Assembly (NCBI RefSeq): GCF_055900595.2
Contig: NZ_JBVWEU010000003.1
Length of the DNA: 64,000 nucleotides
Source: a plasmid
Reading direction: 5' to 3' (one strand)
The translations under genes were made by a program, and so were the position numbers. Below are positions 1 to 64,000 of the stretch, piece by piece; positions within the stretch are counted from its first letter, which is position 1, and every line of letters starts with the position of its first letter. A model generated the notes under the pieces. It saw nothing but the letters and a program-made list of their open reading frames with translations. It searched no databases and was not told the origin of the DNA.

Positions 1-75
1 GCTTTCGCTCCTCTGAAGGGGCACATGAACGTCCCGTCGCCGGTATCCGGTTTATCTCACATCTTTCAGTCAGGA
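1..75 (+). promoter_or_regulatory. 3' end of an ssi/Frpo-like single-strand promoter element, truncated by the window edge, immediately upstream of ssb
   Basis: Window starts with GCTTTCGCTCCTC..., resembling the GGAGCTTCGCTCCTCCGGG hairpin at the 3' end of the two full repeat copies (6350-6380, 9208-9230); lies just upstream of the ssb RBS. Confidence 0.35.
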
Positions 76-82
76 GGTTCTT

Positions 83-610
83 ATGAGTGCACGTGGTATC
101 AACAAGGTCATCCTCGTCGGGCGTCTGGGCAATGATCCGGAAGTCCGTTACATCCCCAACGGGGGTGCAGTGGCAAACCTGCAGGTGGCTACGTCAGAAA
201 GCTGGCGCGACAAACAGACGGGGGAGATGCGGGAGCAGACGGAATGGCACCGCGTGGTGCTGTTCGGCAAGCTCGCGGAAGTGGCAGGTGAATATCTGCG
301 CAAGGGCGCGCAGGTCTACATCGAGGGGCAACTCCGTACCCGTAGCTGGGAAGATAACGGTATCACCCGTTACGTCACTGAAATTCTTGTTAAGACCACG
401 GGCACCATGCAGATGCTGGGGAGTGCACCACAGCAGAACGCTCAGGCGCAACCGAAGCCTCAGCAGAATGGGCAGCCACAGAGTGCTGACGCGACGAAAA
501 AAGGTGGCGCGAAAACGAAAGGCCGTGGACGTAAGGCCGCGCAGCCCGAGTCTCAGCCGCAACCGCCGGAGGGGGAGGATTACGGGTTTTCAGACGATAT
601 CCCGTTCTGA
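83..610 (+). CDS. ssb: Plasmid single-stranded DNA-binding protein
   Basis: 175 aa; OB-fold N-terminus, Gln/Pro-rich linker and the acidic C-terminal tail ending DDIPF typical of SSB; AGGAGG RBS upstream. Confidence 0.95.
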
Positions 611-628
611 CTGGCCTGACTGTGATAA

Positions 629-901
<273 letters not shown>

Positions 902-964
902 GAGAGGTGCCGGACGGGAACGCGTCCGGCAGACATACAACCATCCCGGTCAAAGGAGAAATAT

Positions 965-2923
965 ATGTCAGTTACAGAGTCTAAGACAAAAACGGAGCGT
1001 AAATCCAGCCGTAAACCTGCAAAAACGCAGGAAACAGTCCTGTCTGCCCTGCTGGCGCAGACGGAGGAAGTGAGCGTGCCGCTGGCCTCACTGATTAAGT
1101 CACCGCTGAATGTGCGCACGGTGCCGTATTCTGCGGAGTCCGTCAGTGAACTGGCTGATTCCATTAAGGGGGTCGGCCTGCTGCAGAATCTGGTTGTTCA
1201 TGCCCTGCCAGGTGACCGCCACGGTGTCGCCGCAGGTGGTCGCCGACTGGCTGCACTCAATATGCTGGCAGAGCGTGGCATCATTCCGGCGGACTGGCCT
1301 GTCCGCGTGAAGGTTATTCCGCAGGAACTGGCGACGGCGGCATCAATGACTGAAAACGGTCATCGTCGGGATATGCACCCTGCTGAACAGATTGCCGGAT
1401 TCCGCGCAATGGCGCAGGAAGGCAAAACACCTGCACAAATCGGTGATTTGCTGGGCTATTCACCCCGCCATGTCCAGCGAATGCTGAAACTGGCTGACCT
1501 TGCGCCTGTCATCCTCGATGCGCTGGCAGAAGACCTCATCACCACCGAGCACTGTCAGGCGCTGGCGCTGGAGAACGACACCGCTCGTCAGGTGCAGGTG
1601 TTTGAAGCCGCCTGTCAGTCAGGATGGGGCGGTAAACCGGAAGTGCAGACCATTCGTCGTCTGGTGACCGAAAGTGAAGTGGCGGTGGCGGGGAACAGTA
1701 AATTCCGCTTCGTGGGGGCTGATGCCTTCTCGCCAGATGAACTGCGCACCGATTTGTTCAGCGATGACGGGGACGGTTATGTCGACCGCGTGGCGCTCGA
1801 TGCCGCCCTGCTGGAAAAACTCCAGGCTGTCGCTGAACACCTTCGGGAAGCCGAAGGCTGGGAATGGTGCGCCGGACGTATGGAGCCTGTCGGTTTCTGC
1901 CGTGAGGATGCCGGAACATACCGCAGTCTGCCGGAGCCGGAAGCTGTGCTGACGGAGGCGGAAGAAGAACGCCTGAACGAACTGATGGCACGTTACGACG
2001 CGCTGGAAAATCAGTGTGAGGAATCCGACCTGCTGGAAGCAGAAATGAAGCTGATGCGCTGCATGGCGAAGGTCAGGGCGTGGACGCCGGAGATGCGTGC
2101 CGGAAGTGGCGTGGTGGTGTCCTGGCGTTATGGAAACGTATGTGTCCAGCGTGGTGTGCAGTTGCGCAGTGAGGATGACGTGGCTGACGACGCTGGCCGC
2201 ACGGAACAGGTGCAGGAGAAAGCCTCCGTGGAGGGAATCAGTCTGCCGCTGCTGACGAAAATGTCTTCCGAACGCACGCTGGCAGTCCAGGCGGCACTGA
2301 TGCAGCAGCCGGACAAATCCCTGGCACTGCTGGCATGGACGCTCTGCCTGAATGTGTTTGGCAGCGGAGCGTACAGTAAACCAGCACAAATCAGCCTGGA
2401 ATGTAAACATTATTCGCTGACCAGCGATGCGCCATCGGGGAAGGAAGGTGCCGCGTTCATGGCGATGATGGCAGAAAAAGCCCGTCTTGCGGCCCTGTTA
2501 CCGGGGGGATGGTCACGGGACATGACGACGTTCCTTTCACTCAGTCAGGAGGTGCTGTTATCCCTGCTCAGTTTCTGCACCGCGTGCAGCATCCACGGCG
2601 TTCAGACCCGCGAGTGTGGTCACACGCCACGCAGCCCGCTGGACACGCTGGAGAGCGCCATCGGTTTTCACATGCGCGACTGGTGGCAGCCGACAAAAGC
2701 AAACTTCTTCGGACACCTGAAAAAGCCGCAGATTATCGCAGCCCTGAATGAGGCAGGACTGTCCGGTGCCGCACGGGACGCGGAGAAGATGAAGAAAGGC
2801 GATGCGGCTGAACATGCAGAGTTCCATATGAAAGACAACCGCTGGGTGCCTGGCTGGATGTGTGCACCACGTCCACAGACGGATACCACTGAACGCACTG
2901 ATAACCTGGCTGATGCCGCCTGA
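965..2923 (+). CDS. ParB-like nuclease domain protein of the leading region
   Basis: 652 aa; N-terminal ParB/Sulfiredoxin-like segment (LQNLVVHALPGD...GGRRLAAL) plus HTH-like segment (PAQIGDLLGYSPRHVQRMLKLA); conserved position upstream of psiB. Confidence 0.8.
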   Translation: MSVTESKTKTERKSSRKPAKTQETVLSALLAQTEEVSVPLASLIKSPLNVRTVPYSAESVSELADSIKGVGLLQNLVVHALPGDRHGVAAGGRRLAALNMLAERGIIPADWPVRVKVIPQELATAASMTENGHRRDMHPAEQIAGFRAMAQEGKTPAQIGDLLGYSPRHVQRMLKLADLAPVILDALAEDLITTEHCQALALENDTARQVQVFEAACQSGWGGKPEVQTIRRLVTESEVAVAGNSKFRFVGADAFSPDELRTDLFSDDGDGYVDRVALDAALLEKLQAVAEHLREAEGWEWCAGRMEPVGFCREDAGTYRSLPEPEAVLTEAEEERLNELMARYDALENQCEESDLLEAEMKLMRCMAKVRAWTPEMRAGSGVVVSWRYGNVCVQRGVQLRSEDDVADDAGRTEQVQEKASVEGISLPLLTKMSSERTLAVQAALMQQPDKSLALLAWTLCLNVFGSGAYSKPAQISLECKHYSLTSDAPSGKEGAAFMAMMAEKARLAALLPGGWSRDMTTFLSLSQEVLLSLLSFCTACSIHGVQTRECGHTPRSPLDTLESAIGFHMRDWWQPTKANFFGHLKKPQIIAALNEAGLSGAARDAEKMKKGDAAEHAEFHMKDNRWVPGWMCAPRPQTDTTERTDNLADAA

Positions 2924-2974
2924 TGAACAACCACACCGCCCCGCCGGAGACGGGGCGGCAGCAAGGGAGATACC

Positions 2975-3412
2975 GTGATGAAAACTGAACTGACCCTGAA
3001 TGTATTACAGACCATGAGTGCACAGGAATATGAAGATATCCGTGCTGCGGGAAGCGATATGCGCCGTAATCTCACTCACGAGGTGATGCGTGAAGTGGAC
3101 GCACCGGCTAACTGGATGATGAATGGCGAGTATGGCAGTGAGTTCGGGGGCTTTTTCCCCGTCCAGGTTCGTTTCACGCCAGCCCACGAACGTTTCCACC
3201 TGGTATTATGTTCGCCGGGAGAAGTCTCTCAGCTCTGGATGCTGGTTCTGGTGAATGGTGGTGGACAGCCTTTCGCCGTCGTTCAGGTGCAACATATCTT
3301 CACGCCTGTCGCGATCAGTCACACGCTGGCGCTCGCCGCGACACTTGATGCGCAGGGATACAGTGTTAACGACATCATTCATATTTTGATGGCAGAAGGA
3401 GGTCAGGCATGA
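2975..3412 (+). CDS. psiB: Plasmid SOS inhibition protein B
   Basis: 145 aa; near-identical over its length to PsiB as recalled ([13 protein letters not shown]...[13 protein letters not shown]). Confidence 0.95.
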
Positions 3413-4128
3413 GCGCACGTTCACGGGCACTGATCCCCCTCAGCGCAGAACAACAGGCCGCCATGCAGGCTGTGGCTGTCACCGAACAACGTCGTCGTCA
3501 GGGACGCACACTTTCAGCATGGCCTTATGCCAGCGCTTTCTTTCGCTGCCTGAATGGCAGTCGCCGGATTTCGCTGACCGATCTCCGCTTTTTTGCTCCT
3601 GCGCTGACGAAGGAGGAATTTCATGGCAACCGTCTCCTGTGGCTGGCTGCCGTGGATAAACTGATTGAAAGTTTTGGTGAAGTCTGTGTTCTTCCCCTGC
3701 CATCCGATGCGGGGCACCGTCTGTTCCCGTCCGTTCCTTTTCGTGAAGGTGAGCGTCGTCGTCAGAAAACCACGCTGACAGAGCAGAAATACAGCCGCCA
3801 GCGGGAACGTGAGGCAGAACGACGGGAACTGGAATACCAGACATGTTTTGCTCAGGCGCAGATTGACCTTGCGTTTCATACTCCCTCCACGGTCGGAAGC
3901 TGGTTGTCCCGCTGGTCTGGTGTTGTTGAGGAGCATGATCTGGAAACGATTTTCTGGGGGTGGTGCGGGCGTTTTCCGTCACTGTCATCATTTGACCGTT
4001 TTTTCTGGCAGGAGGAACCACTCTGGCGGCTGATTTTTGAAGCCGGTGAGGCCGGTCGTGGTGCACCGGTACAGGTACGTGCACTTGAGCAGTGGATGAT
4101 CCCGAACAAGCTGGAGAACGTAATATGA
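3409..4128 (+). CDS. psiA: Plasmid SOS inhibition protein A
   Basis: 239 aa; start overlaps the psiB stop (ATGA); matches PsiA N-terminus (MSARS.ALIPLS.EQQAA...[19 protein letters not shown]). Confidence 0.95.
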
Positions 4129-4721
4129 TGAAATCAGACGAAAAATACCAGGTTCCCGCGTGGATGCGACCTCTGTTGCCGTTGCTCTGCAACACCGGGG
4201 AGAACGATCCGGAAGAACTGCTGAATGATACAGAAACCACTGCCAGTGCGAATGTTGTCCGTTATGTACTGATAGTTGCAGTGCGGTCGCAGGTTGATCT
4301 GCTGCAGCTTCTGTACAGGAAAGGGCTGTTGCGCACAGAGATACCAGGTGGCTTTTCACCGGAAGAAGCGCAGGAACTCCTGGATAATCTGGTGCGCAGC
4401 CATATCAGCAGGGCGCTGTCGGGTGAGCGAATGGCAGCCCGTGACAGGAATGCCGATCTGGCCTGGATTCGACAGCAACTGGTCGATGCCGCCTGGTTTG
4501 TCCGTGCCACACTGGAAGCGCATGGGATGAGCGTCGGAAATGAGAGTCCCCCTGCTCAGCCGGAGACAATGCCGGACATACAGACACGGGAACTGGTGAT
4601 GTTGATCAAGCGACTGGCATCATCGCTGAAAGCGGTGAAACCGGACAGTTGTGTGGTGCGTGAAGCGCAGGACTGGCTGCGCGACAGAAAACTTGTGAGC
4701 ATCACGGATGTTCTTCGGTGA
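4125..4721 (+). CDS. Hypothetical leading-region protein
   Basis: ATG overlapping the psiA stop (TAATATGATG); about 199 aa, acidic, no recognisable motif. Confidence 0.5.
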   Translation: MMKSDEKYQVPAWMRPLLPLLCNTGENDPEELLNDTETTASANVVRYVLIVAVRSQVDLLQLLYRKGLLRTEIPGGFSPEEAQELLDNLVRSHISRALSGERMAARDRNADLAWIRQQLVDAAWFVRATLEAHGMSVGNESPPAQPETMPDIQTRELVMLIKRLASSLKAVKPDSCVVREAQDWLRDRKLVSITDVLR

Positions 4722-5185
4722 ACCAGTGGAGGTATGCTTGAGGGGCAGGGACATGCCGGTCATGATCGTTTCGTTCCAGGGGTGGTCTGGAGATCATGCG
4801 GCGTGTCCTCTGCACTCGCCGGAATAAGGACGTCGCCGCCGGCTCCGCTTTTACCCGGCCATGCGGGGCATGGCCTTGTGGGTTTTCAGTTATGTGGCCG
4901 CCGTGTCGTGTGCGGGCTGTGCCGTGCCTCCATCGTAGCCGGGCTTCTGCGGGCGGGATGCAAGGTAAGATGAACCGCTGCGGTCACCCGGTCCCTCCTT
5001 CCCGTCTGCCGTGATTTTCCGGTCGTTCACCCGCTCAGATTTCGCGGTCTCACCCTCCAACTCCCGTCAGCCGTGCGCGTCGGGCTGCGGCTTTCCTTGC
5101 GCCCTTGCATCCCTGCAGGCCCGGCAAAGATGGAGGCACGGCACCGCCCGGTGTCGCAGAACATGTGACTATGGAGGATTCGGGA

Positions 5186-5686
5186 ATGTCTGTTGTTGCA
5201 CCTGCTGTATACGTTGGAACCTGGCACAAATATAACTGCGGAAGCATCGCCGGCCGCTGGTTTGACCTGACCACGTTTGATGATGAACGCGATTTTTTCG
5301 CCGCCTGCCGTGCCCTTCACCAGGATGAAACCGATCCGGAACTGATGTTTCAGGATTATGAGGGTTTCCCGGGGAATATGGCCTCTGAATGTCATATCAA
5401 CTGGGCCTGGGTTGAAGGCTTCCGCCGGGCACGGGATGAAGGCTGCGAAGAGGCTTATCGTCTCTGGGTGGATGATACCGGTGAGACGGATTTTGACAGC
5501 TTCCGCGATGCCTGGTGGGGCGAGGCTGACAGTGAGGAGGCTTTTGCGGTTGAGTTCGTCAGTGATACCGGCCTGCTGGCTGACGTGCCGGAGACGGTGG
5601 CGCTCTATTTTGACTATGAGGCGTATGCGCGGGATTTATTCCTGGACTCCTTCACCTTTATTGACGGTCATGTGTTCCGTCGGTGA
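5186..5686 (+). CDS. ardA: Antirestriction protein ArdA (type I R-M inhibitor, DNA mimic)
   Basis: 166 aa from the in-frame ATG at 5186, preceded by GGAGG; highly acidic; matches ColIb-P9 ArdA as recalled (MSVVAPAVYVGTWHKYNCGSIAGRWFDL...IDGHVFRR). Confidence 0.9.
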   Translation: MSVVAPAVYVGTWHKYNCGSIAGRWFDLTTFDDERDFFAACRALHQDETDPELMFQDYEGFPGNMASECHINWAWVEGFRRARDEGCEEAYRLWVDDTGETDFDSFRDAWWGEADSEEAFAVEFVSDTGLLADVPETVALYFDYEAYARDLFLDSFTFIDGHVFRR

Positions 5687-6024
5687 TTTACTCCCCCGCT
5701 CCGGCGGGGGTATGGCCTGCCGGGCCGCCGGAAAACCCTGGCAGGCTTACGCCTGCCTGAAATGCAGGAGGGCCGCGCCTGCGGCGCTGCCCTTCCTGCC
5801 CGTCATGGTGTGAGGCATTTTTCTGTTATGTCGTTTCTGTTGTTCTGATTTCCGGAGGCGGGGACACCCTTCGGCTCCCGGCTGCCTGGCGGCATCCGGT
5901 CGTCAGGCCCGACTCCGACAGGCAGCTGCTGGCGCACCCGCCAGTCTCCGCCGAACCCGCTGGCGCGGTTTCGGGCTGCCGCTACGGTCCGATGTCTGAA
6001 AAACCAGGCCTGCAGCGACCGTTC

Positions 6025-6400
6025 CGGTCGCGCCGCCCCTGTCGCGCCGGAAACGGCGCTCCCTGCACACCTGACGGTGTGTAAGGCCACTGCGCCTGAT
6101 GGCGCAGTTGTCTGCCCTTCCGCCGCCACCCCTGCGGCCTGTTTCCCGCTGTGGACTTTCCGGGGGCTGAAGCGGCCACAACACGTTTCAGCCGTCCAGG
6201 GGAGAGATGTACCAGCCACAAAACTTTTTGCCGCAGGCGTCAAAAACTTTTGCGTCTGCCCCCGGACAACTGCCCCGTGCCGTGGCAGTCGCTGCCCCAT
6301 CGGAAAGGTCCACTGCGGGGAGAAACCCCGAAGAAGTGGACGGCAGAAGGGGCTTTCGCCCCTCCGGGGAATAACCGGTCGGCCCGGCGACCTGATTCAG
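6025..6400 (+). promoter_or_regulatory. ssi/Frpo-like single-strand promoter element (repeat copy B)
   Basis: About 370-bp GC-rich non-coding element, near-identical in blocks to 8895-9255; several short hairpins (ACACC-TGAC-GGTGT, CTGCGCC-TGAT-GGCGCAG, GGGGC-TTTC-GCCCC); directly upstream of a + strand gene block. Confidence 0.6.
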
Positions 6401-6417
6401 CAGAAGGAGACGTTTTC

Positions 6418-6852
6418 ATGACAGTCAGCAGCACGATTTCCGTTTTTTGCCGAGACGGGGTGTTCCGTACCGTTTACTGCCACCTGCACGGTGAGCCGAC
6501 CTGGAACGGTCGCATCCTGCATACCCACTATGCCACCGGTCAGCTGGCCGAAGCCCTGGTTGAACACGGAGATATCCGTTGCCTCGGTCCCCGTTGCGAC
6601 AAACCCGCCGGGCATACGCTTCAGAACCCGGTGGACGGTGTGACGGCTTATTACGGACGTGACAGTGGTTTCCGGATGGACAGTGAAGCGCGTGAGTACC
6701 GCTCTTTCAGGGAGGCTATTGCCACTGAAAGCACAGAAGAGGTGCGCTTCCATTATGTGTTCATCGACGGCTACTGGAAGGTGATGTACCGCACGCCGGA
6801 AGGCTGGAAGATGAAAGCGCTCGCGCTGGCACTGCGTCGCTGTCCGGAATGA
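6418..6852 (+). CDS. Hypothetical leading-region protein (first gene after ssi copy B)
   Basis: 144 aa from ATG 6418 with GGAGA RBS; Cys/His-rich N-terminus (CRDG...CHLHGE...C..PRC); no family recognised. Confidence 0.55.
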   Translation: MTVSSTISVFCRDGVFRTVYCHLHGEPTWNGRILHTHYATGQLAEALVEHGDIRCLGPRCDKPAGHTLQNPVDGVTAYYGRDSGFRMDSEAREYRSFREAIATESTEEVRFHYVFIDGYWKVMYRTPEGWKMKALALALRRCPE

Positions 6853-6944
6853 AAAAAAGCAGGGCGATAAACCCTGCCTTTCTCCGCCGGCGCTTCCCCG
6901 TACGGAAGTCCGGCATCTCATTCACTAACTATGGAGATTATGCT

Positions 6945-7211
6945 ATGAGGCCATCAATTATCTTCGCAACCGCCGAGTATGTAAAGCGTCTGCGTGAAGA
7001 GTGCCGGCGGGAGAACAAACCCCTGCACCGCCATACCCGCTTCAGACGCCAGGAACTGGCACCGGATGAGATTAACCCGGACGTCCTGGCGATGGGCGGT
7101 CATATCGCCAGACGCTGCAGTGAGCGGAAGCGGGTGCGTATCCCCGCCATGAAAGTCAGCGAATGGGGCCACCTGCTCCGCGCGCTTGAAATTGAGCGGG
7201 TCTGCCACTGA
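6945..7211 (+). CDS. Hypothetical small basic protein
   Basis: 88 aa from in-frame ATG 6945 with GGAG 8 nt upstream; Arg-rich. Confidence 0.4.
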   Translation: MRPSIIFATAEYVKRLREECRRENKPLHRHTRFRRQELAPDEINPDVLAMGGHIARRCSERKRVRIPAMKVSEWGHLLRALEIERVCH

Positions 7212-7275
7212 TTAACCCTTGCCGTCTGCCTGTGCAGGCGGCAGGATACGTTCAGACATCTCACCAGGAGGAACC

Positions 7276-8193
7276 GTGAGTAAGAAGAAAACCACCACGA
7301 CGCCCACGCCGCATGATGCCGCGTTCCGGTCGTTCCTGGCGAACCCCGACGTCGCCAGAGATTTTCTGGAACTGCATCTTCCGGCGGAGTACCGGCAGTT
7401 GTGCGACCTGTCCACGCTGAAGCTGGAACCCGCCACCTTTGTTGAGCCGGACCTGCATCAGTACGCCAGCGATATCCTCTGGAGTGTGAAAACCACCGGG
7501 GGTGAAGACGGCTATATTTATACGCTCATCGAGCACCAGAGCACCGAAAATCTGTACATGCCTTTCCGCATGTTACGTTACAGTGTGGCGGCGATGCAGA
7601 GACATCTGGAGCAGCACAAAACATTGCCACTGGTGATTCCGGTGCTGTTCTATCATGGTGAGCGCAGCCCGTACCCGTACAGCATGAACTGGCTGGACTG
7701 TTTTGAGGATCCGGCACTTGCGGCTAAAATATACACAAAGCCGTTTCCGCTGGTTGATATCACTGTCGTTGATGACAATGAAATCATGAACCATCGCCGG
7801 ATGGCCGCACTGACGCTGCTGATGAAGCATATCCGTCAGCGGGATATGCTGATGTGTCTGGACAACCTGGTCAGGGCACTGCAGGACATCCAGGATGAAG
7901 AGCAGATTACAGTTCTTTTCAACTATCTGCTTAATGGCAGCGAACATGTAACGGTTAAATTTTTGCAGACGCTGGCGCAGCGACTGCCGCAGCACGAGGA
8001 CAGCATTATGACACTGGCAGAACGTCTTAAGCAGGAAGGAATACAGCAGGGAATACAGCAGGGAATACAGAAAGGCCGCATGGAGGAGAAGCTGGATATT
8101 GCGCGTCAGCTTCAGAAAACGGGAATGTCATTTGCACAAATCTGTCAGATCACCGGACTTTCTGAAGCCGAACTGAAAAAAATCGCCCACTGA
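7276..8193 (+). CDS. Rpn-family recombination-promoting nuclease (YhgA-like, PD-(D/E)XK)
   Basis: GTG start at 7276 after AGGAGG; N-terminus MSKKKTTTTPTPHDAAFRSFL and core ...YIYTLIEHQS... typical of Rpn proteins; C-terminal GIQQGIQQGIQKG repeat and helical tail. Confidence 0.85.
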   Translation: MSKKKTTTTPTPHDAAFRSFLANPDVARDFLELHLPAEYRQLCDLSTLKLEPATFVEPDLHQYASDILWSVKTTGGEDGYIYTLIEHQSTENLYMPFRMLRYSVAAMQRHLEQHKTLPLVIPVLFYHGERSPYPYSMNWLDCFEDPALAAKIYTKPFPLVDITVVDDNEIMNHRRMAALTLLMKHIRQRDMLMCLDNLVRALQDIQDEEQITVLFNYLLNGSEHVTVKFLQTLAQRLPQHEDSIMTLAERLKQEGIQQGIQQGIQKGRMEEKLDIARQLQKTGMSFAQICQITGLSEAELKKIAH

Positions 8194-8205
8194 GTAAACA
8201 TCACA

Positions 8206-8231
8206 GCCCGGCAAAATGCCGGGCTTTTTTG
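8206..8231 (+). terminator. Rho-independent terminator after the rpn gene
   Basis: GCCCGGC-AAAAT-GCCGGGC stem-loop followed by TTTTTT. Confidence 0.7.
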
Positions 8232-8254
8232 TCAGCAGGAGCAGAGCAAACAGC

Positions 8255-8413
8255 ATGACGATTGCAGAACGTCTTATTCAAAAAGGCGCTCTTGAAGTGG
8301 CGCGGGAAATAGCCTGCCGGCTTCGGGATATGGGCTGGACGCCGGAACGGATTCAGGAGGCAACCGGACTTTCCGGTGAAGAACTGAAAAAACTGTTTCC
8401 TGATGAGCTGTAG
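8255..8413 (+). CDS. Free-standing Rpn C-terminal-domain-like small protein (RpnS-like)
   Basis: 52 aa (MTIAERLIQKGALEVAREIACRLRDMGWTPERIQEATGLSGEELKKLF) resembling the C-terminal tail of the upstream Rpn protein (AERLKQEG...IARQLQKTGMSFAQICQITGLSEAELKKI). Confidence 0.4.
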   Translation: MTIAERLIQKGALEVAREIACRLRDMGWTPERIQEATGLSGEELKKLFPDEL

Positions 8414-8443
8414 CCTGGCATTCTGCCAGGCTGTGAATCACGC

Positions 8444-8695
8444 TCACACATCCTCTGCCGTTTCCCCCAGTTCATTTTCCAGTCGCCTGATGATATCTGC
8501 CTTACGCATCCCCTGCATGTGAGGCAGCAGGTCACGGACTGAAAGAGCCTGGGTGGTCCTCCAGACGGTGACGTCCACCTGTTCCGCATTTTCCCAGGCG
8601 TGCCATGTTCTCTGCGTCACGCCAAATTCTCTGGCCGCTTTTTCGCGTGACCAGAGCATGCTTTTTCGCCAGATTCGCAGTTCCCAGCCGGTCAT
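8444..8695 (-). CDS. Small HTH DNA-binding protein (Cro/XRE-like), opposite strand to the leading-region genes
   Basis: 83 aa; LWSREKAAREFGVTQRTWHAWE helix-turn-helix-like segment; ATG at 8695-8693. Confidence 0.55.
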   Translation of the reverse strand: MTGWELRIWRKSMLWSREKAAREFGVTQRTWHAWENAEQVDVTVWRTTQALSVRDLLPHMQGMRKADIIRRLENELGETAEDV

Positions 8696-8710
8696 AAAAC
8701 ACCTTTGAAA

Positions 8711-8796
8711 AAGTGAAAAAACTTCACTTTATTTTATCATCATAATCATCAAATCAGCGCGATAAATAAGTGTGAAAAAGTGAAGAAATTTCACTT
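8711..8796. promoter_or_regulatory. Two identical palindromic operator-like sites AAGTGAA-N5-TTCACTT (8711-8729 and 8778-8796)
   Basis: Perfect 7-bp inverted half-sites with 5-bp spacers, twice, in an AT-rich stretch just upstream of the - strand HTH gene start. Confidence 0.55.
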
Positions 8797-8894
8797 TTTT
8801 TTGATTGTGGGTGTCGTGCTGTTTTCTCTGTTTTCACCTGTGCGGGAGTGGTGCGCCAGTGACCACAGCATGCCGTTGTTGTGCCGTCGGTTTT

Positions 8895-9255
8895 CTCCGG
8901 TCGCGCCGGATGCGGCGCTCCCTGCACACCTGACGGTGTGTAAGGCCACTGCGCCTGATGGCGCAGCTGTCTCTGCCTGTCTGCCGCCGCACTGCGGCCC
9001 GTTCTCCGCAGACGGACTTTCCGGGGGTACATACACGACCACATCCCGTTTCAGTCGTCCAGGGGAGAGATGTACCAGCCACAAAACTTTTTGCCGCAGG
9101 CGTCAAAAACTTTTGCGTCTGCCCCCGGACAACTGCCCCGTGACGTGGTGAGCGTCCCCCGTCGGAAAGGTCCACTGCGGGGAAATCCCCGAAGACCCGG
9201 ACGGCAGAAGGAGCTTCGCTCCTCCGGGAAATGACCTGGCTGACCCGGCAGTCGT
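8895..9255 (+). promoter_or_regulatory. ssi/Frpo-like single-strand promoter element (repeat copy C, oriT-proximal)
   Basis: Shares long near-identical blocks with 6025-6400 (for example GCGCTCCCTGCACACCTGACGGTGTGTAAGGCCACTGCGCCTGATGGCGCAG and CAGCCACAAAACTTTTTGCCGCAGGCGTCAAAAACTTTTGCGTCTGCCCCCGGACAACTGCCCCGTG). Confidence 0.6.
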
Positions 9256-9275
9256 GACGATGAGGAGACAATGTG

Positions 9276-10124
9276 ATGAATCAGACTTTACCCACTGCTG
9301 ACCTGAATACTGCCGGCACGACAGATGTTATTCCGTCTGTGGCTATCGACCGCATCATCGCGCAGCGTAACGAAGGTATTACACTGTTCATGCAGGCGAT
9401 GGAATGCCTGGCGACAGCGCGCAGGATTCTGCTCGATGCGTCAGGTGATATTTTTCTTTACGGGTTTGAAGACTGCGTGACTGATTCCGTTCGTCGCATG
9501 GATAAACCGGAAGAAGCGAAAAGGAATATCACCCGTCTTGCCGACCGGAAAATCTGGGACCGCCTGATGACAGATACGGGCATGTACACCTTCATGAGTT
9601 CATGCCAGCGTGATGAGTGGAACAGCCAGCTGATGAGCGACACCTGTCCTGAAATCACCCTGGACAATGTACTGGCAACATTCCGCCATCTGAATGCCAG
9701 CAAAATGCAGACATTTGAACAGGGACTGATTGATGTCTACCGGAAATTGTCATGGGATTACAGAACCAATAATCCCTGCCGTCTGGGCAAGAAAATCATT
9801 ATTGAAAACCTGCTGTACCGCTGGAGTAACGGGCGTGTGACGCTGGACTGCAGCGGACGGGAGGCACTGGATGACCTGGTACGTCCGTTTTATCTGCTGG
9901 AGGGGCGCAACGTTCCTGACTTCCGGAGCAGCATCGGGGCGCAGTATTGTGAATTTCTCGGGAACGGCGACAATATCGGTGAGTTGTTTGAAGGGGAATA
10001 TTTTACGGTGCGTGGCTACCAGAAAGGAACCGTACACATTGTCTTTAAGCGTTCTGACCTTGTTGAAAAACTGAATGATATTATTGCACGGCATTATCCT
10101 GGTGCATTGCCGCCACGAGTCTGA
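9276..10124 (+). CDS. Hypothetical protein, first gene downstream of the oriT-proximal ssi element
   Basis: 282 aa from ATG 9276 with GAGGAG RBS; no motif recognised with certainty; followed by a terminator. Confidence 0.6.
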   Translation: MNQTLPTADLNTAGTTDVIPSVAIDRIIAQRNEGITLFMQAMECLATARRILLDASGDIFLYGFEDCVTDSVRRMDKPEEAKRNITRLADRKIWDRLMTDTGMYTFMSSCQRDEWNSQLMSDTCPEITLDNVLATFRHLNASKMQTFEQGLIDVYRKLSWDYRTNNPCRLGKKIIIENLLYRWSNGRVTLDCSGREALDDLVRPFYLLEGRNVPDFRSSIGAQYCEFLGNGDNIGELFEGEYFTVRGYQKGTVHIVFKRSDLVEKLNDIIARHYPGALPPRV

Positions 10125-10132
10125 TTAAACAG

Positions 10133-10170
10133 AAAAGCCCTGGTATTTATGCCGGGGCTTTTTTTTCTGT
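10133..10170 (+). terminator. Probable rho-independent terminator
   Basis: Imperfect GC stem (AGCCCTGG...CCGGGGCT) followed by an 8-T run. Confidence 0.5.
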
Positions 10171-10209
10171 AATCATCATAATCTCAGAACACGATGTGAC
10201 ATTGTCACA

Positions 10210-10545
10210 TCAATTGTTGTTCATATCGATGCCATCTTTCCTGCCTGAATCTGTCTTTTTAGGTGCTGTTTTAGAGGAAGAACGGCGGGATGGTTTTTTC
10301 GATTCTGCTTCCCGAATAATGTCACGAAGTGCCTTCTCTCCTACTTCATACCCTGCATTTTTGAGCGTGTCACGAACATCTGCAAGTGTATAACCCTTTG
10401 TCCTTACCAGGACAATGATGTCATCACGAATGGCATCAAGAAAATCACGCAATGTTTTCCGTTGAGCGGTGAGGTCCGGCAATTCCGATAAGGCAGATTT
10501 TGCCAGCTGGATGTCATCATCTGAGTAAAATTTTTTAGAAGCCAT
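10210..10545 (-). CDS. Hypothetical small protein adjacent to oriT, divergent from nikA
   Basis: About 111 aa from ATG 10545 with GGAGAG RBS; charged and helical, Lys/Ser-rich basic C-terminal tail. Confidence 0.5.
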   Translation of the reverse strand: MASKKFYSDDDIQLAKSALSELPDLTAQRKTLRDFLDAIRDDIIVLVRTKGYTLADVRDTLKNAGYEVGEKALRDIIREAESKKPSRRSSSKTAPKKTDSGRKDGIDMNNN

Positions 10546-10599
10546 TGGCACTGTCTCTCCGTTTCATGTTGAAGCCTGATTTTATCATCAAAAACTGAC

Positions 10600-10777
10600 T
10601 CCTGGCAGGGCTGCGCCCTGCCTCTGCCGTCTGCATAAGACTATGATGCACAAAAATAACAGGCTATAATTGCATGAAAAACGGGACAGGATGTGGGAAT
10701 GTCGGACCGCGCACGCGCACTCAGACATTCCCCACCTGGTCAGGGCTTTGCCCCGACACCCCGGTAAGGAGCAGACC
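10600..10777 (-). other. oriT: Origin of transfer, R64-like; predicted nick in the - strand between + coordinates 10687 and 10686
   Basis: The - strand reads ...GGGGTGTCGGGGCAAAGCCCTGACCAGGTGGGGAATGTCTGAGTGCGCGTGCGCGGTCCGACATTCCCACATCCTGTCCCG...; inverted repeat GGGAATGTC/GACATTCCC (10695-10703 and 10724-10732) beside an ATCCTG motif; immediately upstream of nikA. Confidence 0.7.
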
Positions 10778-11110
10778 ATGAGTGAGAAGAAAACCCGAAC
10801 GGGCAGTGAGAACAGGAAGAGAATTGTAAAATTCACGGCGAGATTCACGGAGGATGAGGCTGAAATCGTAAGAGAAAAAGCGGAGTCAAGTGGACAGACG
10901 GTTTCAACATTTATACGAAGCTCTTCACTGGATAAGGTGGTTAACTGCCGTACTGACGACCGTATGATTGATGAGATTATGCGTCTTGGCCGCCTTCAGA
11001 AGCATCTGTTTGTGGAGGGAAAACGCACTGGTGATAAGGAGTATGCAGAGGTTCTTGTTGCCATTACTGAATATGTCAATGCTCTGCGAAGAGACTTAAT
11101 GGGACGCTGA
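10778..11110 (+). CDS. nikA: Relaxosome accessory protein NikA (ribbon-helix-helix)
   Basis: 110 aa from ATG 10778 with AAGGAG RBS; small basic RHH-like protein directly upstream of the relaxase. Confidence 0.85.
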   Translation: MSEKKTRTGSENRKRIVKFTARFTEDEAEIVREKAESSGQTVSTFIRSSSLDKVVNCRTDDRMIDEIMRLGRLQKHLFVEGKRTGDKEYAEVLVAITEYVNALRRDLMGR

Positions 11111-11121
11111 GATAACTGCTG

Positions 11122-13842
11122 ATGAATGCCATTATTCCGCACAAAAGACGTGACGGCAGGTCTTCCTTTGAAGACCTGATTGCGTACACGTCTGTGCGGG
11201 ATGATGTGCAGGAAAATGAGCTCACAGAAGACAGCGAAATCAAGAGTGATGTCCCTCACCGCAACCGTTTCAGACGGCTTGTTGATTATGCAACACGCCT
11301 GCGTAACGAAAAATTTGTCTCCCTGATTGATGTGATGAAAGACGGCAGTCAGTGGGTAAATTTCTATGGCGTAACCTGTTTCCATAACTGCAATTCACTG
11401 GAAACAGCTGCTGAAGAGATGCAGTACAAGGCGGACAAAGCTGTTTTTTCCCGTAATGATACAGACCCCGTTTTCCACTACATTCTTTCCTGGCCTGCGC
11501 ATGAAAGCCCGCGTCCTGAGCAGCTTTTTGACTGTGTGCGTCACACACTGAAATCTCTTGAACTCTCAAAACATCAGTACGTGGCTGCCGTTCATACGGA
11601 CACGGATAATCTGCATGTGCATGTTGCCGTGAATCGTGTACATCCTGAAACTGGTTATATTAACTGGCTTTCCTGGAGCCAGGAAAAACTCAGTCGTGCA
11701 TGCCGTGAACTTGAACTTAAGCACGGATTTGCGCCGGATAATGGCTGCTTTGTGCATGCACCCGGCAACCGTATTGTGCGCAAAACAGCGCTGGTACGTG
11801 AGCGCCGTAATGCCTGGCGACGCGGGAAAAAGCAGACGTTCAGGGAATATATTGCGCAGATGTCGATTGCCGGGCTGCGTGAAGAGCCCGCACAGGACTG
11901 GTTATCTTTGCATAAACGGCTGGCCAGTGATGGTCTGTATATCACGATGCAGGAAGGGGAACTGGTGGTGAAGGATGGCTGGGACAGAGCGCGGGAAGGT
12001 GTTGCACTCAGTTCGTTCGGACCGTCATGGACAGCTGAAAAACTGGGGCGGAAACTGGGGGAATATCAGCCTGTACCGACAGATATTTTCAGTCAGGTGG
12101 GGACACCCGGTCGTTATGATCCGGAAGCCATAAACGTGGATATCCGGCCGGAAAAAGTGGCAGAAACGGAGAGTCTGAAACAGTACGCCTGTCGTCACTT
12201 TGCTGAACGCTTACCGGAAATGGCGCGAAATGGTGAACTGAAAAGTTGCCTGGCTGTACACCGTACTCTGGCAGAGGCGGGATTATGGATGGGGATTCAG
12301 CACGGGCATCTGGTACTGCATGATGGATTTGATAAACAACAGACACCAGTACGTGCAGACAGTGTGTGGCCGTTAATGACGCTGGATTATATGCAGGATC
12401 TGGATGGTGGATGGCACTCTGTACCGAAGGATATTTTTACTCAGGTTATACCCGAAGAACGATTCCGGGGACACAGTATTGGCACTCAGGCTGTCAGCGA
12501 TTACGAATGGTATCGCATGAGGATGGGCACTGGTCCACAGGGTGCCATAAAGCGTGAACTGTTTTCCGATAAGGAAAGTCTGTGGGGATACGCTCTTATT
12601 CAGTGCAGGAGCCAGATTGAAGAGATGATAGCTGGCGGGGATTTCAGCTGGCAGGCATGTCATGAGATGTTTGCGCGTAAAGGGCTTATGCTGCAGAAAC
12701 AGCATCATGGTCTCGTGATTGTGGATGCGTTTAATCATGAACTGACACCGGTGAAGGCCAGCAGTATCCACCCGGATTTGACGTTATCCCGGGCCGAGCC
12801 TCAGGCCGGGCCATTTGAAATTGCGGCTGCAGATATTTTCGAACGGGTGAAGCCTGAATGTCGCTACAATCCGGAACTTGCTGCCAGTGATGAAGTGGAG
12901 CCCGGCTTCCGGCGCGATCCTGAGCTGCGTCGTGAGCGCCGTGAAGCCCGTGCAGCTGCGCGGGAAGATTTGCGTGCGCGTTATCTTGCATGGAAGGAAC
13001 ACTGGCGTAAACCCGATTTACGTTACGGCGAACGGTTGCGGGAAATTCATGCTGCCTGCCGTCGTCGCAAGGCTCATATCCGCGTGCAGTTCCGGGATCC
13101 ACAATTGCGTAAACTGCATTACCATATTGCAGAAGTGCAACGTATGCAGGCGCTGATCAGACTGAAGGAAAATGTCAGGGAAGAGCGACTGGCGCTGATG
13201 GCGGAGGGTAAGTGGTATCCGTTGTCCTACCGGCAGTGGGTGGAACAACAGGCGGCGCAAGGCGACAGAGCTGCAGTGTCACAGCTCCGAGGCTGGGATT
13301 ATCGCGATCGTCGCTCGCGTAATAAGGATAAAAGACGCACAACTAATGCTGATCGTTGTGTCGTTCTCTGCGAACCCGGAGGAACGCCACTTTTTAATAA
13401 TGTTGCAAAACTTGAAGCTCGTCTTCAGAAAAATGGAAGTGTTCATTTCAGGGATACGCGGACAGGAAAAAATGTCTGTACGGATTACGGAGATCGGGTT
13501 GTGTTCTACCATCACACGGACCGAAATGAACTGGCAGAGAAGCTTGATTTAATTGCGCCAGTTCTGTTCAGCCGCAACGGAAAGCTTGGTTTTGAGCCGG
13601 AAGGTTCATACCAGCAGTTTAATGATGTGTTTGCAGAAATGGTGGCCTGGCACAATGCAGCGGGAATAACCGGAAACGGACACTTCACCATTACTCGTCC
13701 GGACGTGGATTTGCACCGTCAACGCAGTGAGCAGTATTACCGGGAATATATCAGACAGCAGACCCGTTTATCGGAGAGCCATGATGATAATTATACGTTA
13801 CGGCAGGAGAAAACATGGGAGCCACCATCACCTGGAATGTAA
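11122..13842 (+). CDS. nikB: MOBP-family relaxase NikB
   Basis: 906 aa; His-rich relaxase motif HTDTDNLHVHVAVNRVHPETG; size and position match R64 NikB. Confidence 0.9.
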   Translation: MNAIIPHKRRDGRSSFEDLIAYTSVRDDVQENELTEDSEIKSDVPHRNRFRRLVDYATRLRNEKFVSLIDVMKDGSQWVNFYGVTCFHNCNSLETAAEEMQYKADKAVFSRNDTDPVFHYILSWPAHESPRPEQLFDCVRHTLKSLELSKHQYVAAVHTDTDNLHVHVAVNRVHPETGYINWLSWSQEKLSRACRELELKHGFAPDNGCFVHAPGNRIVRKTALVRERRNAWRRGKKQTFREYIAQMSIAGLREEPAQDWLSLHKRLASDGLYITMQEGELVVKDGWDRAREGVALSSFGPSWTAEKLGRKLGEYQPVPTDIFSQVGTPGRYDPEAINVDIRPEKVAETESLKQYACRHFAERLPEMARNGELKSCLAVHRTLAEAGLWMGIQHGHLVLHDGFDKQQTPVRADSVWPLMTLDYMQDLDGGWHSVPKDIFTQVIPEERFRGHSIGTQAVSDYEWYRMRMGTGPQGAIKRELFSDKESLWGYALIQCRSQIEEMIAGGDFSWQACHEMFARKGLMLQKQHHGLVIVDAFNHELTPVKASSIHPDLTLSRAEPQAGPFEIAAADIFERVKPECRYNPELAASDEVEPGFRRDPELRRERREARAAAREDLRARYLAWKEHWRKPDLRYGERLREIHAACRRRKAHIRVQFRDPQLRKLHYHIAEVQRMQALIRLKENVREERLALMAEGKWYPLSYRQWVEQQAAQGDRAAVSQLRGWDYRDRRSRNKDKRRTTNADRCVVLCEPGGTPLFNNVAKLEARLQKNGSVHFRDTRTGKNVCTDYGDRVVFYHHTDRNELAEKLDLIAPVLFSRNGKLGFEPEGSYQQFNDVFAEMVAWHNAAGITGNGHFTITRPDVDLHRQRSEQYYREYIRQQTRLSESHDDNYTLRQEKTWEPPSPGM

Positions 13843-14061
13843 GCCCGGATAAGTGATGGTGCAAAGATTCAGCCCAAAAACGGCAGGAACCTTCGTCAAT
13901 AAGGGCGGGAGTAGTCACTGAATTGAGTTTATACCCGGTTAACTCTGAATTAAGGGCCGTGTCTGCGGCCCTTATCCAGTGCGCCGTAAACCCCGGACTT
14001 AGTGAACAGGGTTTTACAGTCTGATTGACAGATATGGTCACCAGAAAATATTTGTATTCCT

Positions 14062-16362
14062 TCAGTATTTTTCGTCAGTTGTTGGTTGTGCTCCACATGA
14101 TTTCTGGGGATGATCATTATTTATTGTCTGCGATTTATTATTTTCAGCGACCGGTAACAGTATCTCCAGGGGGAGCAGGGTATTCAGAATCGCCTTCACT
14201 GAAGGTATATCTTCAGGACCGGAGTGTTCCTCTTCCGGACGATTCAGTGTGATATAACATACCCGGCGTTCTTCCCTGGTTGTGTTATTGATAGTGTGCA
14301 CAGCCTTTTTCCACAGTTCGTTTGCCCGGGATTCGATATCTGTATCATATTGCGGAAGCAGATCCAGTGATGTCTGCGCTGTTGCCAACCGGCGCTGGAA
14401 TGTATCAATGATACGGTAAGGCTCTGTACGGTTTTTACGACGTTTACGGGATGGTTTTGCTGTCAGTACACCAATAATGCTGCTGACATGCTCCGGTGTG
14501 GGAAAACGGCGCTGCACTGTCCTGGGGACAAGACGGCGGAGACGTTCCAGTCGGGGGGCTTCAACAGAGATATAACGGTTGATGACCACTGGATCACTGT
14601 CGCAACTTTTTTCGCTGTCCGGAATATACACAGAGGCTGACGGCACCACATCCCCCTGGAAAACGGTAAAGAATTCACCGGCATTCAGTTTGATTAAATC
14701 CTGCACGTTGATTTTGCTTTCCATCTGGATTGTGATCTGGTTACCGTCCACCCAGGACTCTCCCATCACACCATCGTGGCGCTGCAGGCTGCCCATTCTG
14801 GCGCGGGCCTCTTCACCGGCGGCATTTTTCACCGTCCTTGCTGTTTTGTCGTCACTGACAATGCGTCCGGCGAATTTGGTGCCGGCGTTCTGCATCAGCG
14901 TGGCGGTGTTGGTGGCAGAAGTCTGCCCTTCGATTCGCTCCTGATCCTGCGCCGTCATTATCAGGGAGAACTCCAGTGAACGTACCTGGGTGGCCTCCAC
15001 TGCAATGCGGTCCGTGTAGTAGGCACCGACTTCGTCAAGGATACAGATATAGGGGAAGCGGCCTTTGTATTTTTTGACTTCCAGGGTCTGTGCATCTGTG
15101 CCTTCCAGGCGGTAGCCCAGGTCACGGGCGAGGATCATGCTCTGCTGGGTGATGAACATACGACCGAGTGCCGACGTGGTATGGGCTGATGTGTCCAGTG
15201 CGGGGATCATCACAATCAGAATTCGGTCGCTGTGGATACTGTCGCGAATATCGATGTCGCCGGCATCTGCCGCAAAGACGTCCCCGAAGGTTTCGGCAAA
15301 GGTTGTGAACGTTTCCGAGAACTGACCGGAGAGATAAGCATGCTGTTTACGGGGCTCCTCAGTCCAGGCTGACGGCGTTCTCACCAGTGACATATCGAAT
15401 CCCGGGACATCCTGCAGGTAGTTTCGCAGTGGTGCGATAGCTTCTTCCGGCCACTGGTCATCAAGGCCACGGCAATAGAGTTTTGCCATCCCTTCCAGCG
15501 TCATATGTTCCCGTAACATATGCAGGGACATGGTTTTACCTTCCCGGACGCACCAGAATTTTGTGCCAAAGACCAGGGCCTTGTTCATGGCTATCGCCCG
15601 TGACTGCCATTCACCGCCCTGAACGTTCTGGGGCAGCATGGACTGCATGGTTTCGGCGGTGAAGGCTTCGGTGCTGAATGCGAACGGGTTCCAGGTGTTT
15701 GACTGTGGGCGGGATTTATCGCCACTCTGAATGACTTCACTGCGGGATTTTCCGCCGTTCATGAAGTTGATGACCTCGATATCATCCTCCCGGCCAAAAC
15801 GTCGGGAGAGATACCAGATTGTCCTCGTGGTATCGTTCTGTGCCTTTCCGTCAACAAAGGTAAAGCCTCTTCCCCAGCAGAGCGGGTTGAGCAGCCAGGC
15901 AAAGGTGGTTTCTGTTTTACCGCCACCGGTGGTGGAAAAAAATATGATATGCCGGGTGAGGTCATCCATGCTCAGCCAGAGCTCACGACCGATATCGTTG
16001 ATACGGCGGTAACCGACATAAAAAATCCCCCGTGCGGGGGATGTTTCATCTGCTTCATACTGAAACAGGGTAGGCCAGAAGCTGAAGAGGCTTCGCCTGA
16101 CCTTTCTGTCCTGGGAGGGGTCATCAAGGCTGAGCGTCATGGGCATACGCAGGGGGCATCGCCAGCGTTGCAGCGTGAATATCACGGAGGTGACCAGGGT
16201 GAACAGCAGACAGACAGGAAGGGCCAGTGGCCATATCAGGGCCGTAATGATACTGCCAGCCAGACACAGACCAATGATGTTCAGGTTGTGCAGTGCATTC
16301 CACAGCGGGTTTCCCCAGGCCGTGCGGTGTATGAGGTCAGGATTAACGTGATGCTGGCTCAT
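14062..16362 (-). CDS. trbC: Type IV coupling protein TrbC (DotL/IcmO-like ATPase)
   Basis: 766 aa; N-terminal TM helices; Walker A FFSTTGGGKTE; position next to nikB. Confidence 0.85.
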   Translation of the reverse strand: MSQHHVNPDLIHRTAWGNPLWNALHNLNIIGLCLAGSIITALIWPLALPVCLLFTLVTSVIFTLQRWRCPLRMPMTLSLDDPSQDRKVRRSLFSFWPTLFQYEADETSPARGIFYVGYRRINDIGRELWLSMDDLTRHIIFFSTTGGGKTETTFAWLLNPLCWGRGFTFVDGKAQNDTTRTIWYLSRRFGREDDIEVINFMNGGKSRSEVIQSGDKSRPQSNTWNPFAFSTEAFTAETMQSMLPQNVQGGEWQSRAIAMNKALVFGTKFWCVREGKTMSLHMLREHMTLEGMAKLYCRGLDDQWPEEAIAPLRNYLQDVPGFDMSLVRTPSAWTEEPRKQHAYLSGQFSETFTTFAETFGDVFAADAGDIDIRDSIHSDRILIVMIPALDTSAHTTSALGRMFITQQSMILARDLGYRLEGTDAQTLEVKKYKGRFPYICILDEVGAYYTDRIAVEATQVRSLEFSLIMTAQDQERIEGQTSATNTATLMQNAGTKFAGRIVSDDKTARTVKNAAGEEARARMGSLQRHDGVMGESWVDGNQITIQMESKINVQDLIKLNAGEFFTVFQGDVVPSASVYIPDSEKSCDSDPVVINRYISVEAPRLERLRRLVPRTVQRRFPTPEHVSSIIGVLTAKPSRKRRKNRTEPYRIIDTFQRRLATAQTSLDLLPQYDTDIESRANELWKKAVHTINNTTREERRVCYITLNRPEEEHSGPEDIPSVKAILNTLLPLEILLPVAENNKSQTINNDHPQKSCGAQPTTDEKY

Positions 16363-17467
16363 TGTGATTATCCTCGGTATCTGTGGCTTTCAGGAACAGG
16401 CTGACGGTAGTGGCGTCTTTCAGGATGCCGGACGGCAGGTGCCAGCCGGTATCGGATAACACCCATGGGGTACCGCCAAAACCGAACTGGCGGAAAGCCT
16501 GGTTATTGACATCGATGGCAGCACGAGCAGCGGTCAGACACTTTTCATCCGGTGCAGCCGGTGCATCGACGGTGGGTGCCATACCACCGTCTGCGGAATA
16601 CAGCTGATGCCATCCGGTCGCCCGTTTTTGTGCGTCCGGTTCACACAGCAGTGGCGCAGTCCGGTTTGTGCTGGCCTCTCCGCCGATTACGGAGACCGGA
16701 TAAATCACCACGCTGAATTCCCGGGCCAGTTGCTTAAGCGCGGGCTCCAGAAGACGGCAGTTGATGCATGCGGGGTCAAGGAAGGCGTAGAGTGTGCGTT
16801 CATGACCAGTGGAGAGATTAATGGTGAACATACCCCGGTCCGCGTTGCGTTTAAGTACTGTGGACAGATTACGGCGGGCCTCAGCGGCCTGAACGTGTTG
16901 TTCTTCCGTCACTGCCGTCGGGGCGGGGGCAGAAGAAGGTTCCTGCTGTGTGGGAGCCGGGCGGGCCGGGATGCTGTTAACATGATGTTCCGTATGTGGG
17001 CGTGGTGTCTCTGTGTCGGTTACTGGTTCAGCTCTCCATTCCTGAGATGTAGGGTAAGCCAGCGTGGAAGGGGGCTCTGCCTTCATCCAGTGGTAACCTG
17101 CAACTGTCGCCGGCAGAGCAATTCCGGCGATAAAGCCACACATCAGTGTCCGCCAGAAGCCATATTTCCGGGAGGGATGTTTTCCTTTTCCGGCATATTC
17201 GGCATCCAGGCAGGCATCAATCGCTGAGAGCATTCTGCCGATGTGATGTCCGGGACGTTCTGCATCAACGGTATCAACAAGCACCGTTTCGGTTATTTCG
17301 CGAAAAGGGGAACTGAAGGACAGGTGCATCAGCCTGTTATTACGGTTAATCAGTGCGCCCAGTTCTGTTACCGGCAGGATGGCAATCACCTCCCGATTAC
17401 CGTCAGGGTACAGGGCGGTCAGGGACAGGTGTTTATTATTCAGTGTTGCAGTGTAGTGGATGGTCAT
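16343..17467 (-). CDS. trbB: TrbB, thioredoxin-fold disulfide isomerase-like transfer protein
   Basis: 374 aa; CxxC motif (DPACINC) in the C-terminal domain; position between trbC and trbA. Confidence 0.8.
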   Translation of the reverse strand: MTIHYTATLNNKHLSLTALYPDGNREVIAILPVTELGALINRNNRLMHLSFSSPFREITETVLVDTVDAERPGHHIGRMLSAIDACLDAEYAGKGKHPSRKYGFWRTLMCGFIAGIALPATVAGYHWMKAEPPSTLAYPTSQEWRAEPVTDTETPRPHTEHHVNSIPARPAPTQQEPSSAPAPTAVTEEQHVQAAEARRNLSTVLKRNADRGMFTINLSTGHERTLYAFLDPACINCRLLEPALKQLAREFSVVIYPVSVIGGEASTNRTAPLLCEPDAQKRATGWHQLYSADGGMAPTVDAPAAPDEKCLTAARAAIDVNNQAFRQFGFGGTPWVLSDTGWHLPSGILKDATTVSLFLKATDTEDNHNEPASR

Positions 17468-18825
17468 TGTTCTTTTTCCTTGTCGGCGGGATCCTGTTTT
17501 TCGGTGGTTTCGGTGGTTTCGGTGGTTTCGGTGGTTTCGGTGGTTTCGGTGGTTTCGGTGGTTTCGGTGGTTTCGGTGGTTTCGGTGGTTTCGGTGGTTT
17601 CGGTGGTTTCACCAGTGTCAGTGTCTTCGTCGTTATCATGGCGGCGGGGTATCACGTCATCCGTGAGTGACCAGCGGGTCCTGATCTGACGTTTACGATC
17701 GCGATCTGGCTGAGGTTCGTCCCATATCAGGCCCAGCCCCAGCATGTCCCGTCGAAGCCCTTCAATGGCCTCTTCCACACAGGGTTCCGGGCAGGGGAGG
17801 CCGAGACGGCTGGCTTCATTTTCTGCCCGGGCAACGGCCACCACGCCGGCCCCTTCGATGAAGCCTTTTGTGGTGTTTGCCCGGTGAAGGGCATAGAAGA
17901 GCGTCCGGTCAACGCCCTTGAGCCACAGCCAGTTCGGAGGCGTCAGGCGCAAATCATGTGCGTAAAGCCAGACCAGACCGCTGCGAACGTAACGGTGCTG
18001 CCTGAGCCACTTTTGTGCGCCTTCTGTTTTGATGACCCGGATAAAGGCGTTTCTGGCCAGTGAATACACCGGCGTGCTGAAACGCCCCTGGTCCCGTTTA
18101 CTTTTGAGCCTGCAGGAGAGATTGAGGTTGTTCATCAGGGCTACCGCTGCTTTCCGGTCACCGAGGAAGAACTGCAGGCCAAAGATGGCAAAGAGCGCTT
18201 TTTCATGTGGGGCCATGTCTTTCCAGCTGGTCAGTGGTTGCCCCAGTTGCGCCATGAAGCACTGGCGTGTGGACGCAACATCGAGCTGCATGTTGCGGAT
18301 AAGGTTGTTCTGCTCCACAAAGGCTTCGGGGGTTAGTGCGACACGGCGCTCGGGACGTTTTTGTCCGTGGAAGAGTCTGTTGTTGTCTCCATCAGCCAGA
18401 ACGGGGGCGATCGCCGGTGACAGAGCTGAAAAAATATGGGGCAGTGTGTGGATATTCAGTGGCCTGCGGGTAAAACGGGGCTGGGCCGGATGGTGAAACC
18501 ACATCCACAGAAAGCCGAATGTCATGGGAAGCAGAATCAACCAGAGGATCCCCACTGTCCGGGACATAACATCCAGCCACTGGCTGAAAGTGATGGTTGC
18601 CGCGTTGTTAGCAGTGATGGCCAGCAGGTTGTAACGGGGGGCGGCAAAGTTGTGAAAGGGCCCCCAGTCAATCATGCCCCACAGTGTGTGCAGGATCAGG
18701 CAGGAGGCGAAGACGATTTCAGGTAAAAAGCGCCAGATGATAATCGCAAAGAGCAGGCATATGGCACCGACGATATACCATATAGCCATTGGATCTTCGG
18801 CGGCAGACGTCTGTTGGTAAGACAC
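17464..18825 (-). CDS. trbA: TrbA (DotM/IcmP-like inner-membrane transfer protein) with a C-terminal (TTE)n tract
   Basis: 453 aa; multiple TM helices at the N-terminus; C-terminal acidic tail containing TETTETTE... repeats. Confidence 0.8.
   Translation of the reverse strand: MSYQQTSAAEDPMAIWYIVGAICLLFAIIIWRFLPEIVFASCLILHTLWGMIDWGPFHNFAAPRYNLLAITANNAATITFSQWLDVMSRTVGILWLILLPMTFGFLWMWFHHPAQPRFTRRPLNIHTLPHIFSALSPAIAPVLADGDNNRLFHGQKRPERRVALTPEAFVEQNNLIRNMQLDVASTRQCFMAQLGQPLTSWKDMAPHEKALFAIFGLQFFLGDRKAAVALMNNLNLSCRLKSKRDQGRFSTPVYSLARNAFIRVIKTEGAQKWLRQHRYVRSGLVWLYAHDLRLTPPNWLWLKGVDRTLFYALHRANTTKGFIEGAGVVAVARAENEASRLGLPCPEPCVEEAIEGLRRDMLGLGLIWDEPQPDRDRKRQIRTRWSLTDDVIPRRHDNDEDTDTGETTETTETTETTETTETTETTETTETTETTETTETTEKQDPADKEKEQ
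17497..17613 (-). repeat. Perfect 9-bp tandem repeat (TTCGGTGGT on +, about 13 copies) encoding the (TTE)n tract of TrbA
   Basis: Directly visible: ggtggtttcggtggtttcggtggtttc... repeated without interruption. Confidence 0.9.
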
Positions 18826-18961
18826 GGGGATTCCTCCATAGATGAATGGATAAATTTCGGGATTAAGTCGGGTGGCATGAATGCGAATCAGCGCCGGTAA
18901 TAACCGGACAGGAATGAGTTCAACAGGACATTTTCACAGAGAAGAGCGTGGGAGACAGGTA

Positions 18962-18992
18962 CAAAAAAACCGACTGGTGAGGTCGGTTTTTT
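18962..18992. terminator. Bidirectional-looking terminator hairpin
   Basis: AAAAAAA-CCGACC-TCACCA-GGTCGG-TTTTTTT between the trbA start and the nuc end. Confidence 0.5.
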
Positions 18993-19482
18993 TGCTATTC
19001 CGGGGCGGAGTTGGTGACTCTGACCGAAAGGGAAATCACTCTACATCTAACACCATCATAGTAGGCTGCGCTTCTCTTTTTTGCAATCAGAAAAATGACT
19101 ATAATCGCTCCGTTAGCTCTGTCTGGTGATGCTTCTGCCCTTTAATAAAATATGCTCAGGTTAAAAATCGAAAACCTTCCTGCACTTCCTGTGCCTGTTC
19201 CCGTGAGTCAAACATGAGCCGGCTTTTACCCGGAACTCCCCAGGAAATATATTCTACATCCACCCACCATTTTCCGTATTCTTCATATGGTCCGGATATC
19301 ACTTTAGTGACAAATGCATCAACCAGGTTCATTTTTACACCTTTCTGTTATTCTGCTTATTACGACCAGCAGACAGCAAATATTAAAAATAACGCGGCGG
19401 TAAAAATGGCAATTTTTTCCCATACTGTATTTTTTCCATTTATTTGCTTTGAAATGTTTTTTTGCTTCATATCAGTAAATGA

Positions 19483-19950
19483 TTATTTTTTATTCTGTTT
19501 CCTCCAGGCCCATGGTGGCACCGGATTTTCATCTGCCCATAATCCCCGTTTAAGGGCACGGGCATCGCGCTGGAGAGCCGGGAGAGTATAGTCCTTGTTG
19601 TAGTCCGGGTATACCCAGGCCGCTCCCTTCCTGATTTGCTCACGATTCGCTTCAGTGCCGTCAGCGGTATAGACTCTGCCGAGAATACGGTTATATCTGT
19701 CGGTCTGTAAGTATTGTACGGTTACAGGCTTTCCGGCCACCAGGTCCTTCAGCTGAGTGGCTGACCAGCGTCCAAAGGGCTGTTTCTTTTCCGGTGCATC
19801 AATATTTGCCAGGCGGACCCTGACAGTTTTTTTATCCTGTAATATTTCCAGTGTATCACCATCAAGAACGCGGATAACGTTTCCCTGAATCTGTGCAGCG
19901 CAGAGGGAACCTGAAAAAATAATAGCGAGAGAGAACATATATTTTATCAT
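19483..19950 (-). CDS. nuc: Secreted thermonuclease (staphylococcal-nuclease-like)
   Basis: About 155 aa with a signal peptide (MIKYMFSLAIIFSGSLCAAQ); SNase fold motifs (VIRVLDGDT..., RLANIDAPE, RYNRILG). Confidence 0.85.
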   Translation of the reverse strand: MIKYMFSLAIIFSGSLCAAQIQGNVIRVLDGDTLEILQDKKTVRVRLANIDAPEKKQPFGRWSATQLKDLVAGKPVTVQYLQTDRYNRILGRVYTADGTEANREQIRKGAAWVYPDYNKDYTLPALQRDARALKRGLWADENPVPPWAWRKQNKK

Positions 19951-20071
19951 TTTATTACATCCTTTTTTATTCATGAAAAACAGGCGGCGTTTATATTACG
20001 GAATAATATCGTTAAGTTGAGTTTATGTTTCCGGTAATGTAATGCTTCACGCAGAGGGTAATGACTCCAAC

Positions 20072-20575
20072 TTACTGATAGTGTTTTATGTTCAGATAAT
20101 GCCCGATGACCTTGTCATGCAGCTCCACCGATTTTGAGAACGACAGTGACTTCCGTCCCAGCCTTGCCAGATGTTGTCTCAGATTCAGGTTATGTCGCTC
20201 AATGCGCTGAGTGTAACGCTTGCTGATAACGTGCAGCTTTCCCTTCAGGCGTGATTCATACAGCGGCCAGCCATCCGTCATCTATACCACGACCTCAAAG
20301 GCCGACAGCAGGCTCAGAAGACGCTCCAGTGTGGCCAGAGTGCGTTCACCGAAGACGTGCGCCACAACCGTCCTCCGTATCCTGTCATACGCGTAAAACA
20401 GCCAGCGCTGACGTGATTTAGCACCGACGTAGCCCCACTGTTCGTCCATTTCAGCGCAGACAATCACATCACTGCCCGGTTGTATGCGCGAGGTTACCGA
20501 CTGCGGCCTGAGTTTTTTAAGTGACGTAAAACCGTGTTGAGGCCAACGTCCATAATGCGTGCACTGGCGCGACAT
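20072..20575 (-). pseudogene. insB: IS1 insB interrupted by an in-frame stop
   Basis: InsB frame reads ...LSAFEVVV[14 protein letters not shown]... where canonical InsB, as recalled, has ...VVIWMTDGW...; an internal W to stop change splits the ORF into 20282-20575 and 20072-20281. Confidence 0.75.
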
Positions 20576-20769
20576 CCGACGCCATTCATGGCCATATCAA
20601 TGATTTTCTGGTGCTTACCGGGCTGAGAGGCGGTGTAAGTGAACTGTAGTTGCCATGTTTTACGGCAATGAGAGCAGAGATAGCGCTGATGTCCGGCAGT
20701 GCTTTTGCCGTTACGCACCACGCCTTCAGTAGCGGAGCAGGAAGGACATCTGATGGAAATGGAAGCCAC
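20494..20769 (-). CDS. insA: IS1 InsA
   Basis: 91 aa; [30 protein letters not shown]... zinc-finger-type InsA. Confidence 0.95.
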
Positions 20770-20830
20770 GCAAGCACCTTAAAATCACCATCATACACTA
20801 AATCAGTAAGTTGGCAGCATTACCTTTCAT

Positions 20831-22996
20831 TTATTGTTTTATTCCGTCTTTATCATCTCCATTAATATTTTTCAGTTTTTCTTCACGAACGCCAGGTGTT
20901 CTGCGCATATTGGTATTACCTCCGGCAATAATATCTTTGACTGAAGAAACCATATTCCCCAGCATATTAACGCCGTCACGTCCGCCCAGAAAATTAATTA
21001 CATGGTCAGGCAGATAAGCCTGAAGTGCAAAAACGGCGGCAACCAGCGTGGTACAGACGCGGGCATAAATCATCAAAAATCCTGCCATGCTGAACACGCC
21101 CGTCACAGAATTTATCTGGACATTCATCAGCGCGGCGGCAAACAGCGCATTCAGGATTGTGCCGCCGGCCACGATGGCGACCGATGCAAAAAAGAACCCG
21201 AATACCATCAGCAGCGGTCTGATCATGCTGTCTATCAGGTAGATGTAACCGTAAGCGGCCCGGCTTCCCCGGTCCTGGCTTGTTCCCAGATGGGTGGCCG
21301 CCCAGAGGGGGCCAGCAGCACATCCAATCAGTACGCTAACTATCCAGTTACCAATGCCGGTCATCCAGAAGATAAACGGAATAAACGGCAGGTAAATGGA
21401 TAACGAAAAGCCGGCACAGAACAGCAAAAACAGCAGGAAGTAGAGCGGTGGAGCGGCTGCTTCCAGAAAAGCCTTTGCGGCGTCAGATAATCCGCTGACG
21501 GCATTGACCAGTCGACCAAAAACGGAGTTGCTGCCGGCCGTGGAAAGTACCCTGACGGTGGTATAACCCGCCCAGATGGTTTCGGTTGTAACCATGGTGT
21601 AATCGCCAATGTTTTTCATTTTTATCAACGGATTTAGTTGATTAGTTGTGGTACCTGTACCGCTCAGATAAGTGGCTGTCCAGTTAGTCATTCTTGTTAG
21701 GTTAAACCCAATCAATTTTAAGATTGCTGATTGAGGGTCTTGAGTTTTAGATGCGTGGTATTCACTGGCAGAGGTGGCGGTTCCCAGTGCAGGAGTATAC
21801 GCTGAGTTCTGCAACTGTGCCTGGTAAGCTCCTCTGACTTCCTTCAGGAACTCCGTATCCCCGGCTTCGCCCAGTGACGAGACGCCACTCACAGTAGGAG
21901 CGCGGTTGGCCAGGTCTTCCAGTCGCTGGTTGGCGGTGGCAAAGGTCTGGTACCAGGCACCCAGGGCAACCCAGCCGTAGGTGGTCAGGTAGGATTTCAA
22001 CTGCTCCCTGCGCTCAGTTTCTGCGTTATCTGCCGGCAACGCCTTCTGCACCGTTTCTTCATACCGGTTGGCTGCCTTCTGAATACGGCTTTCAATATCC
22101 GGCAGGTTGCCGTTACCCGTGTCGCGTCGGGTCCGGTACGCTGACACAAATTCCTGTGCTGCGCTGTCCAGGTCACGGAGCATGGTATCCATGGCGGAGC
22201 GTTGTGCCGTCAGGACTCCCTGATACTCCGTTTCAATGAAGGGATTGAAAAAATGGGCCAGCGCGGACTGGTTGTTGCTGCCATTCCCTTTCACGGTGAG
22301 ACTCACACTCCCGCAGGTGGCACTGCCATTTGAAACGGTGACGGTATACCTGCCGTTCTCTGTCCGTGAGGATTCGCTCATGGGCGGCGTTGATGAACGT
22401 GCGGTACGGTTAAAGTCATCGAGGCCCGTATTCATGGCGTGTTTGCACAGCGCCATCTCCAGAATTCCCCGTGCTGCCGTGCGGGTGGAGACATGTACTG
22501 GCTGTACGGTCATTGAATAGCCTTCAGCGATGTTTTCTGCAGCAGTCTGAACCATGATATTGGCGGAACCGATGCCCATGATGGATGCGCCCCAGAGCAT
22601 GACCAGTTGTGCCAGGCTCCAGCCGGAAGCGGTGGGCACAATCATCATAAAACCGCTCACAATACTGAGCATTCCGACGACGTCCCGTCCGTTGTTAAAG
22701 ACATTGCCCTGGTGGCCGGTGCGGACAGCATGGCGGATTCCAATAAACAGGAACCAGACTATCCCCATAATGGCGATAATTGCGTTAAACACCATGAACA
22801 GGTTGCCGATAATGGTGTTGCTGCTGGCTGTCAGGGGATTTGTGACCACATCACCAAAAATGGTGACCAGTGCCTGGCGCGACAGGTCATCCGGATTGGT
22901 GGCGGCGCTCACAATGTCCTGATAGGTGACGAATGCCTGTGCAGGTACGGCAGCCAGCGCCAGACCCGCACTCAGTGCTCTGGGTATGATTTTCAC
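20831..22996 (-). CDS. traY: TraY (DotA-like integral membrane protein of the I-type T4SS)
   Basis: 721 aa; signal peptide and many TM helices; size and position as R64 TraY. Stop codon lies 6 bp from the IS1 end. Confidence 0.8.
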   Translation of the reverse strand: MKIIPRALSAGLALAAVPAQAFVTYQDIVSAATNPDDLSRQALVTIFGDVVTNPLTASSNTIIGNLFMVFNAIIAIMGIVWFLFIGIRHAVRTGHQGNVFNNGRDVVGMLSIVSGFMMIVPTASGWSLAQLVMLWGASIMGIGSANIMVQTAAENIAEGYSMTVQPVHVSTRTAARGILEMALCKHAMNTGLDDFNRTARSSTPPMSESSRTENGRYTVTVSNGSATCGSVSLTVKGNGSNNQSALAHFFNPFIETEYQGVLTAQRSAMDTMLRDLDSAAQEFVSAYRTRRDTGNGNLPDIESRIQKAANRYEETVQKALPADNAETERREQLKSYLTTYGWVALGAWYQTFATANQRLEDLANRAPTVSGVSSLGEAGDTEFLKEVRGAYQAQLQNSAYTPALGTATSASEYHASKTQDPQSAILKLIGFNLTRMTNWTATYLSGTGTTTNQLNPLIKMKNIGDYTMVTTETIWAGYTTVRVLSTAGSNSVFGRLVNAVSGLSDAAKAFLEAAAPPLYFLLFLLFCAGFSLSIYLPFIPFIFWMTGIGNWIVSVLIGCAAGPLWAATHLGTSQDRGSRAAYGYIYLIDSMIRPLLMVFGFFFASVAIVAGGTILNALFAAALMNVQINSVTGVFSMAGFLMIYARVCTTLVAAVFALQAYLPDHVINFLGGRDGVNMLGNMVSSVKDIIAGGNTNMRRTPGVREEKLKNINGDDKDGIKQ

Positions 22997-23068
22997 GATA
23001 ACTCCGGAACCGAAGGGATGCAGGGCATCAGCCTCCGGAATGAGGAAAAGGAATTGCAGACCGGACGG

Positions 23069-23638
23069 TCAGTACTGCCGGTGGGTAATGGCCAGCCATG
23101 TGGCCTGTTTCCAGCCGTGCCGGGCCTGCAGGTAATCGGGGAAGGTGCCCTGTTCGTCCTCGCTGACCCGCCGTTCATTCAGTTGCCAGAGGCGGTATGA
23201 CACAATCAGGGTTTTTGAGGCACACAGTGCTGCAATGGCACTCATCAGTAACAGGCAGGCCAGTATACGTATCAGGGTGATGGCCGGCAGCGCTGTGGCA
23301 GCAAGGGCCATGCCGCACAGCAGAAGTACCGGTATCATCATCAGCCAGAATCCTGTCCGCCAGAACATCCTGCGACGTCGCAGACGCCGATCCAGTTCGT
23401 TGACCGTAAGGCCGCTGGCCCTGACGGCTTCTTCCCAGGTCATACAGACCGGAATCTCCGGTTGCCGGTCGGGCATGAGGCGCTTCAGGCGCGTTTTATG
23501 CTGGCCCAGCATATGGCGGCAGCTGCGCAGCATCCACCGGGTTTCGGCCAGTGGTGCGAACAGGTTTATCCCGATGTCACCGATGCGGCGGAGACGGGGG
23601 GCCGGTTTTTTTTTGTCGGTGCTGTTGTCGTCTTTCAT
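23069..23638 (-). CDS. traX: TraX-position membrane protein
   Basis: 189 aa with two central TM helices; order traY-traX-traW as in R64. Confidence 0.55.
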   Translation of the reverse strand: MKDDNSTDKKKPAPRLRRIGDIGINLFAPLAETRWMLRSCRHMLGQHKTRLKRLMPDRQPEIPVCMTWEEAVRASGLTVNELDRRLRRRRMFWRTGFWLMMIPVLLLCGMALAATALPAITLIRILACLLLMSAIAALCASKTLIVSYRLWQLNERRVSEDEQGTFPDYLQARHGWKQATWLAITHRQY

Positions 23639-24840
23639 CTTACGCTCCCCTGGCTCATGGCCTGTGACAGTTCACCGAGACGCTGTCCGTAATACTGTCG
23701 TGCCGCCAGTGCCAGCTGCTGCCCGGCGATAACATTACCCTGGCGTATCTGCTCTTTCAGGTCGTTCATCTGCCAGTTCAGCAGGGCGGTAGTGCGCAGC
23801 AGTTCACGGAGAAGGTTATCGCCTTCCATGCCCTGCAGATCCTGCTGCCAGTCGGTGTTTGCATAGCGTCTGCCGGCTTCAAAGGCCTCAAACTCCCGCT
23901 GGCTCATGTGACCACGGGTGCGGGCCTCTGATGATGCGGTCCGGTCAAAATATGCCGCAGCGGATGGTGACTGCAGGGCTTCAGTCAGTGCTCCACGGGT
24001 GGCCTCATTAGGGGTACTGTCAGCTATCAGTGACAGTTGCGGATGAGAGGCGGCATCGATGATGCCGTTGTATTCATTCTGCAGGCCCACATACGTGCGC
24101 CCGGTCTGTGTTCCCACTTCACCTTTCCCCGGGGCACGACCCGCTGACGGTCTGGCGGTGTTTTTCATGTAAGCCGTGGCAGCATCAATCTGTTTCTGAT
24201 CCCAGGTGAGGGCGGCAGGGGTATCTGCTGTGCCTGCACCCTGATAGAGCGATCGCACCTGGCTGTCTCCGCCCGGCAGCTCGCCCACGGCAGGGCAGAC
24301 ATCGGTTCCGCCAAAGCGGGCATATTCAGCTTCCGTGCAGTAACCGGCATGAATGCCTGCACTGTCATATGCCTCGCGGGTTGGTGAGTCTGCTGCCCGG
24401 GAGAGACGTTCACGGATGGGTTTACTGCTGACGCCTCCTCCCTGACTCAGACGTGCAGCCGCAGACGCTGCTGCACGGCGACTTTCAGCTGCAACTCCGG
24501 AGGCGGATTCACTGCAGATGGAGTCCGGCACGCTGAAGCTCTTCCGGGCTTCCTCAAGCCGGCGGGTTTCATTACTGAATATCATCTGCTGACGGGTGGC
24601 CTGCCCATCCTGTGCGATGACAGAGGCCAGCTTCTCTGAACTCTGGTTGATGGCTGTGCCGGTGGCTGTCTGCATACGGACCATCTCTGCCATCACGCCC
24701 TGAATAGCGGCCAGCTCCGGCATGATTTGTGTGGTGACAGGCTGGCTGGCCACTACGGTCACAGAGTAGGCATGGGTGGCAGGAATAACCGCACAGCCTA
24801 TCAGGAGTGCAAGCAGTGTGGTTGCAGATTGTCTTTGCAT
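23635..24840 (-). CDS. traW: TraW (DotC-like periplasmic lipoprotein)
   Basis: Start chosen at MQRQSATTLLALLIGCAVIPATHA (signal peptide with GC lipobox); about 401 aa. Confidence 0.7.
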   Translation of the reverse strand: MQRQSATTLLALLIGCAVIPATHAYSVTVVASQPVTTQIMPELAAIQGVMAEMVRMQTATGTAINQSSEKLASVIAQDGQATRQQMIFSNETRRLEEARKSFSVPDSICSESASGVAAESRRAAASAAARLSQGGGVSSKPIRERLSRAADSPTREAYDSAGIHAGYCTEAEYARFGGTDVCPAVGELPGGDSQVRSLYQGAGTADTPAALTWDQKQIDAATAYMKNTARPSAGRAPGKGEVGTQTGRTYVGLQNEYNGIIDAASHPQLSLIADSTPNEATRGALTEALQSPSAAAYFDRTASSEARTRGHMSQREFEAFEAGRRYANTDWQQDLQGMEGDNLLRELLRTTALLNWQMNDLKEQIRQGNVIAGQQLALAARQYYGQRLGELSQAMSQGSVR

Positions 24841-25418
24841 TCTTTTTTCTCCGTTTTCGGGGGATACAGGATGTCTGGTACGCGATGACTGAGTGATTCC
24901 GGCAGCGGAGCCAGCGGGAAACACTGGAAGCGGCGCGTGATCCATCCCTGACGGTTACGGTTATCGATGAGCGTGAAGGTACGACGCTTCACGCGTTTCA
25001 GTGTCGGGGTGTCGCTTTCCATGACCGGCCAGTCTCCGGCTGTGAGTGCCGGTGTGCCGGGGACATCCGGCCACAGCCAGGTGTTGTCAGACATCAGCGC
25101 AGTGAGTGGTGCGGGCAGAAGCCAGTGAATGACATGCTGTATATCAAAAGGCGGTCGCTCCGGCACGTTAACCTGCCAGGTGGCCGTTGTAATCAGCGTG
25201 CCTGTCTCTCCGGGCAGGGCCAGGCGAATACCACTCATCTCCCCGTCAGCCCGTCTGTCACTGGCAAAAATGACCCGGGGATTGGGGGACGGTCGCAGTG
25301 TGAAGCAGGCGGACGGCAGGGTGAAGCTGAAACTGTCACCGTCCACGCGCAGCGTTTTCAGGAAGACCTGTCCCCGTGCAGGACGCCGGCAGCGGGGAGT
25401 GATGTGTATGCTGTACAT
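24801..25418 (-). CDS. traV: TraV-position protein
   Basis: 205 aa ORF between traW and traU; start coupled to the traU stop; assigned by position only. Confidence 0.5.
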   Translation of the reverse strand: MYSIHITPRCRRPARGQVFLKTLRVDGDSFSFTLPSACFTLRPSPNPRVIFASDRRADGEMSGIRLALPGETGTLITTATWQVNVPERPPFDIQHVIHWLLPAPLTALMSDNTWLWPDVPGTPALTAGDWPVMESDTPTLKRVKRRTFTLIDNRNRQGWITRRFQCFPLAPLPESLSHRVPDILYPPKTEKKECKDNLQPHCLHS

Positions 25419-28400
25419 CAGAGGTGATATCCCTGCTTACGGATGAGTTCCGCAGCCAGATCATGGATGACGTTTTCACTGTCATGTGTACGGGCGCGGT
25501 GTTCTATCAGTGAGGTGGCTGAACCACGGGGAAAGTTTTCTGCCAGGATCTGGCGTGCCCGCAGTGACCCGAGCTCCTGCGTCAGCGCACGTCTCAGGGC
25601 GCTGTCTTTGGGTGAGGAATTCAGTGCCCACAGCTCCAGTGGACCGAGAGTGAATTTCAGGATCCGGGCCAGCGTACCGTTTTTTACACGGAACACAGCC
25701 AGTACCGGGACACCGCTGCCATCCGGTGCAGCCCCTTCCGGCATTTTCAGGAAGCGCCGCAGGGTGACTTCAGGGACACCAAAATTATCCCGCAGAAACG
25801 GAATTTCGTCAGGGCGGTAACGCAGCAACCAGAGGGTGTTGGCGGATTTGAGAACTGCCGGTGGATAGTCCTGCAGTAGCTGGGTGCTCAGCACTGTGCG
25901 TATCCCGAACTTACGCTGCTCCAGCTCCTGGGTGTCCAGGGCTTCCCAGATGAAATTGATCCCTTTTGCATTGTGCAGTTCGTCATAGACTTTGGTCTTG
26001 ACCTCCTGATCAAGCTGTTCAATGCGGCGGAAAATCACCTCATGGTAGCGTGGGTCGAGATTTTTCCGTATTTCCTCCTGATACTGCGGCAGGACAAAAT
26101 CCCCGCCGGCGATTTGTCCTGCCAGCAGGTACATGATGCCGGTGCGCAGACGCCCGGCAGGTGTCTTGTCACCGGCCACATTGTTCAGATCAACGGCCAC
26201 AACGCGGGTGTCGGGGCTGAGCATAAACCGGGTACAGCCGGACATCATCGGGTAGTCACTGTGTCCCTGATCGAGGGCACGGCGGATGTAGTCCAGTAAC
26301 AATTCTGCTGAGTTATCGCGCTGAACTGTGCCGAACACATCCCGGATGGATGGCTGTCCCAGCAGGGCGGACATTTCAGCCAGCAGGGGCATGGCCTGGT
26401 AGTGTGCCCGCTGGGCTGCGGGGATATTGCCAGCCATATGCAGCATGTCCCTGATTTCAAACCAGGTGGCAGCATTCCACCATCCAGCGTCATGTTGTTC
26501 TGCGATGCCACTCTCTTCCAGGGCGAGATCCACAAGGGGCTCTGTTCCTGCACGGTACAGTCTGGGGTTGTTTTCGCCATACTCCCTGAAGGCCAGATCC
26601 ACCAGGTTGCTTATGATTTGCCGGGTGTCACCGGGATTACAGGGCTGACCGGTGCCGGTATCCACGCACAGTGCGCAGAGTACAGATACCATGAAGTTCT
26701 TTTCCGGGGTGGCGGGTTTTTTAGCACCGTACATCACATCAAACAGGTTACGGGTGTGTTCCGGATCATTGCTCAGAATGATCCCCACGGCTTCGTCCTT
26801 TCTCTGCTCCGGCAGGCTGTCACGGATAAGCTGTACCAGTCCCTGTGCACTGAATCCCTTGTCGATATAGGCAATGAAAGGCAGGTTCTTCTGGGCTGAG
26901 GCTATCTGGATCTCCGACAGTGCGTTGATGAGTACCGATTTGCCCAGACCGGGTGCGCCGGGCGTCAGTTCCGTGTGCTTGTTCTGTTGTGACGATGCCA
27001 GCGCGACCTCCCATGCAGAGCCGTCCTCGGTGTGCATCATCAGATTTCCCTGTCCCCGCCAGACAGAGCCGGCCCTGTTCAGGGGAAACAGGGAAAGGGC
27101 GTGTGAAAGGGGCGGGTAAAGGGGGACTGGACCGGAACCGTGGGAGGCCGCCAGAACCGTGTTCACCCAGGCACGTCTCGGATCACCGAAGGTGGTGGTG
27201 GTGCCGCATACCCCCCAGCCTTCCAGCGCAGATTTCAGGAGAGCCTGGTTACGGGTACAGACTTCCCGGCTGTTTCCCCATGTGGTGGCAACAATGGTCA
27301 TGATACAGACCGGATCATGTTTGTTGATGTCATTCAGCATCATCACCGAGTCATACATGGGCCGGAGAGGGGAAATAAAGCTGCTGTAGGTCAGCAGGGT
27401 TTTCTTGACCCCAAGCGCCTTCATGCCGCCGGGCATCAGATCCATCCGGATACGCCAGGGGATTGCGCGGGGCACATCCCTGACCAGCTGGTTGAATGTC
27501 CGCAGATTCTGGGGGGGCAGGGTAATGGCGACCATACCGTGCCAGAGGTCACCGGCCTTTATCAGGCTGCCGTGTGTTTCAGGCTGTGTGGTGAATAACT
27601 GCAGATTCAGCGACGGTGCGTGGAATACAGAGGTATCCTCGCCCTGTCGCCAGCCGGCAGGACGGGCATCTTCAGGCAGATGAGGCTGCCATACTGCAGG
27701 TGTGCTGTTGCGCTCCAGTTGACGGCGGATTTCCCGTCCCACTTCATGAATATCTATCAGGCGAACCAGCAGACCATCAGAATCATGTGTCAGGGCCTGC
27801 TCCAGCGTGTCCAGAAAGGCGTCATGCCGTATTTTGAGTGCGGAAAGTGTCCAGCGCCATGGATCCTGCGCAAATCGGGCTGGCGGAGCGTGTTCAGCGA
27901 GTTTCCTGATACGGGTCTGGTGGTCCTTGCGATCGGTCCGGCTCAGCAGTTCTTCAGAGCTCCAGACGGTCAGCCAGCAGCGTTCCCGGACAAGCCAGGG
28001 GGTGAGCGTGGTGACTTTTTCATCCAGAACGTCCTGAAGCAGGATCCCCGTACGTGCGATGGATTTTCGCTGGGGTAAGAGCATGGCTTCGATTTCATCC
28101 CTTCCACGCTCCGGATCGCGTTCGAAAACAAAACTGATTTTGTGACCGGTGTTTTTCCAGGCAGTGTTCATTCGCTCTGCCAGCGCTGTAATCAGTGATT
28201 CCAGTGTGCCGGGGGCTGTCAGGTCCGGGTTTTCATCCATTTCTTTCAGGGCACCGCTGATTTCAAAGACGGAAAGGTAATACCCCTGTTTGGTGGTGGC
28301 AATGTAGGGGGCTTTCAGCCAGGGGCGGCGTTCGCGGTCCTGCTGGTCCAGACCGATGACGGTGTGCAGATCACAGTAATCGGGGAAGAATGCGGAAACG

Positions 28401-28474
28401 GAATACCGTGACAGGGTACTGATACAGTCTTCAATGGCAAAAATAATGCGGTTGATATTCATGGCATGGAGCAC
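25418..28474 (-). CDS. traU: TraU (DotO/IcmB-like T4SS ATPase)
   Basis: 1018 aa; Walker A TPGAPGLGKS; size matches R64 TraU. Confidence 0.85.
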   Translation of the reverse strand: MLHAMNINRIIFAIEDCISTLSRYSVSAFFPDYCDLHTVIGLDQQDRERRPWLKAPYIATTKQGYYLSVFEISGALKEMDENPDLTAPGTLESLITALAERMNTAWKNTGHKISFVFERDPERGRDEIEAMLLPQRKSIARTGILLQDVLDEKVTTLTPWLVRERCWLTVWSSEELLSRTDRKDHQTRIRKLAEHAPPARFAQDPWRWTLSALKIRHDAFLDTLEQALTHDSDGLLVRLIDIHEVGREIRRQLERNSTPAVWQPHLPEDARPAGWRQGEDTSVFHAPSLNLQLFTTQPETHGSLIKAGDLWHGMVAITLPPQNLRTFNQLVRDVPRAIPWRIRMDLMPGGMKALGVKKTLLTYSSFISPLRPMYDSVMMLNDINKHDPVCIMTIVATTWGNSREVCTRNQALLKSALEGWGVCGTTTTFGDPRRAWVNTVLAASHGSGPVPLYPPLSHALSLFPLNRAGSVWRGQGNLMMHTEDGSAWEVALASSQQNKHTELTPGAPGLGKSVLINALSEIQIASAQKNLPFIAYIDKGFSAQGLVQLIRDSLPEQRKDEAVGIILSNDPEHTRNLFDVMYGAKKPATPEKNFMVSVLCALCVDTGTGQPCNPGDTRQIISNLVDLAFREYGENNPRLYRAGTEPLVDLALEESGIAEQHDAGWWNAATWFEIRDMLHMAGNIPAAQRAHYQAMPLLAEMSALLGQPSIRDVFGTVQRDNSAELLLDYIRRALDQGHSDYPMMSGCTRFMLSPDTRVVAVDLNNVAGDKTPAGRLRTGIMYLLAGQIAGGDFVLPQYQEEIRKNLDPRYHEVIFRRIEQLDQEVKTKVYDELHNAKGINFIWEALDTQELEQRKFGIRTVLSTQLLQDYPPAVLKSANTLWLLRYRPDEIPFLRDNFGVPEVTLRRFLKMPEGAAPDGSGVPVLAVFRVKNGTLARILKFTLGPLELWALNSSPKDSALRRALTQELGSLRARQILAENFPRGSATSLIEHRARTHDSENVIHDLAAELIRKQGYHL

Positions 28475-28637
28475 TCCGGTAAGGATGAATCATCACGGTC
28501 TGATATTTTTTGATGCCACAGCAGGGGATGTGGCATGAAAAAACAGCAGAGAAAATAAATAATCTGTTGAGGGGCAGGTGCGTATTTCTGTGTGATTACA
28601 GTAAATAATAAAAATGTAATAAGGTGGAAACACGCTG

Positions 28638-29021
28638 TCAGCGTAGTGAATTTACTGGCGGATAAGTGATTTTATTAATATGTACAACAATACATTTTCT
28701 TCTTTCATTTCGTATAAATACAGGGGGGATATAAAAGAAACGGAGACTGCAGAGACAGAGATGCAGTTGTTTTCCCCGTTTCCTTAATGAAAATTCAGTC
28801 AGGGGTGTGGCCGGATAATTATGCCGGGCGCTTAATTCCCTGTTGAACTGAAGTATTCCGGCAATATTCAGCAGTATGCCGGCCAGCCTGCCGTCATCAT
28901 CCCGAAGGAACCGACGGAGTAGCCGGTGCTCTTCTTTGGCGGTACTGTCAGCTTTTCCGGCCAGGTGTGCGAGGATGAGTGTTATAAGCGTCTCCGGGGA
29001 TATGCGGTGAATTTTCATCAT
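28638..29021 (-). CDS. Hypothetical small protein (traT/traS region); 3' end uncertain
   Basis: ORF runs into an AT-rich intergenic stretch; the C-terminal third looks non-coding-like, so a frameshift or earlier stop is possible. Confidence 0.35.
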   Translation of the reverse strand: MMKIHRISPETLITLILAHLAGKADSTAKEEHRLLRRFLRDDDGRLAGILLNIAGILQFNRELSARHNYPATPLTEFSLRKRGKQLHLCLCSLRFFYIPPVFIRNERRKCIVVHINKITYPPVNSLR

Positions 29022-29377
29022 TCTTCTCCTGATTTTGTCGGGGGTACACCCGGATAAATAAACTGCTGGCGGCGAATGAAAAAATCACAGAAGGGCATAT
29101 CCGGTAATTCCGGGAGACCGGACACGGCAATATCCATCCATGAGAGATAGTTATCGACGCTCACTGTGACGGTGATGCTGTTATGGGTACGGGATCTTTC
29201 ATGAATTTCTGCAGCCAGAAAGAGCAGCCAGCCGCCGTTAAATGCCGGGTGGCGGAGAATGAACCGGGCAATCTCTTTTTCATCTCCGTCAGGCGGAATA
29301 TCGTCAGTCAGCGTCCGGATAATAAAGCGCCGGAATGCATCTGCGGAAAACTGATATCCGGCAGTGAGGGTATCCAT
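29018..29377 (-). CDS. Hypothetical small acidic protein (traT/traS region)
   Basis: About 119 aa from ATG 29377 with GAGGA RBS; stop overlaps the next start. Confidence 0.5.
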   Translation of the reverse strand: MDTLTAGYQFSADAFRRFIIRTLTDDIPPDGDEKEIARFILRHPAFNGGWLLFLAAEIHERSRTHNSITVTVSVDNYLSWMDIAVSGLPELPDMPFCDFFIRRQQFIYPGVPPTKSGEE

Positions 29378-29431
29378 TTTTTGTTCCTCTGTCAGTTGGG
29401 GCCGGCAGAACGTCACCGGCAGCGGTGTGTG

Positions 29432-30250
29432 TCACATGACGTACTTTTTGTCAGGAAACGAATCCGGCAGCAGGATAAGCGCCACCCCGTCCATCTTCTC
29501 CCGCAGTGTTTTACGCTGTGCCGGCGGCCAGCGGCGCAGTGCATCAGCAAAATCCGCCGGACGCCAGGTGCGAAATTTCTCCTCAACGGCCAGACGGTTC
29601 TGTACCAGGGCATTCAGGACCGCCCGTCCCTGTCTGACACGCTTACGCTCATCGCTGAAAATTTCCTTCAGTGCCCGTGCATTGAGAGCAACTACCGAGG
29701 CCGGATGCAAATCAGGGAGCCAGACCATCACCCCCTGTGCGGCAGCGTAGCCGTTCAGGCAGTGCCAGGCGTGGCAGAAGGCACAGAGATGAAAGGGCGG
29801 GCCTTCCGGCTGCAGCAGTTCACTTTCATTTTCGCTGAGTGCATCTGTTGTGACGATTTGTGACTTTTCCACATGACGCAGGGCCAGTCGCCTGGCCGAC
29901 AGGCGGGCCTGTGCCAGGGACCGCTCCGCATCCTGCAGGGTTCGGGTGTGTTTCTTTTTTTCGTCAGCGTTTTCCGGTACCGGATGTTTTTTCAGGCGCA
30001 TCACCCGGGTGAGGTTTTTTTCCAGCAGGACGACCGTATCCCGGCAGGTGTCAGCCATCTGCTGTAATGGCAATGAATCCTCCAGAATGAAGCGGTGAGT
30101 GACGGTCCTGCGACAGCAGGGACAGCGTCCGGGTGTTGAGAGCACGGGTGGTGGCAGCAGGGATTCACCGCTGAATACCGTGTCCGGTTGCGGGAGCGGG
30201 AAAAGCCAGCGTTCCCGGGCCGGGGCGATGAGTGGCGGTGTTTTGTTCAT
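29432..30250 (-). CDS. Cys-rich (zinc-ribbon-like) transfer-region protein, possibly DotN/IcmJ-like
   Basis: 272 aa; CPCC and CAFCHAWHC motifs; assignment is positional and inferential. Confidence 0.45.
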   Translation of the reverse strand: MNKTPPLIAPARERWLFPLPQPDTVFSGESLLPPPVLSTPGRCPCCRRTVTHRFILEDSLPLQQMADTCRDTVVLLEKNLTRVMRLKKHPVPENADEKKKHTRTLQDAERSLAQARLSARRLALRHVEKSQIVTTDALSENESELLQPEGPPFHLCAFCHAWHCLNGYAAAQGVMVWLPDLHPASVVALNARALKEIFSDERKRVRQGRAVLNALVQNRLAVEEKFRTWRPADFADALRRWPPAQRKTLREKMDGVALILLPDSFPDKKYVM

Positions 30251-30472
30251 ACGTTTTTCTCTCTGTATACAGGGTGACGGCAGCCAGAATCAGTGCTGCG
30301 ATGGCGGTGGAATAACACTCTGCAAACACAAACTCCTGATTATCCCGGTTGTCGCGGGCAATCACGTTGCCGTGCTCTGTTCTGAGCAGGGTGAAAGGGG
30401 GCAGCTCACAGGACATGGTCTGGTCCTCTTCATTGTGTGAAGACGGCACCGGGAAACCGGTGCCGTTGTGGA

Positions 30473-30871
30473 TTAACTGATGGAGACCGGAGAAAGACCG
30501 AGCGTTTTCTGTCCACTGCTCATCATTTCCGGTACGACGGCAAGACAGGCACCGACCACAATGGACAGTATGCAGGCCAGCCCTGCTCCGGGTTTTTTAC
30601 CGATTTGTTTGAGGCCAAGCAGGCCGGCAATAAAGAGCACCAGGCCAATAACCTGAGCGATGGTCACAAATGAACTGCTGGAGCCTTTTGCACCATCGCC
30701 AACGGTTTTGATCATATCGAATAGGGTGTTTGCCATCGCTGTGTGGGGCAGCAGTATCACGGGAAGCAGAAGTAACAGGCGTATCAGCCGGTCACGGCAG
30801 GCCACCAGGCATAACTGAACATAAATAAATGCAGCGCACAGATGCGCCGCCATGGCACGGAATCGTGACAT
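30473..30871 (-). CDS. Small inner-membrane protein of the T4SS (traR position)
   Basis: 132 aa, three or four TM helices. Confidence 0.5.
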   Translation of the reverse strand: MSRFRAMAAHLCAAFIYVQLCLVACRDRLIRLLLLLPVILLPHTAMANTLFDMIKTVGDGAKGSSSSFVTIAQVIGLVLFIAGLLGLKQIGKKPGAGLACILSIVVGACLAVVPEMMSSGQKTLGLSPVSIS

Positions 30872-30917
30872 ATAGTCTCCTTAACTAACAGACTGAATTA
30901 CTGAAAATGAATGTGGA

Positions 30918-31448
30918 TCAGAAGGCGAGACCAAGACTCGCCAGAGAGGCATCGATGACGCGATCGATAAAAACCAGCAGAACGCCGGCAACAAACTTGA
31001 CGTTTCCTTTGCTGATGGACTCACTGCTGCTCAGGGCGGTATGCCCGTCCAGCAGGGATTTACGCCAGATGGAAATGCCGTTCATGGCAAATCCCACTCC
31101 GGCCAGTTTTACCAGTGAGAGCATGGCATTGGCGGCACCGGCAGCGGCACCAAAGGTGGTTGGTTGTACATAAGCGATAGGGCCGAAGGAATCTGCCCTG
31201 AATCCCATCTGGGTACCCCCGGCATTGATGAAGGATGGCAGGGCGACCAGCATGCCGCAGATGACGATACCGGCGATAAATTTTCCCGGTCCCATACTGC
31301 GACGTCCTTCTGCCCGGGCGCGCATCAGATGACCGATAAGGCCGATAATCCCCAGCAGCTCTCCCCAGGTAAAGAGAAACTCCATGCCTGCACTGAAAAT
31401 ACCGCTGGCAAAGTTCTCTATGGCTGTCAGGGCATCAATGCTCATCAT
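30918..31448 (-). CDS. traQ: Membrane protein of the T4SS (traQ position)
   Basis: 176 aa, multiple TM helices; positional assignment. Confidence 0.5.
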   Translation of the reverse strand: MMSIDALTAIENFASGIFSAGMEFLFTWGELLGIIGLIGHLMRARAEGRRSMGPGKFIAGIVICGMLVALPSFINAGGTQMGFRADSFGPIAYVQPTTFGAAAGAANAMLSLVKLAGVGFAMNGISIWRKSLLDGHTALSSSESISKGNVKFVAGVLLVFIDRVIDASLASLGLAF

Positions 31449-32158
31449 CGTAATGTACCGGCAGAGGTGATGACTGCCCGGCTGGACGGGTCAATCCGGG
31501 TGATGGTGATGTTTCCCAGACTGTCGCCTTCCCGTACTGCCCAGGCACTGCCCTGCCAGCGGATCCAGGCCATTCCTTTTTCCACCGACATGATTTGCAT
31601 GCCCTGCAGGCGGGAAGGCGGGGTTTTCGTTGACTGGCCGTTATTCCCGGTCGGGATTTGCAGTGGTCCCTGCATCTGCAGGGCATGCACCTGCTTACGG
31701 GTTTCATCAAGCAACTGACGGGTTTCCTGTGCCCAGGCCTCATCTTTCCGTATGGTGTCGCCAAGGGTTGTGATGCTCTCTTTCAGCATGGTCAGGGTAC
31801 GTCGGATTTCCTCATCCCGCCTGTCCAGCTCTGCTTTCAGGTCACGGGCAAGCTGCTGCATGTCTGCCTGTGGGGTGACAGGAGGCGCGGACATGGTGTT
31901 TCCGCTCCCGGTCTCCGTTATGGGCATGGGCTCTGCCCAGCTTTCGGCTGCGGGCGGTGTGACATCGAAGCCTGCATCTGCAGGGGGCTCTGAGGGTGTC
32001 CGCAGAAACTTGTACCAGATGGCGGCCAGGATGATGAGGGCACAGCCGGCCCAGACCGGCAGGCTGTATCCCATATACTGGCGTTTCAGGAAGGATTTGC
32101 CGGATGCCGGTGCCGGCGTTTCGCCAAAGCTGCCGGGATCTTCATGTTCGTTTTTCAT
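31445..32158 (-). CDS. traP: TraP-position bitopic membrane protein
   Basis: 237 aa; one TM helix and a coiled-coil region; positional assignment. Confidence 0.55.
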   Translation of the reverse strand: MKNEHEDPGSFGETPAPASGKSFLKRQYMGYSLPVWAGCALIILAAIWYKFLRTPSEPPADAGFDVTPPAAESWAEPMPITETGSGNTMSAPPVTPQADMQQLARDLKAELDRRDEEIRRTLTMLKESITTLGDTIRKDEAWAQETRQLLDETRKQVHALQMQGPLQIPTGNNGQSTKTPPSRLQGMQIMSVEKGMAWIRWQGSAWAVREGDSLGNITITRIDPSSRAVITSAGTLR

Positions 32159-33486
32159 GGATAACTTTCCTGTTGTATGCCGTAGCGTTGCCGCATTTCA
32201 TTCTGTTTACGGAGGACAGCTGCCTGGATTCTGTCAGAGGCCTGGTGCTCGGCCTCCGCCTGGGTGAGCGGACGTCCTGAGGATGGTGGCACTGAAGGGA
32301 TACTCCCGGAGGAGGTGGGACTGATATCGTTGCTCATGACCGGCTCAACAAACAGAATTGAGACGACCTCGCCCCGTGATACTGTCACCTGACGGTAAGG
32401 TTCGCTCTCTGCCTGGCGGGTCAGCAGCTCGCTGCCCCGTTCGGCCATGCCGCCTGCCATGACGCCGGCCAGCGCCCTGCCATCAGGCATTCCCACCCTG
32501 CCGGTAAGACTGCCGTAGTTTCCCTGAAGGATCTGTGTGTTGGCGTCTTTGTAAAGACTCCCTCCCTTTCCCGCACCGCCAAGTATGGACGGCAGAACAA
32601 TGTGCTTAAACCAGCGGTGGTTCACGTCGCTGGCCACGGTTGACATTCCTGTTCGTTCATTCAGGGCATATGCATTGACCTTCAGAAACATGCCCCGCCA
32701 CATCATCCGGTCAAAGTGGATATCCATTCCCTTGCCGGCGAGTCTGGCGTCCTGGCTGTAGAGAACGGCTCCGGCCCATGGCCCGGCAGGTACGGAGGCC
32801 ACCACGCGGGAGACCGCATTGTCAGAGTCCACTTCGGTGTCGATGTAAGCCGGTACGCGGGTCAGTGCCGGTATCAGCTGGATCCCCTGACGTGTAGCCG
32901 GTGTTGCCAGACTCGTCTCCTGCAGACGGGGATGCTGTGATGTAACGGTACCGGACGGTGACGCATGAGGGGCTGTCCCGGGCGCGCCGGTGGTGCTCCA
33001 CATGGCAGCTGCCACTACCGGTGGCCGGGCATCCTGATGCTGTGTGTTGATACGGGCAAGCAGTTTCTGTAATGCCTCACGCCGTTTTTCCCGGGCCGTC
33101 TGATCTTCCTGAGGAGGGGATGCGTTTTGCCCGGAAGTGCCTGACTGATCATCGGGGGGATTATCCCTTTTCTGATCGTTTCCGGTATCGGTATCCAGTC
33201 CCCGGGGCAGACTGGCGATAAACGTCTCGTTATTACGTAACGCTTCTGCAGCACCACGTTCATTGTCAGCCCGCAGTAAATCCCGGTAGTGCTGTGTCTC
33301 CATCACGTTCCGTCCGCCGCCGGACGTTGTGCTGTTGATATTGACTGACGAGAGCGATGCGCTGTTTTCGGGGGAAAGCCAGGTGAGCAGCAGGTATCCG
33401 CCCCCGATGATAATCACGCCCCCGAGAACCAGCAGGGCTGACAGTTTTTTGCCGGACTTTGCGGCTGTGTCCTGTTCTGCGCTCAT
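32155..33486 (-). CDS. traO: TraO (DotG/IcmE-, VirB10-like)
   Basis: 443 aa; N-terminal TM helix, Pro/Gln-rich linker, conserved C-terminal domain; size as R64 TraO. Confidence 0.75.
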   Translation of the reverse strand: MSAEQDTAAKSGKKLSALLVLGGVIIIGGGYLLLTWLSPENSASLSSVNINSTTSGGGRNVMETQHYRDLLRADNERGAAEALRNNETFIASLPRGLDTDTGNDQKRDNPPDDQSGTSGQNASPPQEDQTAREKRREALQKLLARINTQHQDARPPVVAAAMWSTTGAPGTAPHASPSGTVTSQHPRLQETSLATPATRQGIQLIPALTRVPAYIDTEVDSDNAVSRVVASVPAGPWAGAVLYSQDARLAGKGMDIHFDRMMWRGMFLKVNAYALNERTGMSTVASDVNHRWFKHIVLPSILGGAGKGGSLYKDANTQILQGNYGSLTGRVGMPDGRALAGVMAGGMAERGSELLTRQAESEPYRQVTVSRGEVVSILFVEPVMSNDISPTSSGSIPSVPPSSGRPLTQAEAEHQASDRIQAAVLRKQNEMRQRYGIQQESYP

Positions 33487-33489
33487 GAT

Positions 33490-34464
33490 TTACTCCAGTT
33501 CAGGGGTGACGTGAATGGACTGACCATTCACGGAGAAGGTGAGTAAGGGAGTCACCGGCAGTTTCCACAGACGCGTACCGTCAGCAGATGCCAGCGTCTG
33601 TTCAAATTCATCCCGCAGCATGGCCCGCGATCGCACGAGCAGATCATCGCCGTGCTGCCAGATGGTGGTGTCCGGAACATTTCCGGAGAATTTCAGCCGA
33701 CGCACGGTGGGATCATCGGGAGGAACACCGTCCAGAAAGGCCTGCAGGGTGGCATCATGCAGGGCAATCTTCTCTGATGGTACGGCTACCACAGGACTGG
33801 CAGGTCCCTGACGGGGAATGCGCAGATCCAGACGGCTGTCGATCTCCTGACTCAGGGTATTGGTGTCGGTTTCACCACTGGTGATATTCAGAATGACCGG
33901 TACAGACAGTCCTTTGAGGTAGACCGTTACATTCCCTGCAGCCCAGGCGCGCAGGGGGGTGACGGAGACCATATTGCCGTTGAACTGCACATCAAAGTGA
34001 CCGGGTGCCGCGTTATAAGGCGGATCCGACTGAGGCCACGGGGAGCCGTTGATGTCCGTGAACGTTACCACGCTGACGTTATGCAGTGCGGTTCGGACAA
34101 GCGGCAGACTGGCCCCGGGTGACAGATTTACCGTGAGGGAGCTGATACGGGGCACCACACTGGTGACAGGTGCGCTGATGGCCCGTTCGTTATCGGCCAT
34201 TCGTCCCCGCAGTTCCCGAATTTCACCTGCATTCAGGGGGGAATCCAGTGATGCGGCTTCCTGAACAAGAGGAGAGGCAGGTGGCGGCAGGGGGCCTGTG
34301 AGTTGTGTGGCTGGCGGGGGGCCGCCTGCGGGGGCGCTCCCGGGAGTCTGTCCTGTCTTTCCGCCAGCCTGTGGGGTTCGTGCGTTCTGCCAGCCCGGGT
34401 TATCTGCAGCCGTGACAGTGCCGCACACAATAAGCAGTGCGCCAAGAAGATGATGTATTTGCAT
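33490..34464 (-). CDS. traN: TraN (DotH/IcmK-like secreted protein)
   Basis: Start at MQIHHLLGALLIVCGTVTAA signal peptide (ATG 34464); about 324 aa. Confidence 0.7.
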   Translation of the reverse strand: MQIHHLLGALLIVCGTVTAADNPGWQNARTPQAGGKTGQTPGSAPAGGPPPATQLTGPLPPPASPLVQEAASLDSPLNAGEIRELRGRMADNERAISAPVTSVVPRISSLTVNLSPGASLPLVRTALHNVSVVTFTDINGSPWPQSDPPYNAAPGHFDVQFNGNMVSVTPLRAWAAGNVTVYLKGLSVPVILNITSGETDTNTLSQEIDSRLDLRIPRQGPASPVVAVPSEKIALHDATLQAFLDGVPPDDPTVRRLKFSGNVPDTTIWQHGDDLLVRSRAMLRDEFEQTLASADGTRLWKLPVTPLLTFSVNGQSIHVTPELE

Positions 34465-34474
34465 GATATGAGTC

Positions 34475-35170
34475 TCAGATTCCTGCTGCGGCGTTACGGG
34501 AAACCATCTGGCTGATTTCCATGCCGCCGGGTTTGATTCGTGGGTCCACGCGCCGGACAGTGATTTCAAAGGTGAAGGCCTGCTCGGGGCGGGTGCTGGT
34601 CTGACCGACCAGACGCATCCTGACCGGATACTGGAATTTCCAGAACCAGATGCCGTTTTCCATCTGGCCCTGATTCACCAGCGTGCCGGCCCCGATAGTG
34701 GTTGTGAGGTTAAATTTCTCCTTTTTAATGGTGTCCAGAATGTTGGAGGCCTGAAGAGCATTCACATAGCCGGCAAAACCGGCTTCGGAAAAGCGTGGAG
34801 CCAGTGTCGTGATTTGTTTCCTGTAGTGGACAAAATCCAGATTAAAAGCTTCGCTCAGCGTCATGCTGCCAAACGTCATGACGTCGCTCTGACTCCAGGC
34901 TGGCTGACTGGTGGGGGCCAGGCGGACCAGCCGGCCATTGTCGGTGGCAAAGTATTCGCGCGTCACGTCGGTGGCATGCCAGTACTGTATGATATTGCCG
35001 GTCAGACTGATGACGAGAGCTGCGCTGCTACACAGCAAGGCCCTGACCAGTCCGGGAACCAGTGCGGCCCGTTGTTCTGACTGTGCGATGGTTCTGAGCA
35101 CGGGGTTATAAATATCTCCGCTGTTATCCGCTTCCGGTGAGACAGGGGAGGTGGGTTGTGCTTCGCTCAT
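34475..35170 (-). CDS. traM: TraM (DotI/IcmL-like)
   Basis: 231 aa; one TM helix; size as R64 TraM. Confidence 0.7.
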   Translation of the reverse strand: MSEAQPTSPVSPEADNSGDIYNPVLRTIAQSEQRAALVPGLVRALLCSSAALVISLTGNIIQYWHATDVTREYFATDNGRLVRLAPTSQPAWSQSDVMTFGSMTLSEAFNLDFVHYRKQITTLAPRFSEAGFAGYVNALQASNILDTIKKEKFNLTTTIGAGTLVNQGQMENGIWFWKFQYPVRMRLVGQTSTRPEQAFTFEITVRRVDPRIKPGGMEISQMVSRNAAAGI

Positions 35171-35181
35171 GGTGCTCCTGT

Positions 35182-35532
35182 TCAGAGGTTATAGTCTTTC
35201 CAGGGGTCGATATTCCCCGGCAGATGTTCATTCACCCGATCCACGACGGCATCACAGACCTGGTTTTCCAGGTCGCGGAGGAGTTTGTCCAGGCTGGGGA
35301 ACTGCGGAAGAGTGATGCTGACGTCCTTGATGCGGGACAGGCAGGACTGCAGGGAAGAGGCGACGTCATTCTCCCGCTGTGACCATGCCTGGCTGGCTGT
35401 GCGCGCCCGCTCCCAGGCGGCTCTGCTGCCGGCTTCGGCAGCGGCCCCCGCCCGGCAGGTGGCGGCACCTGCCACCGGTGATGCCAGGGTGATGCCGGTC
35501 AGTATGACCAGCAGCGTTTTTTTCATGTTCAT
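35182..35532 (-). CDS. traL: TraL small secreted protein
   Basis: 116 aa from ATGAACATGAAAAAA; signal peptide MNMKKTLLVILTGITLASPVAGAA. Confidence 0.7.
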   Translation of the reverse strand: MNMKKTLLVILTGITLASPVAGAATCRAGAAAEAGSRAAWERARTASQAWSQRENDVASSLQSCLSRIKDVSITLPQFPSLDKLLRDLENQVCDAVVDRVNEHLPGNIDPWKDYNL

Positions 35533-35548
35533 GGTCGTCCTTACCGGC

Positions 35549-38500
35549 TCATCGGCCGGGGCTGTGAGATTGTGCCTGTTGCAGAGTTTTTTCCTGCCTG
35601 TCCTCCGCCTTTTGGCTGTCAGACCACTCTTTCCAGGTCTGCTCAAAACCCAGAGAGCGGAAAAGCTTGTCCGGCTGCTCTTCCGGTTTATGGATGGCGG
35701 CAAACAACGGCGTATCCTGTTGCTTCAGGTGAAACTGCATCATTTGTGGGGCCGGACGCTGATGAGTATTCTCATCGTGGTTGACAGCTTCACCGTAGCC
35801 GGCAAACTGCAGACCGTTATCCGTCAGTGCATTGATGACCAGCTGACGGTTGTTTGTTGTCGGGGTGGCCAGTGCCGGGTAGAGGGTGCCGTTCAGACGG
35901 ACCACTCCCTGCAGATGCTCATCTGCGCTGTGGACCAGCAGAAGATTCAACTGACGATTGTCCTTATCGGCGGAGGCGACGGCAGGAATCAGTTCATCGG
36001 GGGCTTTACCAGCGAGGGGGAGTCGCATTGATTGATCCTGAGGTTCTGATGCAGGTTGCCTGTCTTCACCAATGTACAGATTATTGGGAGGATTTTTGGG
36101 GGAACGAACTTCCTGCATTATCTGTGGCCAGTGTTGCTGCATTTGTGACATTACCTGACTGAATGTTTTCATCGGAAATTCCAGGATATGCTGACCAGCA
36201 TGAGGAAGGTCATTATCGACGGTAATGCCGTTACTGACAGGAGTCATGGCCCAGATATTTCGCACCCATTCCGGTTTGCCCGGTGATGAAGGTGATCTCT
36301 CCCGGGCCTGCAATGTCAGCGTGACGGGGTCGCCTTTCTGGTGGTTTTTGACCAGTTCTTCCAGGCCTTTTCCCCAGTATTCCCGTTTGCCACTGCGGTT
36401 GGTGAGCTCCACAAAAAAGCAGCGCCCTTTTCCGGGCGCATACTCTTTTTCTCCGTAGTTTGTCAGGACGGCAGTCACACTTTCACCGGGGCTGAGCTTG
36501 CCGGGCGGCTCTTCCTCCGGTGTGTCGGGTTGCTGCGGCTGTGCACTGACAGGGGCTTTTTCTGGCGCTGACGACGGGGCGGCTGGTTGTTCCGGTCTGT
36601 CGGCCCGGGGGGCTTCAGCTTTTGCCGTGACCGGCGCTTCCGGATGCGGTGTTTCAGCCGTACTGCCTGCTGTTTGTTCAGCCTCTGCCTTCGGTGACAC
36701 AGGGGGTTCCGGTTGTGCCATTGTTGTTTCTTCCGGTGACTGGCGGTTGAGTTCCGGCGTGGGTCTGTGGGTGACAATGGCATCATGCACCATCTCTTTT
36801 TCCTTGCGGAGTTTTTCCAGTGCTGCCCTCTGGGCCGGGAGTTTCATGCGAACCTTGATGTCGTATTCGACAATCAGCTGCATGGCTTTTTGTTTAAAGG
36901 CATCACTGCCGGTCAGCTCGATAACGCCGCCATAGAAGTTGGTGGCCACAGCAAGGGCAGCCAGAACCTTTTTGTCATCCGCGCTGGCACCATCCACCAT
37001 TTCGAGACAATAGAGTCTGTCCAGGAAGGCTGGTTCGCCGTCAACACGGAAGAGCGCTGTCCTGTCGGGAAACTCTTCGTGCTCAAGATTTTTAATAATC
37101 TCGTCCAGGTTGTGCCGCTGCGGACTGTCGGGACGGCGGGGCGCAAAGATAATCGTGTCCGGTTCCGCTGACGATGTGTCTTCCGGGCTGTTTTCCGGTG
37201 GTGATGGTGGTGCGACCTCCTCTGTTGCTGTTTCAGCCTCCGTGGGCTTTTTCTCCTGAATAACGGAAGGTTCTGAGGTGCGTGATTTCCCACCGGTCAG
37301 AAAACGGCGCAGACGGCTGAAAAGCGATGGCGTTTCAGGGGGGGCTGCTTCATTCGCTGTGCTGGTCTCAGTGGCGGACACAAGACGCTCTTCCTGCAGT
37401 TTATCTTCAGCCGTCGGTTCAGCGGTGGCCTGCCGGACTGGCTGAGTTTCTGCTGGTTCAGAAGGTGAGGCTGTTTCTGCTGTGCCGGTGTTGTGAACAG
37501 TGGCAGCAACCGTGGCATCGGCATTGAGCTCCTCAGGCGGTGCGTCACGGTTGTTATCGGGGACGGCAGAGGCACTCTTTTCACTGGTATCCGTTGCAGA
37601 CAGAACATCCTCTTCCTGCGGTTTATTTTCTGCCGTTGCTTCAGGGGTTGCCTGCTGAACAGGCTCAGTCCCGGCAGGTTCAGAAGGTGAGGCTGTTTCT
37701 GTTGTATCGGTGTGGTGAGCCGTGGTCATCACAGTGGCATCAGCGTTGAGGTCTTCCGCAAATGCGCTCCAGTCGTCAGCGCTGGCCATGGAGACCTGCA
37801 GTTGTTCTTCAGTCTGCGTTGTGGTGGTGTGCTGTGTCCCGGTCGCGTCGGAGACGGAGGTTTCCGGTGTGTCGTCACCTGGGGAGAGCTCTTCTGCCTG
37901 TACGCTCTGGTTGTCAGCGGTGGTGGCAGAGGCATTTTTTTCACCGGTATCAGCGGCAGGTATAACGCTCTCCTGAGGTTTGTCTTCTGCTGTTGGTTCA
38001 GGGGAGGACTTCTGAACAGGCTGAATCTCTGCAGGTTCAGGAAGCGTTCCTGTTTCTGCTGTGTTGGTGTTGTGAGCGGTGTCTGTACCTGTGGCGTCTG
38101 TATTGAGGTCTTCCTGGTCGCCAGCGGTAGCCGCAGAGGTATTCTCTGTGCCGGTATCAGCGGCAGACGCAATATTCTCCAGTGGTTTATCCGGGGATAA
38201 CGTCTCCGTAGTTACTGACTGCAGGGATGCATAGGCGGCATAGTCATCTTCATATGCCTGGTTTTCTGTCTCTTCAGTGTGGATGTCATAAGGCGTATCC
38301 GGTGTCGCCAGCACCGTTTCCGGGGCTGTGCTCTGTTTGTTTTCAGGGGACATTTGTGGCTTCTCATCTTTTACCGGTGTGAATATCAGGTTGCCGATCA
38401 CGACAGCCTCACGGTGGTCGGCAGTGTCACTGTTGGGTGTGGGGATACCGATATGTTTTAACTGTGCGTTCATGACATGCTGAAAGTCGTCCCGTCCCCG

Positions 38501-39580
38501 GCTGGCGTCCAGGTCATTGAAATCGGTCAGTCCCTGTGCTTTTTCCTCCTCCGTAAAGGCCGGAATAATGACTTCGCCATTCGTGACTTCTGCGGCTTTT
38601 GTTGCACTAAAAACCCCCTTGTTAATTTCCCGTTGATGATCGTTGTCGGCACAGAAGACAAAGGGGCTGTCAGTCCAGATTTGGCGGGCATTTTCTGCCA
38701 CGGCAATCATATTGCCGGCATCAACTGTCATCAGAACCGGAAGGCCGGTGGCTTCGTGCAGGGAGGCGGCAGTAGCGTAACCTTCCGCAAATAACAGGGG
38801 ACGGCCATTTTCCGGGGTTCCGAAGGTGAACCAGTTGCCGGTTTTCTCGGAGTCTTTCAGAATGCGGGCATCCTTCCCGCCGGTGACCGGAATACGCTGG
38901 TACGAACGTATTTCCCCCCGGCCGTTGCTGAAGGGAATAACCAGCTCATTTTTATTGTTCAGCCGCACGCCAGGCGCGGCCCGGATGCCCTTGCGCGTCA
39001 GGTATTCATGTGCTGTTGCCTGTGGCAACCCGTTAATATAGGAGCGGGCATACCGGGCCTGTTTGTTGTACTGTTGCTGCAGTTTACGTGCGTTATCATC
39101 GCGCTGTTGCTGAGCGAATGCCCGCAGATGCAGTCTGGCCAGAGGATCGTGTTGTTCTCCGCCGGAAAATACCCAGTTTGTGGGACTGTCATCGGCGCTC
39201 CGGTAGTCGCGGTACCAGCCAGCGGGGCGCCCATCAAGATAGGCTTTGTATGCGCCACTTTTGGCCCCTTTTTTGTCATCCCGGGTGGCGACTCTGTGTA
39301 TGGCGCCATCCATCTGTGGCAATCCCTGAATAACCAGCCCGGCGTTTTCCAGGACCTGAGCAAATTCGGTGACCGGATCGCCGGCATCCATCGACAGTTC
39401 CTGCGGCCGGGGTAACCAGCGCTCCAGCAGAGAAAGTTCGGTACCTGCCCGGGCATACCAGAGTTTTTTTTCTGGATCCCATGCGACAGCTTTGCGGCCA
39501 TTTAACGGGGGTACTGCATTTTTTACGGCTTCTGTCTCCTCAGGCGGGACAGCAAGCCAGGTACGATATCTGGACTTCAT
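35549..39580 (-). CDS. sog: Sog DNA primase (TOPRIM primase transferred to the recipient), with an internal low-complexity repeat linker
   Basis: 1343 aa; N-terminal primase/TOPRIM-like region (LLFAEGYATAASL...FCADNDHQ); position between traL and traK as in R64. Confidence 0.85.
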   Translation of the reverse strand: MKSRYRTWLAVPPEETEAVKNAVPPLNGRKAVAWDPEKKLWYARAGTELSLLERWLPRPQELSMDAGDPVTEFAQVLENAGLVIQGLPQMDGAIHRVATRDDKKGAKSGAYKAYLDGRPAGWYRDYRSADDSPTNWVFSGGEQHDPLARLHLRAFAQQQRDDNARKLQQQYNKQARYARSYINGLPQATAHEYLTRKGIRAAPGVRLNNKNELVIPFSNGRGEIRSYQRIPVTGGKDARILKDSEKTGNWFTFGTPENGRPLLFAEGYATAASLHEATGLPVLMTVDAGNMIAVAENARQIWTDSPFVFCADNDHQREINKGVFSATKAAEVTNGEVIIPAFTEEEKAQGLTDFNDLDASRGRDDFQHVMNAQLKHIGIPTPNSDTADHREAVVIGNLIFTPVKDEKPQMSPENKQSTAPETVLATPDTPYDIHTEETENQAYEDDYAAYASLQSVTTETLSPDKPLENIASAADTGTENTSAATAGDQEDLNTDATGTDTAHNTNTAETGTLPEPAEIQPVQKSSPEPTAEDKPQESVIPAADTGEKNASATTADNQSVQAEELSPGDDTPETSVSDATGTQHTTTTQTEEQLQVSMASADDWSAFAEDLNADATVMTTAHHTDTTETASPSEPAGTEPVQQATPEATAENKPQEEDVLSATDTSEKSASAVPDNNRDAPPEELNADATVAATVHNTGTAETASPSEPAETQPVRQATAEPTAEDKLQEERLVSATETSTANEAAPPETPSLFSRLRRFLTGGKSRTSEPSVIQEKKPTEAETATEEVAPPSPPENSPEDTSSAEPDTIIFAPRRPDSPQRHNLDEIIKNLEHEEFPDRTALFRVDGEPAFLDRLYCLEMVDGASADDKKVLAALAVATNFYGGVIELTGSDAFKQKAMQLIVEYDIKVRMKLPAQRAALEKLRKEKEMVHDAIVTHRPTPELNRQSPEETTMAQPEPPVSPKAEAEQTAGSTAETPHPEAPVTAKAEAPRADRPEQPAAPSSAPEKAPVSAQPQQPDTPEEEPPGKLSPGESVTAVLTNYGEKEYAPGKGRCFFVELTNRSGKREYWGKGLEELVKNHQKGDPVTLTLQARERSPSSPGKPEWVRNIWAMTPVSNGITVDNDLPHAGQHILEFPMKTFSQVMSQMQQHWPQIMQEVRSPKNPPNNLYIGEDRQPASEPQDQSMRLPLAGKAPDELIPAVASADKDNRQLNLLLVHSADEHLQGVVRLNGTLYPALATPTTNNRQLVINALTDNGLQFAGYGEAVNHDENTHQRPAPQMMQFHLKQQDTPLFAAIHKPEEQPDKLFRSLGFEQTWKEWSDSQKAEDRQEKTLQQAQSHSPGR
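37330..38190 (-). repeat. Three tandem copies of a roughly 225-bp unit inside sog, encoding a Thr/Ala/Glu/Pro-rich linker
   Basis: Protein repeats of the form LNADATV.TAH.T.TAETASPSEPA.T.PV.QAT.E.TAE.K.QEE; the many overlapping antisense ORFs in the track here are repeat artefacts. Confidence 0.7.
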
Positions 39581-39643
39581 GTCGTTCTCCGGGGATTAAA
39601 GATGAGGGCGTTGTGATACGCCGGGATGATGGACAAAAGAGGG

Positions 39644-39934
39644 CTATTCTGGTCCGTGCCATTCACGGGGTAATTCTGTGCGGTGTCGGTACCACCAGGG
39701 ACGTCCTGATGCCTGCTTACCCTGAAGCAGGCTGTACAGACGTATACAGAGGGTGCGGACTGTCCAGCCGGAATATCCCAGGAGCATAAAAAACAGCAGA
39801 ATGCCGCTGCACACCCAGAATGTTGTTTTTGACGGATACGGAAACAACAGCAGGTAAATCATGGTAAACGGCAGGGGGACACCATAAATGTTGAGCGGTG
39901 GAGTTACATCCCGCCAGAAGCCTTCGCGTTTCAT
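39644..39934 (-). CDS. traK: TraK (IcmT-like small membrane protein)
   Basis: 96 aa, two TM helices; start overlaps the traJ stop. Confidence 0.7.
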   Translation of the reverse strand: MKREGFWRDVTPPLNIYGVPLPFTMIYLLLFPYPSKTTFWVCSGILLFFMLLGYSGWTVRTLCIRLYSLLQGKQASGRPWWYRHRTELPREWHGPE

Positions 39935-41142
39935 CGGGGGAACTCTCCGGCCGGGATGAAGAGCGCTGCTTCTGATTTCTCAATGCGGTCGTTCTGATAC
40001 ATGGTCAGAACCTGATCCCTTATCCGCCGTTTTTCCTGACGAATGATTTCGTCAATGTAATGTCCCCATGTTGCATGGGATTGTCCGGAGAGCGTATTGC
40101 GCAGTTCGTCAGTCATGACGATGTATTCCCGGACAGCCTGCCTGCCGCCGTCATTTGTTCTGACCAGTACCTGCACCAGAATGAACTGTACGAGGGAAAG
40201 CGTGGCTGCAGCCATCGAATCCCTGATTTCAGGAGGAAACAATCCCAGCAGGCGGGCAAAGGTTTCTCCGGGTGATTTTGTGTGCATGGTGCCGATACAA
40301 AAGTGTCCGGTATTACCCGCCTGGACTGCGGCATCTGCTGTTTCATAATCCCTGATTTCACCGATACCAATGATGTCCGGATTACGGCGAACGGCAGAGC
40401 GAAGTCCTGCAGCAAAACTTTCCACATCGCGCCCGATTTCGGCCTGATGGGGAGGCAGAAGGTCATTCTCTCCGCCCAGAATGTATTCCACCGGATCTTC
40501 ATAGGTCACTATTTTGCGATCGGGGAAATTTTTCAGAATGTGGCGATACAGTGCCGCCGCCAGTGTGGATTTCCCGGAGCCGGTTTCTCCGCAGATGAAG
40601 CCCAGGCCGGTTTTTCTGAGCATGGCATCCAGCAGATCCGGTTCAATATTCATAGTGAGGATGTCCGGAATATCTGACGGGATCACCCGCATGGTGACGG
40701 AAATGGCTTTTTCTTCTGTTGCCGATGTTCCCTGTATCAGGTGGCAGCGCAGGCGAACACGCTGACCTCGTTGCAGGCCATAGCGACCGGAGGCATCTCC
40801 GCTGACCTGAATGGTACGATCCACGGGATGACCTGACAGAACCCGGGGAAGAACCTCCCGCCCAAACAGCTCATCACTCAGTGCCATCATGATGGAGGAC
40901 GGAAGGGGATTTACGGATGAGCGAACCCGCCGTCCAAAGCGACTGACGGATACCGGTGAACCGCCGGTCAGATCAATATCACTGACGCGGTGGCGGGCAC
41001 ACCAGGCAAAAAAATGGCGAAACTCTTCTGCCGTAAAACGGGAGAAGGGGAAGGTACCGAAGTCATCTGGTGATATCATTTTTCTCTCCTTCGGTGCTGA
41101 CAAGAGGGCGCCAGCGCGATTTCTGCAGCGTAAATTCAGCAT
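39931..41142 (-). CDS. traJ: TraJ (DotB/VirB11-like secretion ATPase)
   Basis: 403 aa (true start may be the internal Met at about 41079); Walker A GETGSGKST. Confidence 0.85.
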   Translation of the reverse strand: MLNLRCRNRAGALLSAPKERKMISPDDFGTFPFSRFTAEEFRHFFAWCARHRVSDIDLTGGSPVSVSRFGRRVRSSVNPLPSSIMMALSDELFGREVLPRVLSGHPVDRTIQVSGDASGRYGLQRGQRVRLRCHLIQGTSATEEKAISVTMRVIPSDIPDILTMNIEPDLLDAMLRKTGLGFICGETGSGKSTLAAALYRHILKNFPDRKIVTYEDPVEYILGGENDLLPPHQAEIGRDVESFAAGLRSAVRRNPDIIGIGEIRDYETADAAVQAGNTGHFCIGTMHTKSPGETFARLLGLFPPEIRDSMAAATLSLVQFILVQVLVRTNDGGRQAVREYIVMTDELRNTLSGQSHATWGHYIDEIIRQEKRRIRDQVLTMYQNDRIEKSEAALFIPAGEFPR

Positions 41143-41899
41143 GTGTTTTCAGGCGGCGGACGCGATCGCCAGTGATGAGTTTTTGCCCGTTGCCGGTAAC
41201 CGTCTGCATCTGCTCTGTGACATCTGGACGTGTGATCATGCCCTGACGCCACAGAAGGGCGTAAAGCATCATGCCCCGGTAATCACGGGTCAGGCGCTTC
41301 TGATTAGCTTCCAGTGTGAGATCTGCGTTGAGGCGCCCTTCCTGCCATCCCTGACGTAAGGCGTTTTCCCATAGTCTGCGTTGTGCCCGGTCTTCCGGCA
41401 CAACCCGGCCTTCAGTGCCTGGTGTGGCGGTGGTTGAGAGTCCTTTCAGCAGCCAGTCACGCCATCCAGGTGGATTACTGACAAAGCGTTCCGGGCGGAG
41501 GATGGTCCAGACACGGGAGGCTGTTCTTATCTGGTCCGGTCTGATGTGTGCAACATCCTGCGCTTCATCGATAACAGGAGGCAGCCAGCCTTCCTTGCTG
41601 ATGAGAGGCCGGAAATCATACAGGGCATTCAGGGTACTTTCCCGGGCATTCAGTGCCTGAATCAGTTCCCATGAGCGCTGTGCTTTTCCACCACGGAATC
41701 CCAGCGTTCTGCCGGCATCCGTGAGCATCTGACGACGGGTATCTGAAATACCATCATCCTGGTTGCCGGAGGGCGTCAGCCATGCACGGATATCCGGGGG
41801 CGGTGCGTTTTCTGTCATGACGGCAGAAGAACGGTGATGCTGTCCGGCACAGCCTGTAAGCAGGAGAGCAGACAGCAGGAGACACAGGTGTGTTTTCAT
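41063..41899 (-). CDS. traI: TraI (DotD-like lipoprotein)
   Basis: 278 aa; lipoprotein signal MKTHLCLLLSALLLTGCAG. Confidence 0.75.
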   Translation of the reverse strand: MKTHLCLLLSALLLTGCAGQHHRSSAVMTENAPPPDIRAWLTPSGNQDDGISDTRRQMLTDAGRTLGFRGGKAQRSWELIQALNARESTLNALYDFRPLISKEGWLPPVIDEAQDVAHIRPDQIRTASRVWTILRPERFVSNPPGWRDWLLKGLSTTATPGTEGRVVPEDRAQRRLWENALRQGWQEGRLNADLTLEANQKRLTRDYRGMMLYALLWRQGMITRPDVTEQMQTVTGNGQKLITGDRVRRLKTHAEFTLQKSRWRPLVSTEGEKNDITR

Positions 41900-42348
41900 T
41901 TTTTCTCCGGCGTCATAAAAGACAGATGTAAACGCCCGGCTGACTGCGAGAGTGTTGCCCGCCAGGCAGTCTGGGCTTCAGTGAGACGAAGGACATCAGC
42001 AAAGGTCATGTCGCGGACGTGCAGTGAGACGGGTAAGGGGAGACGGACGCCGCTGTAGCTGAACTGCTGGCCGCGCAGACGGGCCAGTTCGTTGAGCAAT
42101 TCCAGGGCATCGCCTTCCCAGTCAAAGGAAACACGGTCGCTGTGAGCCTTCAGACTGCCGCCGGACTGACGCTCCGGAAGGGCTGCAGAGTAAATTCCCT
42201 GCCCCCATAGCTGATACTGCGCATGCCGGGCGACGGCGACATCAGAGGCAGCACCATACTTTCTGGTCGGAGCTGTATTATCCGGGGGGAGATGGCAGCC
42301 GTTCAGGCAGAGTACGGCGAGACATCCCGCAGGTATCATACGGTTCAT
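41896..42348 (-). CDS. traH: TraH lipoprotein
   Basis: 150 aa; signal MNRMIPAGCLAVLCLNGCH; start coupled to the traI stop. Confidence 0.7.
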   Translation of the reverse strand: MNRMIPAGCLAVLCLNGCHLPPDNTAPTRKYGAASDVAVARHAQYQLWGQGIYSAALPERQSGGSLKAHSDRVSFDWEGDALELLNELARLRGQQFSYSGVRLPLPVSLHVRDMTFADVLRLTEAQTAWRATLSQSAGRLHLSFMTPEKK

Positions 42349-42396
42349 GGTGTATTTTTCCTGAGCAGTGAAAGAAGAAAGCGTTGTGGGGAGGAT

Positions 42397-42579
42397 TTAC
42401 TGGTTCGTGTTTTTGCTGAATGGCTGGAACACCTCAGAGGGTGACAGTGCTACCCGGATACAAATATCGTTTGCTATCACGATATTACATTCGTTAGCTG
42501 TCGGATCCCGGAACGGTTCCACCATAAAGGCTTTGTTTTCGATATGCGTTTTATTTTTGTTAAACATGCATTTCCTCAT
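42397..42579 (-). CDS. Small ORF at the traG position
   Basis: 60 aa, no motif; positional only. Confidence 0.3.
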   Translation of the reverse strand: MRKCMFNKNKTHIENKAFMVEPFRDPTANECNIVIANDICIRVALSPSEVFQPFSKNTNQ

Positions 42580-42706
42580 GCGAAAATGATATGTCAGATA
42601 ACAGCCAGATCAGAGGCAGCACTACAGGTCTGGCTGTGTCGTTTGATGGTCGGAAAACGCGAGGATGCAGGTCTGGATACCCCGGTCAGTACCGGGGCAG
42701 AGATGA

Positions 42707-43909
42707 TCAGAATGTGAACTGCAGTTGTGCAACGGCACCGTAGTTGTTGTCTGTGCCTGCTATACCCGCCACATCAATATGGACGACATCAAATGGTGAG
42801 ATACCCAGCCCGGCGGTGAACGCACTGCCATCATTGCTGGCCAGATTCTGGCGGTAGCCTGCACGTAACTGTGCCCATTTCCAGGCATTAAATTCAGCAC
42901 CAATGGCAGCAAACTGACGTTTACTGTCTGATGTGAAGCCACTGGCCGGGGTCAGGTCAACATCCAGTGCTGTAGTGAACATGTCGTTGTGCCAGGAGAC
43001 ACCGGCAGTCACCTGCGGGCGGATCCTGAAAGTTTCAGTGACACCATGTACCTCTTTGGTCTCAATGCTGCGTGGGATCAGGTTTTGTGCGACCAGACCC
43101 AGCGTCCAGTTGTCATCCAGGTCCATGCTGGCACCGATATCAGCGTTAATACCGTTTTGGGTGTTGTGGTAACGGTTACCTTTGAATGCGCTGCTGTCAT
43201 AGTTTTTGATCAGCGTATTGTAGTTAAACAGGTCAACACGCTGGAATTTTGGTGTGAAGCCCAGTGACCATTTTTGTCCGGCCGTTTCCAGTTCAGTGGC
43301 CAGCGCAACGCCCACATCGGTGATCAGTGCGGCACGGGCAAAAGCCTGTGAGGTCAGTCTGTTTTTATCCACATCCTGGCTGCCACTGTCTGCAATGCTT
43401 TCCAGATAGTTCAGGTCGGCATCGCTGACTTTACCGTCGACGCTGACAGTCCCGAACGTTTTCAGCATCAGTGCAGCAGCGAGGGTATCACCGGGAAGGG
43501 CCGCCACAGCAGATACCCCGGCCTGTGCGCTGGCATGGGTGTTCCGGAAGTCCTGCAGTCTCTCTTTCAGGCGGGCCGCTGTCTGCGGTACCCCGGAGTG
43601 GCTGTCGACGGCACGGTCGAAGGCTTTCCAGTCATCGCTGATTTTGTCGGCGTTGTCGGCGATATTACCCGGATCGGACAGCTGCGCACCCACGGACGGA
43701 AGCAGAAGACTGAAGTCATCTTTTGCACCGGATTTTGTCAGCAGTGCCGGGTTTGCCAGTGGGGCCACACCATAGTGAGAGGAGGCTACCCCGGTTCCCC
43801 CCATTGCATCATTGCGGGCTTCAAAATATGAAGTTGCGGCTGTTGAATTAAAGGAAAATAAAACAGCAGATGCGATGAGAGTTCGGGTAATGTGCATATT
43901 CATCATCAT
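42707..43909 (-). CDS. traF: TraF-like outer-membrane beta-barrel protein
   Basis: About 400 aa from the Met cluster MMMNMHIT; signal peptide; C-terminal ...AQLQFTF ending in Phe, typical of OM beta-barrels. Confidence 0.65.
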   Translation of the reverse strand: MMMNMHITRTLIASAVLFSFNSTAATSYFEARNDAMGGTGVASSHYGVAPLANPALLTKSGAKDDFSLLLPSVGAQLSDPGNIADNADKISDDWKAFDRAVDSHSGVPQTAARLKERLQDFRNTHASAQAGVSAVAALPGDTLAAALMLKTFGTVSVDGKVSDADLNYLESIADSGSQDVDKNRLTSQAFARAALITDVGVALATELETAGQKWSLGFTPKFQRVDLFNYNTLIKNYDSSAFKGNRYHNTQNGINADIGASMDLDDNWTLGLVAQNLIPRSIETKEVHGVTETFRIRPQVTAGVSWHNDMFTTALDVDLTPASGFTSDSKRQFAAIGAEFNAWKWAQLRAGYRQNLASNDGSAFTAGLGISPFDVVHIDVAGIAGTDNNYGAVAQLQFTF

Positions 43910-43998
43910 TTCAGTTTCCTGGTTTGAGGTGTTTTGGGTACAGCAACGGTATGACACGACTGTGCCATTAAAAATTTACTGGTTTTTTCTCTGCGTTA

Positions 43999-44820
43999 TT
44001 ACCAGGGTAATAACGGTATACTGAATAACTCAGCAGGTAATATTTTTCCTGTCATCAGATATTCTGCCTGTGCCGGACGAAGCGTTACGGTCCGGACGGA
44101 TGTCTTTGCATATAAATTGCGGGCAGTGTGAAACCAGTTTTCTTTTTCCTTATTCATTCTTACAGGTGATAAAGAAAGTACAGGATAAATGATGGCTTTA
44201 TTAATTTCTTTTTTCTTGCGGAACAGTACACCGCAATATTCCTGTGAATGAACACCGGCAAAAGGAAAACTGTGCCAGATAATAATATCCACATTATCGC
44301 TGGCTGAAATAAGCTGGCAGAACGCATCCTGTGTTGCTGGCCACTCACCGGCACGGCTTAAAGGATAACGTACCCTGCCGTTCAGCCATTCCGGGTTGAG
44401 ATAAAACCAGTCAGCCAGAGCAGTCAGAATCTCTCCTGTCAGATAATCTGCGAGTTTGTCCGGGTCACGGAAAACGGCAGGACGGATATTCCAGGGAGCC
44501 AGTAACGTTGTCATCGTTGTTACGCAGACATCATGTGCCTGCATGATGTGTTCTGTCCGGCAGATAAGACGGTGAACGATGTTTTCAGCCGGGAGAAACA
44601 TTTCAGTTAATGCATCTTCGACCAGGATACGCGTCAGGTCGGATACAGAAAGGGAGAGTTGCTCGCTCATTATTCCGAGTGCTTCTCTGACGCCCTGCGG
44701 ATAACGGATCTGCAGGGGAGTGGACTGCAACTGGCGGTTATTGAGCAGAGCTTCGCTAATCCGGGCCCTGTCAATGGAGAGCATCATGCGGGCAGCAATG
44801 CCTGTGCTGTTGGGTTTCAT
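43999..44820 (-). CDS. traE: TraE-position protein
   Basis: 273 aa; last tra gene before the rci/shufflon/pil block; positional assignment. Confidence 0.55.
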   Translation of the reverse strand: MKPNSTGIAARMMLSIDRARISEALLNNRQLQSTPLQIRYPQGVREALGIMSEQLSLSVSDLTRILVEDALTEMFLPAENIVHRLICRTEHIMQAHDVCVTTMTTLLAPWNIRPAVFRDPDKLADYLTGEILTALADWFYLNPEWLNGRVRYPLSRAGEWPATQDAFCQLISASDNVDIIIWHSFPFAGVHSQEYCGVLFRKKKEINKAIIYPVLSLSPVRMNKEKENWFHTARNLYAKTSVRTVTLRPAQAEYLMTGKILPAELFSIPLLPW

Positions 44821-45070
44821 TTCACCTCCGTGCGGTTCATATGTTAAGTCTAAAGAGCGTGTTTACTGAACGGAAACGAGTTATTTCGATCGTTATGATC
44901 GAGTGTGTTTCAAGAGTGCTTTTAACTCTGTTTTAAGCGTGAATGAAAAGGATTCGGACAGGACGTGATTTAGCATGCCGCTGGTCTGGCATTATGCTGC
45001 AGAGCAGACGGAGTCAGGAGATTGAAGGGCGGTACAGTCTGCGAAGACTGGACACGGGGTGTGTCGGGAA

Positions 45071-45616
45071 TTAACGCACGTGAGGCGTAATGAGAACGAC
45101 GCGTTTTTCGCTAGCTCCACCTCCGGCGAATCCATTCATGACAAGGGACTGTTCCGGTCTGAGAGAAATGCTCTGCTCAACAGTCTGGTTTCGTTTCTGG
45201 TCTGTGGTCGAGAGTCGCAGAGTGATATTGCCCCCCTTAATATCCGGCGATATCTGCATTCTGACATCGGGGGATACATCAGCAGTAAAGGCATCCGGAC
45301 CTACGGATGTTACCTGTGATTCAACACAGGACGTATTCTGCATCATCCCGTGGAGCGTTTCAGGTGTCAGCGTCAGGCTGTCATTAAAAAAAGCACTGTG
45401 TGAAATGACCCCCTGAGCATCGGCAAACAGGTCCGGATGGCGCTCATTAAGAAGGCTTCCGTATTTTTCCGCCAGGCAGATTGGGTTGCTGGCCGTTGTG
45501 TCTGTTCGCACGGTATCGACCGTGAATGTCACCTGCGGGTGATGTTCCCTGTGGCCTGTGCAGCCGGACAGCAGTGCGGCGGCTATCGTCATCCAGAGTA
45601 GTGGTTGTTTTTTCAT
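45071..45616 (-). CDS. Hypothetical lipoprotein
   Basis: 181 aa; signal peptide with lipobox (MKKQPLLWMTIAAALLSGC). Confidence 0.6.
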   Translation of the reverse strand: MKKQPLLWMTIAAALLSGCTGHREHHPQVTFTVDTVRTDTTASNPICLAEKYGSLLNERHPDLFADAQGVISHSAFFNDSLTLTPETLHGMMQNTSCVESQVTSVGPDAFTADVSPDVRMQISPDIKGGNITLRLSTTDQKRNQTVEQSISLRPEQSLVMNGFAGGGASEKRVVLITPHVR

Positions 45617-45734
45617 GCTGTTAATTTCCTCTCAGGGTAAAAAGAAAGACTCGCACCGTCATGTCAATGGTAAGCGTACAGCCTGAACCGTCTGGTCAGA
45701 ATCTGACGAATTAGACATAGGGGCAAATCCATGT

Positions 45735-46046
45735 TTATTTTGCATCCATCATCTCGCCCATCAGCAGTCGGATACGCTGCCAGGTGTCATGATCCAGTAC
45801 AGGTGATGGTATTACCATGCAACCACTGTGCCCGGTAGCGGCGGCAGAAAGCATGGCTTTAACTTCGTAGGCATTGCCAGTAAGGATAACCCTCCCCGTC
45901 AACCCCAACACTGAGTTGGCGTGAATTGGTGGTGTGAATTCGATTTCGTTAATGTCCCGGCCAGTTAGGATGCGATTATTATCCGCATTGGCAGCACGGG
46001 AGGATACGTGTTTCATAAAGAACCTCATTGCGTTAATTTTGAACAA
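45735..46046 (-). CDS. Hypothetical small protein
   Basis: About 93-103 aa; no family recognised. Confidence 0.45.
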   Translation of the reverse strand: MFKINAMRFFMKHVSSRAANADNNRILTGRDINEIEFTPPIHANSVLGLTGRVILTGNAYEVKAMLSAAATGHSGCMVIPSPVLDHDTWQRIRLLMGEMMDAK

Positions 46047-46056
46047 AATTGTTTGC

Positions 46057-47226
46057 TCAGCAAGGGGATGTGAGAATAGTGGTTGATTTTGTCATAAGCT
46101 GGTCGTTTGTTAACGGACAAATCATTACCCGTTCATCAATGTTTGTAGGAAGTTCGCCAGGAGTTGGGACACGCTCTCCTCGCTGGGCGGCTTGTGCCAG
46201 TGTTCGTAGCAGCAACACGCTGGCATGAAATATGGCCTGTTCTTTTGTGGCTGCGCTTGTTTCCAGGTCGAAATCACTCAGAGTCACAACGACTTGCCCG
46301 TTTCTGTTCTCGACCGTTGCCGGGTAGGGAACAAAATAGGGAGCGATTTTGCTGGTTTGCTTGCGTCGGGCATCGAGTTTACTGACAAGTTGATAAGCCC
46401 GAAGGTGTGTGTATCGTTTCAACATGTTCAGGGAGCGATGGCCTGAAATAGCGGCAACTTCAATGACATTCAATGTACCAAGTTCGAAAAATCGGCTGAT
46501 AGCCTCATGACGGAGGTCATGAAAATGCAAGTTTTCTATATTCAGTTCCTGAAGTGCTGTTCGCCAGGCACTTTTGAATCCCGAAGATGTATAAGAAAAA
46601 ATATTACCGTTAAGCTGTATTGGCAGCATTTGCAGGTAACTACGGGCTTTCCTGGATAGCGGAACATCGCGTGGAGCACCATTTTTGGTTGTTGGAAGAT
46701 GAGCTACCCCATGTTGCAGATCGACGTGTTCCCAACGCAATGACAAGATTTCACCTTGTCGCATTGCTGTTTCCAGCGCCAGATTAAAAATGACGTAAAG
46801 AGCCTGGTTTTTTTCTTTGAAGTACCGGGAAAGTCGGCGTTCTTCTCCTGAAGTCAGGCGACGATCGCGCCCGCTACTGATTTTGGGTTTTCGGACCAGT
46901 TCAACAGGATTCATACGGCATGTTCCCCATTCCACACGGGCGATATTGAATAATGATGATAAAAGGGCAAGTTCAAGACGGACGGTATTTCCGGTGATTT
47001 GACGCCCTGTTCGTGGGTTAATTTGAGCTAAACGCTGATCCCGGTAACCGGCGATATCAATGGTAGTGATTTCATCCATGTAGCGCTCGGCTATAGGGTG
47101 ACGTTTAATCACATTGACGCGATAAAACTCCTGTAGATGACCTTTTTTGTGGATGGATACTGTCTTCAGGTATTTGTCCAGCGCCCGGTTGAGAGTCATT
47201 TTGCGAATTTTTATTTTTCGAAACAT
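46057..47226 (-). CDS. rci: Shufflon-specific tyrosine recombinase Rci
   Basis: About 389 aa from [23 protein letters not shown]; tyrosine recombinase core ([11 protein letters not shown]...GH...LKRYTHL); matches R64 Rci as recalled; abuts the first sfx repeat. Confidence 0.9.
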
Positions 47227-47288
47227 ATCTGCCTTCCACGATAAATCCGAGGAAGGTAGGAATACTGAATCAGAAATGCAATGTCTCT

Positions 47289-48612
47289 GTGCCAATCCGG
47301 TTCGTGGAAAAATGCAGGAAAAGGCGATATTGAAATCGTCAAAGTAACAGCATCAAAATTCCGCTGGCCTGGTGCTACTGCCACCTGCCCAATGGGTAAG
47401 AAGGTGATCGGGGGTGGTGCAGAATGCAGCTCTGGAATTGGCTTTATCTGGCTTGTCCGTTCAATACCTGTAAACAATAATGCCTGGTATGGCTATTGCG
47501 ATACGACAGAACACATCATTGGAAAAATAACTGTACATGCCATTTGCCAATGACAAAGTGATTTACTGGCAAACCACAATGTAACTACATTTCCCCGTCA
47601 GGTCGTTCCTGTTTGTACCGCCGTGAAAATTGTATTCATCGTAGTAACCACACTTCACAATCCTGTTCGAATCATATGTCGCAACAGAACCTGCGAAGTA
47701 ATTTGGCTTCCAGCCATGCGGGTTTTCAGCATTGCTGACGCTCCAGGTACACTGGCTGGCAGAAAAACCAGACGGCAAAGGTAGTCGTTCTCCATTTGCG
47801 ATTTTTCCTGTCAGAACAGTGCTACCTGATACCCTAATCCACGAACCGGATTGGCACTGGCCTCCGTGCCAATCCGGTGTGTGGGTTGGCTTTGAATCCT
47901 ACCCTGTGGGAAGCCCTATCCCGTGGCCATCTGCCACTCCTCCACAAGGCTATCTGTTGATGAACGGCCAGTCGTTTTCCTGTTCCCGGTATCCTCAGCT
48001 TGCCCGTGCTTATCCTGGCTGTAAATTGCCCGATCTGCGCGGTGTTTTTATCCGTGGCTGGGATAACGGGAAGGGACTTGATGGTGATCGGAACAGACAA
48101 CTCCTGAGTTATCAGGCCGATCAATCAGGCGTCTATCACGAACGTGGCGGATGGCTGAAAGGGCATCATAGTGGTATGCCATACTGGGCACAGGGGAGTA
48201 CCACAGAAATGCGTCCCAAAAATATTGCATTCAACTACATTGTTAAAGCCAGCTAGGGACTCACATCTGATAGGCATACACAGAGAAAACACCGTTACCA
48301 CAGGCGTAATTTTGTGTTGGTCTGGAGATGATTTGATATGACGCTCCCACTGGCACGGCAAATGAAATAAATGCTGTCTTTCCGTAGGAGGGGTTATTGC
48401 TGGCATTCATACCAATGAAAGCGCCGTTCACATAGCCCTGAAGATTTGATGTGTTGGCGCAATCACCGCCACCGGCACCATTTCCACCGGAAGCGTACAC
48501 AAACAAAGTTCCTCTGCCGTTATTTCTCCCGTTAAATGTTCCCCGGTGAGAACCCAGATTGCTGTAACTTCCGTCAGGTGCACCAATCGTTCGCCACACA
48601 CCGGATTGGCAC
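47289..48612. other. Shufflon: two invertible segments bounded by four 19-bp sfx repeats
   Basis: sfx repeats GTGCCAATCCGGTTCGTGG at 47289-47307 (+) and 47839-47857 (inverted), GTGCCAATCCGGTGTGTGG at 47866-47884 (+) and 48594-48612 (inverted); alternative PilV C-terminal ORFs on both strands (47281-47553 +, 47563-47778 -, 47732-48256 +). Confidence 0.85.
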
Positions 48613-49595
48613 GAAAGTATTGCCCCTTTACTGTCGCGGCCTACAAGTCCGTCCGGTGAGCAGGAAGTACCTGCGGTGGCTGTTTTATCCAGCTGTAAAT
48701 ACTCACCCGTGGAAAGACGCCCCTCAGACCGGACAGTTCCACCACTGACTTTTCCTCCTTTGAGCTCTCCTTCGGTTGTGATCCCTTTGTTGTTAACAGC
48801 ACGTATCCATTGGCTGTCCGTCATGGTGAAACCGCCTCCGTGCGTCGTGTTCATCCACCCCTTGTTGTTTCTGGTGATAAGCCAGCCGTCTTCGCTGGTT
48901 ATATCGCCTTTCACCGTGGCTTTCTGACCATTGAGGTTACCGGCGTTATTGATGTCATTTCCGCCCATGTTGATAGCTGTGTGCATCTGGTTCAGCTCTG
49001 ATCTCCCCGGGACCTGGAAACGATACAACCTGTCGCTTTCCTGCAGATCATCACCCGTCATGACGACGGCAATGTGACCTGCCGAACAGGTGAGTCCGTA
49101 ATCCCCCGGTTTGTCTGTCCAGGCGCCGAATGCGCCGGTTGCTGTTCCGTTTTTACCAATATAACCACCCAGCCCGGGAAGCTGTCCTGCCACACTGCGC
49201 AGACCATCTTCTTTGATATTCTGCCCCCCTGTTGAGCAGGTCAGGGCTTCAAGACGTCCTGTAGTCTGGTTACGGCGGATACCCGTGATATAACTCTGCC
49301 CAAACGGAGAATGATTAAATCCCTGTTTCAGGTATCCCTTGCGAATCAAATCATCGGCTGTAAAGTTTGCCGGAAGGCTGCCGTTGTGCAGAGTGGCATT
49401 GTTATCGGCAATGTAATTTCTGGCTGCGGTATTGTAGGCATCTGCATGAGAAGCAGCACTCTGGTAAAGCTGTTCATTCAGCCAGTTTTCTATTTCGGAA
49501 TAAATCAGCGGCGTGGCGATACCAATCACTATCAGTCCCGCCAGTATTTCAAGCAGAATAAAACCTTTGTCGTCATCGTGTCTGAACTTTTTCAC
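48261..49595 (-). CDS. pilV: PilV thin-pilus adhesin (minor type IV pilin) with shufflon-encoded C-terminus
   Basis: 444 aa; prepilin-like N-terminus GFILLEILAGLIVIG; ORF crosses the sfx at 48594-48612 into the current segment B. Confidence 0.9.
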   Translation of the reverse strand: MKKFRHDDDKGFILLEILAGLIVIGIATPLIYSEIENWLNEQLYQSAASHADAYNTAARNYIADNNATLHNGSLPANFTADDLIRKGYLKQGFNHSPFGQSYITGIRRNQTTGRLEALTCSTGGQNIKEDGLRSVAGQLPGLGGYIGKNGTATGAFGAWTDKPGDYGLTCSAGHIAVVMTGDDLQESDRLYRFQVPGRSELNQMHTAINMGGNDINNAGNLNGQKATVKGDITSEDGWLITRNNKGWMNTTHGGGFTMTDSQWIRAVNNKGITTEGELKGGKVSGGTVRSEGRLSTGEYLQLDKTATAGTSCSPDGLVGRDSKGAILSCQSGVWRTIGAPDGSYSNLGSHRGTFNGRNNGRGTLFVYASGGNGAGGGDCANTSNLQGYVNGAFIGMNASNNPSYGKTAFISFAVPVGASYQIISRPTQNYACGNGVFSVYAYQM

Positions 49596-50299
49596 GTGAA
49601 TATCTCCGAAGTGCGGAAAACGGAATCAGGGAGGAGGGTTAGTGCATACAGTGATGCGCAGAGAAACGGGGCGAACGGCAGTGCCTGCTGACGTCTGCGA
49701 CGGCAGAAGAGGAGGATAAACAGAAATGCCCCGGAAGCTGCGGCGGTGATGAGCAGCGGCGTGTGTTGTGGCTGTGTCCACATTGCAATTCCTGCTATCA
49801 GGAATACATCACCAAGGCCGAGTGCTTCTGTTCCTTTTGCCGTTATGAAAAACTGCCGTAGCAGGTATGTCATGCCGAACCAGAGTGATGCGTTGAGGAG
49901 GCTGTATGTGAGCTCCTCCAGGCTGTACCTGAACGCTGCCCCCAGAACAATCAGTGAAAGCGTGAATATCCGGGGAAGCCGACAGACGGCGATGTCCGTC
50001 AGCGTCATTACAGTTAATAATCCCGTCAGAATGGAAAGGAATAACAGCCCCGTGGCTTCAACACCATATGCGCCGTTGAGGCTGACACTCACTATGGCCA
50101 GAAGGCAACACACGTACACCACCGGCCTGGGCGGCCGGGTGTCGTGTACTGCTGACAGGTAGAGAGCGGCGGTGATGTATGCAAGATAAAGAATAACCGC
50201 CAGGATGATGATTATTATTGTCATGCTCAGTAATGCGCTCACCGTCACCTCGTATTTATTAATATTGTCTGAAATACCGGTTGTGGATTTTTCGGGCAT
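49592..50299 (-). CDS. pilU: PilU prepilin peptidase (A24 family)
   Basis: 235 aa polytopic membrane protein; position after pilT. Confidence 0.75.
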   Translation of the reverse strand: MPEKSTTGISDNINKYEVTVSALLSMTIIIIILAVILYLAYITAALYLSAVHDTRPPRPVVYVCCLLAIVSVSLNGAYGVEATGLLFLSILTGLLTVMTLTDIAVCRLPRIFTLSLIVLGAAFRYSLEELTYSLLNASLWFGMTYLLRQFFITAKGTEALGLGDVFLIAGIAMWTQPQHTPLLITAAASGAFLFILLFCRRRRQQALPFAPFLCASLYALTLLPDSVFRTSEIFT

Positions 50300-50735
50300 A
50301 TATCATGCGCCGGGCTGTGTTATTTTTGCTGAAACCGGCGTTATAGCTGCCCAGGCATTCCCAGTTAACGCCGCAGCGTTGAAAATGGCGGGCCAGTATC
50401 CAGGCACCGGTATGAATATTCAGGCAGGGCTTTTTAAGCAGTTCATCCTTGTTTTTAATGACGCCCAGTTTTTTCAGTTCAGGAATATGCACTGAATTAA
50501 TCTGCATTATTCCGTAATCCGTACTGATGATTTTTCCGGATTTGTTTTTATTGTGATTTATCGCAGTGGCGACCAGGCCGCTTTCCTGCTGTGCAATGGT
50601 TTTCAGAAGCTCAGGGGCAATCAGGTAACGTTTTCCGGCCTGAATAAAACAGGAATCGAGATGATTATTATTCATCACAGATGCGATTGATGTGTTACTG
50701 AATAAAAGCAGGACAGAGAGATATAACCATTTCAT
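50259..50735 (-). CDS. pilT: PilT lytic transglycosylase
   Basis: 158 aa; signal peptide; SLT motif ESGL...DYGIMQINS. Confidence 0.8.
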   Translation of the reverse strand: MKWLYLSVLLLFSNTSIASVMNNNHLDSCFIQAGKRYLIAPELLKTIAQQESGLVATAINHNKNKSGKIISTDYGIMQINSVHIPELKKLGVIKNKDELLKKPCLNIHTGAWILARHFQRCGVNWECLGSYNAGFSKNNTARRMIYARKIHNRYFRQY

Positions 50736-50793
50736 TATGATAATCCCGGCAGTGACAGCATCCTCTGGTATTTAAGGATGCTGTCCGGAAACA

Positions 50794-51330
50794 TTAGCTG
50801 TTTGTTTCAAGGGTGATGTTATTTTTGTCGTTACTACATACTGTTACGGGATCCACAGTAGCCGGGGCGGTATTCATGATTTTGGTAAACATGGATGAAC
50901 TGCGCAGGCTGTTAATGAGTTCCACGCAATTTTCTTTCGGTACATTATTGCTGGTAATCGTATAACCATACTTGTCTGCCGTTGCCTTAATGGTGACATC
51001 ACCGCCCCAGGCATTTTTGGCCTTGTTACCACCGGCGATCATATCAGCCGGCAGGGAACCACTCTGCGTCAGCGTTTTGATATAATCACTGCTGGTATAT
51101 TGTCCCTGGAACTTGTACTGCTTCATTTTGGTTGCAATGGTCTGCAGGTTTTTCACTTCGCGCTGGTTATCACTGGATGACATGGTACTGGACATCTGAC
51201 TCATTGCGAGAACAACCACAATACCGATAATAATCAGTGCGCCGGCAACTTCCAGTAAGGTTAAACCTTTATCCTCCTCTTTCTCTTTTTTTAAAGCAAA
51301 ATAAGAATAAAGACATGATCTGAAGTTCAT
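50794..51330 (-). CDS. pilS: PilS type IVB prepilin (major thin-pilus subunit)
   Basis: 178 aa; leader followed by GLTLLEVAGALIIIGIVVVL hydrophobic pilin helix. Confidence 0.8.
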   Translation of the reverse strand: MNFRSCLYSYFALKKEKEEDKGLTLLEVAGALIIIGIVVVLAMSQMSSTMSSSDNQREVKNLQTIATKMKQYKFQGQYTSSDYIKTLTQSGSLPADMIAGGNKAKNAWGGDVTIKATADKYGYTITSNNVPKENCVELINSLRSSSMFTKIMNTAPATVDPVTVCSNDKNNITLETNS

Positions 51331-51379
51331 ATATCACTCCTGGTTTATGGGATGTTTCAGAAATATTCTGTATGCGGGA

Positions 51380-52480
51380 TTATTGTTTCAGCATGTCGCT
51401 GATACTGTAGATGGCAGATATCATGTTAAGAATAAAAAAGAAGACAAAAACTCCTGATATACCGGTAATAATTAATCCAATTCGTTTTACCCGTTTTTTT
51501 GCTTCCTCCAGCCACTGATCGGCATAGAGTGCCATGGTTGCCACACTGTCCTCCCTTTCGGAGTTCAGGAGCAGTTTATTGATGCATATTCTGGACGGAA
51601 AATCGTAACCGGAATTTCGCATTGCTGTGGCCAGATTCTGACCGGATAATACATGTTTTCGTATTGCCTGAATTCTCTCCTTTAACCATTTATTCTTTTC
51701 TGCACCTTTTTCCATTCGGAGCAGCGCCTGCGAAAGAGGAATATTAATCTGCAGCATGGATGAAATACTGAACAGATAATTCACCCCGTGTAAGGTCTGA
51801 TACAGTGACCAGGGGGGAGCCTTGTCCAGCATCCTCCGGCCGGGGCCGGTATACCGGCTGAATGAAAAACGGATCAGAAGCGTCAGGGCGAAAATGGTCC
51901 CACAGAGCCAGAATCCGTACCCGATGAAAAATTCCGACATGCCGGCAAGCAATTTCATCTGGAATGACCATTTATCTTCTGAAGCAAACGCACTGACGAT
52001 GGGGATGATACGGGTATGGGCGTTGTACATATTCACCACACAGAGCGAAAGCAGCAGAAGGGGGTAGAGGCAGACGGCAATGAGGCTGGATGTCATTTCC
52101 CGCCGGGCTTTAACGGTTCTGGCCACCTGGAAAAGGGCGTCGGCAATATTCCCGCGCTCTTCCCCGTTTCTGATTAACGTGGCTTCCTCCGGTGGCACCC
52201 AGGTGAACAGGGCACCGGATAACATGCCGCTGGCTTTGATGGACGCGATGCATTCTTTTGCCAGAAAATACATGCCGGATGTGCCTTTCTTTTCACCAAA
52301 ATCGGTTTCGATCTCGCAGAGAAATTCGAGGGCACGCAGGGACGGCGTTCCGTCACGTATCATGCCGCCCAGGGCTTCGTAGAACTCCACCCGGTTCAGG
52401 GCAAAGGTTTTTCTGGCCATCCAGATGGTCAGCGCTGTCAGCTCAATGTCGGTGCTGTTGAGTTTTTCCAGAAATTTCAT
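51380..52480 (-). CDS. pilR: PilR inner-membrane platform protein (GspF-like)
   Basis: About 367 aa from the ATG at 52480, immediately after the pilQ stop; multiple TM helices. Confidence 0.75.
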   Translation of the reverse strand: MKFLEKLNSTDIELTALTIWMARKTFALNRVEFYEALGGMIRDGTPSLRALEFLCEIETDFGEKKGTSGMYFLAKECIASIKASGMLSGALFTWVPPEEATLIRNGEERGNIADALFQVARTVKARREMTSSLIAVCLYPLLLLSLCVVNMYNAHTRIIPIVSAFASEDKWSFQMKLLAGMSEFFIGYGFWLCGTIFALTLLIRFSFSRYTGPGRRMLDKAPPWSLYQTLHGVNYLFSISSMLQINIPLSQALLRMEKGAEKNKWLKERIQAIRKHVLSGQNLATAMRNSGYDFPSRICINKLLLNSEREDSVATMALYADQWLEEAKKRVKRIGLIITGISGVFVFFFILNMISAIYSISDMLKQ

Positions 52481-52481
52481 A

Positions 52482-53990
52482 TCAGTGCAGCAGCGTATAG
52501 CTGTCCTCATCGACGGGAGAGATGTAATGGGCCGCCAGCGGATCAACCTGTCCGCTGTTGATTTTTCCCAGCAGATGCTGATTACGGGTCATTCCGCCCA
52601 GTTCCCGGTGCCAGTAGGTTCTGGCCTCGATACGCCCCTTTTCCCGGTACAACTGGAAAAAACGCGCATCCGGGGAGATAACTTCTGCGATCACCGTTCG
52701 CCCCGTCACGCCACGCCAGCAGTGCGGGCAGCCGTCATGGTTTCGCAGATATACCTGGTCCGGGTTACAGACGCTTTCCACCAGGCGCCGTTCATCATCC
52801 GTGCGCTCGGTAGCCACCTCATGCCAGGGGCGACGGCAGTGCGGACATATCAGCTGAACCAGACGCTGGCTCAGCAGGCCAATGAACAGTTGCGGGTCGG
52901 CAATCATCCTGGCCTGTACCCCCTCCATCTCAAGACGTTCGAGGATGTTAATCGGGTCGTTCGCATGAATGGTGGTCAGCATCAGATGGCCGGTCATGGC
53001 GGCTTTTATTGCCGTAATGGCGGAATCGTGGTCGCGGATTTCACCGTTCAGGATCCCGTCGGGGTCAAGACGCAGTGCCGATTTGATGGAGTCCACCCAG
53101 CCCTGCGCGGTATCCATGACGGCGGTCTGAATGGCACCGGGTATACGGCCCTCTGGCGGGGATTCAATGGTGAACAGCCTGCGACGGGGCAGAAGAATAC
53201 CGCCGGTATTGTTGAAGCCGTACTGTTCAAGGTACGCCGCAGAGGCGGTTCTCAGCGTGGTGGATTTTCCTGAGCCGGTGGGGCCTGAGAGCGTGATAAT
53301 GCCTTCAGGGCGCTGCAGAATGCGGCGAAGAGTGCGCTCCTGGTCAGGGTGATAGCCCAGCATACTGAAGGTCGGGATTTGCTGACTGTCATCCTTGATC
53401 AGACGGAGCACAGCATAGAGGCCGCCCACACAGGGGTAGTGGGAGTAGCGTGCACCAAACAGACCGGCCAGTTTCAGATACTGCTCTGAAAGACGTGCAT
53501 CCTGAGGCACCCCGGGATCAAACTGTGTGCCCTTGATAACATCGGTCATGCCGGAATAGGTGGCCCCCAGTAATTCGAGGCCTTCTTCTTTCCGGAGGAT
53601 ATCGAGCACTTCCAGTTCGCCGTGAACCCGGGCTTCCACATAGGTGAAGTCCGTGTTGTCTCGTCCCGGGGTCATATGAAGGTCTGAGGCACCAAGAGAG
53701 GCAGAATGGCGGATATAGCCGAGCATTTTTTGCTGTACCGGGTTAATGACGCTTTCATCACCGGCGGTTGTGGTGTCCTGTCTGAGGCGGGCTATCACAT
53801 CCAGGGTGGTGAATTCAAAGTCTCCCACACGCCCCTGATGACGTGCGCGCAGGCGGGTCAGATATTCCTGGACGGCACGCAGATGTTTTTTTCCCTCCAC
53901 GACCCTGACCCGCAGATGACCGGTTTTATCTGTGTCGATAGCCACATAATCCAGAATGTCATCCGGTGGCAGGTCTGCAGGATCCAACAT
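52482..53990 (-). CDS. pilQ: PilQ pilus assembly ATPase (GspE-like)
   Basis: 502 aa; Walker A SGPTGSGKSTT; CxxC...CxxC tetracysteine motif. Confidence 0.9.
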   Translation of the reverse strand: MLDPADLPPDDILDYVAIDTDKTGHLRVRVVEGKKHLRAVQEYLTRLRARHQGRVGDFEFTTLDVIARLRQDTTTAGDESVINPVQQKMLGYIRHSASLGASDLHMTPGRDNTDFTYVEARVHGELEVLDILRKEEGLELLGATYSGMTDVIKGTQFDPGVPQDARLSEQYLKLAGLFGARYSHYPCVGGLYAVLRLIKDDSQQIPTFSMLGYHPDQERTLRRILQRPEGIITLSGPTGSGKSTTLRTASAAYLEQYGFNNTGGILLPRRRLFTIESPPEGRIPGAIQTAVMDTAQGWVDSIKSALRLDPDGILNGEIRDHDSAITAIKAAMTGHLMLTTIHANDPINILERLEMEGVQARMIADPQLFIGLLSQRLVQLICPHCRRPWHEVATERTDDERRLVESVCNPDQVYLRNHDGCPHCWRGVTGRTVIAEVISPDARFFQLYREKGRIEARTYWHRELGGMTRNQHLLGKINSGQVDPLAAHYISPVDEDSYTLLH

Positions 53991-54086
53991 AAGGCCTCCT
54001 TACGGGCAGCGGCGCCCGGAAAATATGTTTTCTGTTATTAAGCGAGGGAAATAATCAGTTCTTCTGCGGAGAGAATCTGGACATTT

Positions 54087-54761
54087 TCAGCACAGGCTTA
54101 ACAGTGTAAAAATGATTACGCCTCCAAAAGCGAATAACAGGGGAATGTTTTTCTCCGGCTGTGTTGATCTCAGCGTTAATACCGGTGTGGCGAGAGCGTA
54201 AAAAATAATACCTGCGGTATAAATAAAATAAGGTGTGATGCCGGACAGATTACATACACTGGCGAATATCATAAGCATGACGGCAACTACCGATAAAATA
54301 ATGGAAGTATTCTTCCATTCACCAGATGGTGTAAGTGAAATGATATCGCCATCCTGTTTATAGTTCGTGTTCAGCTTCAGGAAATGACGGATATCTTTCA
54401 GCGTGTTCAGTTTCTGCTGGATCTCTTCCACAAGTTCCTGTCTGTCGGTTTTTTCACGGAGCAGCTGGAATTTTGTCTCCCTCAGTACAGATATAATACG
54501 GTCCACCTGGCCGGGGGAGGGATAGTAATGATGTTCGAGCATCCACCGGATATCGGCGATTAACCGGTCAGTTACCGGTGTATTACCGTTGTTAATGAGA
54601 GGTGTTTCGTGCATCCACTGAAATATGCGGTAGATATGTTGCTTAACAAAAATAAAATCATCGGTGGTTTTATTCTCCAGCATGAGATATATCCCGTCGA
54701 GTGTTAATAATAAAACGTCCCGGGTGTGAGGTGATTTGTGATGTATTGTACGGAATATCAT
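54087..54761 (-). CDS. Uncharacterised membrane-anchored protein inserted between pilP and pilQ (gene 2 of 2)
   Basis: 224 aa; soluble N-terminal domain of about 150 aa followed by three predicted TM helices; visibly AT-rich compared with the flanking pil genes. Confidence 0.55.
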   Translation of the reverse strand: MIFRTIHHKSPHTRDVLLLTLDGIYLMLENKTTDDFIFVKQHIYRIFQWMHETPLINNGNTPVTDRLIADIRWMLEHHYYPSPGQVDRIISVLRETKFQLLREKTDRQELVEEIQQKLNTLKDIRHFLKLNTNYKQDGDIISLTPSGEWKNTSIILSVVAVMLMIFASVCNLSGITPYFIYTAGIIFYALATPVLTLRSTQPEKNIPLLFAFGGVIIFTLLSLC

Positions 54762-54778
54762 TTCTGCACTGTAATCGT

Positions 54779-55333
54779 TTACGCAGGTGATATATCACAC
54801 CAGAGTAAATACAGCGGAATGAAGCTGTAGAGTGACCAGAAAAGCCCGACGGGATCTTTTGCCCACAGGCATAAGAATGTCAGTCCGGTGCACCATGCGC
54901 CGGCAAGTGCCGCGCATAATTCAGCGCCTCCGGAATTGCCGCTCTTCATCATATAACAGAGCGCGATCAGCAGTGGGATAATGAAGACGAGCGGCAGGAC
55001 AAAGGATTCGGCTGCGGATATCCATTCCCGGTAACGCCAGCGGTCGTTTAATCTGTCGGCATCATATTTCAGACAGTTGCTCAGGAACGCCAGATCGTTC
55101 ATGAGGGGGGCGTCCTGGCCATACTGCGCCGCGAGGCGCATTCTGGCACCCCACAACCGGGCACTCAGGGCACGGAGTTGTGCCGGGGTGACCTGTTTTC
55201 CCCGACAAAGTTGTACCTGTAATTGTGTTGCCTCGTGGACAATATCTGTGTGGTTCACCCCATATTCTGCAGCGGCTGTTTCCAGGTCACGGATGATCAG
55301 GCTGAGCCAGGATATCAGTTCACTGATGTTCAT
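54779..55333 (-). CDS. Uncharacterised membrane-anchored protein inserted between pilP and pilQ (gene 1 of 2)
   Basis: 184 aa; helical soluble N-terminal domain of about 110 aa followed by two or three TM helices. Confidence 0.55.
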   Translation of the reverse strand: MNISELISWLSLIIRDLETAAAEYGVNHTDIVHEATQLQVQLCRGKQVTPAQLRALSARLWGARMRLAAQYGQDAPLMNDLAFLSNCLKYDADRLNDRWRYREWISAAESFVLPLVFIIPLLIALCYMMKSGNSGGAELCAALAGAWCTGLTFLCLWAKDPVGLFWSLYSFIPLYLLWCDISPA

Positions 55334-55381
55334 TGTCGTTCATCCTTTTGTACGGACAGCCGCCTGTACTGGCGGCCGGTT

Positions 55382-55834
55382 TCATGGTCGCAGGGTTTTT
55401 CTGATGCCGGACTGCTCCAGTACCACACTGTCCGGTGTGATTTTCTCCACGAGATAAGGGGTTCCGGGGATGTTCTGGCCCGTCTTCACATCGGTGATGT
55501 GTCCACCCGGAAGTTCTATCCGGGCGCTCAGCTGAGGCTGTACACCAAATATTTCTGTCAGACGGGGGGATGTCGCCGTCGACGGGGCAGTCGGGATGGC
55601 GGACGTGCTTTCCTGCGGACGACCGGGCTCTGCGGGAATACCCTGCTCCAGCATGCGCAGTTCATGACGGATTTTCTCTCTCGCCAGCATGGCTTCATAC
55701 AGGGCTGTTTCGTCCTGTATCCGCTCAATCTGCAGTTGCCGGGGACTCTGTTCCTCTGCGTTTCCGGTTGTGGCCATTGCCGTTGCCGGTAACAGCAGCG
55801 CTGAAACCAGAAGGGCTTTTGTTTTAGCGTGCAT
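55382..55834 (-). CDS. pilP: PilP
   Basis: 150 aa; signal peptide MHAKTKALLVSALLLPATAMA; size and position as R64 PilP. Confidence 0.7.
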   Translation of the reverse strand: MHAKTKALLVSALLLPATAMATTGNAEEQSPRQLQIERIQDETALYEAMLAREKIRHELRMLEQGIPAEPGRPQESTSAIPTAPSTATSPRLTEIFGVQPQLSARIELPGGHITDVKTGQNIPGTPYLVEKITPDSVVLEQSGIRKTLRP

Positions 55835-57119
55835 AATATTTACCTGTAAATTGATAGTGGAAACGACCGTTCTCCAGTTGTCGTGTGACAGAGATAAAAC
55901 GGACAGAAGGCGCCTTCAGACGTTCAACCAGCTGGTATGCCGGGAGTAGCGTCTGTATCTGAAGGTCATACTCTTTCCACGGAGGCTGGATAATATTTCC
56001 GTTTTCATCGGTGACGCTGTTACTGACCTCCTGCCAGTCCAGCGTCAGTGGCATTGACTGAGCAAGCGTGGTCAGTTGTTCTTGCAGGACAGAGCTTTCC
56101 GGCAGAGCATCAACGTCGACGGGATGTTCAGGCAGGCGGAAGCTGACTGGCAGGCCAATGCCGCCGGTCTTTCCTTCCGGCATCACAATAAAGGGGCGGG
56201 TGCCCGTCATATCACTGATGCGCCGGATGAAGTCAGTCACTGTCGCGCCAGCTGTATTAGTGTACGAGGCGCGAAGATTGCCGCTGCCGCCGTCAGTTGA
56301 ACATTCAGCCAGCGAATAACGCCATCCGGCGGCAGACAATGGCAGTGACGTCCATATGTCAGCACATCCCTGGATAAAGGCGTCGGTTTCGGGGAGTCCG
56401 GGCCAGGGGGGACTGATTCGTTCCTCTGTGGCCTGTCGGGCAGCTGCTGCCTGCGCGGCTTGTTCAGTCTTCCACCGTTCATAATACTGCCAGCCGTACC
56501 ATGCAGCGCCGAGAAGGGCGATGATCAGCGAGACAGTGATGAACTGCGCTCCCCGGGATACCGGATTCAGGCGCGCGGCAGCCGGATGTTTACCAGAGCC
56601 GGTCAGGGTGGACAGCGGCAGGGCCTGATTCTGATCGCCTGCTGAAAATGCCACCGGTTCATAGCGTGTCCAGCCCTGCTCCGGTTCGGTGTTGATGGAA
56701 AGAAAGGTATCCCGGGCTTCCCGAACCTCTTCCCCGCTTCCCACCAGGTCACTGACGAGAACACCGTCGACAACGGAAACAAAGCTGTAGCGCGGTGTTT
56801 CTCCGGGTAACGTCAGTTCCGTGATGGCATAGCCGCCATGTTCAAGTAGTGGCAGGATCAGCAGGGCGAGGGAGAAGCACTGACGGGGTTTTCCGGGCAG
56901 TATGCGGCGACTGACAGTGGCCACCATGGTGTGGGTATCGGCATCTTCATTACTGAGATACTGACAGGCCAGGAAAAGGTCGGCTTTCTGTGCCCGGGCA
57001 AAGTCGCGGGCATGCCGGTACTGTGAGGGCAGTGTTTTCCATTCCAGACCGGCCAGAAACATATTCCGTCCTGCCGTCAGCGGAAATACCTGCCGCTCTG
57101 TCGGTGAAATATCCGTCAC
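55824..57119 (-). CDS. pilO: PilO
   Basis: 431 aa; size and position as R64 PilO. Confidence 0.7.
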   Translation of the reverse strand: MTDISPTERQVFPLTAGRNMFLAGLEWKTLPSQYRHARDFARAQKADLFLACQYLSNEDADTHTMVATVSRRILPGKPRQCFSLALLILPLLEHGGYAITELTLPGETPRYSFVSVVDGVLVSDLVGSGEEVREARDTFLSINTEPEQGWTRYEPVAFSAGDQNQALPLSTLTGSGKHPAAARLNPVSRGAQFITVSLIIALLGAAWYGWQYYERWKTEQAAQAAAARQATEERISPPWPGLPETDAFIQGCADIWTSLPLSAAGWRYSLAECSTDGGSGNLRASYTNTAGATVTDFIRRISDMTGTRPFIVMPEGKTGGIGLPVSFRLPEHPVDVDALPESSVLQEQLTTLAQSMPLTLDWQEVSNSVTDENGNIIQPPWKEYDLQIQTLLPAYQLVERLKAPSVRFISVTRQLENGRFHYQFTGKYYAR

Positions 57120-57139
57120 GATCGTCCTCCTTGTGAAAA

Positions 57140-58759
57140 TCAGATGATATTGGGCGTGATCAGCACCACGAGAATGGTGTCGTCGTTTTCACTGTTGATC
57201 CCACCGCCAAGACCGAAGAATCCCGGCGTGCCTACACCCTGTTTTCCGCTGCGACGTCCTGACTGCTGGAAGCCACTGATAATGACCGTCTGCCCGGATT
57301 TCAGATCCACGGTCTGATTGATGGTTTTCAGATCCACATTCGGCAGCTGGGCTTTACTTCCACCGCTTTCATAATTCTCAATAACCGGTTTGTCGGAGAG
57401 ACTCATGGAATAGAGCAACTGCAGTGTCTGTGAGTCCGGGAGAATGAACGGCAGAAGGGTCATGTTAAAACCGGTGGTGATGGTGGCCGCATTCAGGGAG
57501 GTGGATGAGCCGACATTGGCAGTGGTATCCGTCGTCACACTCTCGATGTAACTCTGCTGATTGGCGATCTGCATTGGCACCGGCGTCAGGTTTTTGGTGA
57601 CGGCAGAGTGCTGGGTCACCACACTGACAACCCCCTGGGAAGACAATGCTTTCAGGAAGGCTTTTGAACCGGTGAGTTTACCGTCCACAATGGAAACACC
57701 ACCTGTGATGGCATCACTGGCTGCACTGGTGAATGTGCTGCCGAGACTCAGTCCCAGCGTTCTGTCGCTGAAGACTGCGTTCCAGTCGATACCGGCCTGC
57801 TCATTGCGGGTTTTCCGGATACTCAGAATTTCCACATTCAGCACCACCTGACGTTTCATCTCTTCATTGCGTTTTTCAATGAATGCCCGGACCGTTTCCA
57901 GAACCTGTGGATTATCTGTGACGGTTATAAAGCCCGTGGACATGAACATGCGTCCGATACCCGGGGTCAGCATTGATGTGACCGCATTTTTCACATCCTG
58001 ATACAGCGCAGACTTCATATCCACGGTGGTGGTCTGGGTATTGCTGGCATCACCGGAAATGGCATCTGATGCACTGCCTCCTGATGAGCCGTTTGAGGAC
58101 ATGGTGCCGCTGACCACAGTGGCGTTATAGGTCACCTGACTGTCCATATAGGTGATGGGGAAGGTCTGTGTCTCGAGATAATAGAAGATGATATGCGAGC
58201 CGTCATAGCGCCAGGATATACCGAGACGGGAGGAGACCGCATTCAGCAGGGTCGTCAGGCCGGAGGCATTCAGTTCAGACAGTGCTGCGGTATTTCCCGG
58301 CAGACGGGATGATGGCGTGTCAGATGCGCCAATGGCGGCAAGGGGAACCATGCCGCTTGCATCCGGTGGGGGTAACGCGCCCTGGATTTGTTGTGTGCTG
58401 CCGGTTGTGGATGTATTCAGGTATGTCAGTACATCAGGTGTGATCCGTACAGGAATATGGCAGCTTTCCGTGATCCGCTGAACCACCTGCTGAAGGGTGA
58501 TGCTCTGACGGGTATGAATGACAATGGGACAACCGGGAACGGTTTTGCCGGTGTTTTTATCCATGACCGGACGGGGATTGATCCATTGTCGAGAGGATTC
58601 CTTAACAACCGGCGTCCGGGTTCGCAGATCAGACATCATTTCCCGTGCCCGTTGTTGTTCCGCAACGGCTTCCTTTCTTGTGCTCTCAAGCTGTCTGTAA
58701 CTGGCACAGCCCTGTAACAGAGCGGCGGCAATCATAATGGCAAGAATTTTTTTATTCAT
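57140..58759 (-). CDS. pilN: PilN secretin lipoprotein
   Basis: 539 aa; lipoprotein signal MNKKILAIMIAAALLQGCAS; secretin-like C-terminal domain. Confidence 0.85.
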   Translation of the reverse strand: MNKKILAIMIAAALLQGCASYRQLESTRKEAVAEQQRAREMMSDLRTRTPVVKESSRQWINPRPVMDKNTGKTVPGCPIVIHTRQSITLQQVVQRITESCHIPVRITPDVLTYLNTSTTGSTQQIQGALPPPDASGMVPLAAIGASDTPSSRLPGNTAALSELNASGLTTLLNAVSSRLGISWRYDGSHIIFYYLETQTFPITYMDSQVTYNATVVSGTMSSNGSSGGSASDAISGDASNTQTTTVDMKSALYQDVKNAVTSMLTPGIGRMFMSTGFITVTDNPQVLETVRAFIEKRNEEMKRQVVLNVEILSIRKTRNEQAGIDWNAVFSDRTLGLSLGSTFTSAASDAITGGVSIVDGKLTGSKAFLKALSSQGVVSVVTQHSAVTKNLTPVPMQIANQQSYIESVTTDTTANVGSSTSLNAATITTGFNMTLLPFILPDSQTLQLLYSMSLSDKPVIENYESGGSKAQLPNVDLKTINQTVDLKSGQTVIISGFQQSGRRSGKQGVGTPGFFGLGGGINSENDDTILVVLITPNII

Positions 58760-58789
58760 GGGAGATCCGTGAGTTATTCAGATTCGTGA

Positions 58790-59227
58790 CTAATTCATCC
58801 AGAGGATGACGTGATCGGGGATCACTGACGGAAGTGTGATGGAAAGCGCTCTGCCGGCAGTGTCCAGCAGCCGGCCGTTTTCCACCCTGCCGAGGAGGGC
58901 AGAGTCATGACTCTGTTCCCTGAGGGCGGCCATCAGGCCCGGGGTTTCTGTGGCCCAGACAAAAACACGTTGCTGGCTGATGATATGACTGACGGTATCC
59001 GTCCCGGGAAGCCCGAGCTGAGCGGATGTCAGCCGCCCTCCGGCTGTCCGTCGTTCCGGATTCTGATGCAGGTAATCATTGATGGCGTTCATATAACGAA
59101 TGAACGTTGCTGCCTGTTGTGTGTTTTCTGCGGCCTGATGACGGTGTTCGCTGCGGGAGAGCTGACTGGTGAACCAGAAATTGCCGGTGGTCGTGATGAC
59201 CATGATGAACACGATGAACCAGCCCAT
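58790..59227 (-). CDS. pilM: PilM
   Basis: 145 aa; N-terminal TM helix; size as R64 PilM. Confidence 0.7.
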   Translation of the reverse strand: MGWFIVFIMVITTTGNFWFTSQLSRSEHRHQAAENTQQAATFIRYMNAINDYLHQNPERRTAGGRLTSAQLGLPGTDTVSHIISQQRVFVWATETPGLMAALREQSHDSALLGRVENGRLLDTAGRALSITLPSVIPDHVILWMN

Positions 59228-59231
59228 AAGG

Positions 59232-60302
59232 TTATTCCTGTGGACGATCTGTCACCCGCAGCAGACATTGTGCTGTGCTGGTCCGGGCATACAGCGGTTT
59301 TTCCACCGGGGTGTAGAGTGCAAATAGCTGTTCCAGCGCCTGGCGGAAACTGCCGGTGAAAACCAGAGGAGCATCGATGCTGTAGTTGACAGGTGTTTCC
59401 CAGCGCAGTGTCCATGTGCCGTGCGGGCATTTTTCGGATGATGTCCAGCGGGCCAGTCCGTCTTTCAGGGTGGTCCCCTTTTCCATTTTCCACTGCCGTG
59501 GCGGTATGACCTTCTGCGGTGGTGTCACTACCGGTTTCGTGGCCACCGGGGCTGGCGTGGTTGTTCTGCTCTCTGGTGTTCCGGATGTCCCGGTGGTGGT
59601 CTGAGCCCGGGATACGCTGACGGCAGGTGGTACCTGTGCCTGGTCTGCCGCTGTTCCGGTTGTGCTCCTGAACGGATTACGTGGTGTGTCCGCTGTTTTC
59701 TGTGAACCCTGCGGTGTCGTGACGTCGACCGGCGGTGTTGCAGAGGTCGTGACAGTCAGTATTTTCCTGTTCCAGTCCATATGTCCGTAAAGCTGCTGGC
59801 CGGCCAGCAGCGCATTCAGTGCCCGGTGCCACTGGTCATTAACGGACCAGGAAGGGAGGCGTTTGTTCAGTGCCGGTGTGGCGGCATTCTGCTGGCGGAA
59901 CTGCCAGCCGGTTGGCAGCAGCTGGCGTATCCAGTCACTGACGGTGCGCTGACGTGCTTCACGTAAATAAACGACGGATGAGGGACCGGGCTTACCGGTC
60001 ATAACCAGTGCAGACAGCGGTGTGGCCTGAAGAAGCGGGCGGGGAGGCAGTGCGGTACTCTGGCTGCTGACAGTGGTTGAGGGTGTCGCCGTTGTTGTCG
60101 GACGGGGCGGTGTCACAGGGCGGGTCACCGGTGGCGGAAGCAGACGTTTTTGCGTATGGGTGATAATGGCAGCACTTTCGCGAATTTGTCCGTCGACGAA
60201 CACCAGAGCCGGAGGCGTGGTATCCGGAACAGGCGTGGCATTAAATGCCGTACAGCCGCTGAGTAATGACGGCAGAAGGAGTGTCAGTGATTTCTTTTGC
60301 AT
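59232..60302 (-). CDS. pilL: PilL lipoprotein
   Basis: 356 aa; lipobox MQKKSLTLLLPSLLSGCTA; Pro/Thr-rich linker; size as R64 PilL. Confidence 0.8.
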   Translation of the reverse strand: MQKKSLTLLLPSLLSGCTAFNATPVPDTTPPALVFVDGQIRESAAIITHTQKRLLPPPVTRPVTPPRPTTTATPSTTVSSQSTALPPRPLLQATPLSALVMTGKPGPSSVVYLREARQRTVSDWIRQLLPTGWQFRQQNAATPALNKRLPSWSVNDQWHRALNALLAGQQLYGHMDWNRKILTVTTSATPPVDVTTPQGSQKTADTPRNPFRSTTGTAADQAQVPPAVSVSRAQTTTGTSGTPESRTTTPAPVATKPVVTPPQKVIPPRQWKMEKGTTLKDGLARWTSSEKCPHGTWTLRWETPVNYSIDAPLVFTGSFRQALEQLFALYTPVEKPLYARTSTAQCLLRVTDRPQE

Positions 60303-60423
60303 AGAATATAATCCGGTATATTACGGGTTACGGTATAAGACAGGTGGCGGGTAACTGGCCTTCAGATGAATATCATTTCATCGGGTTATTGATGATGAAC
60401 CTTAAAAATCACAGAGGTGATGC

Positions 60424-60819
60424 ATGATAAAGAAGATGTGGCGTTATTTACGGCAAATTGATAAGTATGAATTGCTGCAGCAGGTGATTTCAGTACATGA
60501 AGTGGAACTGCTCAGGAAAATGATGACAGATTCATTATTAGGGTGCTCAGTAGGATATGTGTTTTCGAAAATACTGAAGATATCCTTTCTGCGTTTTATT
60601 CAGTCTGAGGGGGGATGGGATATTATTACTTACTTTTTGTGGATGCTGGGAATACTTATTGTCATGGTCGCGCTGTTTATCTGGATGTGCGCCGCTGTAT
60701 GCTATGAGCTTCGGATGTATAAAATAAAAACAGGAAGGGAGAACGATATATTATTCTGGGTGTGGATTCTTCTTTTTGATGTCGCGGTTGTATTTTCGCT
60801 GGGTAATGTTATCTGGTGA
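60424..60819 (+). CDS. Small membrane protein on the + strand, convergent with the next ORF
   Basis: 131 aa; two C-terminal TM helices; long ORF in roughly 40 percent GC DNA, so unlikely to be chance; stop codon abuts the stop of the 60820-61251 ORF (TGATTA). Confidence 0.5.
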   Translation: MIKKMWRYLRQIDKYELLQQVISVHEVELLRKMMTDSLLGCSVGYVFSKILKISFLRFIQSEGGWDIITYFLWMLGILIVMVALFIWMCAAVCYELRMYKIKTGRENDILFWVWILLFDVAVVFSLGNVIW

Positions 60820-61251
60820 TTATGGGTTCAGTGACATATGGAAAAAGATAAGTGCGAACATTGATACTGAAGAATAATATATCCAGGAATAGAAAAACAT
60901 GAATTTCGGAGATGGTTTCTTCTGTCTCCTGTTTTTCAGGGGAGTCTGTGGGTCAAATGTTATCAGCGTCATTAAAGGATACCCTTTCATAAGAATAAAA
61001 ATATAGACGCATAAATGAGCGTAAAGAGGTAACCTGTCCTGCCAGAACAGAATCATCATGATGACGGCAAGATGAAATGTCGTTACATTGATATAATAAA
61101 ACCAGCTGTATTTACGCAGATACTGTTGGATATTCACGCTGTCAGCATGCGGTTCTGGTGAACAATTTATGCAAAAACAGAAGAAAGAAATGATGATGAA
61201 CACGGTCAGAGTGACCGGTAATACAGTCACAAGCAGAAAGAGTATGGACAT
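60820..61251 (-). CDS. Small polytopic membrane protein
   Basis: 143 aa, four predicted TM helices, AT-rich; occupies the pilK/pilJ position upstream of pilL, but homology is not recognisable. Confidence 0.5.
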   Translation of the reverse strand: MSILFLLVTVLPVTLTVFIIISFFCFCINCSPEPHADSVNIQQYLRKYSWFYYINVTTFHLAVIMMILFWQDRLPLYAHLCVYIFILMKGYPLMTLITFDPQTPLKNRRQKKPSPKFMFFYSWIYYSSVSMFALIFFHMSLNP

Positions 61252-61323
61252 AAAAATATCTCCGTCAGGATAGTGTGATTATTCCTTTATGGTTCCATAA
61301 CCCGGCGTAGCTCCGTCGACTGG

Positions 61324-61704
61324 TTATAATTTTATCCGGGACCTGGCTTTAAGGGGTAATGCCACCTCTTTCCATTCACTACAGCTTCCGGGAATACGTT
61401 CTGTGCGTCGTATTATTCGTGTGTTCTGGCATACAATAATCAGGGCATTGTCTGCCGTCTGAAAAGGCATAATCGCAATGTTAATATCTTCTGTTGCCGG
61501 GATACAGATGACTTTCTTTTCACATGTATTGGTGTATATGACAACTCTGAATTTTTCTGCGGACATTTTCAATCCTCTTTTAAACCAGAATATCCCGTGA
61601 GGGCATTCTTTGTGAAAAAGTTCTGTGGACTTCTCTATGACGGCAGGTAATGCATCCAGCAGGGCAAGACGGAAGCGGAGGCTGGTCTGCTCATCCGAAA
61701 GCAC
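61324..61704 (-). CDS. Hypothetical protein (pilI/traD position)
   Basis: 126 aa; no motif recognised. Confidence 0.45.
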   Translation of the reverse strand: MLSDEQTSLRFRLALLDALPAVIEKSTELFHKECPHGIFWFKRGLKMSAEKFRVVIYTNTCEKKVICIPATEDINIAIMPFQTADNALIIVCQNTRIIRRTERIPGSCSEWKEVALPLKARSRIKL

Positions 61705-61842
61705 GTTAATGGCATCGTTCAGTGCGCGCTGTGCTTCTGCTTCTGCCAGACCTTTCTGACGGGTGGCCTCCGCCAGTTCAATAATTGCTGCTGCCTGGAG
61801 AAGTCAGCGGAGAGTGGCTGCTGTTGTGGCTGTCCCGGTATT

Positions 61843-62508
61843 TCAGTGTAACAGGTGATTGCTGTGATCTATGCCCCATTCGGCTTTCGGTAAACCTGAA
61901 TGCCCCACATGAAGAATGCGTGACAGCATGTTTCTGCCGCTGCCGTTCAGGCTGCATTCGCGTCCGTGCGCGAGTATAAAACCTTCATCCCGGAATATCT
62001 CTTCCACTTCTGAAGATTCGAGGGATGCCGGATGAATTAATGAAAATGCCACCGGTCTGAGCATTCTGCCCGTGGTGGAAAAGGTGTCTCTGGTACTGTT
62101 CAGCTGCAGGATATGACGTTTACCTGTTTGCGCACGGGAAAGTGTCTCACTCAGCAGCTGGTCGTTCCATGCGCACGTGCCAATCTGCCATCCCAGACTT
62201 CGGCACGCGGAAAGAGCCGAGCGGAAGCGGTACAGGTCGTATAATGCTGCGTTATTGCCACTTTCCAGCAGTGATTTCAGCGTATTTGCTACCGGTATGT
62301 CCGTATTAGTGGCCAGCAGTTTTCGCAGAGTCGTAAACTCTTCTGCCATTCCTCTGAACTCGCGCATCTGACGGGCAGTGTCAAGCCAGTTCAGCAGGTA
62401 ACGCCGGCGACGCCGTTCGTTGTTTATGTTGTCCGGGGCGGTGGAGAGTGCTTCGAGCATATTCTCCAGTAACAGAATGACAGGGTTTTCCTGGGATAGA
62501 ATGGTCAT
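61843..62508 (-). CDS. traC: TraC-position transfer regulator
   Basis: 221 aa; immediately downstream of the NusG-like traB; positional assignment. Confidence 0.5.
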   Translation of the reverse strand: MTILSQENPVILLLENMLEALSTAPDNINNERRRRRYLLNWLDTARQMREFRGMAEEFTTLRKLLATNTDIPVANTLKSLLESGNNAALYDLYRFRSALSACRSLGWQIGTCAWNDQLLSETLSRAQTGKRHILQLNSTRDTFSTTGRMLRPVAFSLIHPASLESSEVEEIFRDEGFILAHGRECSLNGSGRNMLSRILHVGHSGLPKAEWGIDHSNHLLH

Positions 62509-62648
62509 AAAGGCGTCCTGAAAAAATGCCCGACAGCCGCTCTCCGTACACCCTCAGGTGTCACCGGTGCCGGGCATTGTGGAAACAGAAGGGAAAAAAA
62601 TCCCGGCCATAAAGGCCGGGAAAAGTCGTCAAATTAAGACAGCAATTT

Positions 62649-63290
62649 TCATGTCAACGCTCCGTCATCAGATACCAGGTGCAGGAGCAGGGCGATCCTC
62701 GACTCCGGCAGAGGCTGTGCATCAAGCCGGAGGAGGTACTGGTAACGCGCTTTTGTCAGCCAGAGGGTGGAGGCAGCATCCAGCTCCTCCCTGGCTGCCG
62801 GATTGAGCGCAGGATCCGGGTACACTTTCATTAAAGACTGAACGATATCCTCCCTGACGGTTTTGATTTCACCGGCCATTTTCACGAAGCCCAGAAAGGC
62901 ACTGTGACGGCGCAGGTGAGTGAAAGCGTGGCGTTCGGGGTCTGCTTTCAGGAAGAAGTAACCGGGAAACACGGCGTGTATATGTCGACGGTAACCACAG
63001 ACTTTATCCGTGCGGCGGACTTTTTTCAGTATCAGGGGTGTCCAGGGAAGGACGTGTTGTTCGGAAAGCCAGGAAAAGAGATGTTCGCGGTTTTTGCCGG
63101 CAGGGATGTACTGAGCCAGATACCAGTTGCGTTGATGTAATTCACTGATATTCAAAATCCGGAACGCTCCGCGAAAATCGATCCCCGCAGGGGGGCTTCG
63201 ATGTTGTTGTGAACGGCGAATACATAAAGCATGTGTCGGAAACAGCGGCTGACCCACGTTCAGCCCGGCCTGCAGTTCTGACAGGCACAT
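62649..63290 (-). CDS. traB: TraB, NusG/RfaH-like transcription antiterminator
   Basis: NGN-domain motifs (WYLAQYIPAGKNREHL..., HAVFPGYFFLKA); first gene of the - strand transfer regulon in this window. Confidence 0.7.
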   Translation of the reverse strand: MCLSELQAGLNVGQPLFPTHALCIRRSQQHRSPPAGIDFRGAFRILNISELHQRNWYLAQYIPAGKNREHLFSWLSEQHVLPWTPLILKKVRRTDKVCGYRRHIHAVFPGYFFLKADPERHAFTHLRRHSAFLGFVKMAGEIKTVREDIVQSLMKVYPDPALNPAAREELDAASTLWLTKARYQYLLRLDAQPLPESRIALLLHLVSDDGALT

Positions 63291-64000
63291 GATTTACGCA
63301 CTCTTGTAAGCCTTGTGGACGGTTTCGAGGCGGGCGAAAACCGACAACTCCTGCAAACAGGATTAATGGCTGGAAAATATATTACATAAGGATGTATCTG
63401 TGGCAAGAGTTAATATAAGTAGTTGAATAGATCGTTATATTTGATAAATCAGCATATCATGCTGATTTGTGTGCAGTGTCTGGAGGATTAGATCGTTTAA
63501 AAATTTTAGGCGATCTCTTCTACTAAAAATGATGAAAAATACAGCATAAAAGATCGTTTGTGAAATTGTTCATTTTTTGACACAGTTCAAAAAAACGACG
63601 CTTTTTCGGGGAGTTAAAGAGGGCCACTGTAACCCTGAGAAATCATGTCGGCTTTTCAAAGCGGTGGAAAAGGGGTATATTGCGGATCGTTATGCAGTGG
63701 CTTTTGGGATCGTCAGGATCCGGGAAGTCAGAAAACGGCAGGATGCGCCATAAGGCATTCAGGACGTATGGCAGAAACGACGGCAGTTTGCCGGTGCCGG
63801 AAGGCTGAAAAAAGTTTCAGAAGGCCATAAAGGAAAACCCCCACTATCTTTCGTCGAACTTTGGCGGGATCGTGAAAGATAGTGGGGGCCTCACAGAATA
63901 CGGGATAAGTATATATGAAACCGTGTCAGAGATTCAACCCTTTGCAGTGCATTAACGCACGGCAATTTGTTCCCGCCATAAGCGACAGCTTGTGGCGGCC

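Follow-up and report, generated by a model that had tools for sequence, protein, structure and literature searches.

Diverged Repeat Units in the Acidic Linker of a Sog-Type Conjugative Primase from an IncK/B/O/Z-Type Plasmid

Analysis of a 64,000-nucleotide stretch of plasmid DNA (contig NZ_JBVWEU010000003.1 of GCF_055900595.2; here called the window) revealed three diverged copies, A, B, and C, of a 66- to 74-aa unit rich in Thr, Ala, Glu, Ser, and Pro in the linker of the conjugative primase Sog. Three units are the rule for the sog linker in plasmids of the IncK/B/O/Z type. The region is probably an ordinary disordered acidic spacer that was built by old duplications and has been selected mainly on its bulk properties.

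The sog gene and its repeat units

From its sequence and position, the gene can be assigned to the Sog-type DNA primases of the I-complex plasmids (SogL/SogS). The identification as sog made in the earlier note is upheld by the Toprim_3 core, the LPD7 domain, the traK and traL neighbors, and the homology to R64 (Table 1). The gene lies between homologues of traK and traL, as in R64 and ColIb-P9, and the order in near-identical plasmids is traJ, traK (IcmT), sog, traL, traM (DotI), and traN; the sog genes of IncK2/Z plasmids are 97.7 to 99.5% identical to that of the window. In R64, a nuc gene stands between traK and sog, whereas it is absent from the closest IncK2/Z relatives of the window. 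The N-terminal DUF5710 and Toprim/EGYATA primase domain is shared with R64 and ColIb-P9 at 76% amino acid identity; EGYATA itself (aa 265 to 270, inside the Toprim_3 core) is invariant in the Sog alignment, as is FAEGYATAASLHEATG between the window Sog and R64. The LPD7/C-terminal region is shared as well; for R64, 510 aligned codons give an amino acid identity of 61%.

According to the literature, Sog of ColIb-P9 and R64 has primase activity and passes into the recipient cell. SogL and SogS move to the recipient, and coating of the transferred strand has been proposed (PMC6112013); conjugation of an I-complex plasmid needs sogLS (PMC10286972). In transposon data, effects of the linker are inseparable from those of the downstream domains (PMC4288162). 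SogS, of 844 aa, arises by translational reinitiation (PMC6112013), and this published length corresponds to a start at Met412 of R64 Sog. The matching internal methionine of the window Sog, Met410, is the putative SogS start and would yield a product of 934 aa; GTG replaces this start codon in one allele. The "sogS" of pOU7519, considered as a guide to the start, proved to be merely a truncated remnant, and the literature start was used instead.

Table 1. Features of sog in the window (positions are those of the window)
Feature	Residues	Position	Strand	Evidence
sog (SogL) ORF, IncK2/Z type	1,343 aa	35549..39580	-	ORF call, sog of relatives
Toprim_3 primase core	264-364	38489..38791	-	Pfam PF13362, 28.1 bits (cutoff 27.2)
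Predicted SogS start codon (ATG)	Met410	38351..38353	-	Aligned with R64 Met412
Invariant aromatic-acidic island ENQAYEDDYAAYASLQ	438-453	38222..38269	-	Allele alignment; AF2 helix
Half-copy of unit	462-488	38117..38197	-	Matches C-terminal half of unit A, z = 8.9
Repeat unit A	489-562	37895..38116	-	HMM i-E-value 7e-38
Nonrepeat spacer X, 48 aa	563-610	37751..37894	-	No significant similarity to units
Invariant island ADDWSAFAEDLN	600-611	37748-37783	-	Ends spacer X, runs into start of unit B
Repeat unit B	611-684	37529..37750	-	HMM i-E-value 3e-39
Repeat unit C, head to tail with B	685-750	37331..37528	-	HMM i-E-value 2e-35
Conserved basic segment SLFSRLRRFLTGGK, closing the acidic linker	753-765	37286..37324	-	R64 alignment; AF2 helix
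LPD7 domain	845-925	36806..37048	-	Pfam PF18821, E = 2.9e-9; AF2 pLDDT 58-86

Local alignments of the unit pairs scored 175 (A-B), 154 (A-C), and 200 (B-C), against 41 to 46 ± 7 for shuffled sequences (z = 16 to 23); none of 1,000 composition-preserving shuffles equaled the observed score, and amino acid identity between the copies was 51 to 62%. The self-comparison of Sog that had been proposed, carried out as a diagonal-window scan, showed diagonals displaced by 74, 119, and 193 aa, whose best 25-aa windows matched at 19, 15, and 16 residues, respectively. At the DNA level, the 222-nt copies at 37335-37556 and 37557-37778 are 72% identical, and a third copy (37971-38114) has an identity of 76 to 78%. 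The repeats had been described from the letters alone as three tandem copies of about 75 aa at 37330-38190; the number and the extent agree with the mapped C, B, spacer, A, and half-copy (37331-38197), but only B and C lie head to tail, with a period of 74 aa, and spacer X sets A apart from B. Their placement between the primase domain and the C-terminal region and their Thr/Ala/Glu/Pro-rich character were also confirmed. A weak unit-HMM domain at aa 434 to 489 overlaps the half-copy, and spacer X was rejected as a degenerate fourth unit because it does not resemble the units significantly (z ≤ 0.6). The positions invariant in all units and alleles are N2, D4, H12, AET, EPA, and Val31.

Because the copies are too diverged, Tandem Repeats Finder reported no array over positions 35000 to 41000; BLASTP of Sog against itself returned the identity hit alone. 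A query of a 5.8-billion-protein database with the linker retrieved only partial Sog fragments (E. coli and Shigella), with the unit in no non-Sog protein, and a limited full-text search of the literature found no description of Sog repeats.

Comparison with R64 and ColIb-P9 Sog

R64 SogL, which the earlier note gave as about 1,255 aa long, has exactly this length, as do the Sog proteins of ColIb-P9 and pCH42; NC_005014 served as plasmid record in place of AP005147. Between the shared anchors FTPV and FLTGGK, the linker measures 308 aa in R64 and 356 aa in the window. The 88 extra residues of the window Sog are distributed over the linker (48), the sequence just downstream (18), and, by difference, a region farther downstream (about 24), where the alignment shows insertions in the window Sog alone, within its second Pro/Ala-rich segment. 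Since the linker takes up just 48 of these 88 residues, the repeat units, about 215 aa together, replace a nonrepetitive linker rather than add to one. The R64/ColIb-P9 linker resembles that of the window in being acidic and low in complexity, with equal composition and a nearly equal net charge (-55 versus -56), and differs in being nonrepetitive and not alignable to the units. The unit HMM had no match in R64, ColIb-P9, or pCH42 Sog even at E ≤ 10, and the R64 linker contains no internal repeat above shuffled background. The idea that R64 retains a single diverged unit was dropped, as local alignments of the units to its linker were like those of shuffles (z ≤ 1.6).

Short conserved islands lie around the units. 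The ENQAYEDDYAAYASLQ island is identical in four of five IncK2/Z-type alleles, pMB8093_2 differing by one conservative E-to-D change, and has counterparts in R64 (the related EEYENYSAYQELM) and P0030 (GEYDDFRAYEEMM). The two aromatic-acidic islands stand in the opposite order in R64 Sog, and R64 SFLDKARGFFTRKK aligns with the basic segment SLFSRLRRFLTGGK.

Distribution and evolution of the linker

In PLSDB, the linker was found in 444 plasmids, 440 of which cover at least 80% of it, with spans of 1,239 to 1,299 nt (1,263 nt in the window); among complete E. coli genomes, 318 of 5,426 carry it, always on plasmids. Every allele sampled had three full units by the unit HMM, and the Sog proteins of IncK1, IncK2, IncZ, and IncB/O plasmids (pCT [NC_014477], pTMSA970, and pLH50-c-A) share the three units, the half-copy, and the spacer, the pLH50-c-A linker being 99.5% identical to that of the window. 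The window's own allele is rare (about 12 PLSDB records at ≥90%). The commonest IncK/B/O/Z-type allele (about 350 of 444) has 80 to 90% nucleotide identity and carries 10 inserted residues in the unit A tail, and a third allele occurs in about 82 PLSDB plasmids at 60 to 80% identity. Variants in unit number are rare. The one in pPK8275-82kb has four units, and its extra 360 nt are chimeric, combining the head portion of B, the tail portion of A, and a spacer of the pTMSA970 type; in a two-unit variant (draft contig GCA_008756765.1), B is missing exactly. H100 (pB17EC0268-1), considered as a deletion variant, is actually a 1,365-aa three-unit allele in which an extra 12 residues are inserted in the unit A tail.

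The duplications that produced the units appear to be old, since dS between units (0.56 to 0.78) exceeds that among IncK2/Z alleles (0.09 to 0.37) and is below that to R64 (1.3 to 2.3); this dating leaves out gene conversion among the units, a process evident from unit C of pMB8093_2. The ratio dN/dS is 0.5 to 0.6 in the linker, compared with 0.10 to 0.19 in the flanking domains, and 0.39 to 0.49 between paralogous units. With values below 1 and several invariant positions, the unit sequence is not free to drift, and this limited drift fits a binding-module reading as well. In a set of 33 Sog-like primases, made up of a single representative for each cluster at 50% identity, the linkers range from 94 to 714 aa and are always net negative (-8 to -63), and about 13 of the set have linker repeats of their own, with periods of 14 to 185 aa. 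The linkers of the family seem to have been rebuilt repeatedly by duplications within them, acidity and disorder being all that was kept, which argues for a function based on bulk properties.

Function of the linker and alternative explanations

The window linker (T, 16.7%; A, 15.5%; E, 12.4%; S, 8.6%; P, 8.6%; D, 7.8%) has a net charge of -56 over 356 aa and is predicted to be an intrinsically disordered acidic region. It falls on the disordered side of the charge-hydropathy plot, with 12% hydrophobic residues versus 27% in the primase domain, and has no Pfam match at E ≤ 1 and no relatives in the PDB. AF2 assigned aa 380 to 804 a pLDDT of about 27 to 39, below 50 throughout and without secondary structure save three short helices, with LPD7 as a control; these low values are weaker evidence than they appear, since the alignment held only eight sequences and a truncated primase control scored poorly (26 to 77).

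We suggest that in SogL the spacer connects the Toprim primase domain at the N terminus with the LPD7/C-terminal part and that it would also make up the N-terminal part of SogS, the shorter in-frame product. In the IncB/O/K/Z branch of the I-complex plasmids, a segment of about 74 aa was probably duplicated to give the half-copy, A, the 48-aa spacer, B, and C, with later divergence of the copies. Selection appears to act mainly on length, negative charge, and lack of structure, together with the two short aromatic-acidic motifs, and less on the sequence of the units; the repeats would then be the way in which the linker was made and not a separate device. Being directly oriented and similar in DNA sequence, the units probably recombine out of register now and then, leaving two, three, or four units. 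The linker might serve as a flexible, DNA-repelling tether that maintains Sog in a soluble, extended form suited to type IV secretion into the recipient and leaves the primase domain free to move with respect to the C-terminal part, which is associated with ssDNA. E. coli SSB has a disordered linker and an acidic tip. The linkers and tails of ssDNA-binding proteins resemble the Sog linker in being low in complexity, disordered, conserved in composition and not in sequence, and variable in length by lineage, with short acidic-aromatic motifs embedded. They are not homologous to the Sog linker, which is far longer and more acidic, and the resemblance is one of analogy only.

The earlier note explained the excess length over R64 by the triplication; such an expansion is not peculiar to the window. 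A lineage- or isolate-specific tandem triplication accounting for all 88 residues would agree with the lack of the unit in the 1,255-aa R64 and ColIb-P9 proteins and with the 1,343 aa of the window protein, but the linker's share of the excess is small for three units, the copies are old, and about 440 plasmids of the window's sog type, including pCT, have three units as well. The repeat count thus differs from that of R64/ColIb-P9 Sog (zero) and equals that of IncK/B/O/Z Sog (three). Since R64 has a long linker without units and the relatives share all three, this reading is largely refuted, and we regard it as quite unlikely. It is scarcely credible that the repeats constitute a DNA-level signal, either repeated protein-binding sites or genes in the alternative-frame ORFs at 37297-37608, 37712-38200, and 37729-38172. 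Direct DNA repeats and other-frame ORFs of 103 to 162 aa do exist; however, the copies are only 72 to 78% identical and lack an exact conserved core, substitutions between them are biased to synonymous sites in the sog frame, and sog is the sole feature annotated here in databases. Nor do the repeats explain a cluster of spurious ORFs, as had been supposed: only 3 of the 12 overlapping ORFs of at least 100 aa inside sog fall in the repeats (22% of the gene), no denser than elsewhere, and alternative-frame stops occur at 10.4 per kb per frame there versus 10.5 to 10.8 in the rest of sog. Two frames in the region contain few stops on account of its low T content (14%) and not of its repetition.

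A folded repeat domain, for example of beta-rich or Ig-like modules, is highly improbable: 66 to 74 aa is within the range of small domains and the repeats are conserved over about 440 plasmids, yet AF2 (pLDDT of about 30) placed secondary structure in no unit, hydrophobic residues are few, the net charge is -0.16 per residue, Pfam and PDB matches are absent, and dN/dS is three to six times that of the flanking domains. We also consider it unlikely that the units are multivalent docking modules of about 74 aa, each binding a partner (host SSB, a T4SS coupling or chaperone protein, or a recipient defense factor), with copy number tuning transfer. The invariant positions, a paralogue dN/dS that is not 1, the retention of three copies in nearly all plasmids, and the flanking aromatic-acidic islands would be expected of such modules; against them, linkers without any unit suffice in R64, P0030, and other relatives, the repeats of other family members differ in unit and period, the units lack a hydrophobic core or predicted structure, and the conserved islands fall outside the units. 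A version in which SogS would bear a multivalent docking platform composed of the units and the islands YEDDYAAYASL and DDWSAFAEDL, recruiting within the recipient a partner of host or plasmid origin (SSB or a replisome or defense component, for instance), also seems to us unlikely.

The preferred reading, that of a disordered acidic spacer, has little consequence for biology at large, and the value of the findings on the Sog linker is descriptive; this was already known as a conjugative primase gene with near-identical sequences in hundreds of deposited plasmids. When IncB/O/K/Z-type Sog is compared with R64, length alone misleads, since the linkers are nonhomologous yet equivalent in charge and composition. 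The at least three divergent linker alleles, exchanged between plasmids and with occasional changes in copy number, could be a typing marker, and the two invariant motifs of aromatic and acidic residues, both short, are candidates for sites of interaction. If the docking platform were real, variation between two and four units and cassette-like allele exchange would tune conjugation efficiency or host range.

The linker of the window's Sog

The repeat feature of Sog is real but ordinary: it is the disordered acidic linker, built from repeats, that is typical of Sog proteins in the IncB/O/K/Z lineage, rather than an expansion peculiar to the window. Sequences of the gene and of near-identical relatives were deposited long ago; a limited full-text literature search found no paper describing these repeats. 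In a self-comparison of Sog, strong diagonals lay 74, 119, and 193 aa off the main one, with up to 19 identities in the best 25-residue windows, and a repeat search at the DNA level found two adjacent copies (72% identity) and a third match (76 to 78% identity). Pairwise local alignments of units A, B, and C scored 154 to 200, against 41 to 46 ± 7 in composition-preserving shuffles (z = 16 to 23; observed score reached by 0 of 1000 shuffles); the repeat is therefore not a low-complexity effect. The second half of unit A is also matched by a half-copy (z = 8.9), and shuffle-tested alignment of spacer X, which lies between A and B, with the repeat unit gave no significant similarity. The earlier note had proposed three tandem copies of a T/A/E/P-rich unit; three copies of a T/A/E/S/P-rich unit of about 74 aa do lie where it placed them, strictly tandem for B and C only. 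Tandem Repeats Finder detected no array in the sog region because the copies are too diverged, sharing only 67 to 73% nucleotide and 51 to 62% amino acid identity.

Coordinates of features in and around the Sog linker
Feature	Sog aa	Window nt	Strand	Remark
sog ORF		35549-39580	minus	4032 nt, 1343 aa
DUF5710	6-57			domain match
Toprim_3 primase core	264-364			Pfam, just over gathering score
Met410, codon aligned with the R64 SogS start	410	38351-38353	minus	ATG
Island ENQAYEDDYAAYASLQ	438-453	38222-38269	minus	aromatic-acidic
Half-copy	462-488
Unit A	489-562	37895-38116	minus
Spacer X	563-610	37751-37894	minus
Island ADDWSAFAEDLN	600-611	37748-37783	minus	aromatic-acidic
Unit B	611-684	37529-37750	minus
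Unit C	685-750	37331-37528	minus
Adjacent DNA copies		37335-37556, 37557-37778		222 nt each
Third DNA copy		37971-38114		144-nt match
LPD7	845-925			domain match
Second low-complexity segment	936-1020	36521-36775	minus	Pro/Ala/Glu-rich, C-terminal to LPD7
12-residue patch	1094-1106	~36260-36300	minus	differs between alleles

The window's Sog has the EGYATA primase motif, and its Toprim_3 score passes the Pfam gathering threshold when the N-terminal part is scanned by itself. In DNA, the gene is 97.7 to 99.5% identical to one annotated as "LPD7 domain-containing protein" in E. coli plasmids of types IncK2/Z, MOBP, and MPF_I, where it is flanked by traJ/traK (IcmT) and traL/traM/traN. The IncI1 plasmids R64 and ColIb-P9 have a homologous sog of 1255 aa at the equivalent location, but there a phospholipase-D-type nuclease gene (nuc) separates traK from sog (R64 35342-36000 versus window 39581-39930), whereas in the closest IncK2/Z relatives of the window sog directly follows traK; in pCT and pB17EC0268-1, traK and sog are separated by a different gene, hypothetical and 582 nt long. 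Because of this identity, the gene neighborhood, and the comparison with R64 and ColIb-P9, we assign the window's sog to the K/B/O/Z branch of I-complex plasmids, not to IncI1.

The 1255 aa given for R64 SogL in the earlier note is correct, and an HMM of the unit matched none of the R64, ColIb-P9, and pCH42 Sog proteins, even at permissive thresholds. Its attribution of the excess length to triplication fails, as only 48 of the 88 extra residues lie in the acidic linker; 18 follow immediately past it, about 24 (by difference) lie further downstream, where the alignment has window-only insertions around aa 936 to 1020, a second Pro/Ala-rich segment, and the N-terminus contributes minus 2. That second segment has weak self-similarity at a 19-aa offset (score 53, about that of shuffled maxima). 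Between the conserved anchors FTPV and FLTGGK, the linker measures 308 residues in R64 and 356 in the window, with T/A/E/P/S/D/Q fractions of 0.73 and 0.74 and net charges of -55 and -56, respectively; about 215 aa of units thus replace an equally long nonrepetitive acidic linker. Internal similarity in the R64 linker does not rise above background (best window score of 42 versus 40 ± 4 in shuffles, and 96 for the window's linker), and none of the three units aligned to it better than chance. The suggestion that the repeats explain a cluster of spurious ORFs is likewise weak: 3 of the 12 overlapping ORFs of at least 100 aa wholly inside sog fall within the 22% of the gene that the repeats occupy, and the density of alternative-frame stops in the linker (10.4 per kb per frame) equals that in the remaining sog (10.5 to 10.8). 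Two frames of the repeat region are stop-poor because it is only 14% T.

Alleles, recombination, and the wider family

A PLSDB search with the linker and its flanks (1263 nt) gave matches in 444 plasmids, 440 of them with at least 80% coverage, and the matched span was 1239 to 1299 nt in 58 of 60 records sampled across these matches; the two exceptions were looked into. Of 5426 complete E. coli genomes, 318 carry units B and C; all copies are on plasmids, none on a chromosome. Every allele sampled with the unit HMM (pCT, IR53017 unnamed4, pTMSA970, pMB8093_2, pB17EC0268-1, and pLH50-c-A) has three full units and a weak leading half-copy. The PLSDB matches comprise at least three linker alleles; that of the window is rare (about 12 records at ≥90% identity), with about 350 records at 80 to 90% and about 82 at 60 to 80%. 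Sliding identity against the window's sog revealed mosaicism between plasmids. The pTMSA970 gene is 96 to 100% identical outside the linker and 68 to 88% within it, where its profile is almost exactly that of IR53017 in the same bins, and that of pLH50-c-A is 97 to 100% identical over the first 2400 nt, 91 to 99% over nt 2400 to 3300, and 61 to 80% over the last ~600 nt.

All 28 database protein clusters matching the linker (P0001 to P0028) are partial Sog fragments, most of them on contigs of ~0.6 to 1.8 kb and four as short ORFs on contigs of 52 to 178 kb; judging by the short contigs, assemblies from short reads probably often break near the variable linker, possibly through co-resident I-complex plasmids with common flanks. 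Further downstream, the patch at aa 1094 to 1106 reads RSPSSPGKPEWV in the window, pPK8275, and pTMSA970 and TFRLSGETRDRI elsewhere among the alleles. In its +2 frame the window encodes EITFITGQTGMGAK, and the resemblance of this to EQFILPGEQKARF of R64 suggests a compensated frameshift in the window allele.

Two variants depart from three copies. The Sog of pPK8275-82kb (record L001, 3001-7392) has four units in 1463 aa; its extra 360 nt consist of a unit B head, 96 to 100% identical to the window's B, a unit A tail, and a pTMSA970-type spacer, a chimera of the kind expected when units A and B of two different alleles cross over out of register, which points to unequal recombination. P0029, a putative two-unit protein from a draft contig (GCA_008756765.1; L012 1501-4750), is a pMB8093_2-type allele exactly without unit B, with its junction in the shared sequence AEDLNAD. 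Judging from these variants, the repeats appear to be occasionally recombinogenic, three copies being overwhelmingly normal.

Synonymous divergence between units (0.56 to 0.78) exceeds that among IncK2/Z alleles (0.09 to 0.37) and is below that from R64 (1.3 to 2.3), which dates the unit duplications later than the separation from the IncI1 lineage but earlier than the radiation of present alleles; gene conversion between units complicates this dating, as the first half of unit C in pMB8093_2 resembles the window's unit B.

A search with the C-terminal 543 aa of Sog against 1.84 billion proteins, each representing one 50%-identity cluster, gave 220 relatives. In 33 Sog-like proteins that are full length and have an EGYATA-type motif, the linker from primase to C-terminal region ranges from 94 to 714 aa, is negatively charged in all (-8 to -63), and is 53 to 85% T/A/E/P/S/D/Q. 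In about 13 of the 33, the linker is itself significantly repetitive (periods of 14, 15, 16, 23, 34, 35, 60, 64, 66, 78, 169, and 185 aa), and the window's unit had no match among these repeats; such unrelated repeats indicate that internal duplication is probably a recurrent, independent way of building a Sog linker, in which acidity and low complexity appear to be what is conserved.

Possible functions of the linker

The charge-hydropathy boundary places every unit with disordered sequences, and hydrophobic residues make up 12% of the linker versus 27% of the primase domain. With E ≤ 1 as the limit, no Pfam family matched the linker; nor did any PDB sequence match Sog. AlphaFold2, run on aa 250 to 927 with an 8-sequence alignment, predicted aa 380 to 804 at a pLDDT of ~27 to 39 without secondary structure save three short helices, compared with 58 to 86 for the LPD7 control region; we regard this as supportive rather than strong evidence of disorder, since the alignment was shallow and the truncated primase control mediocre.

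In R64, SogS (844 aa) is made by translational reinitiation (PMC6112013). This length points to Met412 of R64, with which Met410 of the window is aligned; one allele has GTG at the aligned position. If Met410 is used, SogS here would be 934 aa, with the repeat region as its N-terminal third. A TraDIS screen found that an I-complex plasmid needs sogLS to conjugate (PMC10286972), and for pESBL the SogS part proved essential and part of the SogL-specific region dispensable (PMC4288162); such transposon data are uninformative for the linker itself because insertions truncate downstream domains.

The best-supported reading, with the role inferred, is that the linker is an entropic, negatively charged spacer. 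Disordered, DNA-repelling, and tolerant of sequence turnover, it would serve as a tether between the primase domain and the C-terminal part, for which a role in coating the transferred strand has been proposed (PMC6112013), and would keep the abundantly exported Sog soluble and extended. The dN/dS of the linker is 0.51 to 0.62 between IncK2/Z alleles and 0.46 between the window and R64, compared with 0.10 to 0.19 between alleles in the flanking domains. The main rival, which makes a docking module of each unit, is favored by some columns invariant in all units and alleles and by a dN/dS below 1 between paralogous units (0.39 to 0.49), but relatives function without the unit.

Apart from the units, the linker contains two aromatic-acidic islands, ENQAYEDDYAAYASLQ and ADDWSAFAEDLN, that are essentially invariant among IncK2/Z alleles in fast-evolving surroundings, the sole change being E to D in pMB8093_2. 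Their R64 counterparts, EEYENYSAYQELM and DKDWREFEAELS, occur in swapped order; related motifs are also found in the database protein P0030, and P0037 has the W motif only. Both islands coincide with predicted helices, two of the three in the low-confidence AlphaFold2 stretch; the remaining one corresponds to SLFSRLRRFL, the basic segment that closes the linker. The two islands are candidate short linear interaction motifs and may matter more than the repeats.

Follow-up and report, generated by a model that had tools for sequence, protein, structure and literature searches.

Introduction

The shufflon of plasmid R64 is the textbook case of free multi-segment shuffling. As set out in the passages on site structure of PMC11852207, PMC5350095 and PMC9045228, an sfx site is made of an unconserved 12-bp left arm, a 7-bp crossover core and a conserved 12-bp right arm. 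Crossover takes place in the core and segments invert singly or in groups, according to the corresponding part of PMC9045228, and the part of PMC5430464 that deals with Rci has this recombinase act on any two inverted repeats. A synthetic cassette with ACG and ACC right arms has been built for Rci shuffling (PMC4176322).

Among the described systems, those of seven IncK2 plasmids were reported by Seiffert et al. in 2017, who counted 2 to 8 sites in each and named the repeats repeat-e, repeat-f (atc), repeat-g and repeat-h (ttg) (PMC5350095). In that set, three plasmids hold e-e arrays and p4809.66 is e-e-e-g, while pDV10 is g-g-e-e-e-e-h-f, pDV45 is e-e-e-e-g-g-h-f and pTMSA1088 is e-e-h-f-e-e-g-g; pDV10 and pTMSA1088 are identical beyond the shufflon and their arrays are permuted (PMC5350095). 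TCG and GTG triplets have also been reported in the IncI2 plasmids R721 and TP114, and TP114, whose sfx triplets are GTG, ATC and TCG, produces all eight of its variants (PMC9045228). Furthermore, IncI2 arrays of 1, 2 and 3 segments were confirmed from raw long reads by Sekizuka et al. (PMC5430464).

The window analysed here is the whole 64,000-nucleotide stretch of plasmid DNA taken from contig NZ_JBVWEU010000003.1. Its array region is very probably the known IncK2/Z shufflon in a form reduced to two segments. This system switches PilV, the tip adhesin of the conjugative type IVb thin pilus, by multiple inversions. The shufflon found here is already known, being an ordinary, previously described system.

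The rci-pilV locus and its backbone

Read from right to left on the minus strand, the locus consists of the prepilin peptidase gene, pilV, the array and rci (Table 1). ORFs for a prepilin peptidase, a transglycosylase and a pilin upstream place the array at the distal end of a type IVb thin-pilus operon, and the homologue of the prepilin peptidase ORF is annotated in relatives as an A24 family peptidase. As assembled, pilV is a constant region (48613-49595, minus strand) that continues into the Q- C-terminus. Over 373 aa, Rci and its R64 homologue are 76% identical; their alignment takes in the C-terminal extension and reaches residue 372 of 389.

A collinear pil/tra region is annotated in pPK8275-82kb, a plasmid typed IncK2/Z, MOBP and MPF_I, and the flanking 24 kb show 97.6-98.8% identity to typed IncK2/Z plasmids. 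From the similarity of its backbone and segments to MOB-suite-typed records, the plasmid can be putatively assigned to IncK2/Z. Two relatives match different parts of the locus: Rci (389/389 residues identical) and segment P (100%) match CP126939, and segment Q (100%) and the pilV constant region (325/327) are best matched by pPK8275-82kb. Such a pattern suggests either a mosaic origin from IncK2 sub-lineages or an array exchanged by recombination. Elsewhere in the window, a large ORF of 1343 aa (35549-39580, minus strand) occupies the position of an LPD7-domain protein gene that measures 4392 nt (about 1463 codons) in the annotation of pPK8275-82kb.

Table 1. Features of the shufflon locus, in window coordinates
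Feature	Coordinates	Strand	Length or sequence	Evidence and remarks
rci, shufflon-specific tyrosine recombinase	46057-47226	-	389 aa	PF00589 Phage_integrase, E 9e-25
sfx site 1, rci-proximal, repeat-e	47289-47307	+	GTGCCAATCCGGTTCGTGG	right arm TCCGGTTCGTGG, left arm TGCAATGTCTCT
sfx site 2, repeat-e	47839-47857	-	GTGCCAATCCGGTTCGTGG	exact 19-mer
Linker between back-to-back sites 2 and 3	47858-47865		8 bp, TGGCCTCC	
sfx site 3, repeat-g	47866-47884	+	GTGCCAATCCGGTGTGTGG	right arm TCCGGTGTGTGG
sfx site 4, pilV-proximal, repeat-g	48594-48612	-	GTGCCAATCCGGTGTGTGG	left arm GGCAATACTTTC
Invertible segment P	47289-47857		569 bp	two convergent C-terminal reading frames
P+ tip	47290-47553	+	87 aa	silent here; predicted 415-aa PilV (inversion simulation)
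P- tip	47563-47856	-	97 aa, CQSGSWIRVSG...	silent here; predicted 425-aa PilV (inversion simulation)
Invertible segment Q	47866-48612		747 bp	two convergent C-terminal reading frames
Q+ tip	47867-48256	+	129 aa	silent here; predicted 457-aa PilV (inversion simulation)
Q- tip	48261-48611	-		fused to pilV in the present assembly; 444-aa PilV
pilV as assembled	48261-49595	-	444 aa	PF04917 Shufflon_N, E 2e-105
Prepilin peptidase, pilU-like, upstream pil operon gene	49592-50299	-		ORF

The sfx sites

In agreement with the first-pass annotation, exact matches locate four 19-bp sfx sites in two perfect inverted pairs, in the order + - + -, and each of the two segments is bounded by its own identical pair, P by e/e and Q by g/g. 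The two sequences are string-identical to repeat-e GTGCCAATCCGGTtcgTGG and repeat-g GTGCCAATCCGGTgtgTGG of PMC5350095. The pairs had been said to differ at three positions; in fact they differ at two (TCG versus GTG, positions 14-15 of the 19-mer), the third mismatch of the repeat listing falling in the flank, beyond the 19-mer. The 7-bp core GTGCCAA, where PMC5350095 and PMC9045228 place the crossover, is the same in all four sites, and the conserved 12-bp right-arm frame TCCGGTNNNTGG is present at each of them with the right arm always pointing into the segment. The left arms are all different (TGCAATGTCTCT, GCACGGAGGCCA, GCACTGGCCTCC and GGCAATACTTTC), hence the sites are asymmetric with an unconserved 12-bp left arm. 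That of site 4 equals the left arm of R64 sfx101 (sfx101 sequence from PMC4176322), and the left arm of each internal site is formed by the linker plus 4 nt of the adjoining core.

The whole window was searched with GTGCCAATCCGGTNNNTGG allowing up to 3 mismatches, with 100 shuffles as control. Five matches were found in the 64 kb for 1.04 expected, a number reached by 0 of the 100 shuffles, and the array is thus not accounted for by chance. In the mismatch histogram of the window, which is clearly bimodal, four sites have 0 mismatches, no site has 1-2, one has 3 and six have 4. The relaxed-match check for additional sites, which had been proposed earlier, was run to 5 mismatches and found none in or near the array: besides the four, no further sfx occurs at ≤5 mismatches in 46.9-48.8 kb, and the array therefore holds no hidden sfx. 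The match at 31488-31506 (plus strand, GGGTCAATCCGGGTGATGG) has 3 mismatches, two of them in the core; such a match is expected by chance, and a role in recombination is improbable. This 19-mer sits in the tra region where the ORFs 30918-31448 and 31445-32158, annotated as traQ and traP in pPK8275-82kb, meet. A candidate at 12467, from a looser 13-mer search, was rejected as being without a right arm.

Segments P and Q and the PilV C-termini

The constant region reads ...TGC CAA TCC GGT NNN TGG, that is C-Q-S-G-X-W, where X is Val for Q and Ser for P, and the four alternative frames are all open, all start with CQSG-X-W and are all in frame with the pilV constant region. The variable triplet is a codon of the right arm and lies inside the segment; hence, identical ends mean only that both C-termini of a segment have the same starting residue.

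In silico inversion was performed with all facing site pairs more than 100 bp apart. Eight isomers result, and between them they encode four different PilV proteins, the current one of 444 aa and others of 457, 415 and 425 aa; this bears out the earlier estimate of at most four C-termini. In the simulation the P tips (415 and 425 aa) meet pilV only after inversion between sites 1 and 4, which pairs a repeat-e with a repeat-g. Each of the four lengths recurs in the pilV annotation of relatives in which the matching segment end stands beside pilV: 415 aa in LR999864, 425 aa in CP029742, 457 aa in CP080167 and MW390545, and 444 aa likewise in relatives.

The Q+ tip contains a Phage Tail Collar domain (PF07484, E 2e-13), has a match in the gp37 long-tail-fibre tip of T4 (2xgf, E 3e-20) and shares 42-47% identity with phage tail fibre C-termini (HK106, Aeromonas, Vibrio and Klebsiella phages), and it would therefore represent a receptor-binding module common to the pilus adhesin tip and phages. 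Pfam was informative for these proteins, and an NCBIfam search gave nothing specific for the C-termini or PilV.

The left arm on the rci side, TGCAATGTCTCT, includes an ATG in register with the sfx reading frame; therefore the segment end beside rci always forms a free-standing ORF. Here it is a predicted ORF of 90 aa (47281-47553, plus strand, MSLCQSGSW...), before which no obvious ribosome-binding site was seen. Relatives annotate the rci-side free-standing ORF as a CDS, 'shufflon protein B'.

Arrays in related plasmids

The arrays of 19 relatives were parsed together with that of R64. Among the first 13 relatives, segment P is found in 8 at 99.5-100% identity and segment Q in 6 at 99.7-100%, both of them in both orientations. 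One of the 19 relatives has a single segment, five have two, four have three and eight have four. The eight four-segment arrays, built from P, Q, R and S, all differ from each other in order or orientation, as for example P+ Q+ R+ S-, R+ Q+ P- S+, Q+ P- R- S- and S- R+ P- Q+, and two of the three-segment arrays read P+ R- Q+ (relative L021) and Q+ P+ R- (L022). Across the 19 relatives, P and Q are seen in all orders and orientations. The pairs had been presented as segment-specific, which does not hold for the IncK2 family, where repeat-e is found at the ends of segments S (554 bp), T (680 bp) and V (542 bp) as well, and repeat-g at those of U (527 bp) and T. Segment T, with its e/g ends, was considered as a P/Q hybrid and rejected, since only one half (71%) is common with Q and about 30 bp with P.

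The rci-side left arm TGCAATGTCTCT is joined to e+P in the window and in relatives L005 and L008, to g+Q in L015, to h+R in L004, to g+U in L011 and to e+T in L012, and on the pilV side the left arm GGC[A/G]ATACTTTC stands next to g+Q in either orientation, e+S, f+R, e+T and g+U. Such left arms that stay with the flanks and right arms that travel are, as read from these junctions, the footprint of exchange in the core.

Two plasmids with two-segment arrays are of particular use. pMbl536 is arranged as rci, T+ (e and g ends), U+ (g and g ends), pilV with the linker GGAGGCCA, and pMbl488 as rci, U+, T-, pilV with the linker TGGCCTCC. The order of two segments changes only via the outermost sites, and the swap between these plasmids thus requires recombination of a repeat-e with a repeat-g. 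The flipped linker and the inverted T of pMbl488 agree with a whole-array flip. Both plasmids have the same Rci (WP_134233607.1), which is identical to the Rci of the window at 381 of 389 residues. Among relatives L001-L022, the linker is either TGGCCTCC or its reverse complement GGAGGCCA; as it flips with every inversion that spans it, it therefore records the parity of multi-segment inversions.

Two further relatives show unusual arrays. In NZ_CP056076.1 (pMS1170_1, four segments; L015 above) no integrase is annotated beside the array and just 221 of 389 Rci residues could be matched in one ORF, so that its shufflon is probably locked by rci disruption. NZ_CP141232.1 (L001) holds, at 2790-6460, twelve sfx and six segments, with Q twice and a U-like segment with h/g ends, which could be either a real duplication or a long-read/short-read misassembly.

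Alternative explanations for the two-segment array

The small size of the array could be an artefact, if the real plasmid had three or four segments (P, Q, R, S, the set of most IncK2 relatives) and a short-read assembler collapsed them. Indeed, shufflons are a recognised assembly problem in the passages of PMC5350095 and PMC5430464 that cite Brouwer 2015, the window is equal to the isomer of CP141231 without R and S, no second record with exactly P and Q is present among the top PLSDB and RefSeq E. coli matches, and the six-segment array of CP141232 with its repeated Q is suspicious. However, shufflons with 2, 4 and 8 sites were confirmed by PCR and Sanger sequencing (Seiffert et al., PMC5350095), as were IncI2 arrays of 1-3 segments by raw long reads (Sekizuka et al., PMC5430464), five other two-segment IncK2/Z arrays exist among the 19 relatives, and the sequence itself is consistent, its pilV fusion being intact. 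A collapsed array thus appears unlikely. A different concern is that the array no longer inverts and that only the A-like PilV tip now fused is expressed, a state of which CP056076, without an intact rci, may be an example among the relatives. In the window, however, the rci ORF has its full length (389 aa), its product equals that of CP126939 and retains the motifs common with R64 Rci, all four sfx are perfect and the four alternative frames are open; such a locked remnant is considered very improbable.

The first-pass annotation had proposed that the identical pairs may favour independent inversion of each segment over recombination between segments, so that Rci would prefer identical sfx partners and the segments would rarely change places. 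In tyrosine recombinases, partner compatibility is set by the crossover region and not by the arms. Applied to the present sites by analogy, this would argue against the proposal, as the core is the same at 4/4 sites and only the right-arm triplet differs. The proposal also contradicts itself, since the four C-termini counted with it need e x g recombination; under a strict preference the half of the coding capacity held by P could never be expressed. Inversion rates do vary with the sfx variant (PMC11852207), and Sekizuka et al. speculated that unequal pilV variant abundance is tied to repeat type (PMC5430464). Nevertheless, P and Q are permuted in 8/8 four-segment relatives and in L021 and L022, a flip between repeat-e and repeat-g separates pMbl488 from pMbl536 with an identical Rci, TP114 yields all its variants from three different triplets (PMC9045228), and R64, which has identical-pair segments too, shuffles freely. 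The inter-segment rearrangements that were to be looked for are hence seen in close relatives (the four-segment arrays and the pMbl488/pMbl536 pair), and this is a statement on the relatives rather than on the population of the present molecule. Taken together, there is hardly any room for a preference of this kind.

A weaker form would have the right-arm triplet bias partner choice quantitatively, with e x e and g x g greatly faster than e x g, in which case the e-e-g-g array would be a fast two-state Q switch with a rarely accessed P reserve. If true, a two-tier phase-variation hierarchy would be encoded in a single codon of the recombination site, although a quantitative bias among site pairs would remain a small refinement of a well-studied system. 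We give this idea little credence.

Proposed mechanism and origin

For a reduced IncK2/Z shufflon, the mechanism of Rci and the role of PilV are taken from the literature, and the sites, the frames, the family identity and the permutations among relatives come from the present analysis. Rci would bind the conserved 12-bp right arm of each sfx, pair any two facing sites and exchange strands within the invariant core GTGCCAA. Right arms, including the variable codon, would then move with the segments and left arms would stay with the flanks. The usable pairs would be sites 1 and 2, which would flip P, sites 3 and 4, which would flip Q, and sites 1 and 4, which would flip the whole array and swap the order; sites 2 and 3 face each other 8 bp apart, presumably too close to recombine. 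Such inversions would give the 8 isomers and 4 PilV proteins, and presumably alter which recipients are bound in liquid mating. Inversion activity and a resulting mix of isomers are inferred for the present molecule, with the permuted and inverted segments among the 19 relatives as indirect support.

Most likely, the array once had four segments, P-Q-R-S, of which R and S were lost. If R and S are taken out of the CP141231 isomer P+ Q+ R+ S-, the array of the window results, down to the orientation of the linker; a deletion between the right-end sites of Q and S, which are directly oriented, would have this effect. Recombination between direct sfx is inhibited by site asymmetry yet not impossible, according to the passages of PMC5430464 and PMC9045228 that cite Gyohda 2006.

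With its two segments the plasmid can show up to four PilV adhesin tips, compared to eight for full IncK2 arrays and seven for R64, and with so few tips, fewer kinds of recipient may be reached in liquid mating. The array also marks a region of unreliable assembly, where otherwise identical plasmids will differ. Beyond annotation, the finding matters little.

Comparison with known shufflons

Compared with the IncK2 shufflons of pDV10, pDV45, pTMSA1088 and p4809.66, the window has the same sfx, the same IncK2/Z backbone and the same position between rci and pilV, and the pTMSA1088 array also has full-length P and Q. The exact e-e-g-g subset with P and Q only is absent from the arrays of PMC5350095 and from the 19 relatives parsed, and an identical array was not found among the top PLSDB and complete RefSeq E. 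coli matches either. The IncI2 shufflons (R721, TP114 and mcr-1 plasmids) have the same sfx consensus but a different backbone (MPF_T); the R721 shufflon is not within the first 40 kb of its record (L003).

The shufflon of R64 (IncI1) is larger, as stated in the first-pass annotation: its record holds four segments, seven sfx and seven C-termini, whereas the window holds two, four and four. Both share the core GTGCCAA, the right-arm frame TCCGGTNNNTGG and the pilV-proximal left arm GGCAATACTTTC, and both have back-to-back sites 8 bp apart, the R64 linker being TGGCCTAC. The triplets are ACG, ACC, CGG and ACT in R64 and TCG and GTG in the window, and R64 also has two segments with identical site pairs (ACC/ACC and ACG/ACG). 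Concerning the C-termini, the Q- tip is 67% identical to the one expressed in the R64 reference isomer, from the 574-bp ACG/ACG segment, and the Q+ tip has no counterpart among the seven of R64. For the P- tip, which relatives annotate as 'shufflon protein D'', the counterpart is the single ORF of the R64 329-bp segment (80% identity), and for the P+ tip, annotated in relatives as 'shufflon protein B', it is a C-terminus of the R64 525-bp segment (56% identity). Segment P combines this counterpart from the 525-bp segment with a D'-like tip and segment Q an A-like with a phage-tail-collar tip, and the IncK2 segments are thus a mosaic of the R64 repertoire plus one phage-like tip.

Follow-up and report, generated by a model that had tools for sequence, protein, structure and literature searches.

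Two genes between pilP and pilQ in the thin-pilus operon of an IncK2 resistance plasmid, called A (ORF1) and B (ORF2) here, are best explained as an accessory cassette, an X-less form of a larger module that includes a third gene, X; the probability of this overall explanation is put at about 0.6. That A and B are paralogous small inner-membrane proteins, and that an ancestor of the IncK2/Z plasmid clade acquired the cassette in its pilP-pilQ spacer, is well supported. Gene contexts also give good support to the view that Enterobacterales carry the module, hitherto undescribed, inside operons for several unrelated kinds of conjugation machinery. All three proteins are annotated just as 'hypothetical', and literature searches, which covered papers on IncK2 and I-complex plasmids, turned up no reference to these genes.

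In the window, the whole stretch of 64,000 nucleotides that was analysed, the operon runs on the minus strand in the order pilL, M, N, O, P, ORF1, ORF2, pilQ, R, S, T, U and V (Table 1). The ORF list and the PGAP annotation agree on the two extra co-directional genes that an earlier note on this DNA had seen between pilP and pilQ. Its length for ORF1 (184 aa) stands, whereas the 224 aa given for ORF2 should probably be 198 aa. The ORF2 reading frame is open from 54761, but the true start is most likely the ATG at 54683, as judged from three lines of evidence: PGAP places the start there, the ATG at 54761 is missing from an 83%-identical variant (L011) that retains AGGA/GGGA and the ATG at 54683, and all ORF2 homologs are 193–205 aa long. 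A promoter and terminator scan of the minus strand from pilP to pilQ gave weak consensus matches, none of them convincing, and a strong internal promoter or terminator uncoupling the pair from the pil operon was rejected. Since no promoter or terminator of its own was detected, transcription of the cassette probably occurs together with that of the pil genes, on one operon message.

Table 1. Features of the pilP-pilQ region, numbered by position in the window.
Feature	Position	Strand	Description	Basis
pilP	55382..55834	-	150 aa; borders the cassette on its upstream side	PGAP annotation (plasmid identical across 53500-56000) and ORF list
pilP-ORF1 spacer	55334..55381	-	Hairpin GCCGCC-AGTACA-GGCGGC at about 55359-55376; Shine-Dalgarno AAGGA of ORF1 at 55343-55347, 9 nt upstream of ORF1; left microhomology of the deletion scar, GAACGACA, at 55334-55341	Sequence read and junction comparison
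ORF1 (A)	54779..55333	-	184 aa; four-helix bundle, about three TM helices; conserved motifs RWxYREW and LWAKDPVGLFWSLYSFIPLY	Alignments, AF2
A-B spacer	54684..54778	.	95 bp; slot of opposite-strand X in complete modules; contains the ATG at 54761, not conserved, from which the 224-aa reading arises	blastn and tblastn
ORF2 (B)	54087..54683	-	198 aa (most likely start); paralog of A by profile alignment; helical N-terminal domain and three TM helices; GC 0.43	
ORF2-pilQ spacer	53991..54086	-	About 54026-54061 homologous to the IncIgamma/K1 pilP-pilQ spacer, judged never occupied; right microhomology of the deletion scar, GAAAACA, at 54026-54032; pilQ Shine-Dalgarno AAGGAGG at 53995-54001	Sequence read and alignment
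pilQ	52482..53990	-	502 aa T2SSE-family ATPase; downstream neighbour of the cassette	

Comparison with other pil operons, as proposed in the earlier note, shows that ORF1 and ORF2 are not core pil genes. The pilP-pilQ gap holds no ORF and measures 84 bp in three IncK2/Z-typed plasmids (L003, L004 and L022) and 102 bp in the IncIgamma/K1 plasmid L021, which served as the outgroup for the site comparison. In PLSDB, the site carries the intact pair in 110 plasmids, a deletion scar in 85, and a RelE/ParE pair with an ORF1 stump (72 aa) in 17. The more than 99% identity among the 110 intact-pair plasmids shows recent clonal spread, and the window's own variant is found in 74 of 5,426 complete E. 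coli genomes. The spacer of L021, a never-occupied site, includes the stretch that in the window borders the cassette as its right flank. In the 'empty' IncK2/Z spacers, the right-flank segment is gone while the left flank, including the ORF1 Shine-Dalgarno sequence, is retained; these sites are therefore deletion scars, with the junction between GAA(A/C)GACA and GAAAACA, an imperfect microhomology of 7–8 bp. As the closest 'empty' sites are scars, the cassette is ancestral in the IncK2/Z clade, where it was repeatedly lost rather than newly gained. The proposed insertion into the pil operon thus holds as far as accessory status is concerned, given the absence of the pair in L021 and the scars and replacements in PLSDB, but not as a recent gain relative to the closest relatives. 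No terminal inverted repeats and no recombinase ORF were found at the cassette, only short repeats at chance level, and an Rfam scan returned zero matches, so that an IS, a transposon, an integron cassette and an RNA element were all rejected. ORF2 is AT-rich, as had been noticed (GC 0.430, against 0.541 for ORF1, 0.574 for pilP and 0.575 for pilQ), but pilS (0.434) and pilT (0.430) are equally so, and composition alone is weak evidence for acquisition.

The architecture described earlier, a soluble N-terminal part followed by C-terminal TM helices, applies to both proteins. The N-terminal ~105–125 residues are helical and three hydrophobic helices follow (111–129, 139–157 and 161–181 in ORF1; 128–146, 153–171 and 180–198 in ORF2); neither protein has a signal peptide. 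Residues 3–96 of ORF1 form a four-helix bundle predicted to be cytoplasmic, and the AF2 model of A (pLDDT 82.7) has four helices plus the TM helices. The invariant residues of A (W99, R102, W104, K159, D160 and W166) lie at the predicted cytoplasmic membrane interface, and the N-terminal domain of ORF2 has the motifs WMLxHxYYPSPxQVD and LKDIRxFL. Positive-inside charge patterns predict that the soluble helical domains of A and B, together with the C-terminal domain of X, face the cytoplasm from an inner-membrane anchor. By profile alignment (hhalign, A1 vs A2: probability 97.9%, E 4.6e-13), A and B are distant paralogs, both with a four-helix bundle ahead of about three TM helices, and their shared architecture reflects true paralogy; the profile of A also recovers B-like proteins at E 1e-7 to 1e-4. 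The motifs are kept down to 20–25% identity across genera (alignments A1, A2 and A4), and the A profile finds only 33 clusters among 1.84 billion representatives.

None of the proteins matches a known family in Pfam, NCBIfam, PADLOC, PHROGs, PDB or AFDB. ORF1 and ORF2 have no match below E=0.01 in Pfam and NCBIfam, including the type IV pilus biogenesis families, and with PADLOC and PHROGs added only noise appears for A and B (best E 0.015–0.7). The X proteins have zero matches in Pfam and NCBIfam, no PADLOC-DB v2 defence HMM reaches E<=1 with A, with B or with any of four X proteins, and PDB sequence searches return designed helical proteins only.

The family of A extends to 206 PLSDB plasmids and to several transfer systems. 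Alignments, hhalign and gene contexts show the A-like gene ahead of its B-like paralog, both in the direction of the conjugation operon. The ordered pair lies at traU|trbC in F-type plasmids of Salmonella, E. coli and Klebsiella, and a contig of GCA_000773975.1 has it upstream of traD/traI. In I-type T4SS operons it is placed before traH (DotD) or after traK, and an E. coli chromosomal island, which has a pil operon as well as integrase and TraI_2 relaxase genes, also carries it; AFDB adds a family member from Erwinia typographi. This distribution over F-type and I-type T4SS operons and a chromosomal island bears out the suggestion of horizontal acquisition. Because the module also occurs away from the thin pilus, a pilus-specific function is unlikely, and so is the modulator of pilus biogenesis that the earlier note suggested. 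The pair does not belong to the pilus machinery proper.

Most of the divergent copies of the pair carry X on the opposite strand between A and B, complete modules being found, for example, in pKp11-42 (NC_022609.1) and in the E. coli island. The X protein has about 225 aa and combines an alpha/beta domain with three TM helices (AF2 model poor, pLDDT 65). In complete modules, the X region spans about 640–780 bp, and X is kept in L006, L009, L019, L020, L028, L026 and L034. It is absent from L015, L016, L018 and L027 and from the window, where no opposite-strand X lies between A and B and where blastn and tblastn with L006 and four X proteins detect no remnant in the 95-bp spacer. PLSDB contains 81 X-bearing plasmids, compared with 206 for the A family. 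In L015 and L016 a clean 637-bp in-frame internal deletion of X has left a 12-codon mini-ORF, and X has been lost or pseudogenised repeatedly while A and B were retained. There is good support for regarding the pair in the window as a reduced, X-less form of a three-gene module with the layout A -> <- X B ->. As no trace of X is detectable in the window, we infer by parsimony that X was deleted in the IncK2 lineage.

Selection in the absence of X was assessed by comparing the window with L011, both X-less. Purifying selection is clear for ORF2 (Nd 37 / Sd 34, P=3e-6) and weak for ORF1 (Nd 27 / Sd 15, P=0.048), whose dN/dS is high, at 0.5–0.6. These figures bear on the view that the pair is a functionless hitch-hiker, persisting in a clonally successful IncK2 lineage because its deletion is neutral. 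The recent clonal spread of the 110 plasmids, the existence of scar and replacement variants, the high dN/dS of ORF1 and the frameshift that splits A in a minority of sequences all agree with such neutrality. However, both frames are intact across 14–17% amino-acid divergence between the two X-less lineages, the nonsynonymous deficit of ORF2 is significant, and the motifs survive at low identity across genera, which makes loss of all function quite unlikely.

The mechanism that fits the accessory, X-less cassette makes A and B cytoplasm-facing membrane partners of X that were kept as an orphan pair, an idea that is possible but on the whole doubtful. The cytoplasmic face would be where A and B bind or control either X or a shared membrane target, and the two would be made only while the transfer operon is transcribed. 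X would be expressed from its own promoter and opposed by operon read-through antisense to it. In IncK2, the pair would persist as orphan partners with some X-independent benefit, as implied by the purifying selection that still acts on B and, weakly, on A. Several points speak against this idea: orphans of a lost protein should decay, a frameshift splits A in a minority of sequences, and the dN/dS of A is high, at 0.5–0.6. The persistence of A and B without X in >100 plasmids could equally mean that A/B is the core and X an optional add-on. It is possible, though less likely than not, that A-X-B is an unrecognised system of three cytoplasm-facing inner-membrane proteins, its middle gene running against the operon, that has specialised in operons for the F-type T4SS, the I-type T4SS and the type IVb pilus, the latter on plasmids and on a chromosomal island alike. 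The IncK2 pair would be its working two-component derivative, and a membrane-level activity would be coupled to the on/off state of transfer. This activity might protect the donor or transconjugant, keep out competing elements or pilus phages, or act as a transcriptional brake on transfer. Since no homology to a characterised family was found, the functional part of the orphan-partner explanation is drawn from architecture and synteny only.

If A and B were the functional core, they might act as donor-side modulators, produced along with the transfer apparatus, that relieve stress in the envelope or from ATPase docking or adjust how efficiently transfer proceeds. X would then be an optional extra that dampens expression of the distal operon by antisense and that disappears when selection favours higher transfer. 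Both parts of this proposal are unlikely. The co-directional, tight packing of A and B in several machinery operons, the clear purifying selection on B without X, the collision to be expected between an X transcript and operon read-through, and the recurrent loss of X speak for it. Yet the pair is deleted in 85 relatives that PLSDB still types as conjugative, implying that any benefit is dispensable, and the proposal, with no link to a particular component of the machinery, is pure inference.

Conflict with other elements offers another explanation, in which an addiction, abortive-infection or defence module has X as a toxic membrane effector and A and B as its sensors or antidotes. What is left in IncK2 would in that case be an orphaned immunity function that protects against X-bearing co-resident elements, or a pair that has simply not decayed yet. 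Family members adjoin PemK/MazE, HigB/HTH and Phd genes and a RelE/ParE pair fills the same slot in 17 plasmids, but such neighbours may just mark a permissive cargo slot. The repeated loss or pseudogenisation of X with A and B retained, and a high dN/dS, typical of conflict genes, would fit such a module; cross-protection at 25–40% identity is doubtful, however, A, B and X match nothing in PADLOC, Pfam or NCBIfam, and an opposite-strand middle gene with all-membrane products is unlike type II TA systems. There seems little chance that this explanation, for the module or for the IncK2 pair, is correct.

Entry exclusion, or another mating barrier in which A and B with or without X, in plasmid-carrying cells, block redundant transfer like TraS, ExcA and Eex, is regarded as very unlikely. 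The proteins are small, fast-evolving and located in the inner membrane inside transfer operons, X and ExcA both combine three TM helices with a soluble domain, and in L027 the pair is just upstream of traD, the place of traS/traT in F-like plasmids. Moreover, excA is lost from the window: as reported before, it is not recognisable there, since traY is directly followed or preceded by IS1 and a tblastn search with ExcA gives no match. On the other hand, excA is present in a plasmid whose pilP-pilQ segment (window positions 53500-56000) is identical, and it is listed among the IncK2 core genes (PMC12987596). The NCBIfam ExcA, TraS and TraT models do not match A or B, and X was rejected as a cryptic ExcA homolog at an hhalign probability of 0.3%. 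The co-occurrence with excA and the lack of resemblance to ExcA and TraS led to the rejection of the pair as an excA substitute. The family, furthermore, accompanies F-type and I-type T4SS and an island pil operon, while exclusion proteins are tuned to one TraG/TraY partner. Outside the pil region, NZ_CP100501.1 and the window share mostly about 90–98% identity, with rearrangements.

For the module, the ordered paralog pair, the conserved opposite-strand gene, the placement in conjugation operons only and the recurrent disappearance of the middle gene point to a genuine function tied to transfer and away from random cargo. About 200 sequenced plasmids carry the module inside transfer operons. 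IncK2 plasmids are vehicles for the spread of blaCMY-2 in both poultry and humans, and IncF plasmids of Klebsiella and E. coli are major resistance carriers. The module is small and delimited, and because natural variants exist (full, X-less, deletion scar and TA replacement), a role in transfer efficiency, exclusion, phage sensitivity or plasmid stability is directly testable. Should the pair have no phenotype, the pilP|pilQ and traU|trbC spacers would be permissive cargo slots in transfer operons.

The pair shares features with several known systems and differs from each. As in the R64-type pilI-pilV region, some of whose pil products are also small membrane proteins, A and B lie in the same operon and on the same strand as the pil genes and are probably co-transcribed with them. 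They differ from core pil genes in being missing from the IncIgamma/K1 operon and from 85 IncK2/Z-typed operons, in having no pil-family match in Pfam or NCBIfam, and in having homologs in operons unrelated to type IV pili. With TraS/TraT, ExcA and the SXT Eex they share small size, rapid evolution and an inner-membrane location within transfer operons, but A and B show no sequence similarity to exclusion proteins, co-exist with excA beside an identical segment, and come as two paralogs, frequently accompanied by a third gene on the other strand, in several unrelated machinery types. Type II TA systems, represented by RelE/ParE, use the same permissive slot, behave as hitch-hikers and are frequent neighbours; A, B and X, in contrast, are membrane-bound proteins of 180–230 aa with no toxin or antitoxin domains, and the A-X-B layout is convergent/divergent rather than a two-gene operon. 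In pore-forming colicin operons the immunity gene lies on the opposite strand inside the operon, and artA of the F plasmid is an antisense gene within the tra operon. By analogy only, X would likewise be an antisense membrane-protein gene with its own promoter between co-directional genes of an inducible operon, with the two transcription programmes working against one another; homology is not expected, and X differs in being the dispensable, often lost gene of its module.

The two extra open reading frames that an earlier note placed between pilP and pilQ of the thin-pilus operon are real, and their order and position are as it described. For the second, a protein of 198 aa with its start codon (ATG) at 54683 is more likely, since PGAP begins it there, since the 83% identical variant L011 lacks the upstream ATG and keeps the AGGA and ATG of the shorter form, and since all homologs have 193-205 aa. 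The plasmid is of the I-complex class (MPF_I, IncK2/Z-typed) from E. coli. Segment 53500-56000 is matched at 100% identity by pLH50-c-A (NZ_CP100501.1), at >99% by 110 PLSDB plasmids, mostly poultry-associated IncK2, and over at least 80% of its length by 74 of 5,426 complete E. coli genomes. ORF2 is AT-rich as claimed (GC 0.430; pilP has 0.574 and pilQ 0.575), but pilS (0.434) and pilT (0.430) are AT-rich to the same degree, so base composition alone is no strong argument. Another AT-rich stretch (60300-61350, GC 0.38-0.41) separates pilL from an upstream pilI-like gene and holds a 131-aa frame, annotated as hypothetical in pLH50-c-A.

Coordinates of the features discussed (window unless a comparison locus is named)
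Feature	Position	Strand	Remark
pilL	59232-60302	minus	thin-pilus operon
pilM	58790-59227	minus	thin-pilus operon
pilN	57140-58759	minus	thin-pilus operon
pilO	55824-57119	minus	thin-pilus operon
pilP	55382-55834	minus	thin-pilus operon
ORF1	54779-55333	minus	between pilP and ORF2
ORF2	54087-54761	minus	open frame; between ORF1 and pilQ
pilQ	52482-53990	minus	then pilR, pilS, pilT, pilU, pilV
131-aa ORF	60424-60819	plus	hypothetical
insA of IS1	20494-20769		beside traY
truncated insB of IS1	20282-20575		beside traY
Scar repeat GAA(A/C)GACA	55334-55341
Scar repeat GAAAACA	54026-54032
14-nt repeat, ORF2 start	54680-54693
14-nt repeat, ORF1 end	54783-54796
L002, toxin-antitoxin genes	3682-4461		opposite strand, in pilP-pilQ slot
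L006, full A-X-B	9761-12086		between pilP 5' stump and complete pilP
L034, X and B-like	6260-7618	X minus, B-like plus	without A
L026, X and B-like	520-1838	X minus, B-like plus	without A
L015, spacer with 12-codon mini-ORF	8544-8653	minus	A-B spacer
L016, spacer with 12-codon mini-ORF	8544-8652	minus	A-B spacer
L009, small ORF after B	11957-12253
L015, small ORF after B	9307-9609
L016, small ORF after B	9325-9627
L027, small ORF after B	3226-3513

Spacer comparison shows the pair to be accessory, as had been supposed: the pilP-pilQ distance is 84 bp in three IncK2/Z-typed plasmids (L003, L004, L022) and 102 bp in an IncIgamma/K1 plasmid (L021). The state of the slot was read from the spacer alignment (alignment A7). 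The L021 spacer holds TTATTCCCCCGGCCCTTAATCACAAAAAAATCG, whose window homolog GATTATTTCCCTCGCTTAATAACAGAAAACATA sits 3' of ORF2, and on this alignment L021 is a plasmid that never carried the cassette. The 'empty' IncK2/Z spacers lack the TTATTCCCCCGGCCCTTAATCACAAAAAAATCG-like segment, preserve the stretch 5' of ORF1 with its Shine-Dalgarno (AAAAGGATGAAAGACA), and are, by the same reading, deletion scars between imperfect repeats. In L002 (NZ_CP075854.1) most of the cassette has given way to an antitoxin-like gene and a RelE/ParE toxin gene, and what remains of ORF1 is a 72-aa stump with 67% identity over 46 residues; a segment ~86% identical to this toxin-antitoxin insert occurs in ~250 other plasmids (45-80 kb for most of those sampled), which points to an origin in a different plasmid family. 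Among PLSDB plasmids 110 slots are occupied, 85 scarred and 17 replaced by the toxin-antitoxin pair. A search of the cassette for terminal inverted repeats, a recombinase or an Rfam match found none.

The shared architecture described earlier holds for both proteins: a helical N-terminal domain of ~105-125 residues is followed by three hydrophobic helices, and neither has a signal peptide. The AF2 model of ORF1 (17 sequences, pLDDT 82.7) has four helices in residues 3-96 and membrane helices at 113-130, 134-157 and 161-181. Residues W99, R102, W104, K159, D160 and W166 are invariant; they immediately precede TM1 or belong to the loop joining TM2 and TM3, and both places would be at the cytoplasmic membrane surface given an N-in topology. 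Profile-profile comparison of the two families (probability 97.9%, E 4.6e-13, N-terminal 96 residues) and recovery of ORF2-like proteins by the ORF1-family HMM (E 1e-7 to 1e-4) show, at the level of sequence, that the two are distant paralogs, here called A (ORF1) and B (ORF2). Family A is tiny, with 33 clusters among 1.84 billion representatives in the HMM search. Neither protein matched Pfam, NCBIfam, PADLOC or PHROGs, structure searches returned just generic helical bundles or uncharacterised Enterobacterales relatives, and database names are all 'hypothetical' or 'uncharacterized'.

The thin pilus is not the pair's only setting. By tblastn, family A occurs in 206 PLSDB plasmids (134 Escherichia, 62 Klebsiella, 6 Salmonella, a few others), 203 of them typed conjugative, and all loci of sufficient length to be assessed fall within a conjugation gene cluster. 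An A-like gene followed by a B-like gene stands between traU and trbC of F-type tra operons in Salmonella (L009, L010), two enterobacterial contigs (L015, L016), an E. coli IncFIB plasmid (L017) and K. pneumoniae IncFII/IncFIB plasmids (L018 and L019, the latter pKp11-42); contig L028, cut within B, has the order traU-A-X-B, X being the third gene described below. Elsewhere the pair is immediately 5' of traD/traI (L027, assembly GCA_000773975.1), or upstream of traH (DotD), traI and traJ in the I-type T4SS region of a Salmonella diarizonae plasmid (L020). On the E. coli chromosome, an island (L005-L008) that encodes an integrase, a TraI_2 relaxase and a pil operon of its own carries it before pilP, not after, at a rearranged junction with a pilP 5' stump and a ~130-bp duplication. 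In L006 this duplication covers the pilO-3'/pilP-5' junction, and the motif AAAGGATGAACGACAATGAAC is tandemly duplicated before A. A lone paralog lies between pilV and traH in L024 and L025, a reduced form, and an AFDB member comes from Erwinia typographi. Gene content thus shows the module in operons of different machinery types, and this distribution disfavours a pilus-specific role such as the biogenesis modulator suggested before. Several F-type copies have an extra small ORF (~95-100 aa) after B, before trbC or traD; that of L009 is hydrophobic by eye, and the window has no counterpart.

Complete modules include a third gene, X, which lies between A and B but runs the other way, so that it converges with A and diverges from B. 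It is conserved in L006, L009, L019, L020 and L028 (~225-240 aa), with three N-terminal TM helices, a C-terminal alpha/beta domain and the invariant motifs SHL...K...E..LN..YGG.TR...H.N; its AF2 model reaches a pLDDT of just 65. X matched nothing in NCBIfam, PADLOC, Pfam or PDB, and is unrelated to ExcA. In an I-type T4SS operon (L034), X and a B-like gene stand without A between traK (IcmT) and a gene with an LPD7 domain, and in L026 they lie beside Phd and HigB/HTH toxin-antitoxin genes; the divergent X-B arrangement may represent the core from which the module arose. One rival reading of the function is a module of antidote/toxin or defence type.

Fewer plasmids have X (81) than A (206), and in several E. 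coli F-type plasmids X is broken into fragments. L015 and L009 are collinear apart from a clean 637-bp deletion in L015 joining the first ~5 codons of X in frame to the last ~7, leaving MTIISFVQIHKT*, direct sequence evidence that X was deleted, not inserted, in this lineage. The A-B spacer of the window is 95 bp and contains no detectable X remnant; by parsimony, the IncK2 pair is probably an X-less derivative. An imperfect direct repeat (GATATATCTCATGC / GATATATCACCTGC, minus strand) at the edges of this spacer could be a footprint of X removal, or chance.

L011 has the window's X-less junction, and the two have diverged by 14% in ORF1 and 17% in ORF2 protein, with no frameshift or stop codon. 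ORF2 is clearly constrained (dN/dS 0.28, Nd/Sd 37/34, P=3e-6 for a nonsynonymous deficit) and ORF1 weakly (0.53, 27/15, P=0.048); values for pilQ, pilP and pilO are 0.05, 0.27 and 0.34. One rival reading takes the pair as a neutral remnant. ORF1 is split into 77-aa and 107-aa pieces in a minority of database sequences, and some of these splits may be assembly errors.

Entry exclusion, another rival, had been raised with the remark that canonical excA was not recognisable. It is indeed missing: tblastn with ExcA over the 64-kb window gave no match, and in region 20282-20831 the traY ORF ends at 20831, abutted by an IS1 copy. That the pair replaces excA is nevertheless disfavoured, since a plasmid with the identical pilP-pilQ segment retains excA directly after traY and a published study counts excA as an IncK2 core gene (PMC12987596).

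Tight spacing and Shine-Dalgarno sequences suggest that A and B are co-transcribed with the pil genes, and no convincing terminator was found between pilP and pilQ. Because read-through of the operon would run antisense to X, A/B and X are expected to be expressed in opposition, and the soluble domains of all three proteins are predicted to face the cytoplasm. Tentatively, at a probability of about 0.3, A and B would be membrane-anchored partners that bind or regulate X, or a target common to them at the cytoplasmic face, and IncK2 would keep them for some remaining benefit that needs no X. The rival of a stand-alone donor-side modulator would make X an optional brake.

No paper mentioning these genes was found in the literature library searched. 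The module, with the candidate function proposed above, is cleanly defined, lends itself to testing and occurs in plasmids of clinical relevance. Accessory cargo inside a transfer operon is, as a kind, already known; this module, its layout of a paralog pair with an antisense gene, and its confinement to several kinds of conjugation operon seem not to have been described before.

Follow-up and report, generated by a model that had tools for sequence, protein, structure and literature searches.

An AT-rich gap just ahead of pilL, the first conserved gene for the thin pilus, holds two small open reading frames (ORFs) that run towards each other on opposite strands, and the question is whether these ORFs are genes at all and, if so, what kind of genes they are. 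The stretch of plasmid DNA that was analysed, 64,000 nucleotides long, is referred to below as the window, and the plus- and minus-strand ORFs are designated C and A, respectively. The initial annotation had described a 131-aa plus-strand and a 143-aa minus-strand frame whose stop codons abut, and we found them exactly so. Both frames begin with ATG in the ORF list, and the sequence at their common end reads tggTGA/TTAtgg: the TGA stop of C (60817-60819) is followed directly by the TAA stop of A, which reads TTA on the plus strand from 60820.

Many plasmids of E. coli with the types IncK2/Z, MOBP and MPF_I, among them poultry and human CMY-2 plasmids (KR905384-90), were 100% identical to the window DNA. 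The plasmid is a member of the I-complex (IncK2/Z), in which C and A occupy the gap between pilI and pilL (Table 1). All annotated neighbours of the pair lie on the minus strand; A is located directly downstream of pilI in the same (pil) orientation and pilL is divergent from C, so that C is opposite in strand to the pil genes, as had been pointed out at the start. The pair had also been placed between the tra regulators and pilL, which holds on the pilL side only; on the other side it is bounded by pilI and a flotillin gene fragment. Related plasmids carry a yqiJ-flotillin gene pair between traC and pilI, and the fragment in the window marks what was left when this pair was deleted.

Table 1. 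Genes, segments and candidate signals around the A and C genes, with positions in the window.
Feature	Position	Strand	Basis
pilN	57140-58759	-	
pilM	58790-59227	-	
pilL, TcpQ-family lipoprotein, first conserved thin-pilus gene	59232-60302	-	ORF, annotation, PF10671
pilL-C spacer, presumed to control pilL, and also C	60303-60423		alignment of seven allele types
Allele-specific segment without nucleotide match to B+C' relatives	60404-60818		blastn against L009, L012, L013
Gene C, small membrane protein, 131 aa	60424-60819	+	PGAP hypothetical protein WP_058100832.1
G6 run in C, codons 62-64, natural frameshift hot spot	60609-60614	+	G5/G7 alleles
Perfect 13-nt inverted repeat, symmetric about the stop-stop junction	60745-60757 / 60871-60883		
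Gene A, 4-TM membrane protein, 143 aa	60820-61251	-	GenBank/UniProt uncharacterised protein
Terminator-like hairpin and T run of the C transcript, located antisense within the 3' end of A	60908-60937	+	
pilI, 80 aa	61324-61566	-	annotation of identical plasmids; Pfam PF10623 on orthologue
Internal flotillin gene fragment, 181 bp	61620-61800	-	RefSeq pseudogene; 99.4% match to L009 3168-3348
traC	61843-62508	-	
traB, NusG/RfaH-like	62649-63290	-	

Several observations suggest that A and C are both, very probably, genuine protein-coding genes. When the 951-bp stretch was simulated 5000 times with a first-order Markov model, the chance of a stop-free frame of at least 131 codons was P=0.034 for one such frame and P=0.0002 for two. 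Each start codon is preceded by a Shine-Dalgarno sequence, AGAGGTG at 4 nt from the ATG of C and GGAG at 8 nt from that of A. In addition, divergent protein homologues of both genes (27-36% identity) occur at the same position and in the same orientation in other plasmids, and the protein homology of C persists across the allele-specific segment, over which blastn finds no match. A frame restored by a second frameshift in one C variant (P0005) and the codon-position bias of the called frames, both described below, also favour coding. Because of the chance test, the Shine-Dalgarno sites and the divergent homologues in place, both ORFs were judged to be real, which strengthens the initial suggestion that they probably were.

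The region had been described as an AT-rich island. GC content was indeed 0.384 over 60350-61300, compared to 0.59 in pilL and 0.537 over the window as a whole, and the low-GC trough really extends from about 60200 to 61700, taking in pilI (GC 0.42). Most of the bias in A and C is carried by the second codon position (GC2 of 0.28-0.31, reflecting T-rich hydrophobic codons) and not by the third (GC3 of 0.47-0.48), which is only moderately higher in pilL, pilM and pilN (0.60-0.68); in the called frames of both genes GC3 exceeds GC2. The AT-richness is therefore largely an amino-acid effect, and a smaller true compositional offset remains besides it. Since the bias sits mostly in GC2, the idea of a plain foreign AT-rich island was tempered: the low GC content is confirmed, and its foreign origin is supported only in part. 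The trough is also present in the pilJ-pilK slot of plasmid R64 (GC 0.33-0.39) and in the version of the slot found in the relative L009 (GC 0.32-0.45).

Hydropathy and AlphaFold2 models, the latter of low to moderate confidence, agreed on a helical membrane character for both products, in line with their earlier designation as membrane proteins. The A protein, which PGAP does not call, has three strong transmembrane (TM) segments and a fourth one rich in aromatic residues, and its model contains 4 helices (pLDDT 52). In the C protein, a basic/amphipathic N-terminus of approximately 37 aa precedes 2-3 predicted TM helices, with strong segments at residues 75-93 and 109-127 and a weaker amphipathic one at about 38-59; its model also has 4 helices (pLDDT 68). 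The exact A sequence (P0054) was present on at least 1000 public contigs. Conservation on this scale may simply be due to a recent epidemic expansion of IncK2 plasmids.

Comparison with related plasmids (tblastn and contigs) showed that homologues of A and C occur only in plasmids of the same clade and always between pilI and pilL, in a slot built of four recurring pieces, D, A, B and C/C'. D is a soluble protein of 106-118 aa with a CxxC motif. B is a protein of 295 aa, each half of which is 27-29% identical to A (E 1e-9 to 1e-13); as both halves align to A, B is a tandem duplication of the A module. The C/C' piece is a small opposite-strand gene with 2-3 predicted TM helices, and the C of the window shares 33-36% identity (E 1e-16) with C', the antisense gene found at this position in L003, L004, L008 and L009. 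These pieces were found in the arrangements pilI-A-C-pilL (the window, L001 and L018-L021), pilI-A-B-C'-pilL (L009-L014), pilI-B-C'-pilL (L004 and L005), pilI-D-(A remnant)-B-C'-pilL (pECOED L003, L008) and pilI-D-pilL (L015 and L016), the last sometimes with a 34-codon 5' stub of C', as in L016. Every intact C-type gene was tail-to-tail with an A-module gene.

Among the nearest counterparts of the pair is the B+C' cassette of other plasmids typed IncK2/Z (e.g. pECOED NC_011754, NZ_CP132729 and L009-L014), whose members are true homologues, A corresponding to each half of B and C to C', and which shares with the window genes the slot, the tail-to-tail layout and the orphan status described below. 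However, the window has a single A module instead of, or besides, the fused double B, and its C contains a G6 run that C' lacks. The stop codons differ as well, abutting in the window and overlapping by 8 nt in B/C'. A alleles that are 90-92% identical to that of the window adjoin pilI in L009-L014. When the window was aligned to L009, the match over pilI and A (88%) stopped exactly at the stop codon of A (60819/60820), and the match on the pilL side (95.6%) resumed at 60403, 20 nt upstream of the start of C. Hence a 415-bp segment with a divergent C allele replaces, with sharp boundaries, the 1.4-kb B+C' block of the relatives. Among window-type loci, variable sites amounted to about 1% in the A-C island, 4.6% in pilL and 9% in pilI. 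That the island is less variable than its flanks suggests that either the island or the flanks moved by recombination.

We also assessed how common each arrangement is. Among 463 PLSDB plasmids matching the pilM-pilI stretch, about 100 were of the window type and about 50 carried C'. The largest group, 244 plasmids in the 80-90% identity band, many of them from Shigella sonnei, is represented by sampled rows that all had a span of D-only length and by a single inspected member (L016), which was D only. A, B and C were missing from most of the clade, about three quarters of which had neither A nor C. All pieces of the slot are dispensable, D alone being kept in most clade plasmids. No relatives of A, B, C, D, PilJ or PilK were detected elsewhere in the window or upstream of pilL in a Citrobacter plasmid and an IncI-gamma/K1 plasmid, apart from PilJ/PilK of the R64 type in the IncI-gamma/K1 plasmid. 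The combination of A and C appears to be one allelic state, here called type 1, that is typical of IncK2 poultry/CMY-2 plasmids within the K/B/O/Z branch of the I-complex. The core described in a 2026 study of IncK2 plasmids includes 'several hypothetical genes' besides pilus genes, with this locus undiscussed (PMC12987596). Variability of the pilI-pilL slot is already known, and the allele set reported here is a fresh version of that region.

In the searches made here, A/B and C/C' are orphan families. Nothing significant was found for A, B, C, C' or D in NCBIfam, PHROGs or Pfam, and PADLOC returned 0 families for A, B, C and C'. With C as query, the only Pfam matches were FtsX (E 0.005), DUF2428 and CAAP1; with A it was DUF5389 (E 1.6). 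The FtsX echo in C, which also appeared at rank 7 in Foldseek, was judged compositional. A profile of family C searched against 1.84 billion representative proteins gave 10 hits, all from its own family; the A/B profile, searched against 5.8 billion word-indexed proteins, gave none outside its own family, and the named sources were all E. coli. PDB sequences yielded no significant match to the family profiles, and when the C model was compared with AFDB50 and PDB by Foldseek, no structure reached an E below 1, the A model being too poor for a structure search. By hhalign, family C was not significantly similar to family A/B. A search of Rfam found nothing relevant in 59800-62000.

Purifying constraint on the slot genes appears to be real but weak. 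Values of dN/dS were 0.39-0.56 for A, 0.30-0.43 for B and 0.43-0.49 for C', compared with 0.19-0.36 for pilL and 0.08-0.31 for pilM. Synonymous changes were in significant excess in B (P=0.002) and in C' (P=0.01), and A, at P=0.03 and 0.19, was a borderline case. Window-type C had only 5 SNPs among type-1 loci, all of them non-synonymous.

Natural variants provide a further view of both genes. Versions of the G6 run in C with five or seven G residues were present on about 42 draft contigs, and A was intact in the G7-allele loci inspected (L019, L021 and L022). No length change of the run was seen among 92 finished plasmids: 84 were identical over a 76-nt segment containing it and the other 8 differed at one position, 5 of these being listed, without length change. 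The same Glu-Gly-Gly is present in the C' alleles, encoded by codons that form no G run. A phase-variable (contingency) tract was considered for this site and rejected, given that the run is absent from C' and does not change in length in the finished plasmids. C is also disrupted by a 308-bp internal deletion in L017 and by loss of the Shine-Dalgarno sequence and the first 25 codons in L029, both with an intact A. The converse is seen in L018, in which the last helix of A is frameshifted, altering the C-terminus, and C is intact. One C variant (P0005) contains two frameshifts, the second of which compensates for the first and restores the frame.

Taken together, we read A and C as a genuine, non-essential and weakly constrained pair of inner-membrane proteins that forms one allele of a mosaic pilJ/pilK slot. 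We put this full statement at about an even chance, and hold with greater confidence the part of it that A and C are real, accessory and modular. The two proteins would most likely be subunits of a small inner-membrane complex, as suggested by their adjacency and co-replacement. Linkage by itself could also yield adjacency and co-replacement, which counts against an interaction. From its position, such a complex may modulate the envelope machinery for the thin pilus and conjugation without being required for it, and both genes would be under weak purifying selection and easily lost. Weak constraint, the repeated natural knock-out of C with A intact and a promoter scan of the spacer that yielded nothing convincing also speak against this reading.

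The explanation that survives best beside it is that A and C are decaying, functionless leftovers of an older D-A-B-C' array, kept open through the recent clonal spread of IncK2. Different lineages have lost different pieces of such an array, as seen in the A remnant of L003 and L008 and the 5' stub of C' in L016, and the relaxed dN/dS, the borderline synonymous excess for A, the replacement character of all five SNPs in C, the frameshifts and deletions in C and the fact that A goes uncalled by PGAP are all consistent with decay. We nevertheless consider it unlikely, because protein length, TM layout and motifs are still shared within the A/B and C/C' families where identity has fallen to 27-36%. 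The significant synonymous excess in B and C', the frame-restoring second frameshift in P0005 and the uniformity of the G6 segment in finished plasmids also argue against decay.

The initial annotation had raised the possibility of a toxin/immunity or exclusion pair. According to this explanation, A and C would be a cognate toxin/immunity, addiction or exclusion module in which one membrane protein is harmful or blocks entry, its convergent partner neutralises it or sets its specificity, and an allele swap changes that specificity. Immunity genes of the pore-forming colicins (such as Ia, Ib, E1 and A) are plasmid-borne, encode small inner-membrane proteins with 3-4 TM segments and are convergent with their partner, and the small polytopic products and tail-to-tail layout of A and C resemble this arrangement. 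The resemblance extends to AT-richness and allele specificity, family scans being the direct comparison. It is also true that the C-types, only 33-36% identical within a backbone of 90-95% identity, change together with the adjacent A-module gene, and that the repeated loss of C is what a costly gene would show. However, neither protein matched a toxin, immunity, toxin-antitoxin or defence family in PADLOC, Pfam or NCBIfam, a colicin-immunity family in Pfam included; no secreted or enzymatic domain was found, and there is no colicin or lysis gene nearby and no SOS-regulated operon. The supposed partner is itself polytopic here, and C, the supposed immunity gene, is broken or deleted in five plasmids (L017, L019, L021, L022 and L029) that keep A intact; L018 keeps an intact C despite the altered C-terminus of A, and both genes are missing from most plasmids of the clade. 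Separate loss of the partners in nature would be a pattern unlike that of an addiction or immunity pair. Moreover, the exclusion function of the I-complex, excA, is already encoded elsewhere (PMC12987596). On this evidence, a toxin/immunity, addiction or exclusion module appears quite improbable.

A broader version of the idea is that the A-module and C-type proteins work as cognate partners in a polymorphic, two-component membrane system that is tied to the thin pilus. Such a system could distinguish self from non-self and be involved in exclusion at the level of the pilus, in protection from pilus phages, or in contact-dependent toxicity with immunity. If true, cognate specificity would be reset by cassette replacement, as in the A+C of the window versus the B+C' of the relatives. 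We regard this proposal as a long shot.

The last alternative is suggested by R64, which carries pilJ and pilK in the same pilI-pilL slot, and A+C is a positional replacement of this pair. The two pairs have more in common than position and low GC content, since the pilJ-pilK products of R64/ColIb-P9 (IncI1, type IVb thin pilus) are also small membrane-anchored proteins without a Pfam family, and recombinational variation of the pilI/J/K segment, with allelic replacement and small insertions, has already been described for IncI1 plasmids (PMC8004404). In contrast to the window, both R64 genes are oriented with the operon, and PilK is a paralogue of TraD that has one N-terminal membrane region and a large soluble C-terminal domain, whereas the window proteins are all-TM. 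PilK gave no blastp match to A or C and an hhalign probability of 0.2% with A/B, so that clear orthology of the minus-strand ORF to PilK was not found by either method. For PilJ, hhalign gave a probability of 6.6% over a 16-column QQYLQQY motif only, and blastp E values were 0.2-0.3. The earlier proposal that A and C are replacements of pilK and pilJ therefore stands as far as position is concerned and fails for sequence and profile similarity. PilK was described as required for pilus formation in a study cited by a later report (Yoshida et al. 1999, cited in PMC10286972). The S. Typhi pil operon is without pilI, pilJ and pilK (PMC6232867). Surface mating of an I-complex plasmid from the other major cluster needs traBC and not type IV pili (PMC10286972). 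That A, perhaps with C, is a functional equivalent of PilK/PilJ needed for thin-pilus biogenesis and diverged beyond recognition is very improbable: the shared slot and AT-rich character, the short QQYL(R/Q)(K/Q)Y motif common to A/B and R64 PilJ and the absence of PilJ/PilK/TraD homologues elsewhere in the window are outweighed by the lack of significant similarity, the all-TM character of A, the opposite strand of C, the absence of the window genes from most of their clade and the presence of pilL-pilN, as inspected, without A, B or C in at least two D-only types (L015 and L016), including the largest identity group.

With A and C read as an accessory allele, the slot before pilL is a small mosaic assembled from four orphan genes that are interchangeable, including an antisense one. 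Resistance genes, blaCMY-2 among them, move between poultry and humans on IncK2 and related I-complex plasmids, whose thin pilus governs liquid mating and recipient choice. The slot alleles offer a cheap typing marker for these plasmids, and the natural alleles and knock-outs form a defined set for probing effects on pilus expression, mating and fitness. The 143-aa A gene missed by PGAP is a correction to the annotation. Understanding of conjugation is unchanged by an accessory locus described from sequence.

An accessory pair that includes an antisense gene also bears on how pilL is expressed. In the alignment of the seven allele types, the approximately 105 nt nearest to pilL were conserved in every type, even in those without C, which fits the presence of control signals for pilL there. 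C could be transcribed from this conserved spacer, shared divergently with pilL, and A would be made from the pilI transcript by probable co-transcription. Transcription of pilI and A would then meet C head-on and could not simply run on into pilL, so that transcription of pilL-V would either have to begin separately within the conserved 105-nt spacer or read through against C. A scan with consensus promoters found nothing above threshold in the pilL-C spacer; a perfect TATAAT is present at 60307-60312 on the plus strand, without a good -35 element. The transcript of C is predicted to end inside the 3' end of A, at the terminator-like hairpin listed in Table 1, which comes after the folded junction region described below, and would lie antisense to the last 30-40 codons of A. 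The terminator scan found this one site where 1.6 would be expected by chance, which makes it weak when taken alone. Across the stop-stop junction, the fold of the minus-strand RNA was not significant. The plus-strand RNA of 60735-60945 folds unusually well (z = -4.07), the 13-nt inverted repeat closing a long hairpin.

Gene C, which encodes a 131-aa membrane protein, was found to be inactivated by two independent natural deletions, and gene A, the convergent four-TM gene whose stop codon abuts that of C, was intact both times. In addition, amino-acid polymorphisms cluster in C's main TM helix, and some of the draft contigs (L024-L026) stop exactly at codons 82-83 within this cluster, which hints at within-sample heterogeneity. 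The G6 run in C is a mutational hot spot, with frameshift alleles G5 and G7 detected in approximately 42 draft contigs. A role of this run as a phase-variation tract was rejected, given that G5 or G7 alleles were observed in none of the 92 finished plasmids and that no matching G run was present in alleles of C', the divergent homologue in related plasmids.

Features in and around genes C and A and in related plasmids (window coordinates unless a locus is named)
Feature	Location	Strand	Remarks
ops-like element GGCGGGTAACTG	60346-60357	+	pilL-C spacer
Upstream ORF, MMNLKNHRGDA	60392-60427		11 codons; TGA overlaps ATG of C (ATGA)
G6 run	60609-60614		inside C
Polymorphism cluster	60652-60672		C codons 77-83; I77M, L78V, V82A/T, A83V
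Inverted repeat	60745-60757 / 60871-60883		perfect, 13 nt; centred on stop-stop junction
Terminator-like hairpin	60908-60937		within A
126-aa ORF	61324-61704		mechanical ORF listing; pilI plus 46-codon upstream extension
Flotillin (yqiK-like) fragment	61620-61800		internal, 181 bp
C deletion	L017 (NZ_CP029742)		internal 308 bp of C
C deletion	L029 (NZ_MG825371)		equivalent to 60363-60499
D	L015 3170-3505; L016 3253-3573; L003 4158-4505		soluble, 106-118 aa; PVTCPVCF motif
PilK and TraD of R64	L006 30693-31283 and 32350-32916		paralogues

The inverted repeat spans the stop-stop junction, and the terminator-like hairpin lies within A. Folding of the 60735-60945 RNA gave z = -4.07 for the + strand, whereas no such fold was observed for the - strand.

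PilK and TraD of R64 share 27% identity (E 3e-15), and neither is present in the window plasmid. Among the identity groups of this clade, the largest appears to have D in the interval between pilI and pilL; for D, no family could be assigned beyond a weak echo of PADLOC PDC-M07B (E 0.047). Relatives contain an intact pair of yqiJ (NfeD-like) and flotillin genes between traC and pilI; this pair is deleted in the window plasmid. Both PGAP and the Pfam PilI match place the pilI start at an internal ATG (61566), yielding 80 aa.

In C' alleles, the stretch equivalent to the upstream ORF is in frame with the C' gene. The pilL-C spacer contains an element with a loose resemblance, judged by eye, to GGCGGTAGnnTG, the ops element of RfaH: of the 10 specified bases, 7 agree. 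TraB of this plasmid is RfaH/NusG-like.
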